Source: Microcaecilia unicolor
Lineage: Eukaryota
Reading direction: 5' to 3'
Assembly: GCF_901765095.1 (NCBI RefSeq)
Contig: NW_021963017.1
Span: 238,253-302,252 of the forward strand
DNA: 64,000 nucleotides
The translations under genes and the position numbers were made by a program. A model generated the notes under the pieces. The model had not been told where the DNA came from. It saw only the letters and a program-made list of their open reading frames with translations, and did no database searches. Within the stretch, counting starts at the first letter, position 1; the number at the start of each line of letters is the position of its first letter. This document shows positions 1 to 64,000 of this stretch, in pieces.

Positions 1-499
1 ATAAATATGCAACCAGAGTGTAAAAGAAGTTTGGTGATGCATGGATGGAATCACGAAGTAGGTTTATGGGTTGAAAATACTTTGCTGGATATATTTAGAC
101 CAAATTTGGAGGAGTTGTAATTGCATGTGGCCACGTTTTAGCTGCAATTTCAGCTAATTTTGTGATGCTATTCTATGAAAACACAAGGGCACTTCTGTGT
201 TATAGAATAACTTCAAAATAGGTGTCTGTATGACCTCTCCACCTTAGGGTTTCCTGGGTGTGTGTGTGGCCCGCAGATACTGACCATTGTTTGAGTGGTG
301 CTCAGTCCTTATTGGGGTTTGGGGCGCTCCCTGAGATTGTTGACATGGAAGATTGGACCAGAGCTCTAGAATTAGAGTGGAGTGCCTACAAGGAGAAATT
401 ACAGCTGTGGCGATGTGACGAGGCATTGAGACAAACACAAGAAGAACAGAGGATAGAGCGGCAGATTATGGAAAGGTTCCTGGAGGGACTCTGAATGCC

Positions 500-760
500 C
501 ATAGCTACGTATATCCCATATTTATTTATTTGTTACATTTGTATCCCACATTTTCCCACCTATTTGTAGGCTCAATGTGGCTTACATACTACCGTAAAGG
601 CGTTCGCCAATTCTGGTATGAACAAATACAGTAATGTGGTAGAATAAGGTTCGTGTGTATAGACACATTAGAGAATTGTAGAGAGGAAGAGTTATTATAT
701 GTCCATTATGAGCTTTGGTTTCATTGTGTTACAGAGTACAGGCATTTAAGTTGGGTCGGT
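500..760 (-). repeat. L2-tail/SINE-like repeat, 3' end (reverse orientation)
   Basis: 505-575 is the reverse complement of the tail motif ccacattgagcctgc..ggtgggataatgtggg.tataaatg.attaaataaataaat, which is seen in forward orientation at 16840-16890 and 61321-61385. Confidence 0.4.
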
Positions 761-1019
761 AGGTTATGCCTTTTTGAACAGGTTAGTTTTTAATGATTTC
801 CGGAAGTTTAAGTGATCATAAGTTGTTTTCACAGCTTTTGGTAATGCGTTCCATAGTTGTGTGCTTATGTAGGAAAAGCTGGATGCATAGGTTGATTTGT
901 ATTTGAGTCCTTTGCAGCTTGGGTAGTGGAGATTTTGTTCATGTTGATCCTGTTGTGTTTCTGGTTGGTAGGTCTATGAGGTCTGTCATGTATCCTGGGG
1001 CTTCGCTGTAGATAATTTT

Positions 1020-2600
1020 ATGAACCAGGGTGCAGATTTTGAAAGCAATACGTTCTTTGATTGGGAGCCAGATAAGATCCCAGATTTTCCTGGCACCCCA
1101 AAGAAACATGGAGATTACACTGTGGAACAATGGCTTGAGAGGACCAGAGCAGCATTGAAGGCACTTTGTATCCCTCCTGAAGACCAGCTAGAAATTGTGA
1201 AGGACCATTTGATTGGTCAGGCAAGAGTTACTGCTCAATTTGTTCCACCAGGGTCACAGAGGACGGTGGATGATTTGTTTCAGGTGTTGAAGACAGTATA
1301 TGGTGACAAGGTTCCTGTCACAGTTCAAGTTGAGTTCTATGACCGAAAGCAAGAGCCTGGTGAAGATATGCGTACCTATTGCTTATAGTCTCCAAGAAAA
1401 GCTAGCTCGAATAGAGGTGATTGACCCACGTTGTTTTAGTGATTCTCAGAAGATATTGAAGGAAAGATTTGTTCTGGGAATCATGAAAGTAGCCTTAGAC
1501 ATGAGATGAAAAAAAGACTGAAAAGAGCTCTGGCGCCAGCATTTTCTGGAATCTTGCAGAAAGCGGTGAAGTGGGCTGAGGAACATATGTCACTTGATTG
1601 GGTAGAGAGGCCCCCGAAAATATTAACTCATGTTAAGAGTGAAGCAGCGCTGTGAGGCACTAGTGCGGAGGCAAGGATGGAGCCTGAATTAAATGAACTA
1701 TGATGACAGAGTTACTGAGGGACAAGAGGCAAGCATAAGAACAGTACAGTTGTTTCCCAACAGCCCTGTGGATGGAGAGAAGAAAACAGTAGGCAGAGGT
1801 TGGAGTGGAACAGAAATGCCAGAAGTCAGTTTAGATGTGTATGAGATCGTAGAACACCTTTGAGAAATGAATGAGGAGACCTGGTCTTCTATTGGTGTCT
1901 AGAGTCTGGACATGTGGCAGGAGAAAGCTGAAGCTGGAGTGAAAGAGTAAAAAATGTGTTGGGTGTAGCATGGGCTGGCTCTGTGGAGAAGTTATCCAAT
2001 GCAAAACGTGATGGAGCATTAAGTGTAATGTTGAGTGCAGTGTCCGGAACAATGTCTTGCACAGTGTCCACCGTTGCTTCCAAGGAATAGAGAGAAAACT
2101 CATCAAGAAGGATGATGACAACAGCGGTGGTTCCTTCTACTTCAGAAGCTTCTACCTCGGCTATGTGGCTTCAGCGAGTAGGCACTCGGGTGCCTGGGAC
2201 AGGAACAAGCAAAACCTTTGGCGCAAGTCCCCTGGTAGAACTTTTCACTGGGAATGTGCCTGTTCCATGTTGCTTGGACACAGGTTCAGAAGTGTCAACT
2301 ATTACCGCAAGTTATTTCAGAAAGCAACACCTGGAAGACCAGGTCGAGTTACAAGACACACTGGTGAAACTATCTGCAGTGAATGGAATGGACATACCAA
2401 TCATTGACTGCTTGGGCCAGGTGGTAAAAAGCTCTGGTATACTAATGGTCCAGGATGATGCAGTTTATCTGCAAGTCAATTACATACCGGGAATAGCTGG
2501 AATAGATATTCTGCAGGAAGTTAACTGGAATTTACTGACGGACAGCTGCCTTCGAAAGGAGAAAGTACATAGAATCTGGAAGCAGGATTAGAATAAAGAT
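1020..2600 (+). mobile_element. Ty3/Gypsy-like LTR-retrotransposon fragment (gag + aspartic protease), degenerate
   Basis: ORF 1020-1388 plus the following frames have a retrotransposon gag-like capsid region (TVEQWLERTRAALKALCIPPEDQLEIVKDHLIGQAR; KAVKWAEEHMSLDW). ORF 2112-2591 contains the retropepsin motif LDTGSEVS. Stops and frameshifts are present and no RT follows. Confidence 0.55.
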
Positions 2601-2833
2601 CAGGAACGCATTGGTTTAGTTAAGCTTGTGGGAAGAAAAATGTGGTCTACCGTTTTTGACTGAATCAGTGTTGCTAGGAAGTTGTACCAAGTTGAAAGAG
2701 TGTGCGGAGCTGCCGGTGGTGGTAGTCGGGACAGAAACAATCATTTTCTTCCCATAGAAATTGATGGTGCCAAAAACGGGACCGAAGTGCGGCATGCAGT
2801 CAAACAGAGCGTGCACTTAAATGGAATGCAATG

Positions 2834-2913
2834 TATTTTCAAAGCACTTAAACATAAAAAGTTGCATAGTATCCTGTTGAACTTCATAAGTCTAAGCGCT
2901 TTGAAAATGAGCC
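2834..2913. repeat. small palindromic MITE (TIR cattttcaaagcRctt)
   Basis: Termini ttttcaaagcactta ... taagcgctttgaaaatg are inverted repeats about 80 bp apart. A related copy with termini ttttcaaagcactt/aagtgctttgaaaa lies at 34141-34220. Confidence 0.45.
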
Positions 2914-3289
2914 CCAAAGAGTCCTATATTTTCAAATTTGTTTGCTAGTATTAACAGTCTTTTTATAAACTGAGAACAGAGGGCCAGAATTTCAGGAATA
3001 TCTGAGCTCAAATCATGATTCTGTCCATGAAGAATAATATTGTACCAAGAAAAAAACAACAAAGCGGAAGTGACCAAAAACAAAAAATTCACACCAAAGG
3101 TGCTGCAGAAAACTTTACTGATGTTCAATAGACTTGATATAAATTGTGTTTTGTCCACAACGAGCCTGCATCAGGAGTCTGAAAACCTCACAATGGTCTA
3201 TATATTAACACACTGTGCCTTAGTCCATTATACTGATAAAGGTTGTCAGTAATCAAAAACTGCTGAATAACAACACAATCTTCAGTTTA

Positions 3290-5230
3290 GCACACCACTG
3301 ATAAGTGCAAGATTCATTTATATGCATGGTTCAAGACCTCTCCTCTGCAGGAAAGACTCCGCATAAGCGCGTGCATGGAATGTGGAAGCCGATTGGCGCG
3401 TGACAACCAACGAGATTTCAAATTTACCACCTCTTTAACTGCCACAGGCAGAATAAGCGAAAGAATGTTGTTAGAGCGTACACCGGGGTCGTCGTCACCG
3501 CGGTGGAACTGTAAGACTTTAACACTGGCTGAACGAATAGAAGTTCTTAAAAAAATTAGAAAACAAACAAAGTCAAGCATCTATTGCTAAAGAATATTGT
3601 GTCAATCCCAGTCAAATTTCACGTGTCTTGAAGCAGAAAGACCAGCTTCTAGAAGACTGGCAAAACAATACAAATCCACAACAGAAATGAAAACGGGCGG
3701 GAAAAGCTGAGGAGGTAGAACATGCTCTTCTTTGGTGGTTTTCTCGAGTCAGGAGCAGACAGTTTCCTGTCAGTGGTCCACTGCTTATGGAGAAAGCTAA
3801 CCAGCTAGGTAAAAGTCTTGGACTAACTGAATTCAAAGCCACTGTTGGATGGTTGGAAAGAAGGAAGGAGAGGAACAACATAAAATTTAAAAAAACAGCA
3901 TGGTGAGAAACAAGACGCTGATGACTTTGGTGCTGAAAATTGGGTTGTTTCAGTTCTTCCTACCATCTTGAATGAGTTTGCACCTCGTGACATTTTCAAT
4001 GCTGACAAAAACAGTCTCTACTGGCTAGCAATTCCTGATGGAACACTTGCATTCAAATATGCCGAAACTACTGGAGATAAAACGTCGAAGGACCGACTGA
4101 CGATCCTCCTTTGCTGCAATATGGATGGGAGTGAGAAGTTGGAACCCCTCGTCATTGGAAAGAGCAAACAGCCCCGTTGCTTCAAGAATGTTAAGCGACT
4201 TCCTGTGTCATACGAGGCTAATGCAAATTCATGGATGACTGGGGAAATTTGGAAGCAATGGCTAAAGAAGTTAGACACTAGAATGCGGGCACAAAAGCGT
4301 CAAATTTTGCTGCTTTGTGATAATTGTGTGGCACACAGGGATGATGTCAGGCTGTCTAACGTCAAGGTGGTCTTCTTGCCACCAAACACTACCTCTCTGA
4401 TCCAACCTATGGATCAGGGCATAATAGCCAATTTCAAACAACATTATCGGGCTCTTGTGCTATGTCGTCTGATGAGTGTTATGGATGACCAGACTGGCAA
4501 GGATAAACGTGCTATTGATCTGGCTCGTAATCTATCACTGTTGGATTCCCTACATATGCAGAAAGAAGCCTGGATTCATGTTACACAGGCAACCATTGTG
4601 AACTGCTACAAGCGGGCAAGCTTTGTTAAGGATGTGGAGAGGGAAGCTGTTGCGAACATGTCAGACAAAGAGGTTATTGACATCCCAGCCGGTGTTACTG
4701 AAGAGGAGTTCCATCGCTACGTAACTGTTGATCACGATCTACAAACAGCTGAAGACAGCACTGATGTTGAGATATGCGCCTACACGCAGGCAACAACGGC
4801 TGATGATGGAACAGATGAAGAAATGAACAGCGAGGCACATGCTGACGAAATTCAATAACCTCCTGTCACTTTTACAAGAGCGCTGGCGCTGGAGAGTCTC
4901 AATACCGTGAGGGCCTATCTGGAGGCCACTGGATGTCAGTGCTATGACAGGTTTTACCGTCTGGCAGACGTAGTGTATGGAACTCACAGACCCAAGATTG
5001 TACAGGGGACTATAACTGATTACTTCCAGTATGCCTAATGTCAGTTAACGGAGACTGTATACTGTACGTATAATAATAAACAGTACTGTACATATGTTTA
5101 TCAGATGTCAAGCTTCTTTGGGTCACAAGGGTTAAGTGCACGCTCTGGTTAACTGCATGCATTTCTTTGGTCCCAGACCCTTGCACTTAAGCGGATTTGC
5201 ACTGTACACCTCTTTGAAACATTAGAACAA
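3290..5230 (+). mobile_element. Tigger/pogo-like (CENP-B-type) DNA transposon remnant
   Basis: Frames at 3375-3900 contain CENP-B/Tc5-type HTH motifs (LTLAERIEVLKKI; SIAKEYCVNPSQISRVLK). ORF 3968-4858 is a DDE_1 endonuclease domain (DRLTILLCCNMDG; VVFLPPNTTSLIQPMDQGII). The domains sit in different frames, so the coding region is frameshifted. Termini are not resolved. Confidence 0.6.
3968..4858 (+). pseudogene. pogo/Tigger DDE transposase domain ORF
   Basis: 296-aa ORF with the DDE_1 hallmarks listed above. It lacks the N-terminal DNA-binding region in frame. Confidence 0.6.
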
Positions 5231-5319
5231 AAAGAGCATAACAGCAGAGTGAGACCCCATCTGGCATTTCTGTTGTGTGTGATAGATAAATACAAGGACA
5301 AGAGAGTATCTGAACAACA

Positions 5320-5762
5320 TAATAGAAAAATCTCTCTTGATTAAAAACTACAAAGTACTTAATATGATACTAGATTCTTATGAAGTGCAAGATCTAATTA
5401 ATGAGAGAGGGAAAAAGCCTCTGTGCCCAACCTCCCCCCAGAAATGTTATTTATGGGATAAATAACGTTTGTCTTCACAAGTGTTCAGAATTTTAAGCTA
5501 AGTGCTTTTTTTTTTTTAAATTAATTTCTTTGGATTCAGTATTCCTGTGACGTTTTTAGCAAGTAAAGAATTGAGTAATTTTTTTTTTTCATGCCGATGA
5601 AGAAAGTTGACCCAGTTTTTTCCTTCTTATGCCATAAATAACATTTTTGGGTGGAGGTTGGGCACAGAGGCTTCTTCTCTTTCTCATTAATTAGATCTTG
5701 CACTTCATAGGAATCTACTATCATATTGAGTACTTTGTAGTTTTTATCAAGTGAGATTTTTC
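5320..5762. repeat. foldback-type inverted-repeat element
   Basis: Arms 5320-5470 and 5620-5762 are near-perfect reverse complements of ~145 bp (aatctctcttgattaaaaactacaaagtactt... vs ...aagtactttgtagtttttatcaagtgagatttt), separated by a T-rich spacer. Confidence 0.55.
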
Positions 5763-5913
5763 TATTGTATTTCTATTGTGTGTAGCATCAGGCTAATCTA
5801 TGGTTTGGGCATTCAGGGCACAGTCCAGTTATAATTAGTTAAGCATAGCACTTGGACAGTTTCTTCGTATGTGAACAACACTTTACCTTGGCAAACTGTT
5901 TTTCTTTCTACAG

Positions 5914-6051
5914 CAACTTCTTGAAGAAGCCAGAAATACAAGCAGCTTATCTCCAGAGACATATAATTTTGTGGAGCTCATTTGGGTAGAAGCACTTGGC
6001 CACTTGGATCATATACTTCGCAAACCTGTAAACAGCATTAGTCTCAATGAT
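5914..6051 (+). CDS. PARP4: PARP-family exon (regulatory helical domain)
   Basis: Acceptor tttctttctacag|, donor GAT|gtgagt. Translation is QLLEEARNTSSLSPETYNFVELIWVEALGHLDHILRKPVNSISLND. It joins in frame to the next exon at 10308. Confidence 0.55.
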
Positions 6052-6080
6052 GTGAGTTGAGTGTATTAATTATTATATTA

Positions 6081-6800
6081 TACTAGTAAAAAAGGCCCGT
6101 TTCCAAAACCAATGAAACGGGCGCTAACATGTGGCTTTTTTTGTGTGTATATGTGTCACAGAGTTATTTTGTGTGTGTGTGTAGGTTGTTGATGTGTGTC
6201 TTTTTTTGTTTTGTTTTGTTTTTTGCTTGGGGGTTGGGGAATGTGCTGTGCTGTCCTTGGTCGCTGTTTGCTGCTGGCTGGGTCGCGGGTAATCCTTCCA
6301 GCTGGGCCGCAGCTTGTCCTGTTCGCCCACGTCCCAGATGGTGACGGGCACGTTGTTTTCCGGCTCCTCTGACTCCATGTCAAGCGATCCCAAATATAGT
6401 CTCTGCTATAGGCCCTCTGGCACTCTTCAGTACTGGCATTAGGCATTTTAAAATTTCTCCCCCCCCCTCCCCCCCCCGGTCTATTTTTGCACATACCCAC
6501 AGCAGGAATATTCTTCTCTTGTTCCAGTGGTGGTTCTGTGCTCTCCGTGCTGCACAGATAATGAGCCATTCTGCTGGGGAATGCTCCTCCCTTATTGTCA
6601 CGTAGTTTCCTCTGATTGGTCCGTCTTATGTTGCCTAGTGTTGCCTGGGAACGGTGTTGTGATGGTCCTTTGTGTTTCAGAATGTTGAGGGTGTTTTTTC
6701 TGATTGGTCCGTCATGCGAGGGCGGGGCAGAGAGACATGGTCAGTGTTGTGGCTTCACCACTATGAATCCATGAACCCTTCAGGGAGTGACTGAGTGACT
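6081..6800 (+). repeat. unclassified interspersed repeat with 5' hairpin (copy 1)
   Basis: Shares tactagtaaaaaag + hairpin (cccgtttc..gaaacggg) + gctaRcRatgt with the copy at 47928, followed by a GT-rich stretch. It contains two ctgattgg (CCAAT) boxes and the GC box gagggcggggcagaga, which is also present in copy 2. Confidence 0.4.
6300..6392 (-). pseudogene. short ARF/ARL-like GTPase switch-II fragment
   Basis: The minus-strand frame reads VPVTIWDVGEQDKLRPSWKDY, resembling the ARF-family WDVGGQ.K.RPLW motif, with GGQ changed to GEQ. No flanking ARF sequence is present. Confidence 0.2.
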
Positions 6801-8849
6801 TCAGAATGTTGTCTTCAGAACGTTGAGGGTAAGTTTTATTATAGTAGATAGGGCCCTATTCAGTCATAAAGTTTCCCTCCCCTTCTCCTGGAGTTGGGGG
6901 ATACCTTTATATAAGAGCGTGGTAATGATTTGTAAATGAGAACAAACTTGAATATGTTAACAAATGAGCATTCACCCTGATCTTTTTTTTTTTTTTTTTT
7001 AGCTCCAGAAACAAATGTTTTGGGAAATTCATGTTTTGCTGAATAGAAATGGTTGTAAAAGGGCCAGTCTGGGAGCTATTTGGAGTAAACACAAACAGTG
7101 TTAGGCGCAATTAAAAAAAACCCACAAACAAAAAAGCCCAAGGATATCCAAGAGGATGAGCCACCATCGATGCTGTATTAACACTTTCTGCTCAGCACGT
7201 GGACTGGTCCACAAGGGGTGATGGACCCACACACTTAAAACTCTTTTATTCACTACCCCGAATCCTAAAACTCAGATGTATTTTGCATGCATTATTTTGT
7301 GTAAGCCACTTAGTTATAGGCGGGTATAAGCTCTATAAATAAATTTGATCAGGAGTATCTCTGGCAGTTCATGTCCCACATCTGGTGCTGTAGGCTGTAA
7401 GAATGATTTTCTTATTTTATTTTACTTACTCTCATAGCCAAATCAGCAAACCCAGTTTAACAACATAAGAATAGCCATACTGGGTCAGACCAATGGTCCA
7501 TCTAGCCCAGTATCCTGCTTCCAGCAGTGGCCAATCGAGGTCACAAGTACCTGGCAGAAACCCAGTTAGTTGCACCATTCCATGCTACTAATCCCAGGGC
7601 AAGCAATGATTTCCCCCATGTCCATGTCAATAACAGACTGTAGACTTTTCCTCCAGGAACTTGTCCAGCCCTTTTTTTTTTACCCAAATATGCTAACCAC
7701 TGTTACCACATCCTTTGGCAATGAGTCCCAGAGCTTAACTATTCTTTGAGTGAAAAAATATTTTCTCCTATTTATTTTTAAAGTATTTTCATGCAATTTC
7801 ATTGAGTGCCCCTGGTCTTTGTAGTTTTTGAATGAGTGGAAAATCGATTCCTCTCCACCTGCTATGCGAGTTGCGTGCCAGGTTTACATAATACTGCTTA
7901 GAGCCCAGTTGTAACATTCACACGTATAAGTGCTAATATTCTGTAATCTTAGAGCGTAAATGGTGTTTACATTTAGGCACTAAGATTATAGAATGAGGGG
8001 TATAGGGGATTATTTTAGAAGCATCTCCATGCGCAGATAGTGGTATCTGCACATATAGATTGCATACACGTGTAAATGCCAATTTTGGAAAGCTGCTGTT
8101 TCCACGGGGAGGTTTACACAAGGAGGCATAGTCTGGGCATGCCTTGAATGGGATAAAAATCTACACGTGTATTCCCCGTTTTACAAAGGAAATAATGTTT
8201 ATTGGAAAAAATGTCCTGGTTAGGTTTTACACCAGCTCAAAGGCATGCACAGATTTTTAGAAAGCACATGTTTTGGCTTGGGCTTTATACTAGGGATTAA
8301 GAGGGTAATTATTCTCTTTAATGACTTCACTACTTTATGGGCGGTACTCACTGGACAGCTACATGTGGAAGCACCACTATTTCTACATGGAAGTGACAAC
8401 AGTTTTATGTGGAAGCTGCCAGGCTTCTGACGCTTATTTTTTTCCATGTGTAGAATGGCTGCTTTGTCACATCCACGCGCACTCCTGCATGTCCCTATCG
8501 ATATTTTACAAAAGGAGCCTGTCGTTTAACATACTTGTCCTTTTTCTTGTTGTATACTGTTTTCATTTGTGTTTTTGGTTTAAGTTTAAATAAAAACAAC
8601 TTGAAAAAAATAAAGCCTTTGGTAGTATAGCCTTTTGTAAGATACTGCTGAAATTGAACACGACCAAAATTCAGATGCCCTGGTTTGGATCTCAGTGTTC
8701 TGCTGAAATGGGTCTTCAAGCCTCATTTCATTCCCTTCTCATTTAATACTATTACTACAGAGCTGAGCATGCATGCCTCCACCACCCATCTCTTCCTAAT
8801 TCTTTTTTTATTCAGAGGCTTTCACCTCCAACTAAAACTGCTTTGCTTT

Positions 8850-9718
8850 TTACTGTAAAACTCAAAGGAAAACTCATATACACTGTGAAGAAACTGTGTG
8901 TTTTAAGCCTGTAAAATGTATTGGACATTTTCCTGCATTATGTCCTGAAGTGTATTTCTCCTACTTGGCCAGCAGGTGGTGCTTCTTTGCTGTAAAGCTG
9001 TTATGGAGAAATGAATGTTCTTTTCTTTAGTTTTAGTACACAAACAGGAAGCAAGAATCAGTATATGTTTGAAATTTTCTTGTTCTGGGCTCTGATTGGC
9101 ACAGGAGCTCATTTTATTTGGAGGCTTTTACTCTAGTCTTAGCCAGGAAGAAGAGAGAGACAGATCTCTTTGCTAAGGCCCTGCAAACAGTTACATTTGA
9201 TAACTTGTGAGCAGCTATATGTCCTGATCTTTCCAAGTACGTTTTAGAAAGAAAACAAATATTTGGCTAGTGTTATAATTGATCCATATTTCAGTTACCT
9301 GTTATTGTTTGCTGATTGCACATTTTTCTGAACACTGTTCATTTTTAAAAGACAATAAACAATTTAGTTTATTACCTCTTTGTCTGGACTGATAAGGAAT
9401 CCTGGTGGTTTGTGCGTTGGTTCTGTGAGTGCTTTCTGGGAACTGTGGGACCACTGGAAGTGTGGCCCCAGTAACCTAGAAATCAATGGATATAATTTGA
9501 GAGTGGGAGACTTGCCCAGAGGCGGTTGTGACCCAGTCGGTAGGAGGAGGGTGCTAGTGTAGAGCACAAGCAGAAGGTGCAGGCGGACCTGAGCTGTGCA
9601 GGGGATAGACCCTCTAATTGGCGGTGGGGTAACCGCAGTTGGGTGGCTAGGCATTTCATGACATCCACCTTATCCCCAATTATCCTGCCAGGCTAGTTTC
9701 ACTAGTCCCACAGCCAGA
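8850..9718 (-). repeat. unclassified ~0.85-kb interspersed repeat (copy 1)
   Basis: About 85-90% identical over ~850 bp (reverse complement) to 42755-43570. The shared core is caaacaataacaggtaactgaaatatggatcaattataacacta. ORFs 9364-9654(-) and 42771-43079(+) are the same pseudo-protein. Confidence 0.55.
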
Positions 9719-10307
9719 GCCCTCTTAACAAGTCTCATCTGCGTTTGCTTTACAATTTTTCTTTAATCTCTCTGATTTGTCTTCCTGTTTCTGACTCTGT
9801 GGTTCAGACCCCCCCCCCCTTACAAATCCTTGCTCAGACAGTATGTTCAGAAAGCTCAAAGTAGCGTCACCAGGCCAAGGACTGGAGAGGAACCTCAGCC
9901 ATACACACTGACTGTAGGGATTGATAGTAGTATTAGCCATCTTTCTTTCATTTCCCTTGCCTGAGTACACCACTTCCATAGTTCATTCAGCCTGACTAAT
10001 CCTGATGGATGGGATCGCGAAGTCTTGATTTCACTGTGTGGCTACACTTAACCATTGTAGCTTGAGACCTTGTGCAGTTTTATAACCACCAATGTTTTGT
10101 TCTTCTCATTGTTTTGTAGTATATTGATGCAAATTCTGAATGTGATCAGTTTGAGAACAGCATACCATCCACAATCCATGTATCTCAATGTGAAAAGCTA
10201 TCTAGATATGTGTATATTTGTTTTCTGCCATTAGGTATCTGTGTTAGAGATTATTTTTTATTTATTTTTCCTGTAATGATCTTTTTTTTTTTTTTTTTTT
10301 TTTAAAG

Positions 10308-10481
10308 GTGAGCAAAGGTGAAGGTATTTTGTTTCATGTCAGAAAGGCTCTGGATGATGGGGCTTCAGCAGAAGTTTTGAAACAGATGATGTTGGAATTC
10401 TATCGCATTATCCCTCACAAAAATGGAATCGATTATAATGTTAACAAAAAGCTCTTGTCTTCCAAAGAGGACTTATGTCAG
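10308..10481 (+). CDS. PARP4: PARP-family exon (helical domain, FYxxIPH motif)
   Basis: Poly-T tract then aaag| acceptor; donor CAG|gtaaaa. Translation is VSKGEGILFHVRKALDDGASAEVLKQMMLEFYRIIPHKNGIDYNVNKKLLSSKEDLCQ (cf. PARP1 FYTLIPHDFG). Confidence 0.7.
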
Positions 10482-11699
10482 GTAAAACATAATCTACGTG
10501 ATTTAAAGAAGAGAAATCTATGTTTCTAAATGAAAAATATTCTTGGATTATTAACCCTTTGCTGATTTTAAAATGCAGTTTTAATTTTGTAGAGCTAGTT
10601 AGGAAGTGGGTGTCACTGTCTATCTTGGTTTAATTTCCCACATTTCTTCAGAAAGAAATAAAGTGTTGCATCTGAATGACTGTTATTGTATGCAAAACCA
10701 GTGCAGAAAAACAAATGGTGGTGCCATCATTATGAGATACGTTCCTATGGATAGCATGAGGACTAACTGTTGGGCACTGCTGCAGGTAATTCAAAGGTGT
10801 TGCAACCCTCCTCTCCCCACAAAGCAGAGCCAGATGTGCCCTAAAAAATATGGTGCCTTCCAGAAATTCCTAGTTGCCCTGCCCTAGTTCTAACCCTGCT
10901 TGGGGAGGACAATTTTTATTTATTTCGATTTAGTTTATGCCTTTTTATTGGTCAATTATATTTAGGCACAGTAGATATTTCTCTATCCGCTGGATTTGCT
11001 AACCTGTGTTAATGTAGTCACGTGTATTAATTTGTGATACAAGAGGTTATTAATAAATAGGCCTCATTAAGAATAATGGGGCCTGTGTTAAATATGAGTT
11101 AGAACAGGTTAGTATATAAAAACTTAAGATAAGGTTGTAAGTTTTGCACCTGAGCCAATGAACGGTGAAATAACTTGTCAAGGTCACAAGGAGTGTCAAC
11201 AGAATTTGAGCCCTGTCTTCCCTGGTTCTCAGCCTGCAGCTTTAACCTTTATGCCACTTCTTCACTCTTCAGATCAAGCTAGCCATGTTAAAATGGATTG
11301 CCACACCTAGATTGTTCTTTCTGAAAATTTGCATTCTGGCCACCCAAAGTATGCACAGGCATCCACATCTTTCATCCTTTTAGCTGGATTGTGAGGTGTC
11401 ATTCCCAGGGATGTGGTTAGGTTGGGGAAGGAAAAGAACATGACTGCTTTGTTGTTTTCAAACGTGTTTGCACTATTTTATCCTCTTGGTCGTTAAAACA
11501 AATAGCAGGTGCAAAGTATACAGATGCTGTAGTACTCAAAATGTATGCTGATTTTCAAAGAGAATCCACTGGGGTGGTTTCTCTTTGAAAATTAGTGTAA
11601 AGGAAAAACTGAATGCTATGGGGAGGGGGAATTTTATAAATGGTGCTGAAGACTAAACCTGGGAATAATCTGGGCCAAGCACTATTCTATAAAGGGAAG

Positions 11700-11908
11700 G
11701 GAAATGAGACTTGATATACTGCCTTTCTGAGGTTTTTTTTTGCAACTACATTCAAAGCGGTTTACATATATTCAGGTACTTATTTTGTACTAGGGGCAGT
11801 ACAGGGTTAAGTAACTTGCCCAGAGTCACAAGGAGTTGCAGTGGGAATTGAACTCAGTTCCCCAGGATCAAAGTCCACTGCACTAACCACTAGGCTACTC
11901 CTCCACTC
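11700..11908 (-). repeat. tRNA-derived SINE
   Basis: The reverse complement reads ggagtagcctagtggttagtgcagtggactttgatcctggggaactgagttcaattccc..., which is tRNA-like with A and B boxes, followed by a MIR-like core gtgactctgggcaagttacttaaccc. Partial copies are at 11160-11270 and 17590-17693. Confidence 0.6.
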
Positions 11909-12758
11909 CAGCGCACTCTGAGCTGAGCTTAGTGCCTTTTATACCGTAGCGCTTAGAGGGCTTCTTTTATCAAACTGAGCTAGCGGTCCCTGGTGTGGTA
12001 ATGCTGACAAGCCCATTCTCTTTCAGTGATTTTCGTCAGCATTGCTGCACAGGAATCACAAGCATGGTTTTGTAAAAGAGGTCCAGAGCATATTCCTGCA
12101 TCCATCTATGGGCGTGAGGACTTACAGCTGCTGAAACTAACACTGTGCCTAAATATTTGGAACGCCCCTGATCCGTCGATGCCCCTCTCATGGCCACACC
12201 TCCTTTTGGGTTGTTTGGGTGCACAGCATTATAGAATATAGTGTGGGACAGATGCACATCTGGGCTCTGCGCCCAAATTTGGATGACCTATATAGAATCT
12301 GGGGGAGTGACGCTCTTCAACAGCTTAGAAAAGAAATTCAAATCCTCCTGAGCAGAGATAAATTAAGGTGAATATTCTGGAACAGTGGAAAATTAAGAAG
12401 ATGTTAAAGGATGATTCTTAAATAAATGTTTAGTACAGTAAAGTCTGGATTATCTGATGTAAATGGGACCGACCTGTTATTGGATAAGTGAAAAGTCAGA
12501 TGATAACAGAAAACAATGGTAACCCCTCAAACAATGCAGAAACAAAGACTGTAAAAGCAGAGTCCCTGGTCTATAACAAACTGTCTCAGGTGCGAAATTT
12601 CCCTCTGTGCAATCCTGGAAAATGGAAAGAGACATGATGACATCACCAGAGAATCTGTCAGGTGTGCCGAATGGTCGGGTTAGTGAAGGTCAGATAATCG
12701 AGACTGTACTGTATAAAGTATTAGAAATCTAAACAATTTTGGGCTAGTTATATTTGAA

Positions 12759-12853
12759 GGGCTTATTTCCAAAACCCTCTAAATCCAATGCAACTAATGT
12801 GGATTTAGCGGGTTTTGGAAATTGGATTTAGAGGGTTTTTTAGAAATAAGCCC
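12759..12853. repeat. palindromic MITE (~95 bp)
   Basis: gggcttatttccaaaaccctctaaatccaa ... ttggatttagagggttttttagaaataagccc are long inverted termini around a 14-bp loop. Confidence 0.5.
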
Positions 12854-12879
12854 TTCATTTTTAGTTGAAATGTTTTTAT

Positions 12880-13660
12880 TGGTTTTATACAGAAGCAATA
12901 CAAAAACCAAACTTCTGTCAAACAGCTTAAATGTACAAAATCCAATGTCGCCTGATGTATCCAAAAACAGCATCTTACTGCCATGGTCCACCTGCAGCCA
13001 GGCTGGGAAAAGAAGCGCAAATTTAATTTTCTGGGCAAAGAGGGTGGAACAAACAGGGCTAAAGCTCTTCCTCAGCGCTATAACCCGGGCCGAATGATCC
13101 TGGAAAAATAAGACCTTGCGGCCCTCATGCATGAGTTTTTTACCAGTTCATAGTGCCTGCAGAATTTCTTGCTTGTGCTGGAAACTTAAAAGTCGGCATA
13201 TCCCCATTTTCAGGTGGGAGGTGTCTAGTTTTCAGGATCCAACCCGATGTGCCCACTCAATTTGGAATGGCCCCGCCCTGGATTGCTGCTGTAGTGAAGT
13301 TGACAGCCAATTTTCAAAACAAAAAAACCAAAAACGCCCAGTTCACCATCTTTTATAGAGTCAGATAACCCCACAGATCTAAGGTTGTTACGCCTCAAAT
13401 GGTTTCCTAGGTCGTCGATCGTATCCTTGAGGGAGGCCACTTGTTTTAATAAGGGATTGCTCCAAGGCCTCCAGCCATTGTATTGATGATTCCAACGTGT
13501 CAACGCTCTGCTGTGTCATGGTGAAATCATTATGGAGATCTTCGAGGCATTCTGTGACCACATCAAATTTGTTGGAAATTTGCTGTAGTCTCTTTTTTAT
13601 GAAGTGAGCTTCACTGCTGCCATCACCTCGGTCACAATTTCAGCTATCCACATGGAGCTA
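12880..13660 (-). mobile_element. L1/Tx1-like ORF1 remnant
   Basis: Minus ORF 13225-13503 contains LKQVASLKDTIDDLGNHLRRNNLRSVGL, matching the L1 ORF1 coiled-coil/RSRRNNLRI motif also seen at 42115-42690. It is frameshifted. Confidence 0.4.
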
Positions 13661-14338
13661 ATGGAGGCGCGGAGGGCTTCTGTGGATCCGCCACCTTGCT
13701 CTTGTGAGATTTACGGCACACCACGTCTTTCCACAGACCTTTAAATGCCATTCAGCTCAAACGTCCAGGCACCAGGGGTACGAAACCAAAGAACACACCC
13801 TGATGCAGCAGATATGTGGTATAAAATTAATGGTAAGTCAGACCAATGGGGGTTCACAGTGGCCGGGCCTGGGAGCTCCAGTTATCGGCATTCTCTCCCA
13901 GGCTTGGTGTCACGTGATCTCCATAAACCCTTCATTTTTTGTTATGATAAATACTCTGTGCCTTTTGAAAATTGTTTGTATTTTATTAGCCTATATTCTT
14001 AAAGAAGGCCTTTAAGACTGCTGTATGTTTGTGTTTTCCTGTAAATAATTTATTTTGGTTTTGATGCCTTTTCTACACTAGGTTTTCAGGTCATGTCAAG
14101 GAAAGAACGTTTTAAATTTTATTTATTTATTTAGTGAACATGTATGTATAGACATACATACTGGAAAGTGTGCGCTTTTAGTTCTGGATGGAACTTGCAT
14201 AATAACTGTTGATTGTAATTATTGATATTTTTGTGTGTATATATTTTGCTTATTTCTTTGTAGATATTGACCTTTATATATGTTTGGTGCATGATGATTA
14301 TGATAATTCTGAGTGTCTCTTTATTTTCCTATGTGTAG

Positions 14339-14499
14339 TTGATAAGGGACATGGTTAATGTCTGTGAAACAAGCATGTCGAGCCCTAATCCACCCGCTCT
14401 TGCCAAATATCGTGCTTTGAGATGCAAAATAGACTATGTGGATCCGGACAGTGATGAGTTCCTACAAGTTGAACACCAGGTGCTGCAAAACAATCATAG
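14339..14499 (+). CDS. PARP4: PARP-family exon
   Basis: Acceptor ttcctatgtgtag|, donor AG|gtaagc. Translation is LIRDMVNVCETSMSSPNPPALAKYRALRCKIDYVDPDSDEFLQVEHQVLQNNH(R) (cf. PARP1 [30 protein letters not shown]). Confidence 0.7.
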
Positions 14500-15548
14500 G
14501 TAAGCATCCTATAGCAGCTACAGAACTACTGTATAAAGTTTTTTGAAAATCAAATCTATGCCCAAAGAAAATGGACTTGGGGTTCTGACACATAATGCCT
14601 GGAGTGCTGCCTCTAGCATCTACCTAGAGTTAACCTGTGGCCACCTGAAGGGTCCTACCCAGCACTACCCAAGCCTGCTTGCACCTGCGCATGTGCACCT
14701 ACACTAGCATACCCTCCACCACCTGCTGGGTCCTACTTGCCTCTGGGCGAGTCTTCCACCCACAAGTTATTTTCCCAGTGGTTTCTAGAGATACTGGGGC
14801 CACAATCCTAGGGGTCCCACAGTTTCCAGAAAACCACTCACAGAGAACAGAAACTGCCAGGATTCTTAATTAGTCCAGGACAACAGAGCTAACAAACCAA
14901 TAGGTTTATTATCACAAAAAAAGAACCGTGAACAGTAAAAGTTGTAAACCTAAGTAGTACCTGAGGAAATCAAGAAAAGGAACTGCTCACAGGATTTGAA
15001 TAGGGTTTCAGTGCAGATTTCTACCCCCCTCCACACTTTTACTCTGAGACTGGAGAATTCTAGCACCTGGCTAGATCTTGGGCTTCAGGGCCAATCAGGG
15101 TACAGAGCATTAGCCCTAAGGGTGTTTGACCAATGGCATTGCAGATTACTCTTGGGGTTTTCGTCTTTTCTTTGGGGAAGATCAGCTAAAAGAAAAATGG
15201 ACCTCCGCTACAGCTATAGTGCAGAGGACAGACACCACCTGCTGGCCAAACACGGAAATTACCATGAAAGAGAAAAAGTGTCATAAGTCAACATTACAAA
15301 TTGCAAGCATGAAAGTCCTTTGTTTCACCACAGGTTCATTCTAAGAACTTATTGCTTTTTCTTCTGGGTGCATTAAAATCTGTCATACTGGCATGCATAG
15401 ATCTCTGTACTCTTTAATGATGACCGCTCCTGAAAATAGTAAAATCTCAGGACAGAGTCTTAAAAATTTCTACTATCATAATATGGTAAAACCATGCCAG
15501 TGTGCTAATAGTGACAAGCAAAAGTAAGTTGACGACAGCAGTCGGAGA

Positions 15549-15618
15549 CTGGAGAACCTCAGTCTTATGTGGAGATCGTTTATTGATGAAGGACTCCCAT
15601 AAGATTGAGGTTCTCCAG
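15549..15618 (+). ncRNA. pre-miRNA-like hairpin (candidate), intronic
   Basis: A 21-nt arm ctggagaacctcagtcttatg and its complement cataagattgaggttctccag pair with one G:U-type mismatch around a 28-nt loop. A T10 run follows ~30 nt downstream. It could equally be a tiny MITE. Confidence 0.3.
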
Positions 15619-16379
15619 TTGGTGTTGTAGTATTGAGTCCCTTCTTTTTTTTTGTGCTGCCTGAACTCCCACACGTGTGACGTGCTATGACGTGGCATTG
15701 AGAGGTACGGAAGTGAAGCTGTTTGAGTCGCTGCTGGGATGATCGGTTAATGGTGATGCTTGGAATTGCTGACAGGCTGCAAGATTTGTGTTAAAATAGC
15801 TTGTTTTGTAGCGTAATCCTGCAGGTGAGGGTTGGATTCAAATATGATGGTTTGTTTTAAGGGTAATTTTCTTTGATTTGCTGAGCGAGGAAAAGTTTGT
15901 TTTCTGGATTTGGCTTCTGGTGGGAATTGGTGTGTATTGGGGTGTGGAAAAAGTCATTTTTTTAAATATTTAGTTAATAAGTCATAAGTAGTAGTTTTTG
16001 TTTTTTTTTTTAAGGATTTTTTTTCCCCAAATGTTTTCTTTGGTGTGCTTTTCTCTGGTAACTCTGCAAAGCTCAGGTGGTCTATCAACATGCAGGGTTG
16101 CCACTGGGACAGTGTTGGGGAGTGGAATAAGTTATTTGGGTATGGCATGTTTAAAGGTAATGTTTGGGAGGGGTATTGACCCCCACACCTCCCCAAATGA
16201 TCTAGAAGGGGAAAGGGAAGGAGATTAATTGTCCTAGTGTGCTGTGCATTTTTGGTTATGGGTGGGAATTCTCCTCCCTAGTATGGTGGGAATTGTCCAG
16301 ATGGGAATTGGTGGGTGGGAACTGACCTAGAACGTCTCTTTAGTTTAGATTTTGAGACCCTTTTAGTTTGCAGGTATAT

Positions 16380-16890
16380 ATTTAAGGTCTGCACCTTTAA
16401 TTCACAGGATAATTTATGGGGAAGTTCCAGAATATATGCTTGAATTGGTTGACTTGCCACCTAGAAATAGATCCAGTCTCTCACGATCCTACTTGAATCT
16501 ACACTACCCAGACTGTAATGGCCTTAAGTACAAATCTATTTATGCCTCCAACTTCACATATATAGGCACACAATTGTGGAATGCTCTACCCAAATTAGTC
16601 AAATGTACCCTGATCTACTTAAAATTCAGAAAATTATTGAAGACTGTAATGTTCAAAAAGGCTTATTCTCCAGGCTCAACATAATTCAAATTAACTTCTA
16701 GTCTAACAAAGATTCAAAGACACTAGTTATCTTTTTCTCTTTACATATTGTTGTTTCAAATGTTGTTTACTATCTTACTTTTAAACTGTATAATTGTACT
16801 TCATGCACTGTAGCCTTGTCTACAGATTGTGTAAGCCACATTGAGCCTGCAATTGGTGGGATAATGTGGGATATAAATGTATTAAATAAA
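16380..16890 (+). repeat. L2-tail-type SINE/LINE 3' end
   Basis: ORF 16436-16684 ends ...QLWNALPKLVKCTLIYLKFRKLLKTVMFKKAY (L2-type C-terminal/tail motif). The terminal ccacattgagcctgcaattggtgggataatgtgggatataaatgtattaaataaataaata matches 61321-61385. Confidence 0.5.
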
Positions 16891-17188
16891 TAAATATTTG
16901 CTTTCTTAACATTTTTCCTTAGTTCTCCTACATATATTCTTGAATCCAGTTTTGTGGACTTGAGTGATTAGTTTCCTATTGTTAGTCTTGTTTGTTTTGC
17001 AGTAATATTATTTTGATTTAAATTTTTCTATTAGATCACTTTTCTGTACAAGTGCTTATTACTTGGTCGTATATTGTAAAAACTTGATAGATAAAAAAAT
17101 TTTTAAAGAAAGAAAGTGGAAAGTCATGCAGAAATGACAATGATGTTTGAATCTTCTTCTATGGAAATCTTTAATATTGTCTTTATAG

Positions 17189-17326
17189 TGACATTCCAGT
17201 GAAAGTCTTGCAAGTATACAGAGTTGGCAGAATGAATGAAACAGCAGCATTTCAGAGCAAGTATGGCAATATTCAGTCCTTACTCCATTCCTCTTCTGTT
17301 TGCAACTTTGTTGGCATTCTCTCTCG
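17189..17326 (+). CDS. PARP4: PARP catalytic-domain exon (H-G-S region)
   Basis: Acceptor ttgtctttatag|, donor CG|gtaagt. Translation is (S)DIPVKVLQVYRVGRMNETAAFQSKYGNIQSLLHSSSVCNFVGILSR (cf. PARP1 [22 protein letters not shown]). Confidence 0.75.
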
Positions 17327-17989
17327 GTAAGTGTGTGTTATATCCTGCTACATGGTTTTGTGGGTTTTTTGGTGTTCACGTTCTGTATTCAGTTGGTATT
17401 TCCCCGTTTCCAGAAAGCTTGCAGTCTTTGAGGGGAAATTATCAAAGTGGGTTGTTATCTTACTGTTATCCCAGTTTATTAGTAACTAGGTCTTATTGCA
17501 ATAAAATAGGACCTGTGCTAAAATGAATTAGTGGTAAAATAATCAGAATAAATGGTAACCCACATTGCTAACTTCCCCCATGTACCTGAGGCAATGGAGA
17601 GATAAATGCCTTGCCCAAAGTTACAGATCTGAACCCTGACTGTACTGGTATTCAGCCCACTGCTGTAACCACTAGACTGTCCTTCCACTCTAATGTTTAT
17701 TCAGGCAGGGCCGGTCTTAGCAAGTGCGGGGCCCTGTGCAGACCAATTTGGTGGGGCCCTATCCTAGCCCCGCCCCACCCCAGCTCCACCCCATTGATAA
17801 GATTATTCAATTTTTAGAAAATTTTTTAAGAAATTTCAAATTAAGACAAATGAAGCTAAACTTGTACAGAAAAACTGATTGAAATAATAAGCACAATGCT
17901 ATCATGAACCCCCCCCCCCCCCCCAGAAATTATTCAGTTCAAGTCCACTACAATTAGTAGTTCCAATTCTCATAACCCCGGGGGGGTCA

Positions 17990-18790
17990 GAGGTTCGGAC
18001 ACACAATCTCCTTCTCTGCACATATTCAGAAGACTAATAAAATCTGTTGCTTCTTTCTCTATAATATCAACAAAATTAATACTTTCCTTTCTGAGTACAC
18101 TACAAGAACCCTTATCCACACTCTTATCACCTCTCATGTAGACTATTGCAACTTGCTTCTCACAAGTCTTCCACTAAGCCATCTCTCTCCCCTTCAATCT
18201 GTTCAAAATTCTGCTGCATGACTTATATTCCTCCAGTGTTGCTTGCTATGCTCATATGAGCCCTCTTCTCAAGTCACTTCATTGGCTCCCTATCCATTTC
18301 TGCATACAGTTAAAACTCTTCTTATTGACTTACAAGTGCATTTAATCTGCAGCTCCTCAGTATCTTTCCACTCCTATCTCTCCCTACACTCCTACCTGGA
18401 ATTCTGTTCTCTGGGTAAATCTCTCTTATTTGCGCTCTTCTCCTCCACTGCTAACTCCAGACTCCGTTCCTTTTATTTTGCTGTGCCATATGCTTGGAAT
18501 AGACTTCCTAAGCCGATACGTCAAGCTCCATCTCTGGCCGTCTTCAAATCTAGGCTAAAAGCCCACGTTTTTGATGCTGCAGCTTTTAACTCCTAACCCT
18601 TATTCACTTGTTCAGAACCCATGTTTTATCATTCCCACCTTAGTAATTCCCTTATTTGTCTGTCCTAATTACATTGTAAGCTTTGTCGAACAGGGACTAT
18701 CTCTTCATGTCCAGTGTATAGCGCTGCGTACATATAATAGTGCTATAGAAATGGTAAGTAGTAGTAGTAGATGCTTTTCCTGGGCGGTGA
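17990..18790 (+). repeat. L2-like LINE 3' end nested in the hAT element
   Basis: ORF 18243-18596 ends ...AVPYAWNRLPKPIRQAPSLAVFKSRLKAHVFDAAAFNS (characteristic L2/CR1-type ORF2 C-terminus). The tail gcgctgcgtacatataatagtgctatagaaatggtaagtagtagtagtag recurs reverse-complemented at 55028 and 56215. Confidence 0.5.
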
Positions 18791-19337
18791 CTCCTAGTGT
18801 GGCACCTTGCATCACATAACTATGGTTTGGGTTCCTCTTTCCCACATGCATCACTTTGCACTTGCTCACAATAAATGTCATCTGCCATTTGGATGCCCAG
18901 TCTCCCAATCCCATAAGGGCATCTAGGAGCAAAAGGTGCAAACATAACTATACCTTCTCAAGCCTATGCACCTTCCTGAAAAAAAATGCCCAGTAACAAG
19001 GCAGTTTGTCACACTGTAGGTTAAAAAAAAAAAGCCAAATTTAAGCGCATCATTTATTCTAGATTTCTAAAAGTGTATATTCCACCAGTCTGAAAGTCTA
19101 ATTTTTTTTTAACTTGCAAGAGTCCACCAATGAAAAAAAAGAAAAAGAAAGCAACACCAAAAAATTGCAAATCAAAACATTTGAAGAAACAGAAAAGTCA
19201 ATAGGCTAACAGCAAATTATAACTATGGTATGACTGGTGGGCATAGGATCAGTGGTAATTACACAGCACTAGCCAGTTTTGTTTCAGTGAACCAAGTACA
19301 GCTAAAAAGAACAGTGTGAAGGACTTCTGCTAACTAA

Positions 19338-21003
19338 GGCCCAGATGATCAAAAGCCCTGCGCTGTTCCAAACAGTGCCCTAAAAATAGCGCCGGGACAG
19401 CGCAGGGCTTTTCTGCATCGATGATCAAAGATAATGCATGCAAATCTAAGCAGCGCTATTATCTTTGATTATCATGTTGAAGTGTGGGAGAATTGCACCC
19501 GAGCACGTGCTCAGCACAATCCTCCTGCACTTCTTTGACAGGTCTGGGCTGTCAAAAGCCCAAAACTGTCAAAGTGGCCTGCCGATCCCCCAACAAAGAG
19601 GCCGCCGCCGGCCAAACCGACTCCCCCCCCCCCCCCCAGCGATGGGGGGGGGGGGGGCTGGAGGTCCAGTGGACCTCCGGTCCCCCCGACGACCCCCCCC
19701 CATGTTCACGGAGGGATGGAGATCCGGTGGTTCTCCAGCCCCCCCCCCACGAGCCCCCAGAGGACTTGATTGCCGGCTTTAGAGAAACGCTGCCCTACCC
19801 TCCCATCTGCAACCGGGGGGGGGGGGGGGGGCTGGAGGATCGGTGGGTCTCCAGCCCTCCAAATCCCCAGAAATCGTTGTGATCCACTGGACCTACAGCC
19901 CACCCCAACTCCCCCCCCCCCCGGCGTTCTCCACAAATCCCTGGTGGTCCGTGGTGACACGTAACCCCACCCTCCTCCCTCCCTCCCTCCCGGCCCCCCT
20001 ACCTTTGTTGGAGGAGGGACGCAGCCTGCATGCCTCCCTCCTCTTCCTTTCGACGCCGCTTCAAAATGGCGGCGCCCAGCCCCGCCCATTGCATCCTGGG
20101 ATGTGCTGGGAGGGGCTACATACCATATAAGGGAGCGATTCCCTTACATGGTATGTAGCCCTGCCCAGCGCATCCCAGGATGCAATGGGCGGGGCTGGGC
20201 GCCGCCATTTTGAAGCGACGTCGAAAGGAAGAGGAGGGAGGCATGCAGGCTGCGTCCCTCCTCCAACAAAAGGTAGGTGGGCCAGGAGGGAGGGAGGAGG
20301 GTGGGGTTACGTGTCACCACGGACCACCAGGGATTTGTGGAGAACGCGGGGGGGGGGAGGAGTTGGGGTGGACCTCCAGCCCCACCCCCCTCGTTGGTAG
20401 ATTACAGCCCTTGGCCGGAGGCGGCCACAAGGATTTCTTGGGGTTTGGGGGGCTGGAGGCCCACCGAACCTCCAGCCCCCCCCCCCCCCCCCCCCGGCGC
20501 TGGTGGGAGGGTGGGACAACGCTTGGCCGGAGGCGGCCACGAAGATTTCGGGGGGGTTCGGGGGAGGGTCGAATCGTCGAGGGGGGGGACCGGAGGTCCT
20601 CCGGACCTCCAGTCCCGTGTGCTGTTGCCTTGGGGGGGAACGGGGGCCTGCCAGCATGCAACTGAATGCTGGACAGGGCTCACCATTCCTCCCCAATGAT
20701 CCGCAAAATCTAACGCCAGCTCGGAGCTGGCGTTGATTTTGCTGCGGCCAGCGACCCAATCTTTGGCGCGCTGGTCGCTGATCATTGGGGATGAATGCGT
20801 TAAGCGCCAATTAGCATACGTTTGCAGGCTAATTGCGCTAGAAGCCCTGTTTTGCATGCATTTGCATGCTACTTGCGCTGAGAGCCCTCGAGTGCGCTGT
20901 TTCAGGCGCTCGAGGGCTCTGATCATGGGTCGGCTGCAAACTCTGGTGCTAGTATGGCGTTAACAGCCTCTAGCGCCAGAGTTTGCTTTTGATCATGAGG
21001 GCC
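19338..21003. mobile_element. Harbinger/PIF-like non-autonomous element (MITE) with ~1.2-kb internal palindrome
   Basis: TIRs ggcccagatgatcaaaagc (19338-) and gcttttgatcatgagggcc (-21003), flanked by a TAA/TAA direct repeat (19335-19337, 21004-21006). The interior is an imperfect palindrome centred near 20133 (arms ~19550-20130 and 20135-20700) with long poly-C/G tracts. ORFs 19706-20089(-) and 20185-20400(+) encode the same peptide, confirming the symmetry. Confidence 0.6.
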
Positions 21004-21439
21004 TAAGTGCTCATAATTTCAAGTGCATGTCCTGTGTAGCTCTGTGTGCACTGCACTGACCACACTAGGGGGTCATCAAGGCTTCCCCTTTCTCTATTAT
21101 CTGTAGTTCATTGTTAGGAGGTTCTTTCAGAAAGGCTGCCTGGAGTTAAAGATCAAACAGTTTAGGCAGGCCATCCTGCCTGCTTTGTGCATGCAAAGTC
21201 AGTGAAAATCAGGTAGTTGTGGATCAAAAACACCTCTGCCGCCAAGAATCTCTTTTGTTTAATGAACTCCTGTCAGTCCCCCCCCCCCCCCCCCCCCCGG
21301 ACACTTTCAGTCCCGCCTTTTACTTTAATTGCTTGCGGTCACAAATCCACCTGACTGAGAAGAAGGATTAACATATTCCCTAAGTGTCGGGATAAGCATA
21401 AAGGAATCCTGTGCCGAAGGAATGGATCCTCAGGAGCTT

Positions 21440-21745
21440 AGTCAGGATCGGGAGGCAGGGCTGGTGGTTGGGAGGCAGGGATAGTGCTGGACAGACTTGT
21501 ACGGTCTGTGCCAGAGCCGGTGGTGGGCAGCGGGACTGGTGGTTGGGAGGCGGGGATAGTGCTGGACAGACTTGTACGGTCTGTACCAGAGCCGGTGGTT
21601 GGGAGGCAGGGCTGATGGTTGGGAGGTGAGGATAGTGCTGGGCAGACTTATACGGTCTGTGCCAGAGCCGGTGGTTGGGAGGAGGGGCAGGTGGTTGGGA
21701 GGCGGGGATAGCGCTGGGCAGACTTATACGGTCTGAGCCCTGAAG
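21440..21745. repeat. tandem repeat, ~78-bp unit x ~4
   Basis: Repeating ggatagtgctggacagacttgtacggtctgtgccagagccggtggttgggaggc... units. ORFs 21380-21763(-) and 21411-21629(+) are translations of it. Confidence 0.6.
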
Positions 21746-22189
21746 AGCACAGGTACAAATCAAAGTAGGGTATACACAAAAAGCAGCAAATATGAGTTAT
21801 CTTGTTGGGCAGACTGGATGGACCGTGCAGGTCTTTTTCTGCCGTCATCTACTATGTTACTATGTAACAGCAATGATGCCTTAACTGAAAAGGTGAATAA
21901 ATAAATGTATAGCTATGTTGATGTAAATATGCTTGGGGGGGGGGGGGGTCGTTTTGTTTTTAATTCTTCAACAGGCATTTTTCAGTGGGCGATGTTCTTC
22001 TGCCACATGGTGATCGTGATCTACAGTTTAATTGCCCTGGAGAGGGGGAGGGGGAAGAGACTGCTGTGCTCCAGAGCTGGAAAAAAAGATGGGGGAAGAA
22101 AAGCTAATAATCATAAATACCTGGCTGGCTTGCCTTTGAGTGGCAGTGCAGGAGGCGCACAAACTTGCTCCAGCTGATCAGCTCCGTTC

Positions 22190-22480
22190 CACTTCACTTT
22201 ATTTGAAGTCGACTCACTCACATCAGGCTCACCTCTTTTCCCTTCCCGCTCAGGAAATACGTCATCAGAAGGAAGGCGGGACATTGGGCGGGAAGGGAAA
22301 AGCTGGGTGGGTGAGCCATCACTGCCTGCAACTCTGACTGTCGGGGTTCGTGGCGTCGCTGCAAGCCTGCAATTGTCTGTCGGGTCCGGGGAGAGGCGGG
22401 AGCTGACAGCGGGCTCAGCGGTGAGTGGGCAGGGCACCGGACCGGAGGCAGAAGCGGAGCGGCCGAGCGGGAGCGGGATC
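22190..22480 (+). promoter_or_regulatory. GC-rich promoter/first-exon-like segment carried inside the hAT element
   Basis: GC boxes (gggcgggaag), CRE-like tgacgta, then cagcg|gtgagtggg, which resembles an exon-intron donor. It lies ~150 bp inside the hAT 3' TIR. No coding potential is supported. Confidence 0.25.
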
Positions 22481-23203
22481 AAATCATGATGCGGCGGTGC
22501 AGTCTAAGCGGGGGTCGGTCGGAGAGGCAGAGTTGAGGCGCGCCACGCGGGGCCCCCTTAAGCGCGGGGCCCCCTTAAGCGCGGGGCCCTATGCGGCCGC
22601 CTCGGTTGCCTCTGCCTAAGACCGGCCCTGTATTCAGGCATACTGCTTCCCAGCAAGGGGCAACTTGTGCACTATTCAAGCACTAAGGTAAATGTTTGTT
22701 TTAAGTTAAACTTGTTTATTTTGCCATATCTCCAGAGAGGTATGAAATATATATCCAGGTTTTATCTTCAAAATCACATAAACAATTCTGAAATAAACTT
22801 GCTATGAGTGACGAGAATGATTAGTCAAATCCACTTCCCCAAATCCTCCCACCCCAACATTCCCTTCTTCATTTTACACTTCTAAACTTTTTAACAAGGC
22901 AGTGCACGAACATCAACATCCCCAAAAAGGGGTCCAAACTTTCAAAAATAACTTTTTAGCTATTAATCCTGCTGTTTTTGTTGACATGTACTCCATTTGC
23001 AATAATTCATACATTTGGTTTTGCTATAACACCAGAGTCAGTAGGTAATCGGACACCCATTGTAATAGAATACAGTGCTTTGCTATCAGCACTTTGTGTA
23101 TAAACAGTACATAGGGTCCTGCACCCTTGGGCAGAACCTCCATTTTGTGTAGTAAATTTATCTGTGGGTTCATATATAGCCTCACTCCAATCATGCTACT
23201 TAA

Positions 23204-23362
23204 AGGCCCTGTTTACTAAGGTGTTCTAGTGTTTTTAGCGCACGCTAAATGCTAGAGTCGCCCATATGTTCCTATGGGCGATTTAGCGTTTAGTGCGTGC
23301 TAATCATTAGCGTTCACTAAATACGCTAGTGCATCCTTAGTGTGGCTTAGTAAACAGGGCCC
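23204..23362. mobile_element. Tourist/Harbinger-like MITE
   Basis: TIRs aggccctgtttactaagg ... ccttagtaaacagggccc with a TAA target-site duplication on both sides (23201-23203 and 23363-23365). About 160 bp. Confidence 0.65.
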
Positions 23363-23629
23363 TAAATGTTCTCAAACACCTGCCCAAAAGTTTATCATCT
23401 TCAGGAAGTTCCACATTCAGTGTTACAGTGTACCCTATTCATACTAGCACTTAGCACAGCCTCCTATGGTTATAATTAGAAACTGACCAAATTTCAGTTT
23501 AGCTTCAGTACTAAAACAGGCCTGAAATCCAGATTTGGCCGTTCTTCAGTTTTGACCAAAAATGCAAGTGCATTTTCGGCTGAAATCAAAACCCGCTGCC
23601 TCCACCCCCCCCCCCCCCCCCCCCCCCCA

Positions 23630-24650
23630 TGACCACTCTGGGCCAGATGCACTAAACTTAACGAGCCCTTAACGAGCAAGTAGTAAAATCTGGCATGCAC
23701 TAAACACTTTTTTCCGACGACGGTAGCAGCTAACGAAAACGGAATGCAGATGAGCAAATCGTCTAGAAACCCTATTGTAATGAGATGCACTAACCTTTTC
23801 TGATTGCCTTAATGCTGGAAAACGCTGGAAAATCTAACGAGAGGTCTGTACCTCTCGTTGGGGCTACGCGGGATTGGAAAAATTATTAAAATGTAAAAAA
23901 AAAAAAAACAATCGGGGGGGGGGGAAACGGCCAAGTGCTCGTCAGGAGCGTCCTTTATGGACGTTCTTCACTATATTAAAAAAAAAAAAATCAAACAGGC
24001 TCTGATGCTGTTTTGATAAATGTTCAATAAAGACGTCATACAACTTAAAAAAGTGGGAAAAAAAATCCAAGTGCTTGTCCTTTTTTTTTTTTTTTTAACA
24101 AAACTATTAGATTTGAACCCTCCACCTCTGGATTACAAGACCGGTGCTCTAACCACTCGGTTACCACTCTACTTGCTTGGACGCCCCTCCCTTACTTCTA
24201 GGTCTCTCAGCTGAGTGAAGCACGGCCAAAAAGGACGTTTTTATTATTGCGGGGGGGGGGGGGGGGGGGGGGGGAGGGAGGCCACCCAAAATGTACGTTT
24301 TTTTTTTTTTTAAGTGAAGCTTTATTTAAAAAAATCAAACAGGCTCCGATGCTGCAGGCTCTTTTTTGGACCTCATTCAACCCCTGTAAAAAGAACGCTT
24401 GGCTCTTTTTTGGACCTCATTCAACCCCTGTAAAAAGAACGCTTGGCTGCTCTGCGCATGCTCCACCGGCCAATTGGCTGACTGTTTAACGATGGAATAG
24501 AGAATGCAAGTGAGCTACAACGAGCAACTCATTTACATTCCTATTCCTTGATGCATGCCTGTTCCTTACCGATTCGCTAAGGGAATTGGTAAGGGAAGGG
24601 CTCTAACGATTGATTAGTGCATGTAGCCCTCTGTGCCACCACAAACCTGT
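23630..24650. mobile_element. possible TIR-bounded non-autonomous element with poly-G/C and A/T tracts
   Basis: Ends agatgcactaaacttaacgagccc (23645-) and gggctctaacgattgattagtgcatgt (-24640) are imperfect inverted repeats. It contains a tRNA-like A/B-box fragment (24095-24190, minus) and a 43-bp tandem duplication at 24358-24445. Boundaries and TSD are not resolved. Confidence 0.3.
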
Positions 24651-25140
24651 ATCCCTGAGCCAGCCTCCTCCTCCAAAGAATTCATTCAGGTTTTCCACTA
24701 TGGCCTTGTCCTCCCTGAACTCCCCTTTTGCTCCTTCGTGATCTAACGGTCCCATGAATTCCCTCACAGGCTTTCTGCTTTTGATGTATCTGAAAAGGTT
24801 GTTACTGTTAGCCTCTGCGGCATATTTCTCTTAATCTCTTTTAGCCGTCTTTATTAATGCTTTGCATCTGACTTGCCAGTTCTTATGTTGCTTCTTATTT
24901 TTTTAATTTAGATCCTTTTTCCATTCTTTGAAGGACAATCTTTTGGCTGTAATAGCCTCTTTTACTTCAGCTTTTAACCATGCTGGCTGTCGTTTTCTTT
25001 TCTTTCCACCTTTGCAAATATGTGGAATTCATCTGGACTGGCTTCCAAGATGGTATTTTTGAATAGCGTCCACGCCTGTTTTAGTGTCCTAACTGTAGGA
25101 GTCGATCCTTTTAGTTTATTTTTAACCATTTTCCTCATTT
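24650..25140 (-). mobile_element. CR1-like LINE fragment (EN-RT linker region)
   Basis: The reverse-complement translation reads ...QAWTLFKNTILEASPDEF...NNLFRYIKSRKPVREFMGPLDHEGAKGEFREDKAIVENLNEFF, matching CR1 FYRYVSDKRKTRENVGPL...AEVLNDFF. It is frameshifted. Confidence 0.55.
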
Positions 25141-26149
25141 TATTATAGTCTTCCTTTTCAAAGTTATGTTCATTATTTTTATTAAATTATATATATTATA
25201 CAACTCAGAGAAAAATAATACAAGAAATTGGAAATACCTCATAACAAAATATTCAAAGTTATCCTTAACTGAAATAGCTTCACCACTTTTGCCCACTATA
25301 CATTAGGTAAATTAGATCCAAGAAAGGAAAAAGATTACTTAACGTATCTAAGAAGCAATACTAAATTTATGCTACCCAGGTAGCTTACGCCAAGCTATCT
25401 TACAGTGTACATCTGTGTCTAGACAATAACATTAACCTCTTCTTTAGACAGCAAAAAATCTTCTAACTGCTTGGGATCAAAGAATTGAAATTGTTTAGAC
25501 TGAATTAATATACTGCATATACAAGAAAATTTAAGTACAAAATTTGCACCTAATGCCAAAGTCCTTGGGCACAAAACCAAAAAGGCTTTACGCCTTTTCT
25601 GTGTTTCTCTAGACCAGTGATGGCGAACCTTTCAGAGACTGAGTGCCCAAACAGCAACCCAAAATCTAATTATTTATCACAAAGTGCCAACAGGGCAATT
25701 TAACCTGAATAACAGGTGCTGGTACTCATTATGGGCGGGGTCACCATATATGACTCCACCCCTGTGATAGCCACACCCCTTACACCAGCCATGGCGCATA
25801 TAAACAGACATGATTGAAAATATTATACTAGTATAGGAGAAAAAAATAACATTATTTTTTTCATTATAAATCATTTCTGTAAGCTGTTACAGCTCCAGTA
25901 TACCCAGTGCAAAATAAGACAGCAGATGTAAATTCTCAAATTGGACATATTCCAAACACTAAAATGAAAATAAAATGATTTTTTTCTACCTTTGTTGTCT
26001 GGTGATTTTGTTTTTCCATCCATATTGGTCCTAGTCTCTGATTCTGCTGCTCTCTATCTGTTCTCTTAACTCCGTTTCCAGGGCTTCCTTTCCATTTATT
26101 TCTTTACTTTCCTCCTTTCTTCATTTCTTTCCCTCCATCCATGTCCAGC

Positions 26150-26420
26150 AACCCTCCTCTCCCCCCCTACCCTCCCAGCACCAGGCAGGCAGGCCTCCCT
26201 CCCAGCACCAGGCATCCCTCCCTTCCACCATGCACCAGGCCTCCCTCCCTCCCACCCAGCATTCAGCATCAGGCCTCCCACCCTCTCTGCCACCCAGCAC
26301 CAGGCCTCCCTCCCACCCAGCATCAGGCCTCTGTCCCACCCAGCATCCAGTACCAGGCCTCCCTCCCTCCGAGCACCAGGCTGCCCGCCCTCCCTCCCTC
26401 CTAGCACCAGGGCCCCCCCT
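26150..26420. repeat. GC-rich minisatellite (~21-27-bp units cccagcaccaggcctccctccc)
   Basis: Direct tandem units. ORFs 26096-26644, 26121-26441, 26141-26404 and 26230-26457 are its translations (P/S/G-rich). Confidence 0.65.
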
Positions 26421-26974
26421 CCTCCGAAATCTAAAAGGCATACCTCGTCGGGGTTAAGGCGGCGTCGGCAGCGAAAAGTGTGTTGTTTGCTCGGCGCACC
26501 TTCGGCCTTCCCTTCTGTCTCTGAAGCTTTGGTCCTGCCCTTGCGGAAACAGGAAATGAGGGCGCTCGATGTATGTGCTACGCGCAGCACAAAAGTGAGC
26601 CGGAAGCAGGGGACAGGGTGGACAATTAACGTGTTAATAACCATATAGGGGCAGGGGGCATGAGAGAACCTATGTGAGAGGCTAGGAAGGGGGCAGGGGG
26701 CATGAGAGAAGCTGGATTAAAAAGCAGAACACTTGTTCAGGAGTATAGGGGAGTGCTTCTGCTTCATATTTGCTGAATGCAAGGGTGTTTTTTGTAGTGG
26801 GACAAAGAAGGAGTGTAGGGGAGGGGATCATTTGTGAAAGGAGAGGAGGGAGGGAAGATGGGGGATGTATCTTCGTTCTATTTTTGCTTTATTAATGACA
26901 ATTCAGAATATTCATTTTTATACTGTAATAAAAGATTTAAATATAAAATCAACTGTTTGCGGCTTCTGTGGATG

Positions 26975-27065
26975 AGGACAGAGTTTGCAGGGATGGGACA
27001 GGCACAGAGTTCACCGGGATGGGCGTGGGCAGGAACAGAGTTCACAGGGATGGGACGGGGATAAA
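26975..27065. repeat. tandem repeat ~25-bp x4 (acagagttcacagggatgggacagg)
   Basis: Direct tandem copies visible in the sequence. Confidence 0.55.
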
Positions 27066-27859
27066 CTGTCCCCACGTCATTCTCTACCTCCACCATCTCA
27101 GAAATCCTACCACAAAACTCATAAAGGTTACTCCTTATCTCCTTAAACCAATCCATGTGTCAATAGATTGTCCTCAGCATCTCTCTTGGGAGACTCATGA
27201 TCTCTACCACCATCCTTATGCAACCTCATGGTTCCCGTTATGACCATCTGCAGTCATTTCCAATTAGATGCTTTGCGGTAAGAGCAGTCATTTCCAACTA
27301 GATGCTTTGCGGTAAGAGCATTAAATAACACCTGGGAGGTCATGGCATCAGAGTTGATACTTGGTGGTGAGCTGCTTTTCTCCATGGGCCAAACAAAGTT
27401 TGGGTCTTAAGAAGCCATCTAAGAACGGGTTCTTTGCTACTGTGTTATTAAAATGGGTATCTCCGTGTTCCTCACTGCATTTTCTTAGCAGCCTTCTTTT
27501 TCCACCTCTGATTAGAAATGGACAACATAAAAAAATACTTGGAAACATTGAGATTTTGATATAGTATAACGGATTTGACTTACTGTATTTTATATGAAAC
27601 AGATCTGATGTTTTTGTAAATGTGTCCCCACATCCTTTCTAATAAACTTGTGCCTGCTCATGTGGGGAAAATGTGGGGTAAAAATGCACAAAAATAAATA
27701 AATAAACTTTTCCAGATTACCTTTTCTACAGTTTCTGTGAAATGTCTTATTTATATGTGGCATCTTGAACACTTCCATTTTATGTCAGAGAGCAACATTG
27801 TGATCAGATGACAGCATATCTGGATGTGTTACTCATTTTTCTTTCCCTCATCCTCACAG

Positions 27860-27958
27860 TGGTTTACTTCTACCAAAGATGGTGGTAGAAGATCATGGCT
27901 TGGAGAGGACAGATATTGGGAACCTTGGCAGCGGCATTTACTTTGGTGATTCCATCAG
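27860..27958 (+). CDS. PARP4: PARP catalytic-domain exon (nicotinamide-binding Tyr region)
   Basis: Acceptor catcctcacag|, donor AG|gtctgg. Translation is (R)GLLLPKMVVEDHGLERTDIGNLGSGIYFGDSI (cf. PARP1 [25 protein letters not shown]). Confidence 0.75.
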
Positions 27959-28388
27959 GTCTGGCATGTTTTGGGCCTTCTCTATATCTATCTCTGTATC
28001 TCTCTATCTCTGTATCTCATCCAGGAGTAGTATCTGAAGTCTGGGGATGTGTCTTTCCTATTCCATTACTCATGCTTGTTATCCATTGTTATCCATCTTT
28101 TTTTTTCAACTAGGATATTACAGAATTAGCTTATATTAGTGCTATAATTATTTAAATTGAATTCCTGTTTTTCACTTAGCCTATTAGAAAGTTATCCTCA
28201 TTATCTCATTAACAAATTAAATTGCTGGCTGCATAACAAATGCCATAACATGCATTTGACTCCTTATGATTTTGACTTGTATAATATTTCCATTTTATCT
28301 GGATCAGTATCTCAGCTTAAAGTTCTGCAACTTAATCTGTGGCACTTGGGAGAATGGTTTAAGCAGACTGCTTTTCTTCATTTAGAGC

Positions 28389-28682
28389 GGGGGTTCTGAA
28401 CCCAGTCCTCAGGACTCACCTAGCCAGTTAGGTTTTCAGGATACCCACAATGAGTTTGCATGACAGAGATTTGCATGCCCTACCTCCATTTCAAGGGTAT
28501 GTAACCCAGTCCTCAGGACACATCAAACCAGTCTGGTTTTCAAGATATACATTGCAAATATGCATGAGAGAATTTTACAATCATTGCCTCCATTGTATGC
28601 AAATCTATCTCATGCATATTCATTGTGGGTATTTGAAAACCTAACTGGCTGGGTGTACCTGAGGACTGGGTTTAGAACCTCT
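28389..28682. mobile_element. MITE with ~60-bp TIRs
   Basis: gggggttctgaacccagtcctcaggactcacctagccagttaggttttcaggatacccacaatga ... cattgtgggtatttgaaaacctaactggctgggtgtacctgaggactgggtttagaacctc. An internal partial third copy of the TIR is present. Confidence 0.65.
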
Positions 28683-30779
28683 GTTCTAAAAGAGTAGGAC
28701 AGGTTGCTCTCTTTGGCTCTTGCTGGCTATGGGTATTGGAATCTAGTTGGTCAGTGTAAAGCAATTATGCAATAGGGACTGAAAAAGGATGGTTTACACA
28801 AAAACAAAATAAAACAGCATAGGTGAATAAAAACCAGGAGAGCATAAAAAGCATATTCATAGATCTTATAGAAACAAATAAAAAGGATAATAACATACCA
28901 ACTGATGCCAGACTGCTTACAAATCATGTACCTAAAGTTTTGTTTAAATATAAAATGTTTGGATTATGTGTGTTTGGCCTCTTTGGGTATGTGGTGTTTC
29001 GCTATTTGCTGTTGGCACCTACAACTTTATTGAGTCATAGGCTTTCACTGTGGCAGAAGCATGAAGTGTAATGTAATACAGTGGTGATTTTGTGCTGGGT
29101 CACTGACCATGAACCTTTTCACCTGGGCAGCTTGTATAGCCTGAAGGGAAAGAGGCAGCCTCAGCACCTGACAGGGACTGAAGGAGCAGGAAGCAGCATC
29201 AGTGACCCAAATGAGCTGAAACGAGGAGAGGAGGAAGTCGATTCATTAGCCCTGTGGGTTGAGGAAAAGGAGTCCCAGTTTTCTTCCTGGTAGTTCTCCA
29301 TGTACAGTGGACAATTGAGCAATGCCCCTTTTACTGCAGGCTGAAAACCTTTAGACAACCAGCCCTTATTCTGCTTCTTTCATCCAAGCCAGTGAAGGGC
29401 TTGAGGAGCCATACCTTTGGTTAACTGCTTTGCACCTGCCTGGAAACTGAAGCCCTGGGGCAGCTGTCCATTTCCCACCATAAGCCTCATCTCCCAATCA
29501 AGTTCCCATCACTAGGGGCATGGCACTGACTGGCCACTCTGCCAGTCACCCTGTTGAAGTTTGACTGTGCTGATGTGTGGTAGAGGCATGGTCTGGTTGT
29601 TTTTCTTCATGGGGAGGGTGCAGTCTGTCTGCCACTCTTCTGGGAAGGTCAAGGTGGAAGAGGGTAGTTACAGCTCAGCTTCTAGATTTTTCTTTTGGGA
29701 GGGGGGGCTTGTTTCCAGGGTAGGCACCACTTTGAATTAAAAAATATATATATATATTAACAATGTCTTAACTGTACAAAGGGGAGAGGAGTTGGGGTAG
29801 AGAGAAGTTTGGCATCATTGTTCTCCCTTCTTTTATCCCATCCAAATAACACTTTAATGAAAATCACCACATGTGCGTGTATATGTGTATGTGTTTGAGA
29901 AACAGTTTGTGAACTCTTAGAACAGTGTGTATTTTAGTACAGTTTATACTCAAAAACATGATTAGATTCTAATCAAAACCCTAATAAGAGAGAAAACTAT
30001 TCCCATTGAATACATATGTTATAAAAAATGATATATTTTGATTTTTTTATTCAACTCCAAAAGAGACCCTCACAGGCTAAAATCAGTATACTTGCAATCT
30101 GTTGGAACTCTGTAACACTGCTCACAATAAATTGCTGGATCTGATTAACTGAATGTGAAAATTATTAGGTGAAGTAGATGACTCGCAAAATGTTAGGAGC
30201 TTCACAGTCTCAGCTCGATAAGGCTTTAATAGTCCTTGCTCCCCTGATCAAACCATCACCAAATCAAACCACTGTAGCTTGTGCTGTATGTACAAATTCA
30301 TTTATTACAGTGCAATCATTGACAACTCACTTGTAACCTACTAAAAAGTCTTACAAAAATAGTCACTCCAAATATTTAATTTATAATTTTGTAGCTCTAT
30401 TGAAGCAGCACCAATAATGTGGTCTTACTGACATCCAAACTCCACCGTGCCCAGCTCAAGACTTCAAGTTGGTTCGATCTTCAGCTTCTTCAGGAGTTGA
30501 ATCAAATTGCTGTACTCTACAGGTCCACAGCCCAACATGTGAATAGGCAGTGGTGCTGAATATATGTACAAGTTAGTCACTGCTACTGGCATATGTATAG
30601 CGGCTATATTCAGCCATTGTACATATGGCTAAGCACTATGATTTAGGATTGCTTTCCCAGTACTCTTCAACTTTTCTATTTGTAGCCTTATAGGATAATT
30701 TTATAAAAGATGTCTAAATTGCTTTTATAAAATAGGCACTTTTTCATGTACTCCGAAGTTGTAATTGTGTGCCTGTACT

Positions 30780-31198
30780 CAGGGCCGCCGAGGGGGGGGG
30801 GGGGGAGCCAGGGGGGACAAAATTCCCCAGGCCCGGGCCTCCAAGGGGGGCCCGGCGCCGCAGTCCCACCCGTCCTCCGTCGCCAACCGTCTGCCACCGG
30901 GCCGGGCCCCCTGCATTGAAATCACAGCGCCTCTCACCTCTGTGTGAAAGCGCAGCAGGGCAGCAGATCGCCTCCCTTCGGGCCTCCTTCCCTCCCTTTG
31001 TCCTGCCCTCGTCTGACGTAACTTCCGCGAGGGCGGGTCACAGGGGGGGAAGGAGGCCTGAAGGGAAGCAATCTGCTGCCTGCAGCACTTTCACATGGAG
31101 GTGAGAGACGTTGTGATTTCAATGCAGGGGATGGGGGTGGGGGCGGGGCCCCAGGGGCAGCCTTGCCCCAGGCCCGGCCCAGTCTCTCAGCGGCCCTG
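30780..31198. mobile_element. hAT-like MITE (~420 bp) with internal palindrome
   Basis: TIRs cagggccgccgag / ctcagcggccctg. Flanking 8-bp direct repeats are cctgtact (30772-30779) and cctgtacg (31199-31206). The interior is a palindrome centred ~31025, with arms 30905-31000 and 31045-31140. Confidence 0.6.
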
Positions 31199-31562
31199 CC
31201 TGTACGCTACACATGTTCTGCATATTTTATGTTTAAATCATTTTTATTCAAACAAACAAATCCAAGTACATTGCTACAACAACTGTCTGTAGAAATATCC
31301 CATTTCATCCAGTTTGTAAACTAACCTCCCAATTGCTACCCACTACACCTTTCCCATCCCTACCCTCCCCCCTCCCCTCCCTCCCAAACATCCCTCCTCA
31401 TCATTAAGTCTATAAGTTCAACAGGTGGCTCCGGGCTGAGGGTCTTAAAGTGTTCCAAAAGGGGCTCCAACTCTGTTGAAAACTATCTCCAGCTTTGGAA
31501 TTAAAATCTGTAATTCCCACCCGCTCAATACGCATTAGAAATAGCATGTGCATACACCACTG

Positions 31563-34500
31563 TTATAGTGAAGGGTATTTATATGTCAGCCACTCTGCCA
31601 GAATTACCTGCTTGGATACAATAATGGCCCTAGAGACAAAGGATGCAAATCCACACGGCATCGGGTGTCCCAACTTAGGCTGTCCAAACAAGAGTGCAGG
31701 GTCGTAATGCCAACCTGTCTTCCACAAGCTAGATATGTGAAGCATGATTGCTTTCCAAAAACTTGCAATGCCTTTACAGGACCAGAACATATGTCCTAGG
31801 GTCGCACCACTGGCTCCACACTTCAGACTTGACCCCTAAGGAGAAAGTCCCATATGAAATGCCGTTCGAGGAGATATATATAAACGGAGGACAAATTTGT
31901 ATTGTAACTTCCAGTGTAATGCCAATGGAGATAAACGCTGAATCGAAAGTATATGCGATTTAATTTGCGCTGCAGTGATGTTTACTTGTAAATCTCTTTG
32001 CCACAAAGACAACAATCTTGAATAATCCAACTCAGGTATTGAGTCCCGTGTATGCCTGTGATGAAAAGAAAGCAACACCTTATGCTGCACTTCTAAAGAG
32101 AAAGCAGATGAAAGTTCTTCTTGTATGTCTTCTGTCATTGACTCCCAAGGCAGCGATGATACATAATGCCACAGTTGAGCATAATGGAACTCATCAAAAT
32201 GTGGCAAGGCAAATTCTACTTGGAGACCTTGAAAAGTTTTTATACGATCTTCTTTGGAAACCACCTGTAGTAAGTACACAATACCTTGCTTCTTCCATCT
32301 GCGGAAGACAGAATACAGTTGTCCTGGTGCAAAGGCCGCATTATCACAAATTGCCAAATATGGTGTTACCTTTGCAGAAAAACGATGTAATTGGCAAATC
32401 CACCTCCTAACTGCTTTTGCAGACTTCATAATCAAAGAATGTTTTAACACATTTGGTATGGACTCACCGTTTGTGTGCAAATAACTACTGAAATGAACTC
32501 CCAGGGAGAGTTGTAACTCCATAGTTGTATTACAGTAATCTTGAGTGGCTCTAAACCAGTCATTAATATGCCTCATGCCACTGGCAATAGTAAGAAATCT
32601 TATGCTAAGTAATCCCAACCCCCCGTACTCCACCGGTATATATAAGGTTGATATGGGAAGACGAGCTTTCCTACCTTGCCAGAGAAAACACTGAACCAAT
32701 GTGTTCAGTTTCCTTTCATCCCCCCATTTCAAATACAAAGGTAGGATCTGAAAGACATAAAGCCATCTGGGGACAATAAACATATTGAATAATGCTATAC
32801 GTCCTAACAATGAAATAGGTAAGGAGCCCCATGCATGCAACCTCAATTTTGTCTCCTTTAATAACCACTGAATATTTTTTTCATATAACAAATTTAAATC
32901 TGCTGGAATGTGTACTCCAAAATATTTAATTGAGCCCTGTGCCCAGTTAAGGGGAAACTGTTCTCTCCAATTTATTTGCCTTCCTGTTAATACAGGAAGA
33001 GCAAAGGATTTATTTAAGTTCATCTTGAAACCAGAAATGTGCCCAAATTGCCTAATACTTGTAAGCAGCAACTCTAGTGATTGGGGTGGATTTGTCAATA
33101 TCAGTAATAAATCGTCAGCATAAGCCAGTCTTTGATACATTGATCTGCAAGAGAGATGCCCTCTATCCCCTTTGTAAGCGAGAGCATCCGGAGCAATGGC
33201 TCTAATGATATCACAAAAAATAAAGGAGAGAGGGGACATCCTTGCCTAGTGCTTCTTTCTATAATAAATTCTTTTTCTTTAATACCATTAATTAACACGC
33301 ATGCCTGAGGATGATAGTAGAGAGCTTGTATCGTTTGTAAAAACCAACCAGTAATTCCCATAGCAGCCATAGTCCTATCCCACCTGGTCAAAGGCCTTTT
33401 CTGCATCCCAGCTAACCACCAAGAATGGAACACCTTTATCTCTGCGAGATGCCATTGCCAGTAGTAAACGTCTGACATTATGCGCCGCTTGATGGTGTCA
33501 TACAAACCCCACCTGCTCAGATCCTATCAATTTTGGTAGACACTGTGCCAATCTTTCAGCCAATATTTTAGCTAACAACTTAATGTCTACATTTAGAAGC
33601 AATATCGGCCTATAGGAGTCTGCCTGCTCTGATGATTTACCCGACTTTGGTATTAAAGTTATCAACGCGGTATTAGCATAAATGGGAAATTTACCTTGTT
33701 ATATCACCTCCTCATAATATTCTAGCACGGAGGCCAGAACCGCTGGGGGTAAGGTCTTATAATAATCTCCTGTGAATCCATCAGGACCTGGAGCAGAATG
33801 AAATTTTAGCGACTTTACCGCTTTTTGCAACTCAGTTAACGATAGGGGTGCGTTCAAGCAGTCCAGATCTGCTAAGGACAGTGTAGGTAAACCTGAGCGC
33901 TTTAAATAATCCAATAGATTTCGCTCATGAGGTATCAACTCTGCTTTATATAGGGAGGAGAAATATTCTGTGAATAGCTCCCTATTTCCCCTTGATCACT
34001 TGTAAGCACTCCACGCTTGTCCCGTAGGGCTGCCACGGTCTGAGGCCATCCCCAATTCTTAATTAGTCGTGCAAGCATTCGTCCCGGTCTATTACCAAAC
34101 CTTTGCAATCTATACTTATAATAAAGAGATGACCTATGGGCATATTTTCAAAGCACTTTGGGAGGCTAAGTTCCATAGGTTTCTATGGAACTTTGGGAGG
34201 CTAAGTGCTTTGAAAATGAGCTTGCTAGTCTCTATTTTGTAAAATAGAGTATTGAGAGCTATTTGAGTGGCTTTTAAGTTCTCCAGAGTAGCCTTTGTAG
34301 GCCTTTGCACATGGGCCCGTTTAGCCCTTCGTAACTGTTTCTAAATGCAAAATACCTGCTGCTCTACGCTTTTTCTTCATACTACAAAATGCAATGCTGT
34401 CTCCCCGTATCACCACCTTCGATGCAGACCAAAATAATAGTGGCTGATTTTGAGCTTGTTCACCATTATTAGCCGCATTCTAAGCCCACCTTATATTTAT

Positions 34501-35222
34501 GTATTTCTGAAATTGAGGGTCTGTGTACAAGTAGGCTGGCTATTTCCTCCCTTTTCCACCCGGACTATCAGCAGGTATTTCTAGGTCCACCCACACTAGA
34601 GCATGGTCTGAAATTTCTTCGGGCCCTATGGTCTCTGCTAATGTCAGAGGAAACAAGGAACATTCCATCAAAATATAATCCAAACAGGCTTGTGTTCCAT
34701 GAGCCCTTGACTGGTGATTGTAATCTCGCTCACCCGGTTGCAGTGCCCTCCATACATCAACTAAGTTAAGAGATTTTGAGAGTATAGAGAACTCTCTGGT
34801 CCGTTGCCCTGAATAATGCAAAGAATTCGGGTTGGAACAGTCATAAACCGGGTCCGAAACTAAGTTAAAATCACCCAGTACCATCAACTTTGAGTTCTTA
34901 TGTGCAAGCAACATCCAACCAGCGATTTAAAAAAGACTGGGTCATAACAATTGAGACCATACAACACCACTAGCAGAAAGTCTATGCCTTGCAGCCATAC
35001 ATGTAAAATTATGTAATTCCCCTGTGTCCCTTTTGTCACCAAAGTAGCTTTATACGATAGCCCCTTTCGAAACAAAACTGCCATTCCCCCTTTCTGCCCC
35101 TGTGAGGCAGCCGCGTAAATCTCCCCTACCCAGGATCTCTGCAACTTAGCGTGTTCTAAATCCGTGAGACGTGTCTCTTGCAAACAAGCTATATCTGATT
35201 TATGGCGTTTTAATGCTGACAA
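31563..35222 (-). pseudogene. L1-like ORF2 (EN-RT-Cys knuckle), frameshifted
   Basis: See the parent element. ORFs 34884-35222, 34540-34914, 33699-33938, 33101-33505, 31836-33239 and 31563-31790 tile one ORF2 in shifting frames. Confidence 0.6.
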
Positions 35223-36597
35223 AATTTTAGAGTGCTTTATCGGGGAACTAATGCCCCCTACATTCCAAGATATTACTCATGTAGGCAAACGCTATTTAAA
35301 GAAACTAACATTGGTAAAGAGATATCCCCTATGCACATTCCTATCCCCTCCATTAAAACCTGTAAACATACATTCAGCAACATATTCATACAGATTCAAT
35401 GCAATTTTGACCCTTCTTGCCCAGGTTAACAGTACCCTCAACCCTTCTATTTCCCGAGAACTCCTCCCCCTTCCCATGTAACCATTGTAAATCCAGTACA
35501 GGTCCCCTCATCCTTCCTACCTTCCCTCCCCATTCCCCCCCAACCCTAAACTTAACCCAATCCATCTACCCAGGGAACAGACCTGGGGATGGAAGCAAAG
35601 ATCACATTAAGTGCTAGGGACCCCAACCTCCAAATGCAACTGCTTATAGGCTATGTCACCATAATACACTATGTTAAAGCAACTAGTAATATATTTACTC
35701 CTGTACCACACCAACAAATGCAACATGGATTAATCCGCATCAATCAATCTGTTGTTCAATAATGCTGATTTTGCCTCTGTTACAGTCTTGAAAGCTTGCC
35801 ATTGACCTTGAATTGAAACCCTTAATTGTGCTGGATATTGTAAAGCAAAATGAATTCTTTTATAAGAGCTGAGCAGAGAGGATGAAACTGTTGATGCTGC
35901 TTTGTGCGGGGGAGAAATCTTGTAAAATCATCAGTATGTTGCGCCCGTCGTGCATCAGTGAGTCTCTCTGTAATTTAAACCCTCGAAGAATTTCAACTTT
36001 ATGTCTGTAATTCAATATTTTTGCCATAATTACTCTTGGTCAGTTCTGATCCTCCTATCTGCGCCCGACGCAATGTGCCCTTTCCACCACTACCGGGCCC
36101 ATTGTGTCTGTAAGGGCCAATTCCTTAGCCAGCCAAGTCGCTAGGTTCCATTCAGGGAGTTTTTCTGTTAACCCCACTTTCTCCGAGGACAAGCAGGCTG
36201 CTTGTTCTCACTGATGGGTGACGTCCACGGCAGCCCCTCCAATCGGAATCTTCACTAGCAAAGTCCTTTGCTAGCCCTCGCGCGCCCGCGCGCATGCGCG
36301 GCCGTCTTCCCGCCCGAAACCGGCTCGAGCCGGCCAGTCTTCTTTCGTCCGCACTCGGTACGGTTGTGTTTTTCGCCGTGTCGAGCCCCGGAGAGTCGAC
36401 CTCGCGCGTCCTTTGTCTAATCGACGTGTTTTTTCTTCGGAAAATATTAGAATTCGTTCGGGAAGTGCTCCGGAAGCCCCCTTGGGTTTCGTTTTGCCCC
36501 TTCCCGTATTTTCAGTCTTTGCCCCGGTAAGTTTTCTTTCGTCGTCGGGGTAGGCCTCTTTTCGGCCTCGGTCGAGATTTTTCTCCCTCAAAGTTTT

Positions 36598-37722
36598 TTG
36601 GTGCTCATTTTCGTCATTTCGGATTTTGATTTCGCCGGCGTGATTTTTCCGCCCATGACATCGAAGCCTTCCAGCGGCTTCAAGAAGTGCACCCAGTGCG
36701 CCCGGGTTATCTCGCTCACTGACAGGCACGCGTCGTGTCTTCAGTGTCTGGGGGCCGAGCACCGCCCTCAGGCCTGTAGTCTGTGTTCCCTTTTGCAAAG
36801 GCGGACTCAGGTAGCGAGATTGGCCCAGTGGAACGTTTTGTTCTCGGGCTCTTCGTCGGCATCGGCACCGGGGGTATCGTGTACATCGACGTCTTCAGCG
36901 TCCAGAGCTTCATCCTCGGCCGCCAGTGCATCGAGTGCATCGAGGCATCGGCCCTCTGCATCGGCGCCGAGACATCGGATAGCTGCATCGACGTCGGTGG
37001 TACCGGGACCTCGTCTGCTGATGTCGTCGGACGGTGGTGCATCGTCAGGAGTGCAGGTGAGGGCTGTCCATTCCCCTGCTGGTGGCGGTGAGCCTTCGGG
37101 TGGGTCTCCCCCTACCCTGAGGGCTCCTGCGGTACAGCCCCCCCGAGACCGACCTCCTTCGGCCTCGGCCCCGAGGAAGCGACGGCTGGATTCTACGTCC
37201 TCCTCGTCGGTACCGGGAAGCTCCGGTGACATGCTTCGTTCCAAGAAGTTGAAGAAGCATCGTCACCGGTCCCCTTCCCGTGTCGGTACCGAGAGCTCTG
37301 GGTCGCCGAGGGAGTCGGCACCCAGCAGGCATCGGCACCGAGAGGACCGCTCACCCTCTGTTCAGGAGGTGTCGATGCGCTCCACTCTGGACAGCCCGGA
37401 ACAGCCTCCACGCCCGGAACAGGTTCTGACGTCGACGCCTGCATCAACCTCCATGCCTTTCTCTGCAGCCGCTCTGAACGAGAGCCTCCGGGCCGTTCTC
37501 CCAGAGATTCTGGGAGAGCTGTTGCGCCCTACCCCTCCGGTACCGGCGGTGCTTGCGCCACCGGTACCGTCGAGCGTGGCGCCGGCTGGCCCATCGCCCG
37601 AGGTGAGGTCTCCGGCGTCGGTGCTGCGTGCGGTGCCGGCTGCCGTCGCCTCCCAGGAGGGCTCCCCGACTACGTCGGCGGAGGGAGCTTCGCCGATGCG
37701 GGCGAGGGAGTCTACCTCTTGA
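36598..37722 (+). CDS. DIRS ORF1 (gag-like, Cys-rich N-terminus, Ser/Pro-rich)
   Basis: 374-aa ORF. KKCTQCARVISLTDRHASCLQCLGAEHRPQACSLCSLL resembles a zinc-knuckle arrangement. A second ORF at 37768-38904 may be its continuation or a separate ORF1b. Confidence 0.45.
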   Translation: MVLIFVISDFDFAGVIFPPMTSKPSSGFKKCTQCARVISLTDRHASCLQCLGAEHRPQACSLCSLLQRRTQVARLAQWNVLFSGSSSASAPGVSCTSTSSASRASSSAASASSASRHRPSASAPRHRIAASTSVVPGPRLLMSSDGGASSGVQVRAVHSPAGGGEPSGGSPPTLRAPAVQPPRDRPPSASAPRKRRLDSTSSSSVPGSSGDMLRSKKLKKHRHRSPSRVGTESSGSPRESAPSRHRHREDRSPSVQEVSMRSTLDSPEQPPRPEQVLTSTPASTSMPFSAAALNESLRAVLPEILGELLRPTPPVPAVLAPPVPSSVAPAGPSPEVRSPASVLRAVPAAVASQEGSPTTSAEGASPMRARESTS

Positions 37723-38848
37723 CGCCCCCATCGTGGACGTGGCTCCACGGAGTCGAGTTGGGCACGGTTGCAGACACAGGTCCGTGAACTTGTGTCTGAC
37801 ACCGAGGGTGAGGCCTCGTGGGAAGAGGAAGAAGACCCCAGATATTTCTCTGACGAGGAGTCTGAGGGTCTTCCTTCCGATCCTACTCCCTCTCCTGAAA
37901 GACAGCTTTCTCCTCCTGAGAGTCTGTCTTTCGCTTCCTTTGTCCGGGAGATGTCTACGGCCATCCCCTTCCCGGTGGTTGTGGAGGACGAGCCCAGGGC
38001 TGAAATGTTTGAGCTCCTGGACTATCCTTCTCCACCTAAGGAAGCGTCCACTGTTCCCTTGCACCATGTCCTGAAAAAGACATTGCTTGCGAACTGGACA
38101 AAACCATTAACTAACCCCCACATCCCCAAGAAGATCGAGTCCCAGTACCGGATCCATGGGGACCCAGATCTGATGCGCACTCAGTTGCCTCATGATTCTG
38201 GAGTTGTGGATCTGGCCCTAAAGAAGGCTAAGAGTTCTAGGGAGCATGCTTCGGCGCCCCCGGGCAAGGACTCTAGAATCTTAGACTCCTTTGGGAGGAA
38301 GGCCTACCATTCTTCTATGCTCGTGGCCAAAATTCAGTCTTACCAGCTCTACACGAGCATACACATGCGGAACAATGTGCGGCAGTTGGCGGGCTTGGTT
38401 GATGCTCTCCCCCCTGAGCAAGCCAAACCTTTTCAGGAGGTGGTCAGGCAGCTGAAGGCGTGCAGAAAATTCCTGGCCAGAGGGGTGTATGACACCTTTG
38501 ATGTTGCGTCCAGGGCCGCTGCTCAAGGTGTGGTGATGCGCAGGCTCTCATGGCTGCGTGCCTCCGACCTGGAGAATAGAATCCAGCAGCGGATTGCGGA
38601 CTCGCCTTGCCGTGCAGATAACATTTTTGGAGAGAAAGTCGAGCAGGTGGTAGAGCAGCTCCACCAGCGGGACACCGCATTCGACAAGTTCTCCCGCCGG
38701 CAGCCTTCAGCTTCTACCTCTACAGGTAGACGATTTTTCGGGGGAAGGAAGACTGTTCCCTACTCTTCTGGCAAGCGTAGGTACAATCCTCCTTCTCGAC
38801 AGCCTGCGGCCCAGGCTAAGCCCCAGCGCGCTCGCTCTCGTCAGCAGC

Positions 38849-40633
38849 GTGCGACTCAGCAAGGCCCCTCGGCTCCCCAGCAAAAGCAAGGGACGAGCTT
38901 TTGACTGGCTCCAGCAGAGCATAGCCGACATCCAAGTGTCAGTGCCGGGCGACCTGCCAGTCGGAGGGAGGTTGAAAGCTTTTCACCAAAGGTGGCCTCT
39001 CATAACCTCCGATCAGTGGGTTCTGCAAATAGTCCGGCAAGGATACACCCTCAATTTGGCCTCAAAACCTCCAAATTGTCCACCGGGAGCTCAGTCTTAC
39101 AGCTTCCAGCACAAGCAGGTACTTGCAGAGGAACTCTCCGCCCTTCTCAGCGCCAATGCGGTCGAGCCCGTGCCATCCGGGCAAGAAGGGCTGGGATTCT
39201 ATTCCAGGTACTTCCTTGTGGAAAAGAAAACAGGGGGGATGCGTCCCATCCTAGACCTAAGGGCCCTGAACAAATATCTGGTCAAAGAAAAGTTCAGGAT
39301 GCTTTCCCTGGGCACCCTACTTCCCATGATTCAGGAAAACGATTGGCTATGCTCTCTGGACTTGAAGGATGCCTACACACACATCCCGATACTGCCAGCT
39401 CACAGACAGTATCTGTGATTTCAGCTGGGCACACGTCACTTCCAGTACTGTGTGCTACCCTTTGGGCTCGCCTCTGCGCCCAGGGTGTTCACAAAGTGCT
39501 TGGCTGTAGTAGCAGCAGCACTTCGCAGGCTGGGAGTGCACGTGTTCCCATATCTCGACGATTGGCTGGTGAAGAACACGTCCGAGGCAGGAGCCCTGCA
39601 GATCACAGCTCGGCAGATGTTGAGATTGCTGGGCCACATGGCCTCCACAGTTCATGTGACTCCCATGGCCCGCCTTCACATGAGGTCTGCTCAATGGACC
39701 CTAGCTTCCCAGTGGTTTCAGGCTGCTGGGGATCTAGAAGACGTGATCCACCTGTCCACGAGTTTTCTCGAATCCCTGTATTGGTGGACGATTTGGTCCA
39801 ATTTGACTCTGGGACATCCTTTCCAAATTCCTCAGCCACAAAAAGTGCTGACCACGGATGCGTCTCTCCTGGGATGGGGAGCTCATGTCGATGGGCTTCA
39901 CACCCAAGGAAGCTGGTCCCTCCAGGAACGCGATCTACAGATCAATCTTCTGGAGTTGCGAGCGATCTGGAACGCTCTGAAGGCTTTCAGAGATCGGCTG
40001 TCCCACCAAATTATCCAAATTCAGACAGACAACCAGGTTGCCATGTACTACGTCAACAAGCAGGGGGGCACTGGATCTCGCCCCCTGTGTCAGGAAGCCG
40101 TCAGCATGTGGCTCTGGGCTCGCCGTCACGGCATGGTGCTCCAAGCCACATATCTGGCAGGCGTAAACAACAGTCTGGCCAACAGGTTGAGCAGGATTAT
40201 GCAACCTCACGAGTGGTCGCTCAACTCCCGAGTGGTGCGCCAGATCTTCCAAGCGTGGGGCACCCCCTTGGTGGATCTCTTCGCATCTCGAGCCAACCAC
40301 AAAGTCCCTCAGTTCTGTTCCAGGCTTCAGGCCCACGGCAGACTGGCATCGGATGCCTTCCTCCTGGATTGGGGGGAGGGCCTGCTGTATGCTTATCCTC
40401 CCATACCTCTGGTGGGGAAGACTTTGTTGAAACTCAAGCAAGACCGAGGCACCATGATTCTGATTGCTCCTTTTTGGCCGCGTCAGATCTGGTTCCCTCT
40501 TCTTCTGGAGTTATCCTCCGAAGAACCGTGGAGATTGGAGTGTTTTCCGACCCTCATCACGCAGGACGAAGGGGCTCTTCTGCATCCCAGCCTCCGGTCC
40601 CTGGCTCTCACGGCCTGGATGTTGAGAGCGTAG
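38849..40633 (+). pseudogene. DIRS pol (RT-RNaseH-MT-like) with a single in-frame stop
   Basis: YSRYFLVEKKTGGMRPILDLRALNKYL, DLKDAYTHIPI, VLPFGLASAPRVFTK, FPYLDDWLV (RT), then a TDASLLGWGA RNase H and a methyltransferase-like region. The TGA at 39416-39418 is the only interruption (HRQYL*FQLGTRHFQY). Confidence 0.75.
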
Positions 40634-41669
40634 ACTTTGCCTCTTTGGGTCTGTCAGAGGGTGTCTCCCGCATCTTGCTTGCTTCCAGGAAAGATTCCAC
40701 TAAGAGGAGTTACTTCTTTCTGTGGAGGAGGTTTGCCGTCTGGTGTGACAGCAAGGCCCTAGATCCTCGCTCTTGTCCTACACAGACCCTGCTTGAATAC
40801 CTTCTGCACTTGTCTGAGTCTGGCCTCAAGACCAACTCTGTAAGGGTTCACCTTAGTGCAATCAGTGCATACCATTACCATATGGAAGGTAAGCCGATCT
40901 CAGGACAGCCTTTAGTTGTTTGCTTCATGAGAGGTTTGCTTTTGTCAAAGCCCCCTGTCAAGCCTCCTACAGTGTCATGGGATCTCAATGTCGTTCTCAC
41001 CCAGCTGATGAAACCTCCTTTTGAGCCACTGAACTCCTGCCATCTGAAGTACTTGACCTGGAAGGTCATTTTCTTGGTGGCAGTTACTTCAGCTCGTAGA
41101 GTCAGTGAGCTTCAGGCCCTGGTAGCCCAGGCCCCTTACACCAAATTTCATCATAACAGAGTAGTCCTCCGCACTCACCCTAAGTTCCTGCCAAAGGTCG
41201 TGTCGGAGTTCCATCTGAACCAGTCAATTGTCTTGCCAACATTTTTTCCCCGTCCTCATTCCTGCCCTGCTGAACGTCGCTGCACACATTGGACTGCAAG
41301 AGAGCATTGGCCTTCTATCTGGAGCGGACACAGCCCAACAGACAGTCCGCCCAATTGTTTGTTTCTTTTGATCCCAATAGGAGGGGAGTGGCTGTGGGGA
41401 AACGCACCATATCCAATTGGCTAGCAGATTGCATTTCCTTCACTTACGCCCAGGCGGGGCTGGCTCTTGAGGGTCATGTCACGGCTCATAATGTTAGAGC
41501 CATGGCTGCGTCGGTAGCCCACTTGAAGTCAGCCTCCATTGAAGAAATTTGCAAAGCTGCGACGTGGTCATCTGTCCACACATTCACATCTCATTACTGC
41601 CTGCAGCAGGATACCCGACGCGACAGTCGGTTCGGGCAGTCAGTTCTTCAGAACCTGTTTGGGCTTTAG
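40560..41669 (+). pseudogene. DIRS tyrosine recombinase (YR), one frameshift
   Basis: SLGLSEGVSRILLASRKDSTKRSYFFLWRRF..., ...FLVAVTSARRVSELQAL..., then the C-terminal ...EEICKAATWSSVHTFTSHYCL in the frame of ORF 41289-41669. Only the C-terminal ~270 aa of the 810-aa ORF 38992-41424 is genuine coding; the N-terminal part is an out-of-frame overlap with pol. Confidence 0.65.
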
Positions 41670-42754
41670 GATCCAACTCCACCCCCCGAGGGCCCTGTTT
41701 GTTCTGTTCCAGGCTGCACTCTCAGTTAGTTGGTAAATTTTTTTAGGTCAATCTCAGTTATGTCCTCGCCGTTGCGAGGCCCAATTGACCATGGTTGTTG
41801 TTTTGAGTGAGCCTGGGGGCTAGGGATACCCCATCAGTGAGAACAAGCAGCCTGCTTGTCCTCGGAGAAAGCGAATGCTACATACCTGTAGAAGGTATTC
41901 TCCGAGGACAGCAGGCTGATTGTTCTCACAAACCCGCCCGCCTCCCCTTTGGAGTTGTGTCTTCCCTTCTCTTGTCTTGCTACATATGAAACTGGCCGGC
42001 TCGAGCCGGTTTCGGGCGGGAAGACGGCCGCGCATGTGCGGTGCGCGCAGGCGCGCGAGGGCTAGCAAAGGACTTTGCTAGTGAAGATTCCGATTGGAGG
42101 GGCTGCCGTGGACGTCACCCATCAGTGAGAACAATCAGCCTGCTGTCCTCGGAGAATACCTTCGGTATACGCAAGTTGTTCCTGTGGGAGCGGTTTTCAA
42201 GATCTTCCAGTTTGTTCATTTGTTCCTTTAGCTGCTGATTTAGACACACTATGTCTGGGCCGTACACGTGGGAGTCATCCTCCAGAGCCGAAACCCTGGC
42301 TTCTAAGTCCCCCGTGCGGGTCCCCAAACCGTCCAGCATCGTTTGAAACAAATCCAGTTTTTGATCCATCATTTCCCACTTCTGCTCCCAGGCTTTCTCT
42401 ACTGCCGATGTTAGCTGCAGGAGCTGGGTGTCAGTAAAGGCCGGTGGCGGCAAGGGAGGATCCTTCGCCATGTTGGCCTCCACACTGCCAGGCTTACTTT
42501 TTTCTTTAACAGCCTTATGCGCATCCCAGCAGGCAATTTGTTCAAATGTTTGTCCATAAAGAAATGTCCCACCACCATCCAGCACCAAACAAAGATATAG
42601 TGCAGCAGTTAAGATGATATGGATGCGAGGGCCCCAGAGCTTCAGCAAGATGCTGCTGTTCAGCTCATAGCAGCACGTGATGTTCTGCATATTTTATAAA
42701 ATACACATGTACATTACAATTTCAGCTCCTCTTCATTCCAAACTATGCCTGCGA

Positions 42755-43570
42755 GGGCTCATGTATAAGTGTGCACAATCCTTTAGGCACTGTCACGAAC
42801 CCACCTGGGGTTACCCTGCGGCCACTTAGATGGTCTATCCCCAGCACAGCTCAGGTCCACCTGCACCTGCTTCTTGTGCTCTACACTAGTATTCTCCTCC
42901 CACTGACTGGGTCACAACTGCCTCTGGGTGAGTCTCCCACTCACAGATTATCCCCAGTGATTTCTAGGTTTCTGGAGCCACAGTCCCCAGAGAGCACTCG
43001 CAGACCAACACACAAACCACCAGGATTCTTTATCAATCCAGGCAAACAGGGTGAACAAACAATTTGTTTATTCTCTTAAAAAATATTGAACAGTGGAACA
43101 AAATAGTTCAATTGGCAAACAATAACAGGTAACTGAAATATGGATCAATTATAACACTAATTAAACACTTACATACTGCCTAGAAAGTACCTGGGGAGAT
43201 CAGGGCATATATCTGTTCACAGAGCTTCAGCAAAACAGATCTCTCTCTCTCTCTTCTTCTCCCAGGCTGAAACTGAAGCAACAGCCAGCATCTGCTGGGT
43301 AATTTCAAAACTCCAGGCCAGTCATAGCCCAGAACAGTTAAGTTTCAAATAAAAACTGGTTTCATCACTACAGGCACTTCCTATTATCTGTGTTCCAAAT
43401 AAAAGAAAGAGATGTCAGTCCTCTGTAACAGCTTAAAGTGTAAACATGCACGATCTGCTGGCCAAACAGGAGAAATATACTTCAGACATATTTAAGACAG
43501 GAAAATATCCAATACATTTTACAGACTTAAAACCCACTGTTTCTTCACAGGCACATATACTTACATGCAT
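42755..43570 (+). repeat. unclassified ~0.85-kb interspersed repeat (copy 2)
   Basis: Homologous to 8850-9718 (reverse complement). It lies immediately 5' of the L1 ORF1 and could be part of that L1 5'UTR or an independent element. Confidence 0.5.
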
Positions 43571-44089
43571 GTAAACAGTTACAGAGTTTTTTTAAAAGGC
43601 CTTTTCTGCCCCTTAGCATCAGCTCTACACACAGAAAATCTTTTATAAAATTACCCCCACAGTGGATAGATGGTGCTGCAATTATTTAGAAAGGGTCTTG
43701 ACACCTTGTTGGACAAATGAGCATCAACTACTTTTTGTAGATCCTCTGATATTTCTTTTGACCTTAGAATGAGTTGCTACTAAATTTTTTTTGGTGAAGG
43801 CCAAACTCAGAATCTTTTAGATGCCCAAATATTCTCATGCAGATAGATTCACTTTGCAGAACAGATTACTTGTTACCCAATTATTTAAGCACTTGAATTT
43901 AATTAGCCAATTAATTGTGCTAAGGGAGCTAGGATACACTTACTGTTCACACACCGATGGTAAAGTAGTCTTATTGTTCCTACTTTGTAAATTATAGTTT
44001 CTCATGAAACATGGAATTGTTTAATTTATACCCTTTTTGTTACATAAGCAAATAGTCCGATCCCTATTTAGCTCATGGTGGCCAGAATT

Positions 44090-44750
44090 AGCCCCGGATA
44101 TTCAGTGCTGGGCCGTGTTTAGGCAACCGCATTGAATATCTGGGGGTAATTCAATGGTGTTAACTGCCGGAGCTTATGTAAGTCCAGGATGATAGTCAGC
44201 TGGGATCTGCATAAAACACCTAGGCAGATCCCAGCTGAATATTGGCGAGGACCTGCATAAAAACAAATGCAAAGTCTGGCATTCCCCTCCCCTCCCTAGG
44301 CCCTCTGGGCTTGCCTAAAAAGTTCCTGGTGATCTAGAAGAAACTCGGGTAGGAGAAATTCCCACTTGTTCCTGTTTGGTACCAGCCTGCATTCCAAAAT
44401 GGCTGCTGCAGCCTCGCTAGACCCTATGTAAGTTTAACCAGGTCACAGCTGATATCGGACCAGTGCCCGGTTAAATTTGTTGCATAAAATTTTAGGACAG
44501 CCTTTTTCTGTCGTAACTTTATGCTCCAACCTAGCTGCTTTGCAGTCTGAATATTGCCGCTAACCAGCCTGAGCTGTGTGCCACCTGATTTCCAACCTTA
44601 GCTCACCCCTAACCTCACTGGTTGGCCATTTAGTGGCAGCATTAATCGGCACTGTCCGGTTAAGTGCTGTTGAATATTGCTGGTTAATCCTGACTAAGCA
44701 GTTTAAATGGCCTGGAGCTTCTTCTTTGAATATAGGGTGGATTGTTTTCA
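44090..44750. repeat. region of nested dyad symmetries with a recurring TGAATATTG motif
   Basis: At least six occurrences of (c/t)tgaatatTG. A perfect 14-bp inverted repeat cagctgggatctgc...gcagatcccagctg sits at 44195-44238. taaccagc/gctggttaa inverted pairs sit at 44560-44690. Confidence 0.35.
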
Positions 44751-45288
44751 ATTAAACAAAAGTCTTATGGTAAGAATTTGTACTTATTATTTAGGTGTTC
44801 ACAAACTGTCTTAGCACTGTACGTACATATCCACCTCTTCCACTATACTTTGTGCATCTGATGAAGTGGACTCTTGTTCTTGAAAGCTTATGCCTCAATA
44901 AATCTTTCAGGCACCACCTGCATCTTTTGATGATTTTGTTTCTACAGATTAACCTGGCTACCCCTCTGGCTAATTTCTCCTAGAGAATCATCCTGAAAAA
45001 AGTTGAAAAGCAAGGGGAGAATAAGGTTTAAAAAGCAAATATACAAAATGCATACATGTATCCACTGGAGTACTGTCCTTGGAATCTGCTACTGTTTAAA
45101 ATCTCACTTTGGGAATATCTCAAATTATTTATCATAAATAGTTTTTAACTTGGTTGTCAACTAATGTTATCTGTGACTCAAATTATCTTTTTACTCTTTT
45201 TTTTCCCCATGATAAGTATTCTAGCATACCAAGACTGATGTCCTTGAACATGTAACCATTTATTGCTTGTGTATTTTATTATGCAAAG

Positions 45289-45472
45289 TACCTGCATCAA
45301 ATACTCAAAACCCAGTGAAACAGATGGCTCCCGGCTCTTAGTGGTATGTAGCGTGGCTCTTGGGAAATGCATGGAGCTGTACGAGACAGATTTTTCATTA
45401 GCCAAAGCCCCAGCAGGATATCAGAGTGTACATGGGGTTCGGAAAGCACCAGGCAGCCTCTCGGACTTTGAG
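45289..45472 (+). CDS. PARP4: PARP catalytic-domain exon
   Basis: Acceptor ttattatgcaaag|, donor GAG|gtatga. Translation is (S)TCIKYSKPSETDGSRLLVVCSVALGKCMELYETDFSLAKAPAGYQSVHGVRKAPGSLSDFE (cf. PARP1 [31 protein letters not shown]...KGKHSVKGLG). Confidence 0.75.
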
Positions 45473-46253
45473 GTATGAAAATACATATTGAACCATACCA
45501 GTAATGAGTCTTGAGAACCTTAAAAACCATTGACAAGGCTCTCATTTAGGCACTTAACAGCATATATAGAATTTGGCCCTAAAAGTTACGTGCATTAAAT
45601 TGGACGTGTGCCCCCATTTAATGCGCATAACTTAATGAGTCAATCTGCACTGATAATTGGTGATAAATTTAAATGTTAAATTTTCACACCGAGTTTTAGA
45701 CACTACTTATAGAATATACCCCTTAAAGGTTAAGAATATTTTACGGTATGCACCACCCTTCCATACTTATGTACTTGCACTTACAGTAGCCCTATGACTG
45801 GCGTAAGTGTGAGCACCTAAATGTTAGGTGCATTGATACTCAGTTGAAGTAGGCACCTGCTGCGTTCCAGTTATAGAATTGCTCATAAAGTGTGCCCTGG
45901 AACTGTCTATGTTGCACGCCACCATTCTGGTGCCCTATATCTTGGTCACCTGTCTGCTGCTATTTGTTCATTATGTCTGTGCTTCTCGCATGTTTTTTGT
46001 GGGCGCTTGCATGAATTATTGTTGATAGTGTCCCATTTAAAAAAAAATTTGTCTTAATAAATTTGGATATTTAAGCTGTTTAATCTTTTGTTTTGATTGC
46101 TTGCTTGTTCCAGTTTGCATTTGTGCTATGATACAGTTCAGTTGCATTAAAAGAAGCACATTTAGACAAATGGGTGGATGTTTTTTGGTGTGATTTGTAA
46201 CTGTAATATATGTCTATATATCTATATACAGGTTTGTAATTTTTTTTTTATAG

Positions 46254-46404
46254 GATGATGAATTTGTTATATATAATACAAACCAGGTCAAAATGGGATA
46301 TATTGTAAAATTTTGCCTGGAGGAAGACAATGTGAAAGAGTTTTTTCCTGATATAAGTATTACTGAGGTGGCAGAAAGAGTTCCATGTCATTTACAGTCA
46401 GAAG
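46254..46404 (+). CDS. PARP4: PARP catalytic-domain C-terminal exon (catalytic Glu)
   Basis: Acceptor ttttttttttatag|, donor G|gtaaag. Translation is DDEFVIYNTNQVKMGYIVKFCLEEDNVKEFFPDISITEVAERVPCHLQSE (cf. PARP1 [23 protein letters not shown]). Confidence 0.75.
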
Positions 46405-46479
46405 GTAAAGAATATTTTTTAATTACACTTTTTTTTTCCAATCTAAAATATTTTTATTTTGCATAACTCTGTAATAAGA

Positions 46480-47290
46480 GCACATCTCGCTCACATTTGC
46501 CCACGCAGGGGCTCATAAATACTTTACTACACTACTACATCTAAAACCAACTCATCACTATATCCACTACAACAAATAACAAGATCATCACAAAGACAAC
46601 CACCACAGCCCAACTAAACCTTGTACTCCTCAGATACAACATCCCCCTCCCCTTCACTCTCACCATCTCCAGCTCCAACTCAGCTTAAGAGCACCTCGTG
46701 GTTTTTTGGAGCACTCTCTCTCCCCCTCCCTCTCCACTCCCCTCCCCCCTCCTATAAGGCTCCATTGACCTAAATACTTGTCAATCGCTGTTGTAAGCGA
46801 ACCCATCTTCCCTTATGTCGCCATGTACCCTCCCTACGGTAAGCCGTTAGTCTCTCCATTTGTATTAACTGACCCAATTTACATTTCCAATCACCCAATG
46901 TCGGGGGATCTACCCTCTTCCAGTACTGTGCTATGAGGCACTTAGCTGCTGCCAGCTCCCATCGTAACCATTTCCGCTCCTCCCAAGATTCCCTTTCATT
47001 ATGTAAGCCCAAGAGACACACCAAAGGGCTGCACACCAAGGATGATCCAATCAACTTTACTAATACTTTCATAACATCTTGCCAAAAAGGTACCACCCCG
47101 GAGCATGACCACCATATATGTATAAAAGTACCCCTCTGTGAACCACACCTCCAACATAGATCCGACGCACTGGGGTACATCCTCTTCAATCTCTCAGGTG
47201 TGTAATACCATCGGGATAAGACTTTTATATGCATTTGCCTGCACCAAAACACATACCGAGGCTTTCTGCACCTCCCCACAAATAACTTCC
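46480..47290 (-). mobile_element. L1/Tx1-like 3' fragment (ORF2 C-terminal Cys knuckle)
   Basis: Minus ORF 46770-47279 has ...CWRCGSQRGTFIHIWWSCSGVVPFWQDV..., homologous to the C-terminus of the L1 at 31563-31790. Confidence 0.55.
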
Positions 47291-47927
47291 CACTCCTGAT
47301 CAGAAAAACAGTAATTTAAATCCTCCTCCTAAGCCCCCTGAAAACCAAATGGCCTAGGGTCATATTCCCTCAAAAATTTGTATATCACCAGTATTGGTCT
47401 GGGAACCTTCTTCAACAAAAGCCACAGATTTTCCAGACTCTCCCTTTCCTGTGGATTCCCCCCCCCCCCAACCCACTGTCCCCATTAACCTAAATTTGTT
47501 TATTAATACATTGGAGGTCATTTTTATCACTATTTTAATTACTATATTTGTATTTTTTAATTATTGGTATTGTCTTTTACATACACACTTCTTATAAACA
47601 TTCTTTTAAAACAATTTTTTTTTTTTTTTGGTTAAAATTAATAATACAAATTTTTTTTGGTTAAACTTAATAATATGGTACACAAATGAATATAGGAATT
47701 TAAACCCATGTTTACATGTGTTCATTTGATTCATTCATCAGAATCAGATATGGATGTTTATACATAGATATGTTCGGTTTATATGTGGTTGGTTTTTATT
47801 TATAGATGTTCTTGAACATTTTCGCCCATTTTGATGGATGGATTTTCTTAAGTTTGTACATACTTTATACACACACATATGTATTCCTAAAGTATTTCTA
47901 ATTATTTGGTAATGTCCTTTTTATATA

Positions 47928-48230
47928 AATACTAGTAAAAAAGCCCCGTTTCTGATGCAAATGAAACGGGGGCTAGCGATGTTTTCTTCTGTGTGCATGT
48001 GGGAGTGTGTGTGTCCCTGCCCTCTGGCCTCTCTCCCCTCCCCCCTCTGAGTCCTTCACTGTTACAGAGCCAGCGATTTGATTTCGTGCTCTGCTGTTTT
48101 CCTTCACTGACTGTGTTACAGAGAGGGCGGGGCAGACACTCATAGGGAAACCGGATATCTCGCCCCCTTCACACTTCCGGCTGGAGGCTTCATAGAACGT
48201 TGGTGTTGCTTTTTATATAGAGAGATTTTA
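47928..48230 (+). repeat. unclassified interspersed repeat with 5' hairpin (copy 2)
   Basis: tactagtaaaaaag + ccccgtttctgatgcaaatgaaacgggg + gctagcgatgtt + a GT-rich stretch + gagggcggggcagaca, paralleling 6081-6730. Confidence 0.4.
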
Positions 48231-48324
48231 TGGTGATGCTGTTTTATCATTACACTATATGTTGCCTATGTTGTTTTTATTATCATTATTATTTTGTAAT
48301 TATTATTATTATTCTCATTTTTAT

Positions 48325-49780
48325 GCCACTATCCAGCTTGTTTCCGAAAGAGAAAGACGCCCATATTTCGACCCTAATCGGGAGATGGGCGTCTTTCTCC
48401 CGTTTGCGACCAAATCGGTATAATCGAAAGCTGATTTGGGGCGTCTTCAACTGCACTCCGTTGCAGGAACGACCAAAGTTGACGGGGGCGTGTCGGAGGT
48501 GTGGTAAAGGCGGGACTGGGGCGTGGTTATCGGCCGAGGAGAGATGGCCGCCTTCGGCCAATAATCGAAAAAAGAAAGGCGGTTTTACTGCAATTTTGGG
48601 TCACTTTTTTTGGACCCTTTTTTTTCATGAACAAGTCCCAAAAAAGTGCCCCAACTGCCCAGATGACCACTGGAGGGAATCGGGGATGACCTCCCCGGGC
48701 TCCCCCAGTGGTCACTAACCCCCTCCCACCAAAAAAAAAGAACTTGAAAAACCTTTTTTTCCAGCCTGTATGGCAGCCTCAAATGTCATACCCAGCTCCA
48801 TGACAGCAGTATGCAGGTCCCTGGAGCAATTGTTAGTGGGTGCAGTGGACTTCACCCAGGTGGGCACAGGCCCATCCCCCCCTACCTGTTCGAACTTGTG
48901 GTGGTAAATGGGAGCCTACCAGACCGCCCCCAAAACCCACTGTACCCACATATAGGTGCTCCCCATCACCCCTTAGGGCTATGGTAATGATGTAGAGTTG
49001 TGGGCAGTGAGTTTTGGGGGGGATTTGAGGGGCTCAGCACCCAAAGGAAGGGAGCTATGGACTTGGGAGGTATTTTACTTTTGTTTTTATGCTTTACAAG
49101 TGCCCCCTAGGGTGCCCAGTTGCTGTCCTGGCATGTGAGGGCAGTGGCGTTCCAAGGGGCGCTGACACCCGGGGCAGATCGCCGATGCGCCCCGCCCCCC
49201 CGGGTGCAGTGCCCCCCCCCCCGTGCAGCGCCCCCCCCCCCCCCGGCGAAGGGACACCCCCCCCACCCCGGTGAAAGAACCCCCCCCCCGGTGCACGCCG
49301 CTGGTCAGCGTCGTTCGTTTCCATGCTCCCTCTGCCCCGGAACAGGTTACTTCCTGTTCTGGGGCAGAGGGAGCATGGAAACCAACGACGCTGACCGGCG
49401 CGTGGCACCCCCCCCAGCGGCGTGCACCCGGGGCAGACCGCCCCCACTGCCTCTCCTTGGTACGCCACTGTGTGAGGGGGACCAGTGCACTACAAATCCT
49501 GGCCCCTCCCACGACCCAATGCCTTGGATTTGATTGTTTTTGAGCTGGGCGCCTTCGGTTTCCATTATCGCTGAAAAACGATACTGCCCAGCTCAAATCC
49601 GCACAAATTTGATGCATTTGGCCGGCACAAACTGTACTATCGAAAAAAAAGATGGACGTACATTTTGTTCAAAAATACGGTCTGTCCCGCCTCTTCACGT
49701 ACCCGTTTTCGGACATAGACACCCATGGAGATGGGCGTTCGCGTTCGATTATGCCCCTCCACATGCTTTATTACTAGACC
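48325..49780 (+). repeat. ~1.1-kb interspersed repeat, copy A (carries a nested hAT-like MITE)
   Basis: Colinear homology to copy B (50630-51722) from ..cagcttgtttccgaaagagaaagacgcccat.. to ..cgattatgcccctccacat. ORFs 48289-48561(-) and 50587-50874(-) are homologous pseudo-peptides. It is interrupted at 49142-49470. Confidence 0.6.
49142..49470. mobile_element. hAT-like MITE (329 bp) nested in repeat copy A
   Basis: TIRs cagtggcgttccaagg / ccttggtacgccactg. The 8-bp TSD tgtgaggg is present at 49134-49141 and 49471-49478. The insertion is absent from the orthologous site in copy B (ggcatgtgagggggaccagtg at ~51410). It contains a 40-bp-stem hairpin at 49308-49395 and poly-C tracts. Confidence 0.65.
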
Positions 49781-50134
49781 CCTGAGGCAGGCGTTATGTA
49801 ACGCCGAAACACGACCCATGTTGGGTCACTTATTAATAGAGGACTCCTGTTGTCTCAGTCTTGAAGGCCCAGTTTTGCTTTTTTTGTTCGTATTCATATA
49901 TGTAGCAATGGTGTACTCCCTACTGGATGCTTGTTTGTTTATTTATTAGGATTTATTTACTGCCTTTTTGATGTACCAAGGTCGTGTGAACAAGAAATGT
50001 AAAGTTTCTGACCAAACCACCATGTGGTTTAGGATAATGAAATATACTGACAGTTCATATGTCTGTTACCTAAGTCATGATACTCATTCAGCAAAGGCAA
50101 AAATATATTTCTTCTTCATGCTATTCATATTTAG

Positions 50135-50256
50135 AGATTTCTTTGGATAACAGCTCATTGCACAAGATAAAAGCTGGTCTTCTGGATACTTCTGGTAACT
50201 CTATCCCCCTTAAAGATATTCATATTAAAGGAAGAATAATGGATCTAATTGCACAG
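50135..50256 (+). CDS. PARP4: PARP4 exon (linker into VIT domain)
   Basis: Acceptor catatttag|, donor CAG|gtaatg. Phase 1 in from the previous exon gives (E)ISLDNSSLHKIKAGLLDTSGNSIPLKDIHIKGRIMDLIAQ, the start of the VIT domain. Confidence 0.65.
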
Positions 50257-50629
50257 GTAATGTTTCATTCCTGCCTTTTGTTCTCAGGTTTGCATGTTTT
50301 TCTGTTGGAATTAAATTGTTGGTGGTGTGGGTATTTGTACACAAGTATTCAGAATACAGCCGTTTGGCTGATCTATGGACTTCAAACATATGACCCAATT
50401 AGAGCTTTCTACTCTAAATTGCACTGGCTTCCAATTGAGGCATGAGTACAATTTACATTTAAGCATTACAGTGTCCCAAAATTCTATGTTGAGTTGCTCC
50501 ATCTTAAATGTCTGACCTGATTTCTTTACTTCATGGAGCAAAAACTGTATTTAATACTCGTAATCTATTTATGTTGCATTTCCCAGCTACAAACAAGTTC
50601 CATGAAACAATTGCTTTCTATACCATATC

Positions 50630-51722
50630 AGGCAGCAACCATTTGGAACATATTCAGGCTTATTTTCGAAAGAGGAGGATGCCCATTTTTCGACACAAAT
50701 CGGAAGATGGGCGTCCTTCTCACAGGGTCGCCCAAATGGATATAATGGAAAGCCGATTTTGGGAGTCCCCAACTGCTTTACGTCACGGAGACGACCAAAG
50801 TTCCCAGGGGCGTGTCGGAGGCGTAGCGAAGGCAGGACTTGGGTGTGCCTAACACATGGGCATCCTCGACCCATAATGGAAAAAAAAGGGCGTCCCTGAC
50901 GAGCACTTGGACGACTTTATCTGGTCCTCTTTTTCTAATGAACAAGGCCCAAAAAGGTGCCCATCTCCAGATGACCACTGGAGAGAATTGGGGATGACCT
51001 CCCCTTACTCCCCCAGTGGTACCTAACCCCCTCCCACCCTCAAAAGTCATCTTTAAAAATCTTTTGTGCCAGCCTTTTTGCCAGCCTCAAATGTCATACT
51101 CAGGCCCATCACAGCAGTATGCAGGTCCCTGGAGCAGTTTTAGTGGGTGTATTGCACTTCAGGCAGGTGGACCCAGGCCCATCCCCCCCACACACCTATT
51201 ACACTTGTGGTGGTAAATGTGAGCCCTCCAAAACCCACTATACCCATATCTAGGTGCCCCCCTTCACCCGTAAGGGCTATGGTAGTGGTGTACAGTGGTG
51301 GGTAGTGGGTTTTGGGGGGCTCAGCACACAAGGTAAGGGAGCTATGTTCCTGGGAGCAATTTCTGAAGTCCACTGCAGTGCCCTCTAGGGTGCCCGGTTG
51401 GTGTCCTGGCATGTGAGGGGGACCAGTGCTCTATGAATGCTGACTGCTCCCACGACCAAAGGGCTTGCATTTGGTCGTTTTTGAGATGGGCGTCCTTAGT
51501 TTCTATTATAGCCGAAAATCAGAAACGACCAAGTCTAGGGACGACCATCTCTAAGGACGACCTAAATGTCAAGATTTGGGCGTCCCCGACCGTATTATCG
51601 AAACGAAAGATGGACGTCCGTCTTGTTTCGATAATACGGGTTTCCCTGCCCCTCCACCGGGAAATTTTGTGAAGATGTCCTCAGCAAAACTTGGCGTCCC
51701 CTTCGATTATGCCCCTCCACAT
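50630..51722 (+). repeat. ~1.1-kb interspersed repeat, copy B
   Basis: See copy A. It contains the palindrome ccgtattatcgaaacgaaagatggacgtccgtcttgtttcgataatacgg (~51590-51640). Confidence 0.6.
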
Positions 51723-51906
51723 CACTCGCTATTAGATCTTTTAGATATTATCTAATATTTAGTAAAAAAAAAAAAACTGAAAACTTTTCTTTTCCAGAAA
51801 TATAGATGGGCAGATACTGATTGATTATTATTTTTTTTTTTTAATTATCAACTTTATTTAACTAATTTAATTGAGTTATTGTAACTCCAGACGTAATGAC
51901 CTGATA

Positions 51907-53500
<1,594 letters not shown>

Positions 53501-54294
53501 ATCTTGGTTCTGTGATCCACCTTAGTTGTAATGTAATATAATGTAAAGTATTTGGCTGCACAATTTTATTAAGAACCATTCTGCATATGTAAGACACATT
53601 TTACATGTGGAAAAAAAAGCTTTATAAAATTATCAAGGCTGCACGTCAATCACAATTAATGTAATATATATTGACAGCAATTAAAAATATTAGTCACAGT
53701 TAATAAAATTAAGCTCCCGGGGTACCTTTTCTTCTCCCTGCATGGCCACCATTACTTTCTCCTTCTCTTTCTCTTCTTGTTGCAGCCTGCATTGCTTTCA
53801 TTGGCTGTTTAGCCCGGGAGTGCCTGATTGGCTCTTTGCCCAGTAAGCCAAAGAGGAGTGTCACTATTGGGGAGAGTGCTGAATATCAGCAGGTGCTCCC
53901 TCCCCTCTGCTTGCTGCTGCTGCTGCCTGCCTGCCCACTCCCCTGCCGATGCTTGCCTTCATGTTTGCCCACCTGCCTGCCAGTGCTTGCCTGCCTACTG
54001 CTGCTGCTGCTGACTACCTGCCTTCTAGTGCCTGCCTGCTGCCTGTCTCCACTGGTAAGTACTAGGCATGTGGGCCTCCTCATGGCCACCCTGCTGCAGT
54101 CTTGTATCCTTTCTGCCCCCTGCTGCAGTCTCTCATCCTTTCCGGGTTCCCCCACACCACAGTCCAGCATCCTTTCTGATCCCCCTCCTCCTCCCCCCTC
54201 TGTCTCAATCCTGCATCTTCTCAGGGACCCCTCCCCCCACCTCCTCTAGACTGCTCCCTGCCTGCATACCTGAATGGTGCCTCAGGCATACAGG

Positions 54295-54580
54295 CAGGTA
54301 GCACACAGTCTGGGGGGAGGAAGAGAGATGCTTGAGTGACTACATCTCTCTTCCACTCTGTTCTCCCCCCCCCCCACCAAGGCACTGTGCTGTCTGTCTA
54401 CATGCCTGATCTGTGAGTCGCAGATCAGGCATGCAGACAGGACACAGTCTGGGGGGGGGGGGGAGGACAGGAAAGAAAGACAGAGGCAGTGATGGGGAAG
54501 AGGAGGAGGACAGGAGAGAAAGAGATACAGTCATTGAGACTGCATCTCTTCCCTCCTTTCCCCCTGTTCTTGTTATGGTT
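54295..54580. repeat. ~140-bp tandem duplication with embedded hairpin
   Basis: acacagtctgggggg..gg and ..atctct(c)ttcc..tgttct motifs are repeated at 54303/54443 and 54340/54545. A perfect 10-bp-stem hairpin gcctgatctgtgagtcgcagatcaggc lies at ~54398-54424. A CCAAT-box cluster sits upstream at 53800-53880. Confidence 0.4.
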
Positions 54581-55027
54581 ATTTTATTAATAAATACAAT
54601 ATTGTTATTTTAAGTTTTCCTTGCTTCCTTTGTTTTTAATCGTGTGATTAAACATTTGTAATCAAAACGTACCCCTAAAAACGTAGCCCCTTATAGTTTT
54701 GCTGTGTATACTTTTGAAATACTGTACAATACAGAGAAGCTGCATGTTTCTTTTGTTATAAAAGTCATCTTATATAAAGAAGCAGAGGTTTGTAGTTTGG
54801 GGATCATATCCAACCTTTCAACCAGATGAATAGACTGATGCAAAGCCAGAACCCTCTACTGATATTGATGTAATTGTTACTTCCAGAGTGATAACTGACC
54901 AATTTGGGAGTTTCTTTGTTGAAAGATGGGTAGGCTTTTGGAGCCATTTGAGGTCATGAAGTGAGATTTGACATTAGAGAGTGTTGAAATGTTCTAACCT
55001 TATGACCCACTCAGCCTTCTAGGGTTA

Positions 55028-55330
55028 CTTGTCCTCCATGTGTTGCACAGCACTGCAACTACTACTTATCATTTCTTTAGCACTACAAGCCATACGCAGC
55101 GCTGCACACCATACACAAAAAGACAGTCCCTGCGCAAAGACCTTACAATCTAGATAAGAGAGGAGACAGACAGAACAATTAAGGGTAGGGGAATAAAGAG
55201 GTGAGGATAAAGGATAGGGCAAGTGAGCAGTGGTTAGGAGTCAAAAGCAGTGGTAAAGAGGTGGGCTTTAAGTTTGGACTTGAAAACGGCCAAAGAGGGG
55301 GCTAGACGTACAGGCTTGGGAAGATGGATG
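55028..55330 (-). repeat. L2-type 3' tail (same family as 18600-18790), reverse orientation
   Basis: ctactacttatcatttctttagcactacaagccatacgcagcgctgcaca...cttacaatcta is the reverse complement of the 18650-18790 tail. Confidence 0.45.
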
Positions 55331-55539
55331 ATTTATGTGGGCCAGTGTTGGCAAGGATTGTGATGAATGAGTCATTGCAAACTGGAATGACGCCAGAGAG
55401 TTTAAAATTTGCTACAGTGTTCCCATTGTTAATTCATCTTTGGTACTCAAATGCTTAAAAATTATAAACCCGTCTCATCTCTCCCAATGCTTGCAAAGGT
55501 CATTTAGCATGCGGTTTTGACGTAGCTCAATGACTTTCT

Positions 55540-56010
55540 TGAACCTGCTGGGATTTTGGACTCATACGAGTTTGGATTTAGATAGGCCCCAGTACTGAGT
55601 CACTCTTGTTGTCTATTGTGGATGTATTGAGAGAAGTTTTTTTCATAGTTTGTCTGGATATTTTGGCTGCATTTGATACGTTGATTCTTGCTATTCTGCT
55701 GCGTTGTTTAAAAGGATTCGAATTTTTAGGAGTGGTATGGGAATGGCTTAGTTTATTCTTAAGAGGTAGGAGGCAGGTGATTAGGGTGGGTGATGAGTGT
55801 TCTGCTTCAAAACAACTGATTGTTGGAGTACCAAAGGGTTCTTGTGTGTCTGCTGTATTGTTTACTATTAATCTACGTGATTCCTCTCTGCTATTGCTTA
55901 GTATTTATTGGCCTTTTATAGGGTTTATACTGGTGATGTGCAGGGCTTTTTTCCCCTTTTTAAATGTCAGTCAAATTGGCATTGGGACAGCTGAGAAACA
56001 ATATTCATGA
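55540..56010 (+). mobile_element. L2-clade LINE RT fragment
   Basis: ORF 55606-56010 has LDILAAFDTLILAILLRCLKGFEFLGVVWEWLSLFLRGRRQVIRVGDECSASKQLIVGVPKGSCVSAVLF, matching the L2 RT motif LDLSAAFDTVDH..LL.RL...G..G..L.WF.SYL..R.Q.V......GVPQGSVLGP.LF. Confidence 0.55.
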
Positions 56011-56214
56011 CAGTGGCCAGCTGGTTGGAAGATAATAGATTGGTTTTGAATGTTGGGAAATTGGAAGTAATGGTGGTCTCTCAATCTGAGGCAACTGATC
56101 TTTCTAGTAGGTTGAGTTAGGTGAATAGGAAGTTTCTATTATACATCAGGTGTGTAATTTGGGTGGTGGTCTTGACGCAGGCTTGTCCTTTAAACAACAA
56201 GTGTGTAAGGTGTT

Positions 56215-57100
56215 TAAGCTACTACTATTTAGCATTTCTATAGCGCTACAAGGCGTACGCAGCGCTGCACAAACATAGAAGAAAGTCCCTGCTCAAAGAG
56301 CTTACAATCTAATAGCCAAAAAATAAAAATAAAGTAAGCAAATCAAATCAATTAATGTGAACGGGAAGGAAGAGAGGAGGGTAGGTGGAGGCGAGTGGTT
56401 ACAAGTGGTTAAGAGTCAAAAGCAATGTTAAAGAGGTGGGCTTTCAGTCTAGATTTATAGGTGGCCAAGGATGGGGCAAGACGTAGGGGCTCAGGAAGTT
56501 TATTCCAGGCACAGGGTGCAGCGAGACAGCGCGAAGTCTGGAGTTGGCAGTAGTGGAGAAGGGAACAGATAAGAAGGATTTATCCATGGAGCGGAGTGCA
56601 CGGGAAGGGGTGTAGGGAAGGACGAGTGTGGAGAGATACTGGGGAGCAGCAGAGTGAGTACATTTATAGGTTAGTAGAAGAAGTTTGAACAGGATGCGAA
56701 AACGGATAGGGAGCCAGTGAAGGGTCTTGAGGAGAGGGGTAGTATGAGTAAAGCGACCCTGGCGGAAGTTGAAGATGTTTAGTAAGGTGAGGCTCTTTGT
56801 GCTTGGAGAGGATTTTCATTTGTTTGGTCAGAGTATGATGTTGAGTGATTATTCTAACTCGTTGTACCTAGGATGTTGATTGGTTTAGATTATTCTAACT
56901 CGTTGTACCTAGGATTTCCTGCTGGATGGATAAAGGCCTTGCAGGTAATACAAAATGTTCTCCATGATATGATCATGTGTTGCCATTGTTCAGCTGCATT
57001 GACTTCTTGTGGAAGCTAGGATACAGTTTAGCCTTTCAGTAGATTAACAATGTGTTCTGGCATGCATATGCTGCTTACCTGACAGGTGCTCTGCACATTT
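56215..57100 (-). repeat. L2-type 3' region (reverse orientation)
   Basis: It begins ctactactatttagcatttctatagcgctacaaggcgtacgcagcgctgcaca...cttacaatcta (the same tail family) and continues ~800 bp. Confidence 0.4.
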
Positions 57101-57149
57101 ATACACCTGCAAGGTGATTGAGGTCTGAGGGGGCAGTATTGTTATCCAT

Positions 57150-59750
57150 CCCTAATTTGGCTAGGGTACGTTTTGAGGAGGCTCGGAAGAGTTCCTTATG
57201 TTTGGCAAGACCTGTGATATACAATCGGCTGTTCCATAGCGTCCCACAGATCAATCCAGAGACTTGTGGGTTGCGTCCCTCTACCAGCAGGTTGGAATTG
57301 GTTCGTCCGATAGTAGACTCGTTTCTGGAATCTCCTTGCAAATCTCCCGCCAAGGTGTGGGCAGTTCGTCACACCCTCCTCAACTTACAACAACTGGGAG
57401 CTGTCCAGCCTGTACTCCCAGCAGAAAGAGGGTGCGGTCGATACTCCATTTATTTTGTGATGCCAAAAAAGGGCGGTTCTTGGCGACCTGTCCTAGATCT
57501 CAAGTGCTTCAACAGGTCCTTATGGGTTCGGCATTTCCGCATGGAAACCCTCCGCTCGGTGATCGCAGCGGTACAGCCAGGAGAGTTTTTGACATCTCTC
57601 GATCTCAAAGAGGCCTATTTACACATTCCAATTTGGCCTCTCCACAGTCGTTTTCTTCGCTTTGCAGTGCTCTGTCGTCATTTTCAATTCAAAGCGATGC
57701 CCTTCGGCCTAGCCACAGCACTTTGGACTTTTGGAAAAGTCCTTTCTGAGATAGGCCGCCACTTCGACAAGGACCTTGGAAAAAGTGGCGGCCTATCTCA
57801 GAAAGGAAGGGATTCAAGTCCATCCTTATCTAGATGACTGGCTTGTGCGGGCGTCTTCTTTCGAGGAGATTCAATGGGCAACCAACAGAGTGGTCAGGTT
57901 GCTTCAGTTGCTTGGTTGCGTGATCAACTTCCCAAAGTGCAGCCTTACGCCTTCCCAGACGCTGGAATACTTGGGAGTGTACTTCGATACCCGAACAGAG
58001 ATAGTTTCTCTTCCTTCAGCTTGAGCGCAGCGGTTGCAGGGTCAGTTGCGAGCTCTGTTCCAAACTCCGAACCCGCAGACTTGGGACTATGTACAAGTTC
58101 TGGGTTCCATGGCCTTCACCTTGGACGTCGTAAAGTGGGCCAGAGCTCACATGCGCCCCCTGCAGTGGCACCTTCTGAGCCATTGGTCTCCTCTCTGGGA
58201 GGATTACGAGGTTCAGGTGCCATATTCGACCCGTCTGCACACAATCATGCACTTGTGGTTCATTCAAAAGAATCTGGTGTCGGGCATTTTTCTGCAAACC
58301 CCAGAATGGAAGATCGTGACCACAGATGCGTTGTTGTCTGTTTGGGGGGCTCATTGCCTCCAACAGACGGCCTAGGGCATTTGGACCTCGACGGAGGCGT
58401 CTTGGTCCATCAACCGCTTGGAGTTGTAGGCGATTCGTCTGGCCCTTCGGGAGTTACTGTCTCTTCTGCGTGGTTGCCCAGTTCGAGTTCTCTCGGATAA
58501 TGTGACGGCGGTCGCCTACGTAAACCGTCGGGGACACCGGGTGTGCACCACTAGCTTGCGATGCAGCCCTGATTTGCCATTGGGCAGAGACTCATCTCTC
58601 TCTCTTGACGGCGGCTCATATAGCGGGGTAGAGAATATGCAAGCGGACTTTCTCAGTCGCCACCAGTTGGAGCCGGGGGAGTGGACACTCTTCCCTCTGG
58701 CCTTAGATCAGATAGCTTCACGTTGGGGGATGCCGGTGATGGACTTAATGGCCACCACATTCAATGCAAAGTTTCCCCGTTTCTTCAGCAGAGGAAGATA
58801 GCTGGGCTCAGAAGGCATCCATGCTCTTCTACAACCTTAGCCCAGGGGCCTGCTCTATGCCTTTTCCTCTGGCCTATAGTGGGCAGGTTACTGACTCACA
58901 TTGCCAGTCATTCCGGTCAAGTGATCCTGGTGGCCCCAGATTGGCCCAAACGTCCCTGGTAAGTTGATATGGTCAGGCTCCTGTTCGATCGTCCGCTCCG
59001 GCTCCAGGCGCAGGATGGTCTCTTGCTGCAGGGACCAGTCATGATGGAGGATCCCTCCCCCTTTGGTCTTACGGCCTGGCCCTTGAAAGGGCGAAGTTGA
59101 GAAGGAAAGGATATCTGGATGTGGTTATCGCTACGAAGCTTCAGGCTCGGAAAAGATCCACCTCGATAGCTTATGCTAGGGTGTGGCATACTTTCGATTC
59201 ATTGTGTGCAAGTTCGGGATTGTCAACGGCTTTGGCTTCGGTATCGGTTATCCTCGTATTTCTTCAGGATGGTGTACAGAAATCATTCTCATTGAGTTCT
59301 CTTAAGGTGCAGGTGGCAGCTCTGGCATGCTTTAGAGGCCAACTTCAGGGGGTGTCGATCGCCTCCCACCCGGATGTGGTTCGTTTTTTGAGGGGCGTAA
59401 ATTGGTTGCGTCCTCCGCATGTGCCAGTTCTGCCATCCTGGAACCTTAATCTAGTTCTCAAAGCGCTTCAGCGTCCTCCTTTCGAACCCTTATGGGGATT
59501 ACGGTTAAGGATTTTACCTTGAAGGCAATTTTCCTAGTAGCCGTTACTTCAGCTCGGAGAATTTCAGAGTTGCAGGCTCTTTCTTGCAGAGACCCCTTCC
59601 TGCGTTTTACAGAGGCAGGAGTATCGATTAGGACAGTTCTTTCGTTTTTGCCCAAGGTGGTTTCTTGTTTCCATTTGGGGCAGTCTCTGTATTTGCCGAC
59701 TTTTCGCCGGGAAGACGTGGGATGTACCCAAGTAGTCCTCAAGTAGGGCG
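57150..59750 (+). mobile_element. DIRS-like retrotransposon copy 2 (gag-less, frameshifted, 3'-truncated)
   Basis: RT (57118-57837: YSIYFVMPKKGGSWRPVLDLKCF, LDLKEAYLHIPIW, AMPFGLATALWTF; 57776-58024: HPYLDDWLV), RNase H (58034-58375: TTDALLSVWGAH), a methyltransferase-like region (58502-58962), the YR N-terminal domain (59097-59522) and the YR core (59492-59746: FLVAVTSARRISELQAL) occur in several frames. No ITRs were identified. Confidence 0.7.
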
Positions 59751-59756
59751 GGACAC

Positions 59757-60060
59757 CCCCAACCCGGCAGAAATCACCGACTAGCCAAACACCGCATCCT
59801 GCCGAGCTGCCACATCCACCCGATAATGATTAGTGAACGTATGGACCGAAGCCCATGTAGCGGCTCTGCAGATATCTTCCAGAGAAACCAAACAGGACTC
59901 TGCATAGAAGGAAACCTGAGCTCGCGTAGAATGAGCACGAATTTGCGCAGGGGCTCGCTTGCCCAATGCCATGTAGGCCAGTGATGGCCTCCCTCACCCA
60001 ATGGGCTATGGTGACCTCGGAAGCCATATGACCCTTCTTACTGCCTCAAAAAAGGACGAA
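59757..60060 (-). mobile_element. inverted DIRS YR C-terminal fragment abutting copy 2
   Basis: Minus ORFs 59830-60027 and 59781-59972 encode ...IAHWVREAITGLHGIGQ... and ...EDICRAATWASVHTFTNHYRVDVAARQDAVFG, homologous to the copy-1 YR C-terminus (WLADCISFTYAQAG...EEICKAATWSSVHTFTSHYCL). Confidence 0.6.
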
Positions 60061-60910
60061 GAGATGGTCAGAGAGACAAAAGTTATTCGTCACCTCTAAT
60101 CCAGAGCCCCCTACCCAGATTTACTGTCTGCAGTTTTGTTTTGGTTGGTTAGTTTTTTCGGATTTCGTTGTTCTGAATGTTCCTTCATTTGATTAAATAA
60201 GAAAAACAAATAAATTTGGAAGTGGTGGAAGTATGTTGGGCATTTGGTCTGACAATGTCAGGAGAGTTTTCTATTGTTTCCATTCCACTGCTTTGGTATC
60301 GTTCATACTGAGGTTTACTTGGTTGCACAGGTCCACATATAGCAAATCTCTGAGGTTCTCTCTGTCTCCACCTGCTGGTAGAGGGACACAACCCACAAGT
60401 CTCTGGATTGATCTGTTGGGAGTAATGGAAAGAAAATGATCAGGTAAGAATTAATTTTTCCCTACTGTTTCGGAGACATGACATTATTTAAGATGCATCT
60501 TCAAGGGCTACCTTTTTCCTGATATTTGACCACCAAATGAAGGGGGGGCAGGATGATTGACAATCTGGTGACAGATGTGCATATTTGTGTCTTAGAGGGG
60601 AAGATCCCCTTTGTAGAGTAGGGAGGTTGATGGGGGAAGGTGTTTGTTTTATGTGTTTTTTTATTGTGAAATGTTTTGGATGGAAGCAGACAATAAATGT
60701 TTAAAACCATTACTGAAAAACCTGAATAAAGTTATTGGCCATTTACAGCATGTTCTTCATGTTCAGTGTCTTGTTGATACTTGATAATATTGAACTTGAG
60801 TGTAATATATTTGTGCATCTAGGAGTGTGATCATCATATGATATAAAAATTTCGGTAGCGGAGTTTTTCACTGAGGACCAGCATGACAGCTAGTTCTCCT
60901 TCCATTTCAG

Positions 60911-61042
60911 GTAGTGGTTTTTCAGACATACACCAACTTATCCAGCATTCCCATTGAGGCAAAGTATGTCTTTCCTTTGGATGGCACTGCAGCTGTGTGT
61001 GGTTTCGAAGCCTTCATCAATGGAAAACATATCATAGGAGAG
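60911..61042 (+). CDS. PARP4: PARP4 VIT-domain exon
   Basis: Acceptor ccatttcag|, donor GAG|gtaaat. Phase 0 gives VVVFQTYTNLSSIPIEAKYVFPLDGTAAVCGFEAFINGKHIIGE (VIT domain signature FPLD...AAV.GFEAFINGK). It joins ...DLIAQ from the exon at 50135. Confidence 0.7.
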
Positions 61043-61059
61043 GTAAATTAATCATGTAT

Positions 61060-61560
61060 TATGGTGCATAAATGGGATCCCAGATCCAAAAATTACTGCC
61101 ATGCTGTAATGTTATAAAAGCAAGGTCTTAGCTTAAAATGTTCTCTTCAACAAAGCCTACTAAGGACATCCTCACTAACTATTCCCCAAACTACTCAGAT
61201 GCATCTAAAACACCTCTCACAAGACCTACCTAGCACCTGCATCTAAATTACCTACCTTAGCTTATCATCGACTGTATCTAAGATCATGTAATGACTGCAT
61301 CATAACAACACTCTGTAAGCCACATTGAACCTGCAAAAAGGTGGGATAATGTGGGGTACAAATGCAATAAATAAATGGTTCCCTCGCTGCAAAAGAGGGG
61401 TCCAAGATCCAAAAATTATGGTTCCCTTGCATAGAACCATGGTCTCAAAAAAAAAAAAAAGCATGAAAGCTTGGTCTTATAAAAAAAATGGTTCTTTCGC
61501 TACAGAAACAGGATCCCAGATCCAAAAATTCATTCATAAAAGCATGGGTTCAAATCACAA
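61060..61560. repeat. degenerate ~110-bp tandem repeats (ggatcccagatccaaaaatt core x3)
   Basis: Three spaced copies at ~61076, 61392 and 61510. A second direct pair gaagccRYRcgcttcttaa sits at 61568/61712. Confidence 0.4.
61140..61385 (+). repeat. L2-tail-type SINE/LINE 3' end (partial)
   Basis: Ends ccacattgaacctgcaaaaaggtgggataatgtggggtacaaatgcaataaataaatgg, matching 16840-16890. Confidence 0.45.
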
Positions 61561-62989
61561 ACAGGAAGAGAAGCCACACGCTTCTTAACTCGGATGAGGG
61601 GCGCATGAAAGAGTATCAGCTGCAAAGCATGCTTCCTTTACAGAGAAGCACGGTGTCAGCACGAACATGGCTAAAAAATGACTTTCTTGCAGCATGTGAA
61701 GCCAGAAAAAAGGTTGAGAAGCCGTGCGCTTCTTAAAGGCAATGCGACATAATTGGGGGGGGGGGGGGCTTTGTTGGATATGTCGGATGGTCGGATTTCC
61801 AAAGAATGGATAATCGAGACTGTATCTTGGTTTGTACAGACTCAAAGCTAATGATCAGATCCTGCTGATTTAAAAAAAACCATGATTCTGTTCACAGAAA
61901 GTGTACTTCTACCTGTGGCAAAAAAGGGGTGAGGTTAGGTTAGGGGAGAGAAGGTACATGTTGGGATTTCATTTGAAACCCCTTCATGTAATCTCTGCAT
62001 GTACATTTACACTTGCTTCAAAGCAGGTATAGAGGTATTTGAGTATTAAGTAGCCTTTGTGCACCATGACCCAGTTTTCAAAGGAAAATCCTATAAGGAA
62101 TTTCCCTTTGAAAACTGGCTTGTAACTACAGATACATAATACCCACAGATCAGCAACATAGCCATTCTAAAAATTGCCTCAATATTAAATTATGGAAACA
62201 GTTTTCAAAGACATAAATGGGTGTTTACCAATGAAAAAATCTAGGCTTTGCAAAAAAAGAAGGAAGCTGAAGCAGGCTGCTCCTTCTCAGCCCAGTCAAC
62301 TGAAACATATGAATACAGCCAGTTGGTTTTCCAACATATACCCTGCCGGCCCTGTTAGGTCATGATTACTTTCTTCAAGATTGACAGAAAACAGATGCTT
62401 TGTGCTCAGTATTATGATATCTGGATTTCACCTCAGATTTCTACTTATTCCACCTGAAAGACCCTTGCCATGTCTCAAGTACTATAGGCCCTCATCCACC
62501 TACTTCAGAAAGTTATTAAACTATTAGAAACCAATACAATCAGTAGAACTCATGCCAATACAAGAGAATTAAAGAAAGCCTATATGCATATATCAGTTTA
62601 TTCCATTGGCAGGATGTTCTTAATTTCATCCTACAAATAACCATTTCCTCAGCGACCCTCCAGACCGGTCAAGACGCGTGGGTTATGTCCTCCTACCAGC
62701 AGAGGGAGACTGAGAAAACACTAAGCTTTTGAAGCCTGTATATATAACCTGTGCAGAACCTCCACTAGCCAGTATTTTCTCAGTCTCAGCAGAGGTAGCA
62801 GTTGACAGCCTGTGCAGTCTCCAATAGTCTGGTGAGGTAGTTTGTCATTGGGTCGTAGGACTTTTTCCTTCCAAACTTTATTCTGTTGCAGTACCCTGTA
62901 CGTGTGTGTAAAAAAAAAAAAAAAAAAGTGCTTTGGGGCCCTGGATCCGGTGGGGCCCAGTTTTTCCCCCTGGGGTGTTACACCTATGT

Positions 62990-63365
62990 TTGGGTCCCTC
63001 CCCCTGTGCTGCTCTCTATTTCTGTTTGCTTGGCAGCTTTGTGCCTCGGCTGCTTTCTCAGTATTGTAGCCTTGAGTGCCTTACAATTTCCAGATGCCAG
63101 AATTAGAGTACTGTGCCTTTAAGGTCAGTTATTCTATTTCGTTTTGCTTGGCAGCTTTGTGCCTCGGCTGCTTTCTCAGTATTGTAGCCTTGAGTGCCTT
63201 ACAATTTCCAGATGCCAGAATTAGAGTACTGTGCCTTTAAGGTCAGTTATTCTATTTCGTTTTGCTTGGCAGATTTGTGCCTCGGCTGCTTTCTCAGTAT
63301 TGTAGCCTTGAGTGCCTTACAATTTCCAGCTGCCAGAGTTGGAGTACTGTGCCTTTAAGGGCATT
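62990..63365. repeat. tandem repeat, 119-bp unit x3
   Basis: Near-identical direct copies: ...tttgcttggcagctttgtgcctcggctgctttctcagtattgtagccttgagtgccttacaatttccagatgccagaattagagtactgtgcctttaaggtcagttattctatttcg. ORFs 62842-63122 are translations of it. Confidence 0.75.
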
Positions 63366-63369
63366 TATT

Positions 63370-63950
63370 TCTTTATTTTCAGCGGACCGAACGGGGGTTT
63401 AGATTCCTTGCTGGAACGAGGGAGCAGCGCTTTCTTCAGTGCTTTTGCAGTGTGAGTGAGTTTTTGGTTTGGCGCGTTTACGGAACAGCTTTTCCCGTCC
63501 CTCGTGGTTTATGGCGGCCCAGCTCCTCCGATGTCGCGCGTGCTCGTGGCGAGGGGTAGAGGCACCGGGCGCTCAGTGTAGCTTTGCGGTGCACTTATAA
63601 AAGTGGCTGTGGCTCCCCCCGACTTGACCGCGGAGGGATCGATGGTGTCAGGAGTCTCCGGGTCAGCGGGAGCGTAGGCAGGGCCGCTGTCAGCGGGAAC
63701 AGTTTCGGCGGGAACAGCCGCCATCTTGAGTCCGACGCGGCCCGTGGAGCCATTTGTTTTTGGGCCTGCGGCCTCCGTTTTTGGCACAAAAGGGCCTAAT
63801 GACGGTCCAGGAATGGTGGGCTTTCCTCCAGATTTTGTCTGGACGCGGTATCAGGCCTGGAGATTGGGACCCCCCTCCCCCCCCAATTGGAAGAGGGGGC
63901 TGTTTTCGGCTTGGCTGAGAGACCACGGTTAGAGTGGTCAGAGGACAGGC
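63370..63950. promoter_or_regulatory. GC/CpG-rich island with TATA-like box (possible promoter/5' exon, unassigned)
   Basis: High CpG density. tataaaag lies at 63596-63603 on the + strand. A minus-strand ORF 63509-63787 (MAAVPAETVPADSGPAYAPADPETPD...) has caagATGg Kozak-like context. There is no homology I can name. Confidence 0.25.
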
Positions 63951-64000
63951 AATGTTTTTCTCCTGTAACTGCAGAAGCTGCGCTTAGTGATCTGGGGGAG

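Follow-up and report, generated by a model that had tools for sequence, protein, structure and literature searches.

Known systems and the present locus

Short terminal inverted repeats (TIRs) that begin YARNG are typical of hAT transposons, whose target-site consensus is nTnnnnAn in the Ac family and nnnTAnnn in the Buster family. In the non-autonomous members (Ds-type elements and hAT MITEs) a short TIR starting from CAGGG is bordered by an 8-bp duplication, and the two subterminal regions are unlike each other, each with short repeated motifs. They have no transposase, and derive from an element whose transposase carries a C-terminal hAT dimerisation domain. In plants, Table 5 of PMC10485273 lists MITEs from Pilosella and Taraxacum, located upstream of PAR alleles, with TIRs CAGGGCCGGTCC... 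and CAGGGCCGGCCA, which were assigned to hAT by their target duplication.

The locus described here lies in a 64-kb stretch of DNA, referred to as the window. It resembles the non-autonomous hAT elements in its short TIR, its 8-bp duplication, its two unlike subterminal regions, its lack of a transposase and its descent from an element with a hAT-dimerisation transposase, and differs from them in being unusually long (4.9 kb) with no coding relic. The length is due to other repeats, either later arrivals or carried along, which make up about 63% of the element as it now stands. Positions 17706-22630 very probably represent one non-autonomous DNA transposon of the hAT type, inserted in inverted orientation and plausibly filled with other repeats afterwards.

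Boundaries and coding capacity of the element

The 15-bp TIR CAGGGCCGGTCTTAG occurs exactly twice in the window, the two copies being complementary at 15/15 positions. Directly outside both of them is the 8-bp sequence TATTCAGG, perfectly matched on the two sides. This is a true direct repeat, and a palindromic extension of the TIR is excluded.

17698-17705, no strand: left 8-bp target-site duplication TATTCAGG, identical to 22631-22638
17706-17720, plus strand: TIR CAGGGCCGGTCTTAG at the 3' end of the element (type A, see below), one of the two exact copies in the window
22616-22630, minus strand: TIR at the 5' end of the element, the other exact copy in the window
22631-22638, no strand: right 8-bp target-site duplication TATTCAGG, identical to 17698-17705

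Since TATTCAGG abuts both copies of CAGGGCCGGTCTTAG, the limits of the element are 17706 and 22630, a span of 4925 bp. An earlier sequence-only reading had reported perfect 15-bp TIRs and an exact 8-bp duplication here, and was right on both. The span that it gave, 17709-22632, describes a real element, with ends that were off by 3 and 2 bases. The element thus has the 8-bp duplication of a hAT transposon, and its short TIR fits the YARNG start. Within the 64-kb window there is no second copy of the family, and no paralogue of the target site that lacks the insertion was found.

Six-frame translation and comparison with Pfam (E <= 1) identified no transposase domain, and tblastn with a related hAT transposase gave no match inside the element, in agreement with the earlier description of a hAT signature lacking a transposase. 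The element is therefore non-autonomous, being without transposase coding capacity and retaining both ends, which match the family profiles described below; it would thus have been mobilised in trans.

The two ends and the orientation of the element

The two ends of the element differ from each other, and both recur elsewhere. The modules that define them are as follows.

17706-17762, plus strand: 3' (type-A) end module from the family profile, comprising the TIR, CAAGTGCGGGGCCC and, 25 bp inward of these, another GGGGCCC
22560-22630, minus strand: 5' (type-B) end module from the family profile, running inward on the minus strand
22546-22589, no strand: subterminal 17-bp tandem repeat CGCGGGGCCCCCTTAAG, 2.6 copies, 100% matches

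The first 29 bp of the left end are identical to those of more than 20 independent loci. When profiles were built without the window copy, the type-A profile matched at the left end (E = 4.3e-13) and the type-B profile at the right end (E = 3e-10), cross-hits between the two being confined to the 15-bp TIR. In the type-B module the TIR is followed by GGC and, after a spacer of some 25 nt, by two to three copies of GGGGGCCCCGCGCTTAA. The motif GGGCCCCGCGC..AAGGGGGCCCCGCGCT, which is part of the subterminal tandem repeat, is common to copies in other hosts, and the type-B module is also found upstream of the transposase gene in an element from a mussel, described below. The transposase is read from the B end towards the A end, which means that the window copy is inverted, with its 5' end at the right.

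Copies in other hosts and the link to a hAT transposase

A pattern scan of metagenome sequences gave 53 contigs, representing about 28 distinct loci. The content of these loci is eukaryotic, including LINE reverse transcriptase, Ras and EF-hand ORFs. Bases between and beyond the search pattern, on which it placed no constraint, are also conserved. The 8-bp duplication is perfect around seven complete copies (L001, L004, L010, L011, L014, L026 and L029), and around six further copies it matches at 7/8 positions. Recurrence of the TIR and duplication in other copies had been named beforehand as the test on which the sequence-only reading should stand or fall, and it is what we find.

A consensus of five to six metagenome copies restores ...FPNLFIALRIYMTIPVTVASGKRSFSKLKVIKTYLRSSIQQERLNSLAIISIE...* at the C-terminus of the transposase. 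This consensus scores 48.7 bits (E = 6.5e-13) with the Pfam family Dimer_Tnp_hAT (PF05699), for which the cut-off is 21.4, and the proteins closest to it are hAT-dimerisation proteins of spider and mussel, with identities of at most 83%. The assignment to hAT has therefore been tested, and goes beyond the repeats alone. In the mussel Sinanodonta woodiana there is a 3,060-bp element (L055:5531-8590, at about 96,575,839-96,578,898 of CM100989.1) that opens with a type-B end, continues with transposase ORFs broken by frameshifts (DUF4371 ... Dimer_Tnp_hAT) and closes with a type-A end, flanked by the perfect 8-bp duplication GCGCTATA. A contig of the spider Araneus ventricosus (BGPR01077500.1) likewise encodes a transposase with DUF4371 and hAT-dimerisation domains, and has a type-A end that follows the stop codon of the transposase at a distance of 915 bp. 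In the mussel, then, a hAT transposase gene stands between these ends, and in the spider the type-A end follows such a gene, which bears out the proposed membership of the hAT family. It should be added that this link runs through copies in other animals, whose homology to the window copy covers only about 57 bp at the left and about 70 bp at the right; the dimerisation domain is present in relatives sharing the ends, PF05699 itself being absent from the window copy. The 29 bp at the 3' end are exactly the same in this vertebrate-type genome and in many copies from invertebrate-type hosts; that the autonomous element has spread horizontally, so that constraint alone is not the cause, is conceivable but in our view very unlikely.

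Several other candidates were considered and set aside. For relic peptides from single copies (L014, L024, L029 and L052) the Pfam matches all stayed below threshold (E = 0.01-0.1), and the multi-copy consensus alone was decisive. The Dimer_Tnp_hAT-like relic in L024 was not assignable to the TIR-bearing copy, because the family homology ends about 240 bp from the element end. A fish locus (Phoxinus, L056) has a C-terminal relic only, and no recognisable TIR. The TIR pattern was not found in viral contigs, and its one match in bacterial and archaeal genomes, in a MAG, shows no similarity past the pattern and is thus a chance match. In the window, a hAT-relic-like peptide, CERVFS, at about 46331 was dropped, its surroundings being AT-rich and nondescript.

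Two alternative explanations of the element as a whole can be weighed against these data. One is that an inverted repeat and a flanking direct repeat came together by chance, without being one mobile unit; the presence of a single copy in the window is all that speaks for this. The window was simulated 40 times with a first-order Markov model, and 0/40 simulations contained perfect inverted repeats of 12 bp or more, up to 20 kb apart, that were bordered by a perfect direct repeat of 8 bp; moreover, each end of the element matches an independent family profile well past the TIR. Chance is effectively refuted by the simulations and the end profiles together. The other is that the element is not a hAT but comes from one of the other superfamilies with 8-bp target duplications (P element or Mutator-like), given that a TIR and an 8-bp duplication alone cannot separate these superfamilies. 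In a small sample of about 15, the target duplications of the family also do not seem to follow the hAT consensuses: T is at position 2 in 6, A is at position 7 in 3-4, and TA is at positions 4-5 in 0. Against this, the mussel and spider elements with both of these end modules encode a hAT transposase (DUF4371 and Dimer_Tnp_hAT), and degenerate copies elsewhere restore the hAT dimerisation domain at the E-value given above, which makes a P or Mutator-like origin hardly credible.

For a non-autonomous hAT element, the likely course of events would be that a transposase of the DUF4371 and hAT-dimerisation type moved it in trans, presumably recognising the TIRs and the subterminal repeats containing GGGGCCC, which are putative binding sites. 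Cut-and-paste insertion with an 8-bp staggered cut in the target would then produce the TATTCAGG duplication.

Repeats nested within the element

An L2 tail, a Harbinger-like MITE and a minisatellite had been described as cargo of the element, and nested repeats answering to all three are indeed present, the first of them L2-like, identified by repeats within the window, by TIRs with TAA, and by the 76-bp unit respectively.

18000-18775 (start approximate), plus strand: L2-like LINE 3' fragment, 5'-truncated, with the ORF2 C-terminus, 3' UTR and (TAG)n tail
18780-18941, minus strand: short LINE reverse-transcriptase-like fragment, in an ORF at 18705-18941 (minus strand)
19338-21003, no strand: nested Harbinger-like MITE of 1666 bp, with TAA duplication at 19335-19337 and 21004-21006
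19741-20568, no strand: palindromic core of the Harbinger-like MITE, matching its own reverse complement over 784 columns with 87% identity
21450-21739, no strand: minisatellite of 76 bp x 3.8, 88% matches, inside another repeat from about 21380 to 21868

The window has two further copies, which align at about 69% with 18228-18767 and 18504-18775, and 18228-18775 is a dispersed repeat. We take 18000-18775 to be a putative L2 fragment on the basis of its ORF2 C-terminal motif. The fragment at 18780-18941 presumably corresponds to the C-terminus of a CR1/L2 reverse transcriptase, which it resembles; a comparison with Pfam gave no match. The MITE has the 3-bp TWA duplication and TIRs of the PIF/Harbinger group and no transposase. 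Its TIRs, GGCCCAGATGATCAAAAGC and GGCCCTCATGATCAAAAGC, match at 17/19 positions, and its flanks read ...ctaacTAA on the left and TAAgtg on the right. It is plausible that the hAT insertion is older than the nested repeats, but some of these repeats may already have been inside the element when it last moved.

The GC-rich right arm

The right arm of the element is rich in G+C and CpG. The GC content is 0.62 in 22190-22480 and 0.70 in 22481-22630, with CpG o/e values of 0.78 and 0.93 respectively, against 0.46 for the whole window. If a CpG island is defined as at least 200-500 bp with GC > 0.55 and CpG o/e > 0.6, 22190-22630 qualifies as one. Its outer part is the transposon's own CG-rich repeat module, the outermost 85 bp or so (22546-22630) being the conserved 5' subterminal repeat module of the family. 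Any claim of a promoter, an exon or a capture in this arm has to be weighed against the 5' end of the transposon itself.

22190-22545, no strand: inner GC/CpG-rich block, CpG o/e 0.78, unique to the window copy among the searchable sequences
22226-22317, no strand: 92-nt imperfect inverted repeat (hairpin), with ACGTCA and GC-box motifs in its loop

The inner block has no match elsewhere in the window or in related copies from other hosts, and the 5' region of the mussel element shows no recognisable resemblance to it. A 123-aa ORF across the block gave no match in the protein collection, a result that carries no weight, because an exact look-up of 11 window ORFs showed that the collection is without ORFs of the host. 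The hairpin has a predicted dG of -28.7 kcal/mol (z = -6.6), and 0/200 shuffled sequences were as stable. A scan against Rfam gave only sub-threshold matches to hairpin-type miRNA models, and a tRNA scan gave none. Elsewhere in the window, a second hAT-like MITE (30780-31198) has a similar-looking hairpin with a CT arm, ACGTCA and a GC-box. Kinship between its core and the GC block was considered and rejected, because the alignment score of 26 is within the range of shuffled sequences (22 +/- 2.5).

Judged by its position, the inner block of about 350 bp is most likely a leftover of the 5' leader or promoter region of the parental element, and not a captured host exon. The sequence-only reading had proposed that 22190-22480, ending in a splice donor, was either a host promoter and first exon taken up by transduplication, or the remnant 5' end of the transposase gene. 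The GC richness and the GTGAGT at 22421 are there. The block also contains GC-box, CCAAT and ACGTCA motifs, and it is CpG-island-like and not common to family copies in other hosts, all of which would suit a captured promoter and non-coding first exon. Against this, there are 21 GTGAGT hexamers in the window, counting both strands, the minus strand of the block has donor-like sites that are equally good, and the donor and GC-box/CRE motifs show no excess over chance. No convincing coding exon follows the donor. The block passes into the conserved 5' repeats of the family with no visible boundary, and it occupies the 5'-leader position of the autonomous relative, the ATG of the mussel element being about 260 bp from its 5' end. 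No parental copy or paralogue was found, although in a collection without the host such a search has no power. Finally, because the element is inverted, an exon and donor on the plus strand face out of it and run antisense to the gene for the ancestral transposase. Capture of a host promoter or exon is thus unsupported, and we regard it as unlikely. The proposal of a transposase-gene remnant fits in position, and fails for the strand that was named.

It is also conceivable that the inner block, or the hairpin at its core, is a fragment of an unrelated repeat, either inserted near the 5' end or left over from a small palindromic MITE. The strength of the inverted repeat, the ATCA on both of its sides and the large share of nested repeats already in the element are in favour of this. 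However, a 4-bp flank match arises by chance about once in 256 and was chosen after the fact, no other copy exists in the window, and there is no significant similarity to the second hAT-like MITE, so we consider this origin rather unlikely. The arm at 22190-22630 might in principle be kept unmethylated as a still working, possibly bidirectional, transposon-derived promoter, with plus-strand transcripts spliced from the GT at 22421 as the first exon of a host or non-coding transcript; this we regard as very unlikely.

Comparison with known systems

Taken alone, the element is of little consequence, being an ordinary decayed copy of a cut-and-paste transposon in repeat-rich animal DNA. Its orientation is now established, however, and names can be given to the functional modules at its ends.

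The element resembles Pack-MULEs, and the rarer captures of gene fragments by hAT elements, in having a GC-rich internal segment between its TIRs that does not look like transposon sequence. It differs in that the defining fragment of a parental host gene was not found, the host lying outside the collection searched. A literature search for the TIR string gave the Pilosella and Taraxacum table as the only relevant match. Comparing the TIR strings alone, those listed there are identical to that of the window element at 11/12 and 10/12 positions; the elements in that table differ in coming from plants and in being about 1.3 kb long (PMC10485273).

The elements of Sinanodonta woodiana and Araneus ventricosus share with the window copy the TIR core CAGGGC[CT]GG[CT]CTTAG, the type-B 5' module GGC...GGGCCCCG[CT]GC...GGGCCCCGCGC and the type-A 3' module ..TGCGGGGCCC...GCGGGG, and the mussel element shares the 8-bp duplication. 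Unlike the window copy, they have a transposase gene encoding DUF4371 and Dimer_Tnp_hAT (frameshifted in the mussel), and their internal sequences are unrelated to it. The end modules of this vertebrate-type genome are alike almost base for base to those of the mussel, the spider and the eukaryotes of the metagenomes, which makes them a handy signature with which to find and orient further relatives.

Limits of the element

The element is delimited by terminal inverted repeats (TIRs), read from the sequence, and by a direct repeat lying outside them:

17698-17705 and 22631-22638: direct repeat TATTCAGG, 8 bp, directly outside the TIRs
17706-17720: TIR CAGGGCCGGTCTTAG, 15 bp, with its exact reverse complement at 22616-22630

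Because the TATTCAGG duplications abut the TIRs, the limits are placed at 17706-22630, a length of 4925 bp. The sequence-only reading had described both the TIRs and the 8-bp target duplication, and both are indeed exact; its coordinates (17709-22632) need correcting by 3 and 2 bases. The only two exact copies of the TIR in the window are those at the element termini, and the TATTCAGG flanks are a same-orientation repeat into which the inverted repeat does not extend. As a test against chance, 40 first-order Markov simulations of the window were searched for such a structure, defined as a mismatch-free inverted repeat, 12 bp or longer, spanning no more than 20 kb and bordered by exact 8-bp direct repeats; it arose in none of them (0/40). 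Apart from the element, the same scan of the actual window finds just palindromic extensions of the long inverted repeats of one Tc1-like and one DIRS-like element.

On the minus strand, the flanks (17600-17705 and 22639-22690) look like a single unbroken SINE, which we take to be of MIR type; if so, the hAT element inserted into an older SINE. The 64-kb window holds no second copy of the flanking sequence spanning the insertion junction.

End modules and their recurrence

Beyond the 15-bp TIR the two ends differ, and they are not mirror images. At the left end, the TIR is followed by CAAGTGCGGGGCCC and, 25 bp further in, by a second GGGGCCC. The right end, read inward, continues after the TIR with GGCAGAGG...CATAGGGCCCCGCGC and then a 17-bp unit CGCGGGGCCCCCTTAAG, repeated 2.6 times with zero mismatches. 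GCGGGGCCC is present five times in the window, always subterminally in hAT-like elements, with four copies in the element studied here and one in a MITE:

30780-31198: second hAT-like MITE, 419 bp; TIRs CAGGGCCGCCGAGGG / CAGGGCCGCTGAGAG (13/15), duplication CCTGTACT / CCTGTACG (7/8)

This MITE has GGGGCCC motifs close to both ends, among them the GCGGGGCCC at 31143, and its core is a palindrome containing TGACGTAA as well as a GC box. Its TIR agrees with that of the studied element in the first 9 bases, and no significant internal similarity between the two was detected.

Public metagenome contigs were scanned for the pattern TIR + N{5,30} + GGGCCC, giving 53 contigs that represent about 28 distinct loci. 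The other content of these contigs is eukaryotic (LINE reverse transcriptase, a Ras-family exon, an EF-hand protein); a lone match in a bacterial genome was rejected as a chance match. The free bases of the pattern are also conserved, with more than 20 loci reading CAGGGCCGGTCTTAGCAAGTGCGGGGCCC, identical to the left end in the window, and many of these going on to a second GCGGGGCCCC at equal spacing. There is a second class of end, consisting of the TIR, GGC(C)... and GGGCCCCGCGC, which resembles the right end in the window; the right-end motif GGGCCCCGCGC[..]AAGGGGGCCCCGCGCT is common to the window and other copies nearly base for base.

Each locus was searched for the partner end and a duplicated 8-mer. 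This identified seven complete copies with a perfect duplication, and six further copies in which the duplication matches at 7/8. Every paired copy has one end of each class.

Complete metagenome copies with a perfect 8-bp duplication
L001: 1897 bp
L004: 2165 bp
L010: 418 bp
L011: 926 bp
L014: 1837 bp
L026: 337 bp
L029: 1958 bp

The TIR and duplication, on whose recurrence the sequence-only reading had staked its interpretation, do recur in these metagenome copies. In this small sample the target duplications do not match the consensus of Ac or that of Buster. We note that hAT C-terminal relics also occur outside TIR-bounded copies, in metagenome loci L003 (about 4770, +, ..PASVEAERAFS..) and L052 (about 7707, +, ..TTCTAECSFNGLRKMTTYLRNTM..), which points to several hAT lineages in those hosts.

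Transposase and orientation

The metagenome copies contain no long ORF, and their single-copy relic peptides give only sub-threshold Pfam matches. The consensus of a homologous internal segment from 5-6 copies restores an open frame (...TSFPNLFIALRIYMTIPVTVASGKRSFSKLKVIKTYLRSSIQQERLNSLAIISIESEISRGLNLDKILKNFANGKEQK*), and the consensus peptide matches Pfam Dimer_Tnp_hAT with E = 6.5e-13 and 48.7 bits (cut-off 21.4). In every copy the restored frame lies inside the TIR-bounded element and runs toward the CAAGTGCGGGGCCC end. Used as a query against proteins, the consensus peptide returned 116 matches, nearly all annotated as PF05699, led by sequences of Araneus ventricosus, a spider (83% identity), and Sinanodonta woodiana, a mussel (73%). 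Around the matched mussel protein a hAT element was found (L055, mussel DNA):

L055:5531-8590: hAT element, 3,060 bp
L055:5523-5530 and 8591-8598: duplication GCGCTATA, 8 bp

The order in the mussel is the GCGCTATA duplication, a 5' end module (type B, CAGGGCTGGCCTTAGGCCGA...GGGCCCCGTGC...GGGCCCCGCGC), an ATG about 260 bp in, transposase ORFs, a 3' end module (type A, CAGGGCCGGCCTTAGAAATTGCGGGGCCC...), and GCGCTATA again. The ORFs are frameshifted and comprise a zinc-finger-like N-terminus, DUF4371 and Dimer_Tnp_hAT. The spider contig (L057) has most of the same transposase, with a type-A end 915 bp later. Beside that end is the flank GCGCTATATA (L057:2518-2527), in opposite relative orientation to the mussel duplication; the likeness may be coincidence or a common target preference.

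Profiles of the two end types were built without the window copy. The left end of the window element matches type A (E = 4.3e-13) and the right end type B (E = 3e-10), with cross-matches confined to the TIR. Since transposase-bearing relatives carry the same ends, and the profiles match, the element belongs to this DUF4371-type hAT lineage, with its 3' end at the left and its 5' end at the right; the ancestral transposase gene would have been on the minus strand of the window. The earlier assignment to hAT is thereby borne out, the same end types flanking hAT transposase ORFs in the mussel. At 62925-62965, AAGTGCTTTGGGGCCCTGGATCCGGTGGGGCCC follows a poly-A run and is similar to the pair of subterminal motifs in type-A ends, AAGTGCGGGGCCCTG...GGTGGGGCCC, without a TIR; the family end profiles have no match there.

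As the sequence-only reading had also claimed, there is no transposase in the element: a Pfam search of the stop-masked six-frame translation found no transposase domain at E <= 1, and tblastn with the transposase of a related element gave no match inside it. The rest of the window likewise contains no hAT transposase, and is animal DNA rich in repeats, including a pogo-like DDE_1 ORF, LINE reverse transcriptases, and the following:

52262-53284 (+): Tc1/Sleeping-Beauty-like transposase ORF, apparently intact, 340 aa (HTH_SB, HTH_Tnp_Tc3_2, DDE_3), with inverted repeats near 52086 and 53320
about 36299-42030 and 57100-59600: a pair of DIRS-like retroelements whose ORFs are gag-like, RT/RNase H and recombinase-like

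From its sequence, the Tc1/Sleeping-Beauty-like copy could be young or active. The first DIRS-like element has inverted termini (36299/42030) and contains, at 36.1-39.1 kb, the most pronounced CpG-island-like region of the window.

Nested repeats

Several other repeats lie inside the element, some of them typed provisionally:

about 18000-18775 (+): 5'-truncated LINE 3' end, with two other window copies at about 69% identity
18780-18941 (-): short LINE RT-like fragment, without a Pfam match
19338-21003: Harbinger-like MITE, TIRs 17/19 bp, TAA duplication
19741-20568: palindromic core of this MITE, arms 87% identical
21450-21739: minisatellite, 76 bp x 3.8, within a repeat ending near 21868

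Together they account for about 63% of its length, leaving ~1.8 kb, which is comparable in size to the non-autonomous copies elsewhere. Of the nested cargo proposed from sequence alone, the Harbinger-like MITE and the minisatellite stand, while the L2 is presumed from an ORF2 C-terminal motif; the fragment at 18780-18941 is presumably LINE RT, by resemblance. The LINE piece is old (69% to its relatives), while the target duplication is still perfect. Each piece may have inserted after the hAT element landed, or may have been carried in with it.

The centre of the MITE palindrome (20059-20215) has, in both orientations, AAAATGGCGGCGC, CCCCGCCC and CATTGCATCCTGGGA, which seem to resemble YY1, Sp1 and ZNF143-type promoter motifs; by that likeness it would be more promoter-like than the GC-rich right arm. 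Long homopolymers of C or G, 14-23 bases in length, occur at or near several repeat junctions inside the element (17908-17925, 19625-19657, 19817-19832, 20476-20497, 21278-21300, 21936-21950); they may be the tails of repeats, or stem from slippage of the polymerase or from an error of assembly.

The GC-rich right arm

The right arm (22190-22630) is CpG-island-like, with a GC content of 0.62-0.70 and a CpG o/e of 0.78-0.93 vs 0.46 in the window. Its core is a hairpin:

22226-22317: 92-nt inverted repeat, dG -28.7 kcal/mol, z = -6.6

The hairpin loop holds ACGTCA/GC-box motifs. ATCA is found on both sides (22222-22321, ...cacATCA|GGCTCACC...GGTGAGCC|ATCActg), perhaps by chance, perhaps as the trace of a very small palindromic insertion.

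Transduplication, in which 22190-22480 is a captured host promoter and first exon ending in a splice donor, was one of the two readings originally proposed, and is weakened on several counts. The outer ~85 bp of the block is a CG-rich 5' repeat module that the family itself conserves. The block lies at the transposon 5' end, which in the autonomous relative is the site of the leader and start codon, and the proposed plus-strand exon and donor face outward, antisense to the ancestral transposase gene. The donor and promoter motifs do not exceed chance expectation: the window has 21 occurrences of GTGAGT, and the block itself has donor-like AG|GTGAGC and AT|GTGAGT on its minus strand. Downstream, no coding exon is apparent. 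Host capture is very unlikely for the inner ~350 bp. From its position, there is about an even chance that the inner block is a remnant of the 5' leader or promoter region of the parental element. A nested repeat fragment ranks next and is improbable. No relative of the inner block was found in the window, in the family copies from other hosts, or in the MITE at 30780-31198. A protein search with it also gave no match, which carries no weight as the collection is without host ORFs.

Mechanism and comparison with known elements

The unit is TIR-bounded and non-coding, with two hAT-lineage end modules and an 8-bp duplication. On the established model of hAT transposition, a transposase encoded elsewhere and acting in trans would bind the TIRs and the GGGGCCC-type subterminal repeats, the element would be excised through double-strand breaks, and it would reinsert where the two target strands are cut 8 bp apart; repair of this stagger would generate the duplication. 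The present copy is an immobile-looking fossil, broken up by other repeats.

Non-autonomous hAT elements are an already known class, of which this is a new member. Among plant MITEs classed as hAT there are some with TIRs starting CAGGGCCGGTCC and CAGGGCCGGCCA (PMC10485273, Table 5). It is mildly curious that the end modules are almost identical in distant animals, which could reflect either constraint or horizontal spread.

Follow-up and report, generated by a model that had tools for sequence, protein, structure and literature searches.

Introduction

Retrotransposons of the DIRS order move, according to the Cappello model, via an RNA that is shorter than the element and is translated into gag, RT-RH-MT and tyrosine recombinase (YR) proteins (PMC3266345; PMC7192593). 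This RNA is reverse-transcribed to single-stranded cDNA. Annealing to an internal complementary region (ICR), which consists of the complements of both ends, then restores the lost termini and gives an end-to-end junction that the YR recombines with the target without leaving a target-site duplication (PMC3266345; PMC7192593). For DIRS-1 of Dictyostelium the mechanism has been tested experimentally, and the ICR is essential for retrotransposition (PMC7192593). In published elements the two ICR halves abut or overlap by 2-3 bp, and the values for vertebrates are 39-43 and 58-65 nt for the ICR and 26-34 nt for the right extension (PMC3266345).

Here, we describe the element at about 36177-42165 of a 64,000-nt stretch of DNA, called the window in the following. 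Two turtle DIRS1-like elements served as references, that of Gopherus flavomarginatus (contig L003, 3449-9572), which is intact, and that of Pelodiscus sinensis (contig L001, 3342-9484). The element of the window is an ordinary representative of a known superfamily and a defective copy, more damaged than a preliminary description of the same DNA had held. We are confident that it is a DIRS1-like (DIRS order) tyrosine-recombinase retrotransposon of the sarcopterygian/tetrapod type, which lies antisense within ORF1 of an older, already decaying L1.

Structure and class of the element

The element and its host comprise the following features (positions in the window):

31566-36176, minus strand: downstream part of the host L1, with the rest of ORF1 (VGLTEKLPEW...) and ORF2 with an APE-type endonuclease (~34540-35276) and RT (~31839-33700)
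36177-36338, plus strand: left terminus, an inverted repeat with 41991-42156, of which 36177-36218 is exactly complementary to ICR positions 41830-41871
36655-38904, plus strand: gag-like ORF in frame 0, with ATG at 36655, an in-frame TGA at 37720-37722 and the terminal TGA at 38902-38904
38654-40633, plus strand: pol ORF in frame +1 relative to gag, with RT (~39218-39604), RNase H (~39845-40200) and an MT/Dam-like segment (~40217-40630)
38905-41669, plus strand: YR ORF, a long frame-0 ORF overlapping pol, with the conserved domain at ~40624-41666 and the stop at 41667-41669
41830-41929, plus strand: ICR, with the lICR (41830-41871), an unpartnered stretch (41872-41890) and the right-end complement (41891-41929)
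41991-42165, plus strand: right terminus, with the ITR (41991-42156), an extension remnant (42157-42163) and GG (42164-42165)
42166-42700, minus strand: upstream part of the host L1, with the N-terminal coiled coil of ORF1, ending ...LEDLENRSHRNNLRI at the insertion point

Gag is followed by the RT-RNaseH-MT-like region and then by the YR, as it is in intact turtle DIRS1-like elements; the YR is co-oriented with pol and lies 3' of it. The preliminary description had recognised a DIRS-like YR retrotransposon with ITRs and an ICR, which is borne out by the geometry of the repeats and by the evidence for the RT and YR domains. Joined across its in-frame TGA, the RT matches Pfam RVT_1 with 60.2 bits (cut-off 29.6) and contains YLDD at 39551, and a profile of pol homologs matches the RT-RH of Ty3 and caulimoviruses (E ~1e-36). 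Upstream of the RT domain the pol ORF has no ATG. The YR profile matches Cre/Tre (E 3e-9), Pfam Phage_int_SAM_4 is matched with 27.8 bits, and the catalytic set is complete, with R in ARRVSEL (41092), K, HxxR (41487), W, and Y in SHY (41589). R159, K191, H289, R292, W315 and Y325 are invariant across 24 sequences, and all of them are retained in the window copy. Run on the raw, split ORFs, Pfam gave matches below threshold only; the ORFs had first to be joined at the stop and at the frameshift.

RNase H of the window copy reaches 21.7 bits with Pfam RT_RNaseH (cut-off 24.8), while 30 of 34 homologs match, and the alignment to the Ty3 RT/RH structure in the PDB spans the domain. The MT segment has Dam (PF05869) as its sole Pfam match, with E 0.095; 17 of the 34 aligned homologs match Dam (best E 9e-4), and the segment aligns with the homologs to the C-terminus, including a DLFA motif. 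Since the window copy's own Pfam scores are below threshold in these two domains and in the catalytic domain of the YR (E 0.014), the three assignments are based on profiles and homologs. The gag-like ORF carries a Cys/His motif (GFKKCxxC...CLxCLG.EH) at its N-terminal side and a LAP2alpha-like domain at its C-terminal side (Pfam LAP2alpha, E 6.7e-5), and both of its halves are homologous to ORF1 of the Pelodiscus element (E 5e-13 and 6e-8). A comparison of gag with the long ORF of the ENA contig L002, which has no detectable ITRs, was uninformative. Rfam and tRNA scans of the window gave no matches.

A Dam-like MT following RNase H sets DIRS1 and PAT elements apart from Ngaro, which has no MT domain, and from VIPER. 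That the element belongs to a different class, i.e., Ngaro, PAT-like, Crypton or LTR (Ty3/gypsy), is hardly conceivable, even though its RT/RH is akin to that of Ty3/gypsy and Ngaro, PAT and Crypton elements carry a YR as well. The geometry of the repeats already contradicts such an assignment: the terminal repeats are inverted, neither direct nor split-direct, and no long direct terminal repeats of the Ngaro/PAT type (A1-B1...B2-A2...) were found in the element. Moreover, an ICR is present, as is an MT-like domain (assigned from homologs and subthreshold in the window copy itself), no DDE integrase was found, and the presence of an RT excludes a Crypton.

Lesions of the coding regions

The preliminary description called the element near-intact, with one in-frame TGA in pol and one frameshift in the YR. 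Both lesions are real. The TGA lies at 39416-39418 within the RT, and the YR contains a 1-nt frameshift near 41275-41282 (~41277, from frame 0 to frame 2), upon repair of which it aligns with the Pelodiscus YR without a gap (47% identity, E 2e-102). The RT-RH-MT-like pol is, however, not nearly complete, as ~65 codons are deleted in frame at ~39598/39599, a segment that is kept in 33 of 33 homologs, and RNase H has an Asp->Asn exchange at 40181-40183, where again all 33 homologs have Asp. Comparison with the homologs gave six substitutions at conserved sites. Gag carries an in-frame TGA as well and is a single ORF of 810 codons without interruption in Gopherus. We considered that this stop could be a conserved readthrough site, since Pelodiscus has one too, and rejected this in view of the uninterrupted gag of the intact Gopherus element.

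Altogether, no fewer than five lesions disable the copy or probably do so, i.e., two TGA, the frameshift, the RT deletion, the RNase H exchange and a right terminus that is too short (see below), of which the RT deletion, the TGA in gag, the RNase H exchange and the short right end are additions to the two noted before. Judged from its sequence, the copy cannot be autonomous, because of the nonsense codon and the deletion in RT, the lost Asp in RNase H, the nonsense codon in gag and the YR frameshift. If transcribed, it could move only in trans.

Termini and internal complementary region

The two inverted ITRs, for which ~160 bp had been given, were found again at 36179-36338 (160 nt) and 41991-42156 (166 nt). 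They are 94% identical including indels over 167 aligned columns, with two substitutions, one 1-nt indel and one 7-nt indel. The element starts with CTT at 36177 or TTT at 36178 (overall ambiguity 36175-36178), and the lICR ends with the matching AAG or AAA. At the right, the ITR is followed by TACCTTC (42157-42163), a 7-nt remnant of the right extension, and by GG, the origin of which is ambiguous. The boundaries had been set at 36181 and 42154 and are corrected to about 36177/8 and 42164/5. Also the residues PKVF, which had been read as part of L1 (NNLRIPKVF), are encoded by the element's own right end, since the ICR matches 42154-42163.

The lICR is the exact reverse complement of 36177-36218 (42 nt; BLAST E 2.5e-15), and the other half is the exact reverse complement of 42125-42163 (39 nt; BLAST E 1e-13). 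Each half bears the sequence variant of its own terminus, whereas the cross-combinations are at 95%; that each terminus tracks its own ICR half exactly fits the ICR-templating model. When folded by itself, the ICR forms a hairpin (-41 kcal/mol, z -12.3). The complementarity proposed for this region (then ~41826-41935) holds for both ends, with halves that are 100% complementary. The halves are not juxtaposed as had been described, but lie 19 nt apart (41872-41890), and this stretch has a partner at neither terminus. Read as contiguous, the rICR would span 61 nt (41869-41929) and predicts a right extension of 29 nt, TACCTTCTACAGGTATGTAGCATTCGCTT, of which the final ~19-22 nt are missing from the right terminus. 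The relatives display the overlap of the ICR halves at the junction (Pelodiscus 43+70 nt, with a 3-bp overlap; Gopherus 41+63 nt), and an ICR of 42/61 nt with a right extension of 29 nt fits both them and the published vertebrate values. Most likely, the right extension of the copy is incomplete by its last ~19-22 nt. The architecture had been regarded as canonical, which is not supported in detail. The right-hand side of the 3-bp circular junction is not visible here, because the right terminus stops 19-22 nt short. The short end could go back to an incompletely restored intermediate that was integrated, or to a small terminal deletion that occurred later.

Alternatively, the 19-nt stretch might be a normal spacer of this family that is looped out during end restoration, so that the termini would be complete. 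In its favour, the stretch falls within the loop when the ICR is folded, the left end is precise, as is the target, and the judgement is based on a single copy. We regard this as improbable, since the ICR halves abut or overlap in both relatives examined and in the published description (PMC3266345), and since counting the 19 nt as rICR brings the ICR half (61 nt) and the right extension (29 nt) into the vertebrate range, while without them the right extension would have 7 nt only, compared to 26-34 nt in other vertebrates. The right extension was also folded in search of a conserved hairpin, the proposed self-primer, and the folds are weak (z -2.3, -2.0 and -0.1).

Insertion site in the host L1

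The nesting within ORF1 of an L1, as first described, was supported. The host L1 lies on the minus strand, with ORF2 matches (Pfam Exo_endo_phos, E 6e-11, and RVT_1 fragments; human LINE-1 ORF2p in the PDB, E 5.6e-24) and an ORF1 motif. The downstream part of this L1 contains multiple frameshifts and stops. The Pfam model of ORF1 did not match the host L1, and across the junction its ORF1 aligns with human L1 ORF1p without a gap but weakly (E 0.26). ORF1 homologs were found by an exhaustive HMMER search, but not by a word-indexed one. The motif, RNNLR-x-G-x-P-E of the RRM in L1 elements, occurs in 13 of 20 ORF1 matches, and in each of the 13 a single residue separates R.N[LIVM]R[LIVMF] from the G-x-P-E-like position. 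The host ORF1 reads NNLRI-x-GLTEKLPEW across the insertion, with the codons for NNLRI starting at 42166 and exactly one codon between RI and GLTE.

The net insertion is 5988 bp, antisense to L1. The flanks TTAACCCCA(C) and (GG)TATACGCAAG have no repeat in common, and a target-site duplication is absent, as first described. The target shows no net change, and the one-codon spacing is that of the 13 ORF1 matches. Two other solutions for the junction were considered and rejected by hand reasoning, which is not decisive: a canonical trinucleotide (CTT) shared with the target needs five extra bases in the conserved ORF1 motif, and a deletion of the right extension by CTTC microhomology needs two, and neither finds support in the 13 homologs with the motif.

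With the precise left end, the right extension 19-22 nt short, the ~2-nt filler and the unchanged target, the junctions may record a non-canonical integration, a speculative reading that we consider rather unlikely; related to it is the possibility of an RT-deleted, non-autonomous DIRS lineage propagated in trans. Such an integration could have started from a cDNA, linear or closed too early, that had regained its right end on the ICR only in part; alternatively, the recombination could have taken place at a junction that was shortened. If true, either route would have left a natural footprint in a vertebrate that is relevant to the question of a linear versus circular intermediate that was raised for Dictyostelium DIRS-1 (PMC7192593). 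A right end shorter than its ICR template, if it recurs in siblings, would inform about the completion and integration of vertebrate DIRS cDNA ends.

Age and sibling copies

The termini and the ICR differ by one substitution in ~201 nt (one within the 120 nt of conserved ITR that were compared, none within the 81 nt of ICR/terminus pairs), and the CpG observed/expected ratio is 0.71 in the element compared to 0.41 in the background and 0.43 in the host L1. This low divergence together with the retained CpG points to a fairly young insertion, of at most ~1% divergence by rough estimate, and does not point to a currently active copy. Using blastn, the element gave self-matches only in the window. 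In protein databases the closest identity was 56% for the YR and 49% for pol, an exact 21-mer from the ICR spacer had no match in metagenome contigs, and exact look-ups of four window ORFs gave no match in the collection searched.

The almost undiverged termini and ICR, the CpG content and the reality of both lesions first noted would go along with a near-intact canonical copy with two lesions only, which would imply very recent activity of the family. For this copy that is already contradicted by the RT segment and the RNase H Asp that all 33 homologs keep, by the TGA in a gag that is one ORF in Gopherus and by a right end shorter than the ICR predicts. No siblings were found in the window, the protein databases and the metagenome contigs, and the reading as a whole is very unlikely.

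Somewhat less unlikely, although still doubtful, is a non-autonomous lineage of deletion derivatives that was mobilised in trans, in which the RT deletion and some substitutions predate the insertion; this is compatible with our preferred reading of a defective DIRS1-like copy. The deletion (~195 nt) is in frame in both overlapping reading frames, the six conserved-site substitutions are somewhat more than the near-identical termini predict by rough estimate, and the RT of DIRS-1 acts in trans (PMC7192593). On the other hand, no second copy with the same deletion was found, and the numbers are small and equally fit ~1% of decay after insertion. The practical consequence is largely limited to annotation, in which this DNA is best masked as a dead L1 with a defective DIRS1-like insertion, and neither genes nor an active element should be entered for it.

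Comparison with known DIRS elements

The copy resembles the vertebrate DIRS1-like elements AcDIRS1 and AcDIRS2 of Anolis and XtDIRS2/3 of Xenopus (Piednoel et al. 2011, PMC3266345) in its length of ~6 kb, in ITRs of ~120-170 nt, in the CTT/TTT start with AAG/AAA at the ICR junction, in an lICR of ~40 nt and an rICR of ~60 nt, in having a right but no left extension, in the long overlap of the YR and pol ORFs and in the lack of a target-site duplication. It differs from them by a genomic right extension of 7 nt, theirs having 26-34 nt, and by the internally deleted RT. At the protein level, no relative in the databases exceeds 56% identity with it. The elements of Gopherus and Pelodiscus share with it the ITR/ICR geometry and an ORF layout in which gag and YR use the same frame, while pol lies in +1 and overlaps over a long distance. 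In contrast to the window copy, they have complete right extensions (~36-45 nt) and ICR halves that either abut or share 2-3 bp, and the Gopherus element is free of stops, frameshift and RT deletion. DIRS-1 of Dictyostelium is more remote, with another arrangement of the ORFs, ITRs of ~300 nt, a contiguous ICR of 88 nt and a distant sequence. Nevertheless, the copy has in common with this founding member the ITRs, an ICR complementary to both termini, and coding regions for gag, RT-RH (with an MT-like segment in the copy) and YR (PMC7192593).

Termini and internal complementary region

The element inserted antisense in L1 ORF1 is a genuine, defective and fairly young DIRS1-like retrotransposon; the preliminary description had identified the type of element correctly. 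Its terminal repeats, coding regions and host are as follows.

Features of the element and its host L1 (ITR, inverted terminal repeat; ICR, internal complementary region; YR, tyrosine recombinase)
36179-36338: left ITR, 160 nt, inverted relative to the right ITR (repeat finding, self-BLAST)
41991-42156: right ITR, 166 nt, inverted relative to the left ITR (repeat finding, self-BLAST)
41830-41871: left ICR half (lICR), exact reverse complement of 36177-36218, 42 nt (BLAST E 2.5e-15)
41891-41929: right ICR half (rICR), exact reverse complement of 42125-42163, 39 nt (BLAST E 1e-13)
36655 (ATG) to 38902 (terminal TGA), + strand, frame 0: gag-like ORF, in-frame TGA at 37720
38654-40633, + strand, frame +1: pol with TGA at 39416-39418; RT (YLDD at 39551), RNase H and C-terminal MT-like domain
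38905 (reopening) to 41667 (stop), + strand, frame 0 passing to frame 2 near 41275-41282: YR ORF, YR domain from ~40624
~42700 down to ~31566, minus strand: host L1, on both flanks, with many frameshifts

Repeat finding and self-BLAST upheld the proposed ITR/ICR architecture. The two ITRs are 94% identical over 167 aligned columns; they differ by two substitutions and two indels, of 1 and 7 nt. At ITR differences (an A indel and a C/A substitution) the variant found in each ICR half is that of its own terminus, which is the expected product of an ICR that templates each end, and the cross-combinations of ICR half and terminus reach 95% only. As the two halves of the ICR are inverted relative to each other, the ICR alone is predicted to form a long hairpin (-41 kcal/mol, z -12.3).

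Insertion site in the host L1

ORF2 of the host L1 retains an APE endonuclease (Pfam E 6e-11) as well as RT fragments and matches human L1 ORF2p structures (E 5.6e-24). In ORF1 the right flank ends ...LEDLENRSHRNNLRI, and the left flank resumes (V)GLTEKLPEWNLATWLAKELALTD. An exhaustive HMMER search gave 20 ORF1 matches, 13 of which contain the motif R.N[LIVM]R[LIVMF], and in all 13 exactly one residue follows before the G-x-P-E-like position; the closest match reads ...RRSNLRLVGLPETIPEKSL..EWLVKEFALSD. The joined ORF1 also aligns to human L1 ORF1p without a gap across the junction, in a weak match (E 0.26). Judged from this single-residue spacing and the gapless alignment, the insertion is a net 5988 bp, with the target neither duplicated nor lost on balance. 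The start (36175-36178) and the end (42162-42165) each carry an uncertainty of up to 3 nt, and the single ORF1 codon at the insertion could be GTG, CTG or CCG. The exact junction had earlier been placed after 'PKVF' of L1; these residues are encoded by 42154-42165 and belong to the element, as the ICR match to 42154-42163 shows.

The short right end

The ICR halves, which had been described as juxtaposed, lie 19 nt apart (41872-41890, CGAATGCTACATACCTGTA), and this stretch has no partner at the left or right terminus. Read contiguously, the rICR comprises 61 nt (41869-41929) and predicts a 29-nt right extension beyond the right ITR, TACCTTC-TACAGGTATGTAGCATTCG-CTT, which is within the vertebrate range. 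The genomic right extension consists of TACCTTC only (42157-42163) and is followed by L1 sequence. It is therefore likely that the final ~19-22 nt of the right extension are missing from this copy, in which case the complete right end is predicted to read ...TACCTTCTACAGGTATGTAGCATTCGCTT. Alternatively, the unpartnered 19 nt could be a family-specific spacer. A canonical CTT trinucleotide shared by element and target, or a deletion of a once-complete right extension through CTTC microhomology, is less likely, as either would require extra bases in the conserved L1 ORF1 motif. Given a truncated extension, the short right end may reflect incomplete end restoration, non-canonical joining or later deletion.

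The right extension predicted from the ICR of the window copy (41872-41890) and those observed in two turtle copies, Pelodiscus sinensis CM112014.1 (L001 3342-9484, extension 9449-9484) and Gopherus flavomarginatus (L003 3449-9572, extension 9535-9572), share a 5' splice site-like motif (ACAGGTATGTA/ACAGGGTGAGTA/AAAGGTGAGTA). It sits in a short inverted repeat, and the predicted hairpins of the right extensions are weak (z -2.3, -2.0 and -0.1).

Coding content and lesions

With the ORFs split as they stand, Pfam gave subthreshold matches only. The joined ORFs matched RVT_1 with 60.2 bits (cut-off 29.6) and Phage_int_SAM_4 with 27.8 (cut-off 27). A pol profile of 34 sequences matches caulimovirus and Ty3 RT-RNaseH structures (E ~1e-36), and a YR profile of 24 sequences matches Cre/Tre (E 3e-9). 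The window copy keeps every invariant YR residue (R, K, H, R, W and Y), and the repaired YR aligns to that of the Pelodiscus copy without gaps (47% identity, E 2e-102). Pfam Dam (PF05869) is matched by half of the pol homologs (17/34) and is the sole Pfam match of the MT-like segment in the window copy (E 0.095). The Pelodiscus ORF1 is homologous to both gag halves, and a weak Pfam LAP2alpha match is consistent with a DIRS gag, which is the origin of TMPO/LAP2alpha. PMC4495291 reports TMPO/LAP2alpha to have arisen via transposable-element co-option.

No ATG was found in the pol frame upstream of the RT domain. In frame 0 an ORF of 839 codons (38905-41421), well beyond chance length, overlaps all of pol, and the turtle copies show the same arrangement (Gopherus 990 codons, Pelodiscus 769 codons). 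Such a 'long ORF overlap' is a trait of about half of the DIRS1-like elements.

The two lesions noted earlier, the RT stop codon (TAT CTG TGA TTT, compatible with CGA>TGA at a CpG) and the YR frameshift, are both present, but the copy is not as near to intact as had been thought. The RT lacks ~65 codons in frame after ...NTSEAGAL (~39598/39599), where it has 14 residues and all 33 homologs have 78-80. The deleted segment includes the conserved positions G..N..KS...P......G, each present in 32-33 of the 33 homologs, and its loss explains why the RVT_1 match is confined to model positions 1-168 of 205. Gag contributes a further lesion, the TGA at 37720, since the intact Gopherus gag is one ORF. 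Codon 40181-40183 encodes Asn instead of the RNase H Asp of 33/33 homologs, and further substitutions, at sites that at least 90% of homologs conserve, are present in pol (H347Q, H418Y, K85A) and YR (S290N and D to Q). With these lesions in RT, gag, RNase H and YR the copy is not autonomous.

Age and other elements in the window

Within the conserved 120 nt of the ITRs there is a single substitution (CCG/CTG) besides a 7-nt indel, and the terminus/ICR pairs (81 nt) show no substitution. The element has a CpG observed/expected ratio of 0.71, with about 1.0 in its ITRs and 5' gag, against 0.43 in the L1 and 0.41 in the rest of the window. From terminus/ICR differences, CpG ratios and substitutions at conserved codons, a rough Poisson estimate puts the divergence since insertion at about 1% at most. 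The insertion postdates the L1 and is relatively recent, which does not imply a currently active copy.

No sibling copy occurs within the 64-kb window. The sole other DIRS-like sequence there is a divergent, rearranged remnant (57118-60430, 32-54% amino acid identity to the main element), whose + strand carries RT (from about residue 142), RH, MT and the N-terminal part of YR. Its catalytic C-terminal YR half lies on the minus strand (59754-60099), i.e., in a local inversion; it has a 61-nt inverted repeat (57232-57292/60370-60430), and gag was not detected in it. Two DNA transposon sequences are also present:

51903-53503: Tc1/Sleeping-Beauty-like DNA transposon, apparently intact, termini CAGTGG...CCACTG
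3968-4855: pogo/Tigger-type transposase fragment, 296-aa ORF (Pfam DDE_1, E 2.6e-48)

The Tc1-like transposon has a fully complementary inverted match of 204 nt, made up of ~202-bp terminal inverted repeats and the TA next to each of them, as well as an IR/DR-type internal repeat (GGAAATAAGTATTTGATCCC) and an uninterrupted 340-aa transposase ORF (ATG 52262, stop 53284; Pfam HTH_SB, HTH_Tnp_Tc3_2, DDE_3). Compared with the DIRS copy, it seems younger and a better candidate for activity. The GC-rich blocks 20001-22000 (0.56) and 48001-50000 (0.53) hold ORFs of 160-176 aa that overlap, lie on both strands and have no Pfam match; these blocks may be other repeats or CpG-island-like sequence.

Transposition pathway and comparison with known DIRS elements

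In the Cappello model for the DIRS family, a sub-genomic RNA is reverse-transcribed into single-stranded cDNA, the steps after first-strand synthesis require the ICR, which templates the restoration of both termini and their junction, and the YR is thought to recombine the 3-bp junction with the target without target-site duplication (PMC7192593, PMC3266345). The window copy has the cis elements, exact terminus-specific complementarity, no target-site duplication and the YR catalytic residues in a disrupted ORF, and would have been produced via such a pathway. It could now be mobile in trans only, and its ICR could in principle regenerate the missing right extension.

For pol the nearest database proteins (Pelodiscus, Pleurodeles, Pogona) are 39-49% identical, and for YR the identity reaches 56% (Latimeria, followed by salamanders, a caecilian and turtles), which places the family, on protein similarity, among sarcopterygian/tetrapod DIRS1-like elements. 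In public genomes DIRS pol/YR ORFs are annotated as host-gene isoforms (L001, CM112014.1; database hits P0002, P0134, P0157), namely 'DNA repair protein RAD51 homolog 2 isoform X1', 'inositol hexakisphosphate kinase 3 isoform X1' and 'protein-glutamate O-methyltransferase isoform X1'; in the RAD51 case, at least, the gene model has taken in a DIRS insertion that lies in an intron.

By definition, DIRS1-like elements have ITRs, a right extension and two ICRs that overlap on a 3-bp circular junction, and they insert without target-site duplication, with vertebrate values of 39-43 nt for the lICR, 58-65 nt for the rICR and 26-34 nt for the right extension (PMC3266345). The Gopherus copy is fully intact, with a single 810-codon gag ORF, the YR-frame ORF in the gag frame after one stop and pol in +1, exactly the layout of the window copy. 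In this copy the lICR (41 nt) and the rICR (63 nt) adjoin, with a called overlap of 2 nt, whereas the window halves are separated. In Pelodiscus the lICR (43 nt) and rICR (70 nt) overlap on the 3 bp GAA, and the element has TTC at its start and end and a right extension of ~36 nt. The ICR/terminus geometry of both turtle copies agrees with the definition in PMC3266345. The window element is an ordinary member of this well-described superfamily, and its sole mildly unusual feature is the apparently truncated right extension together with the precise target.
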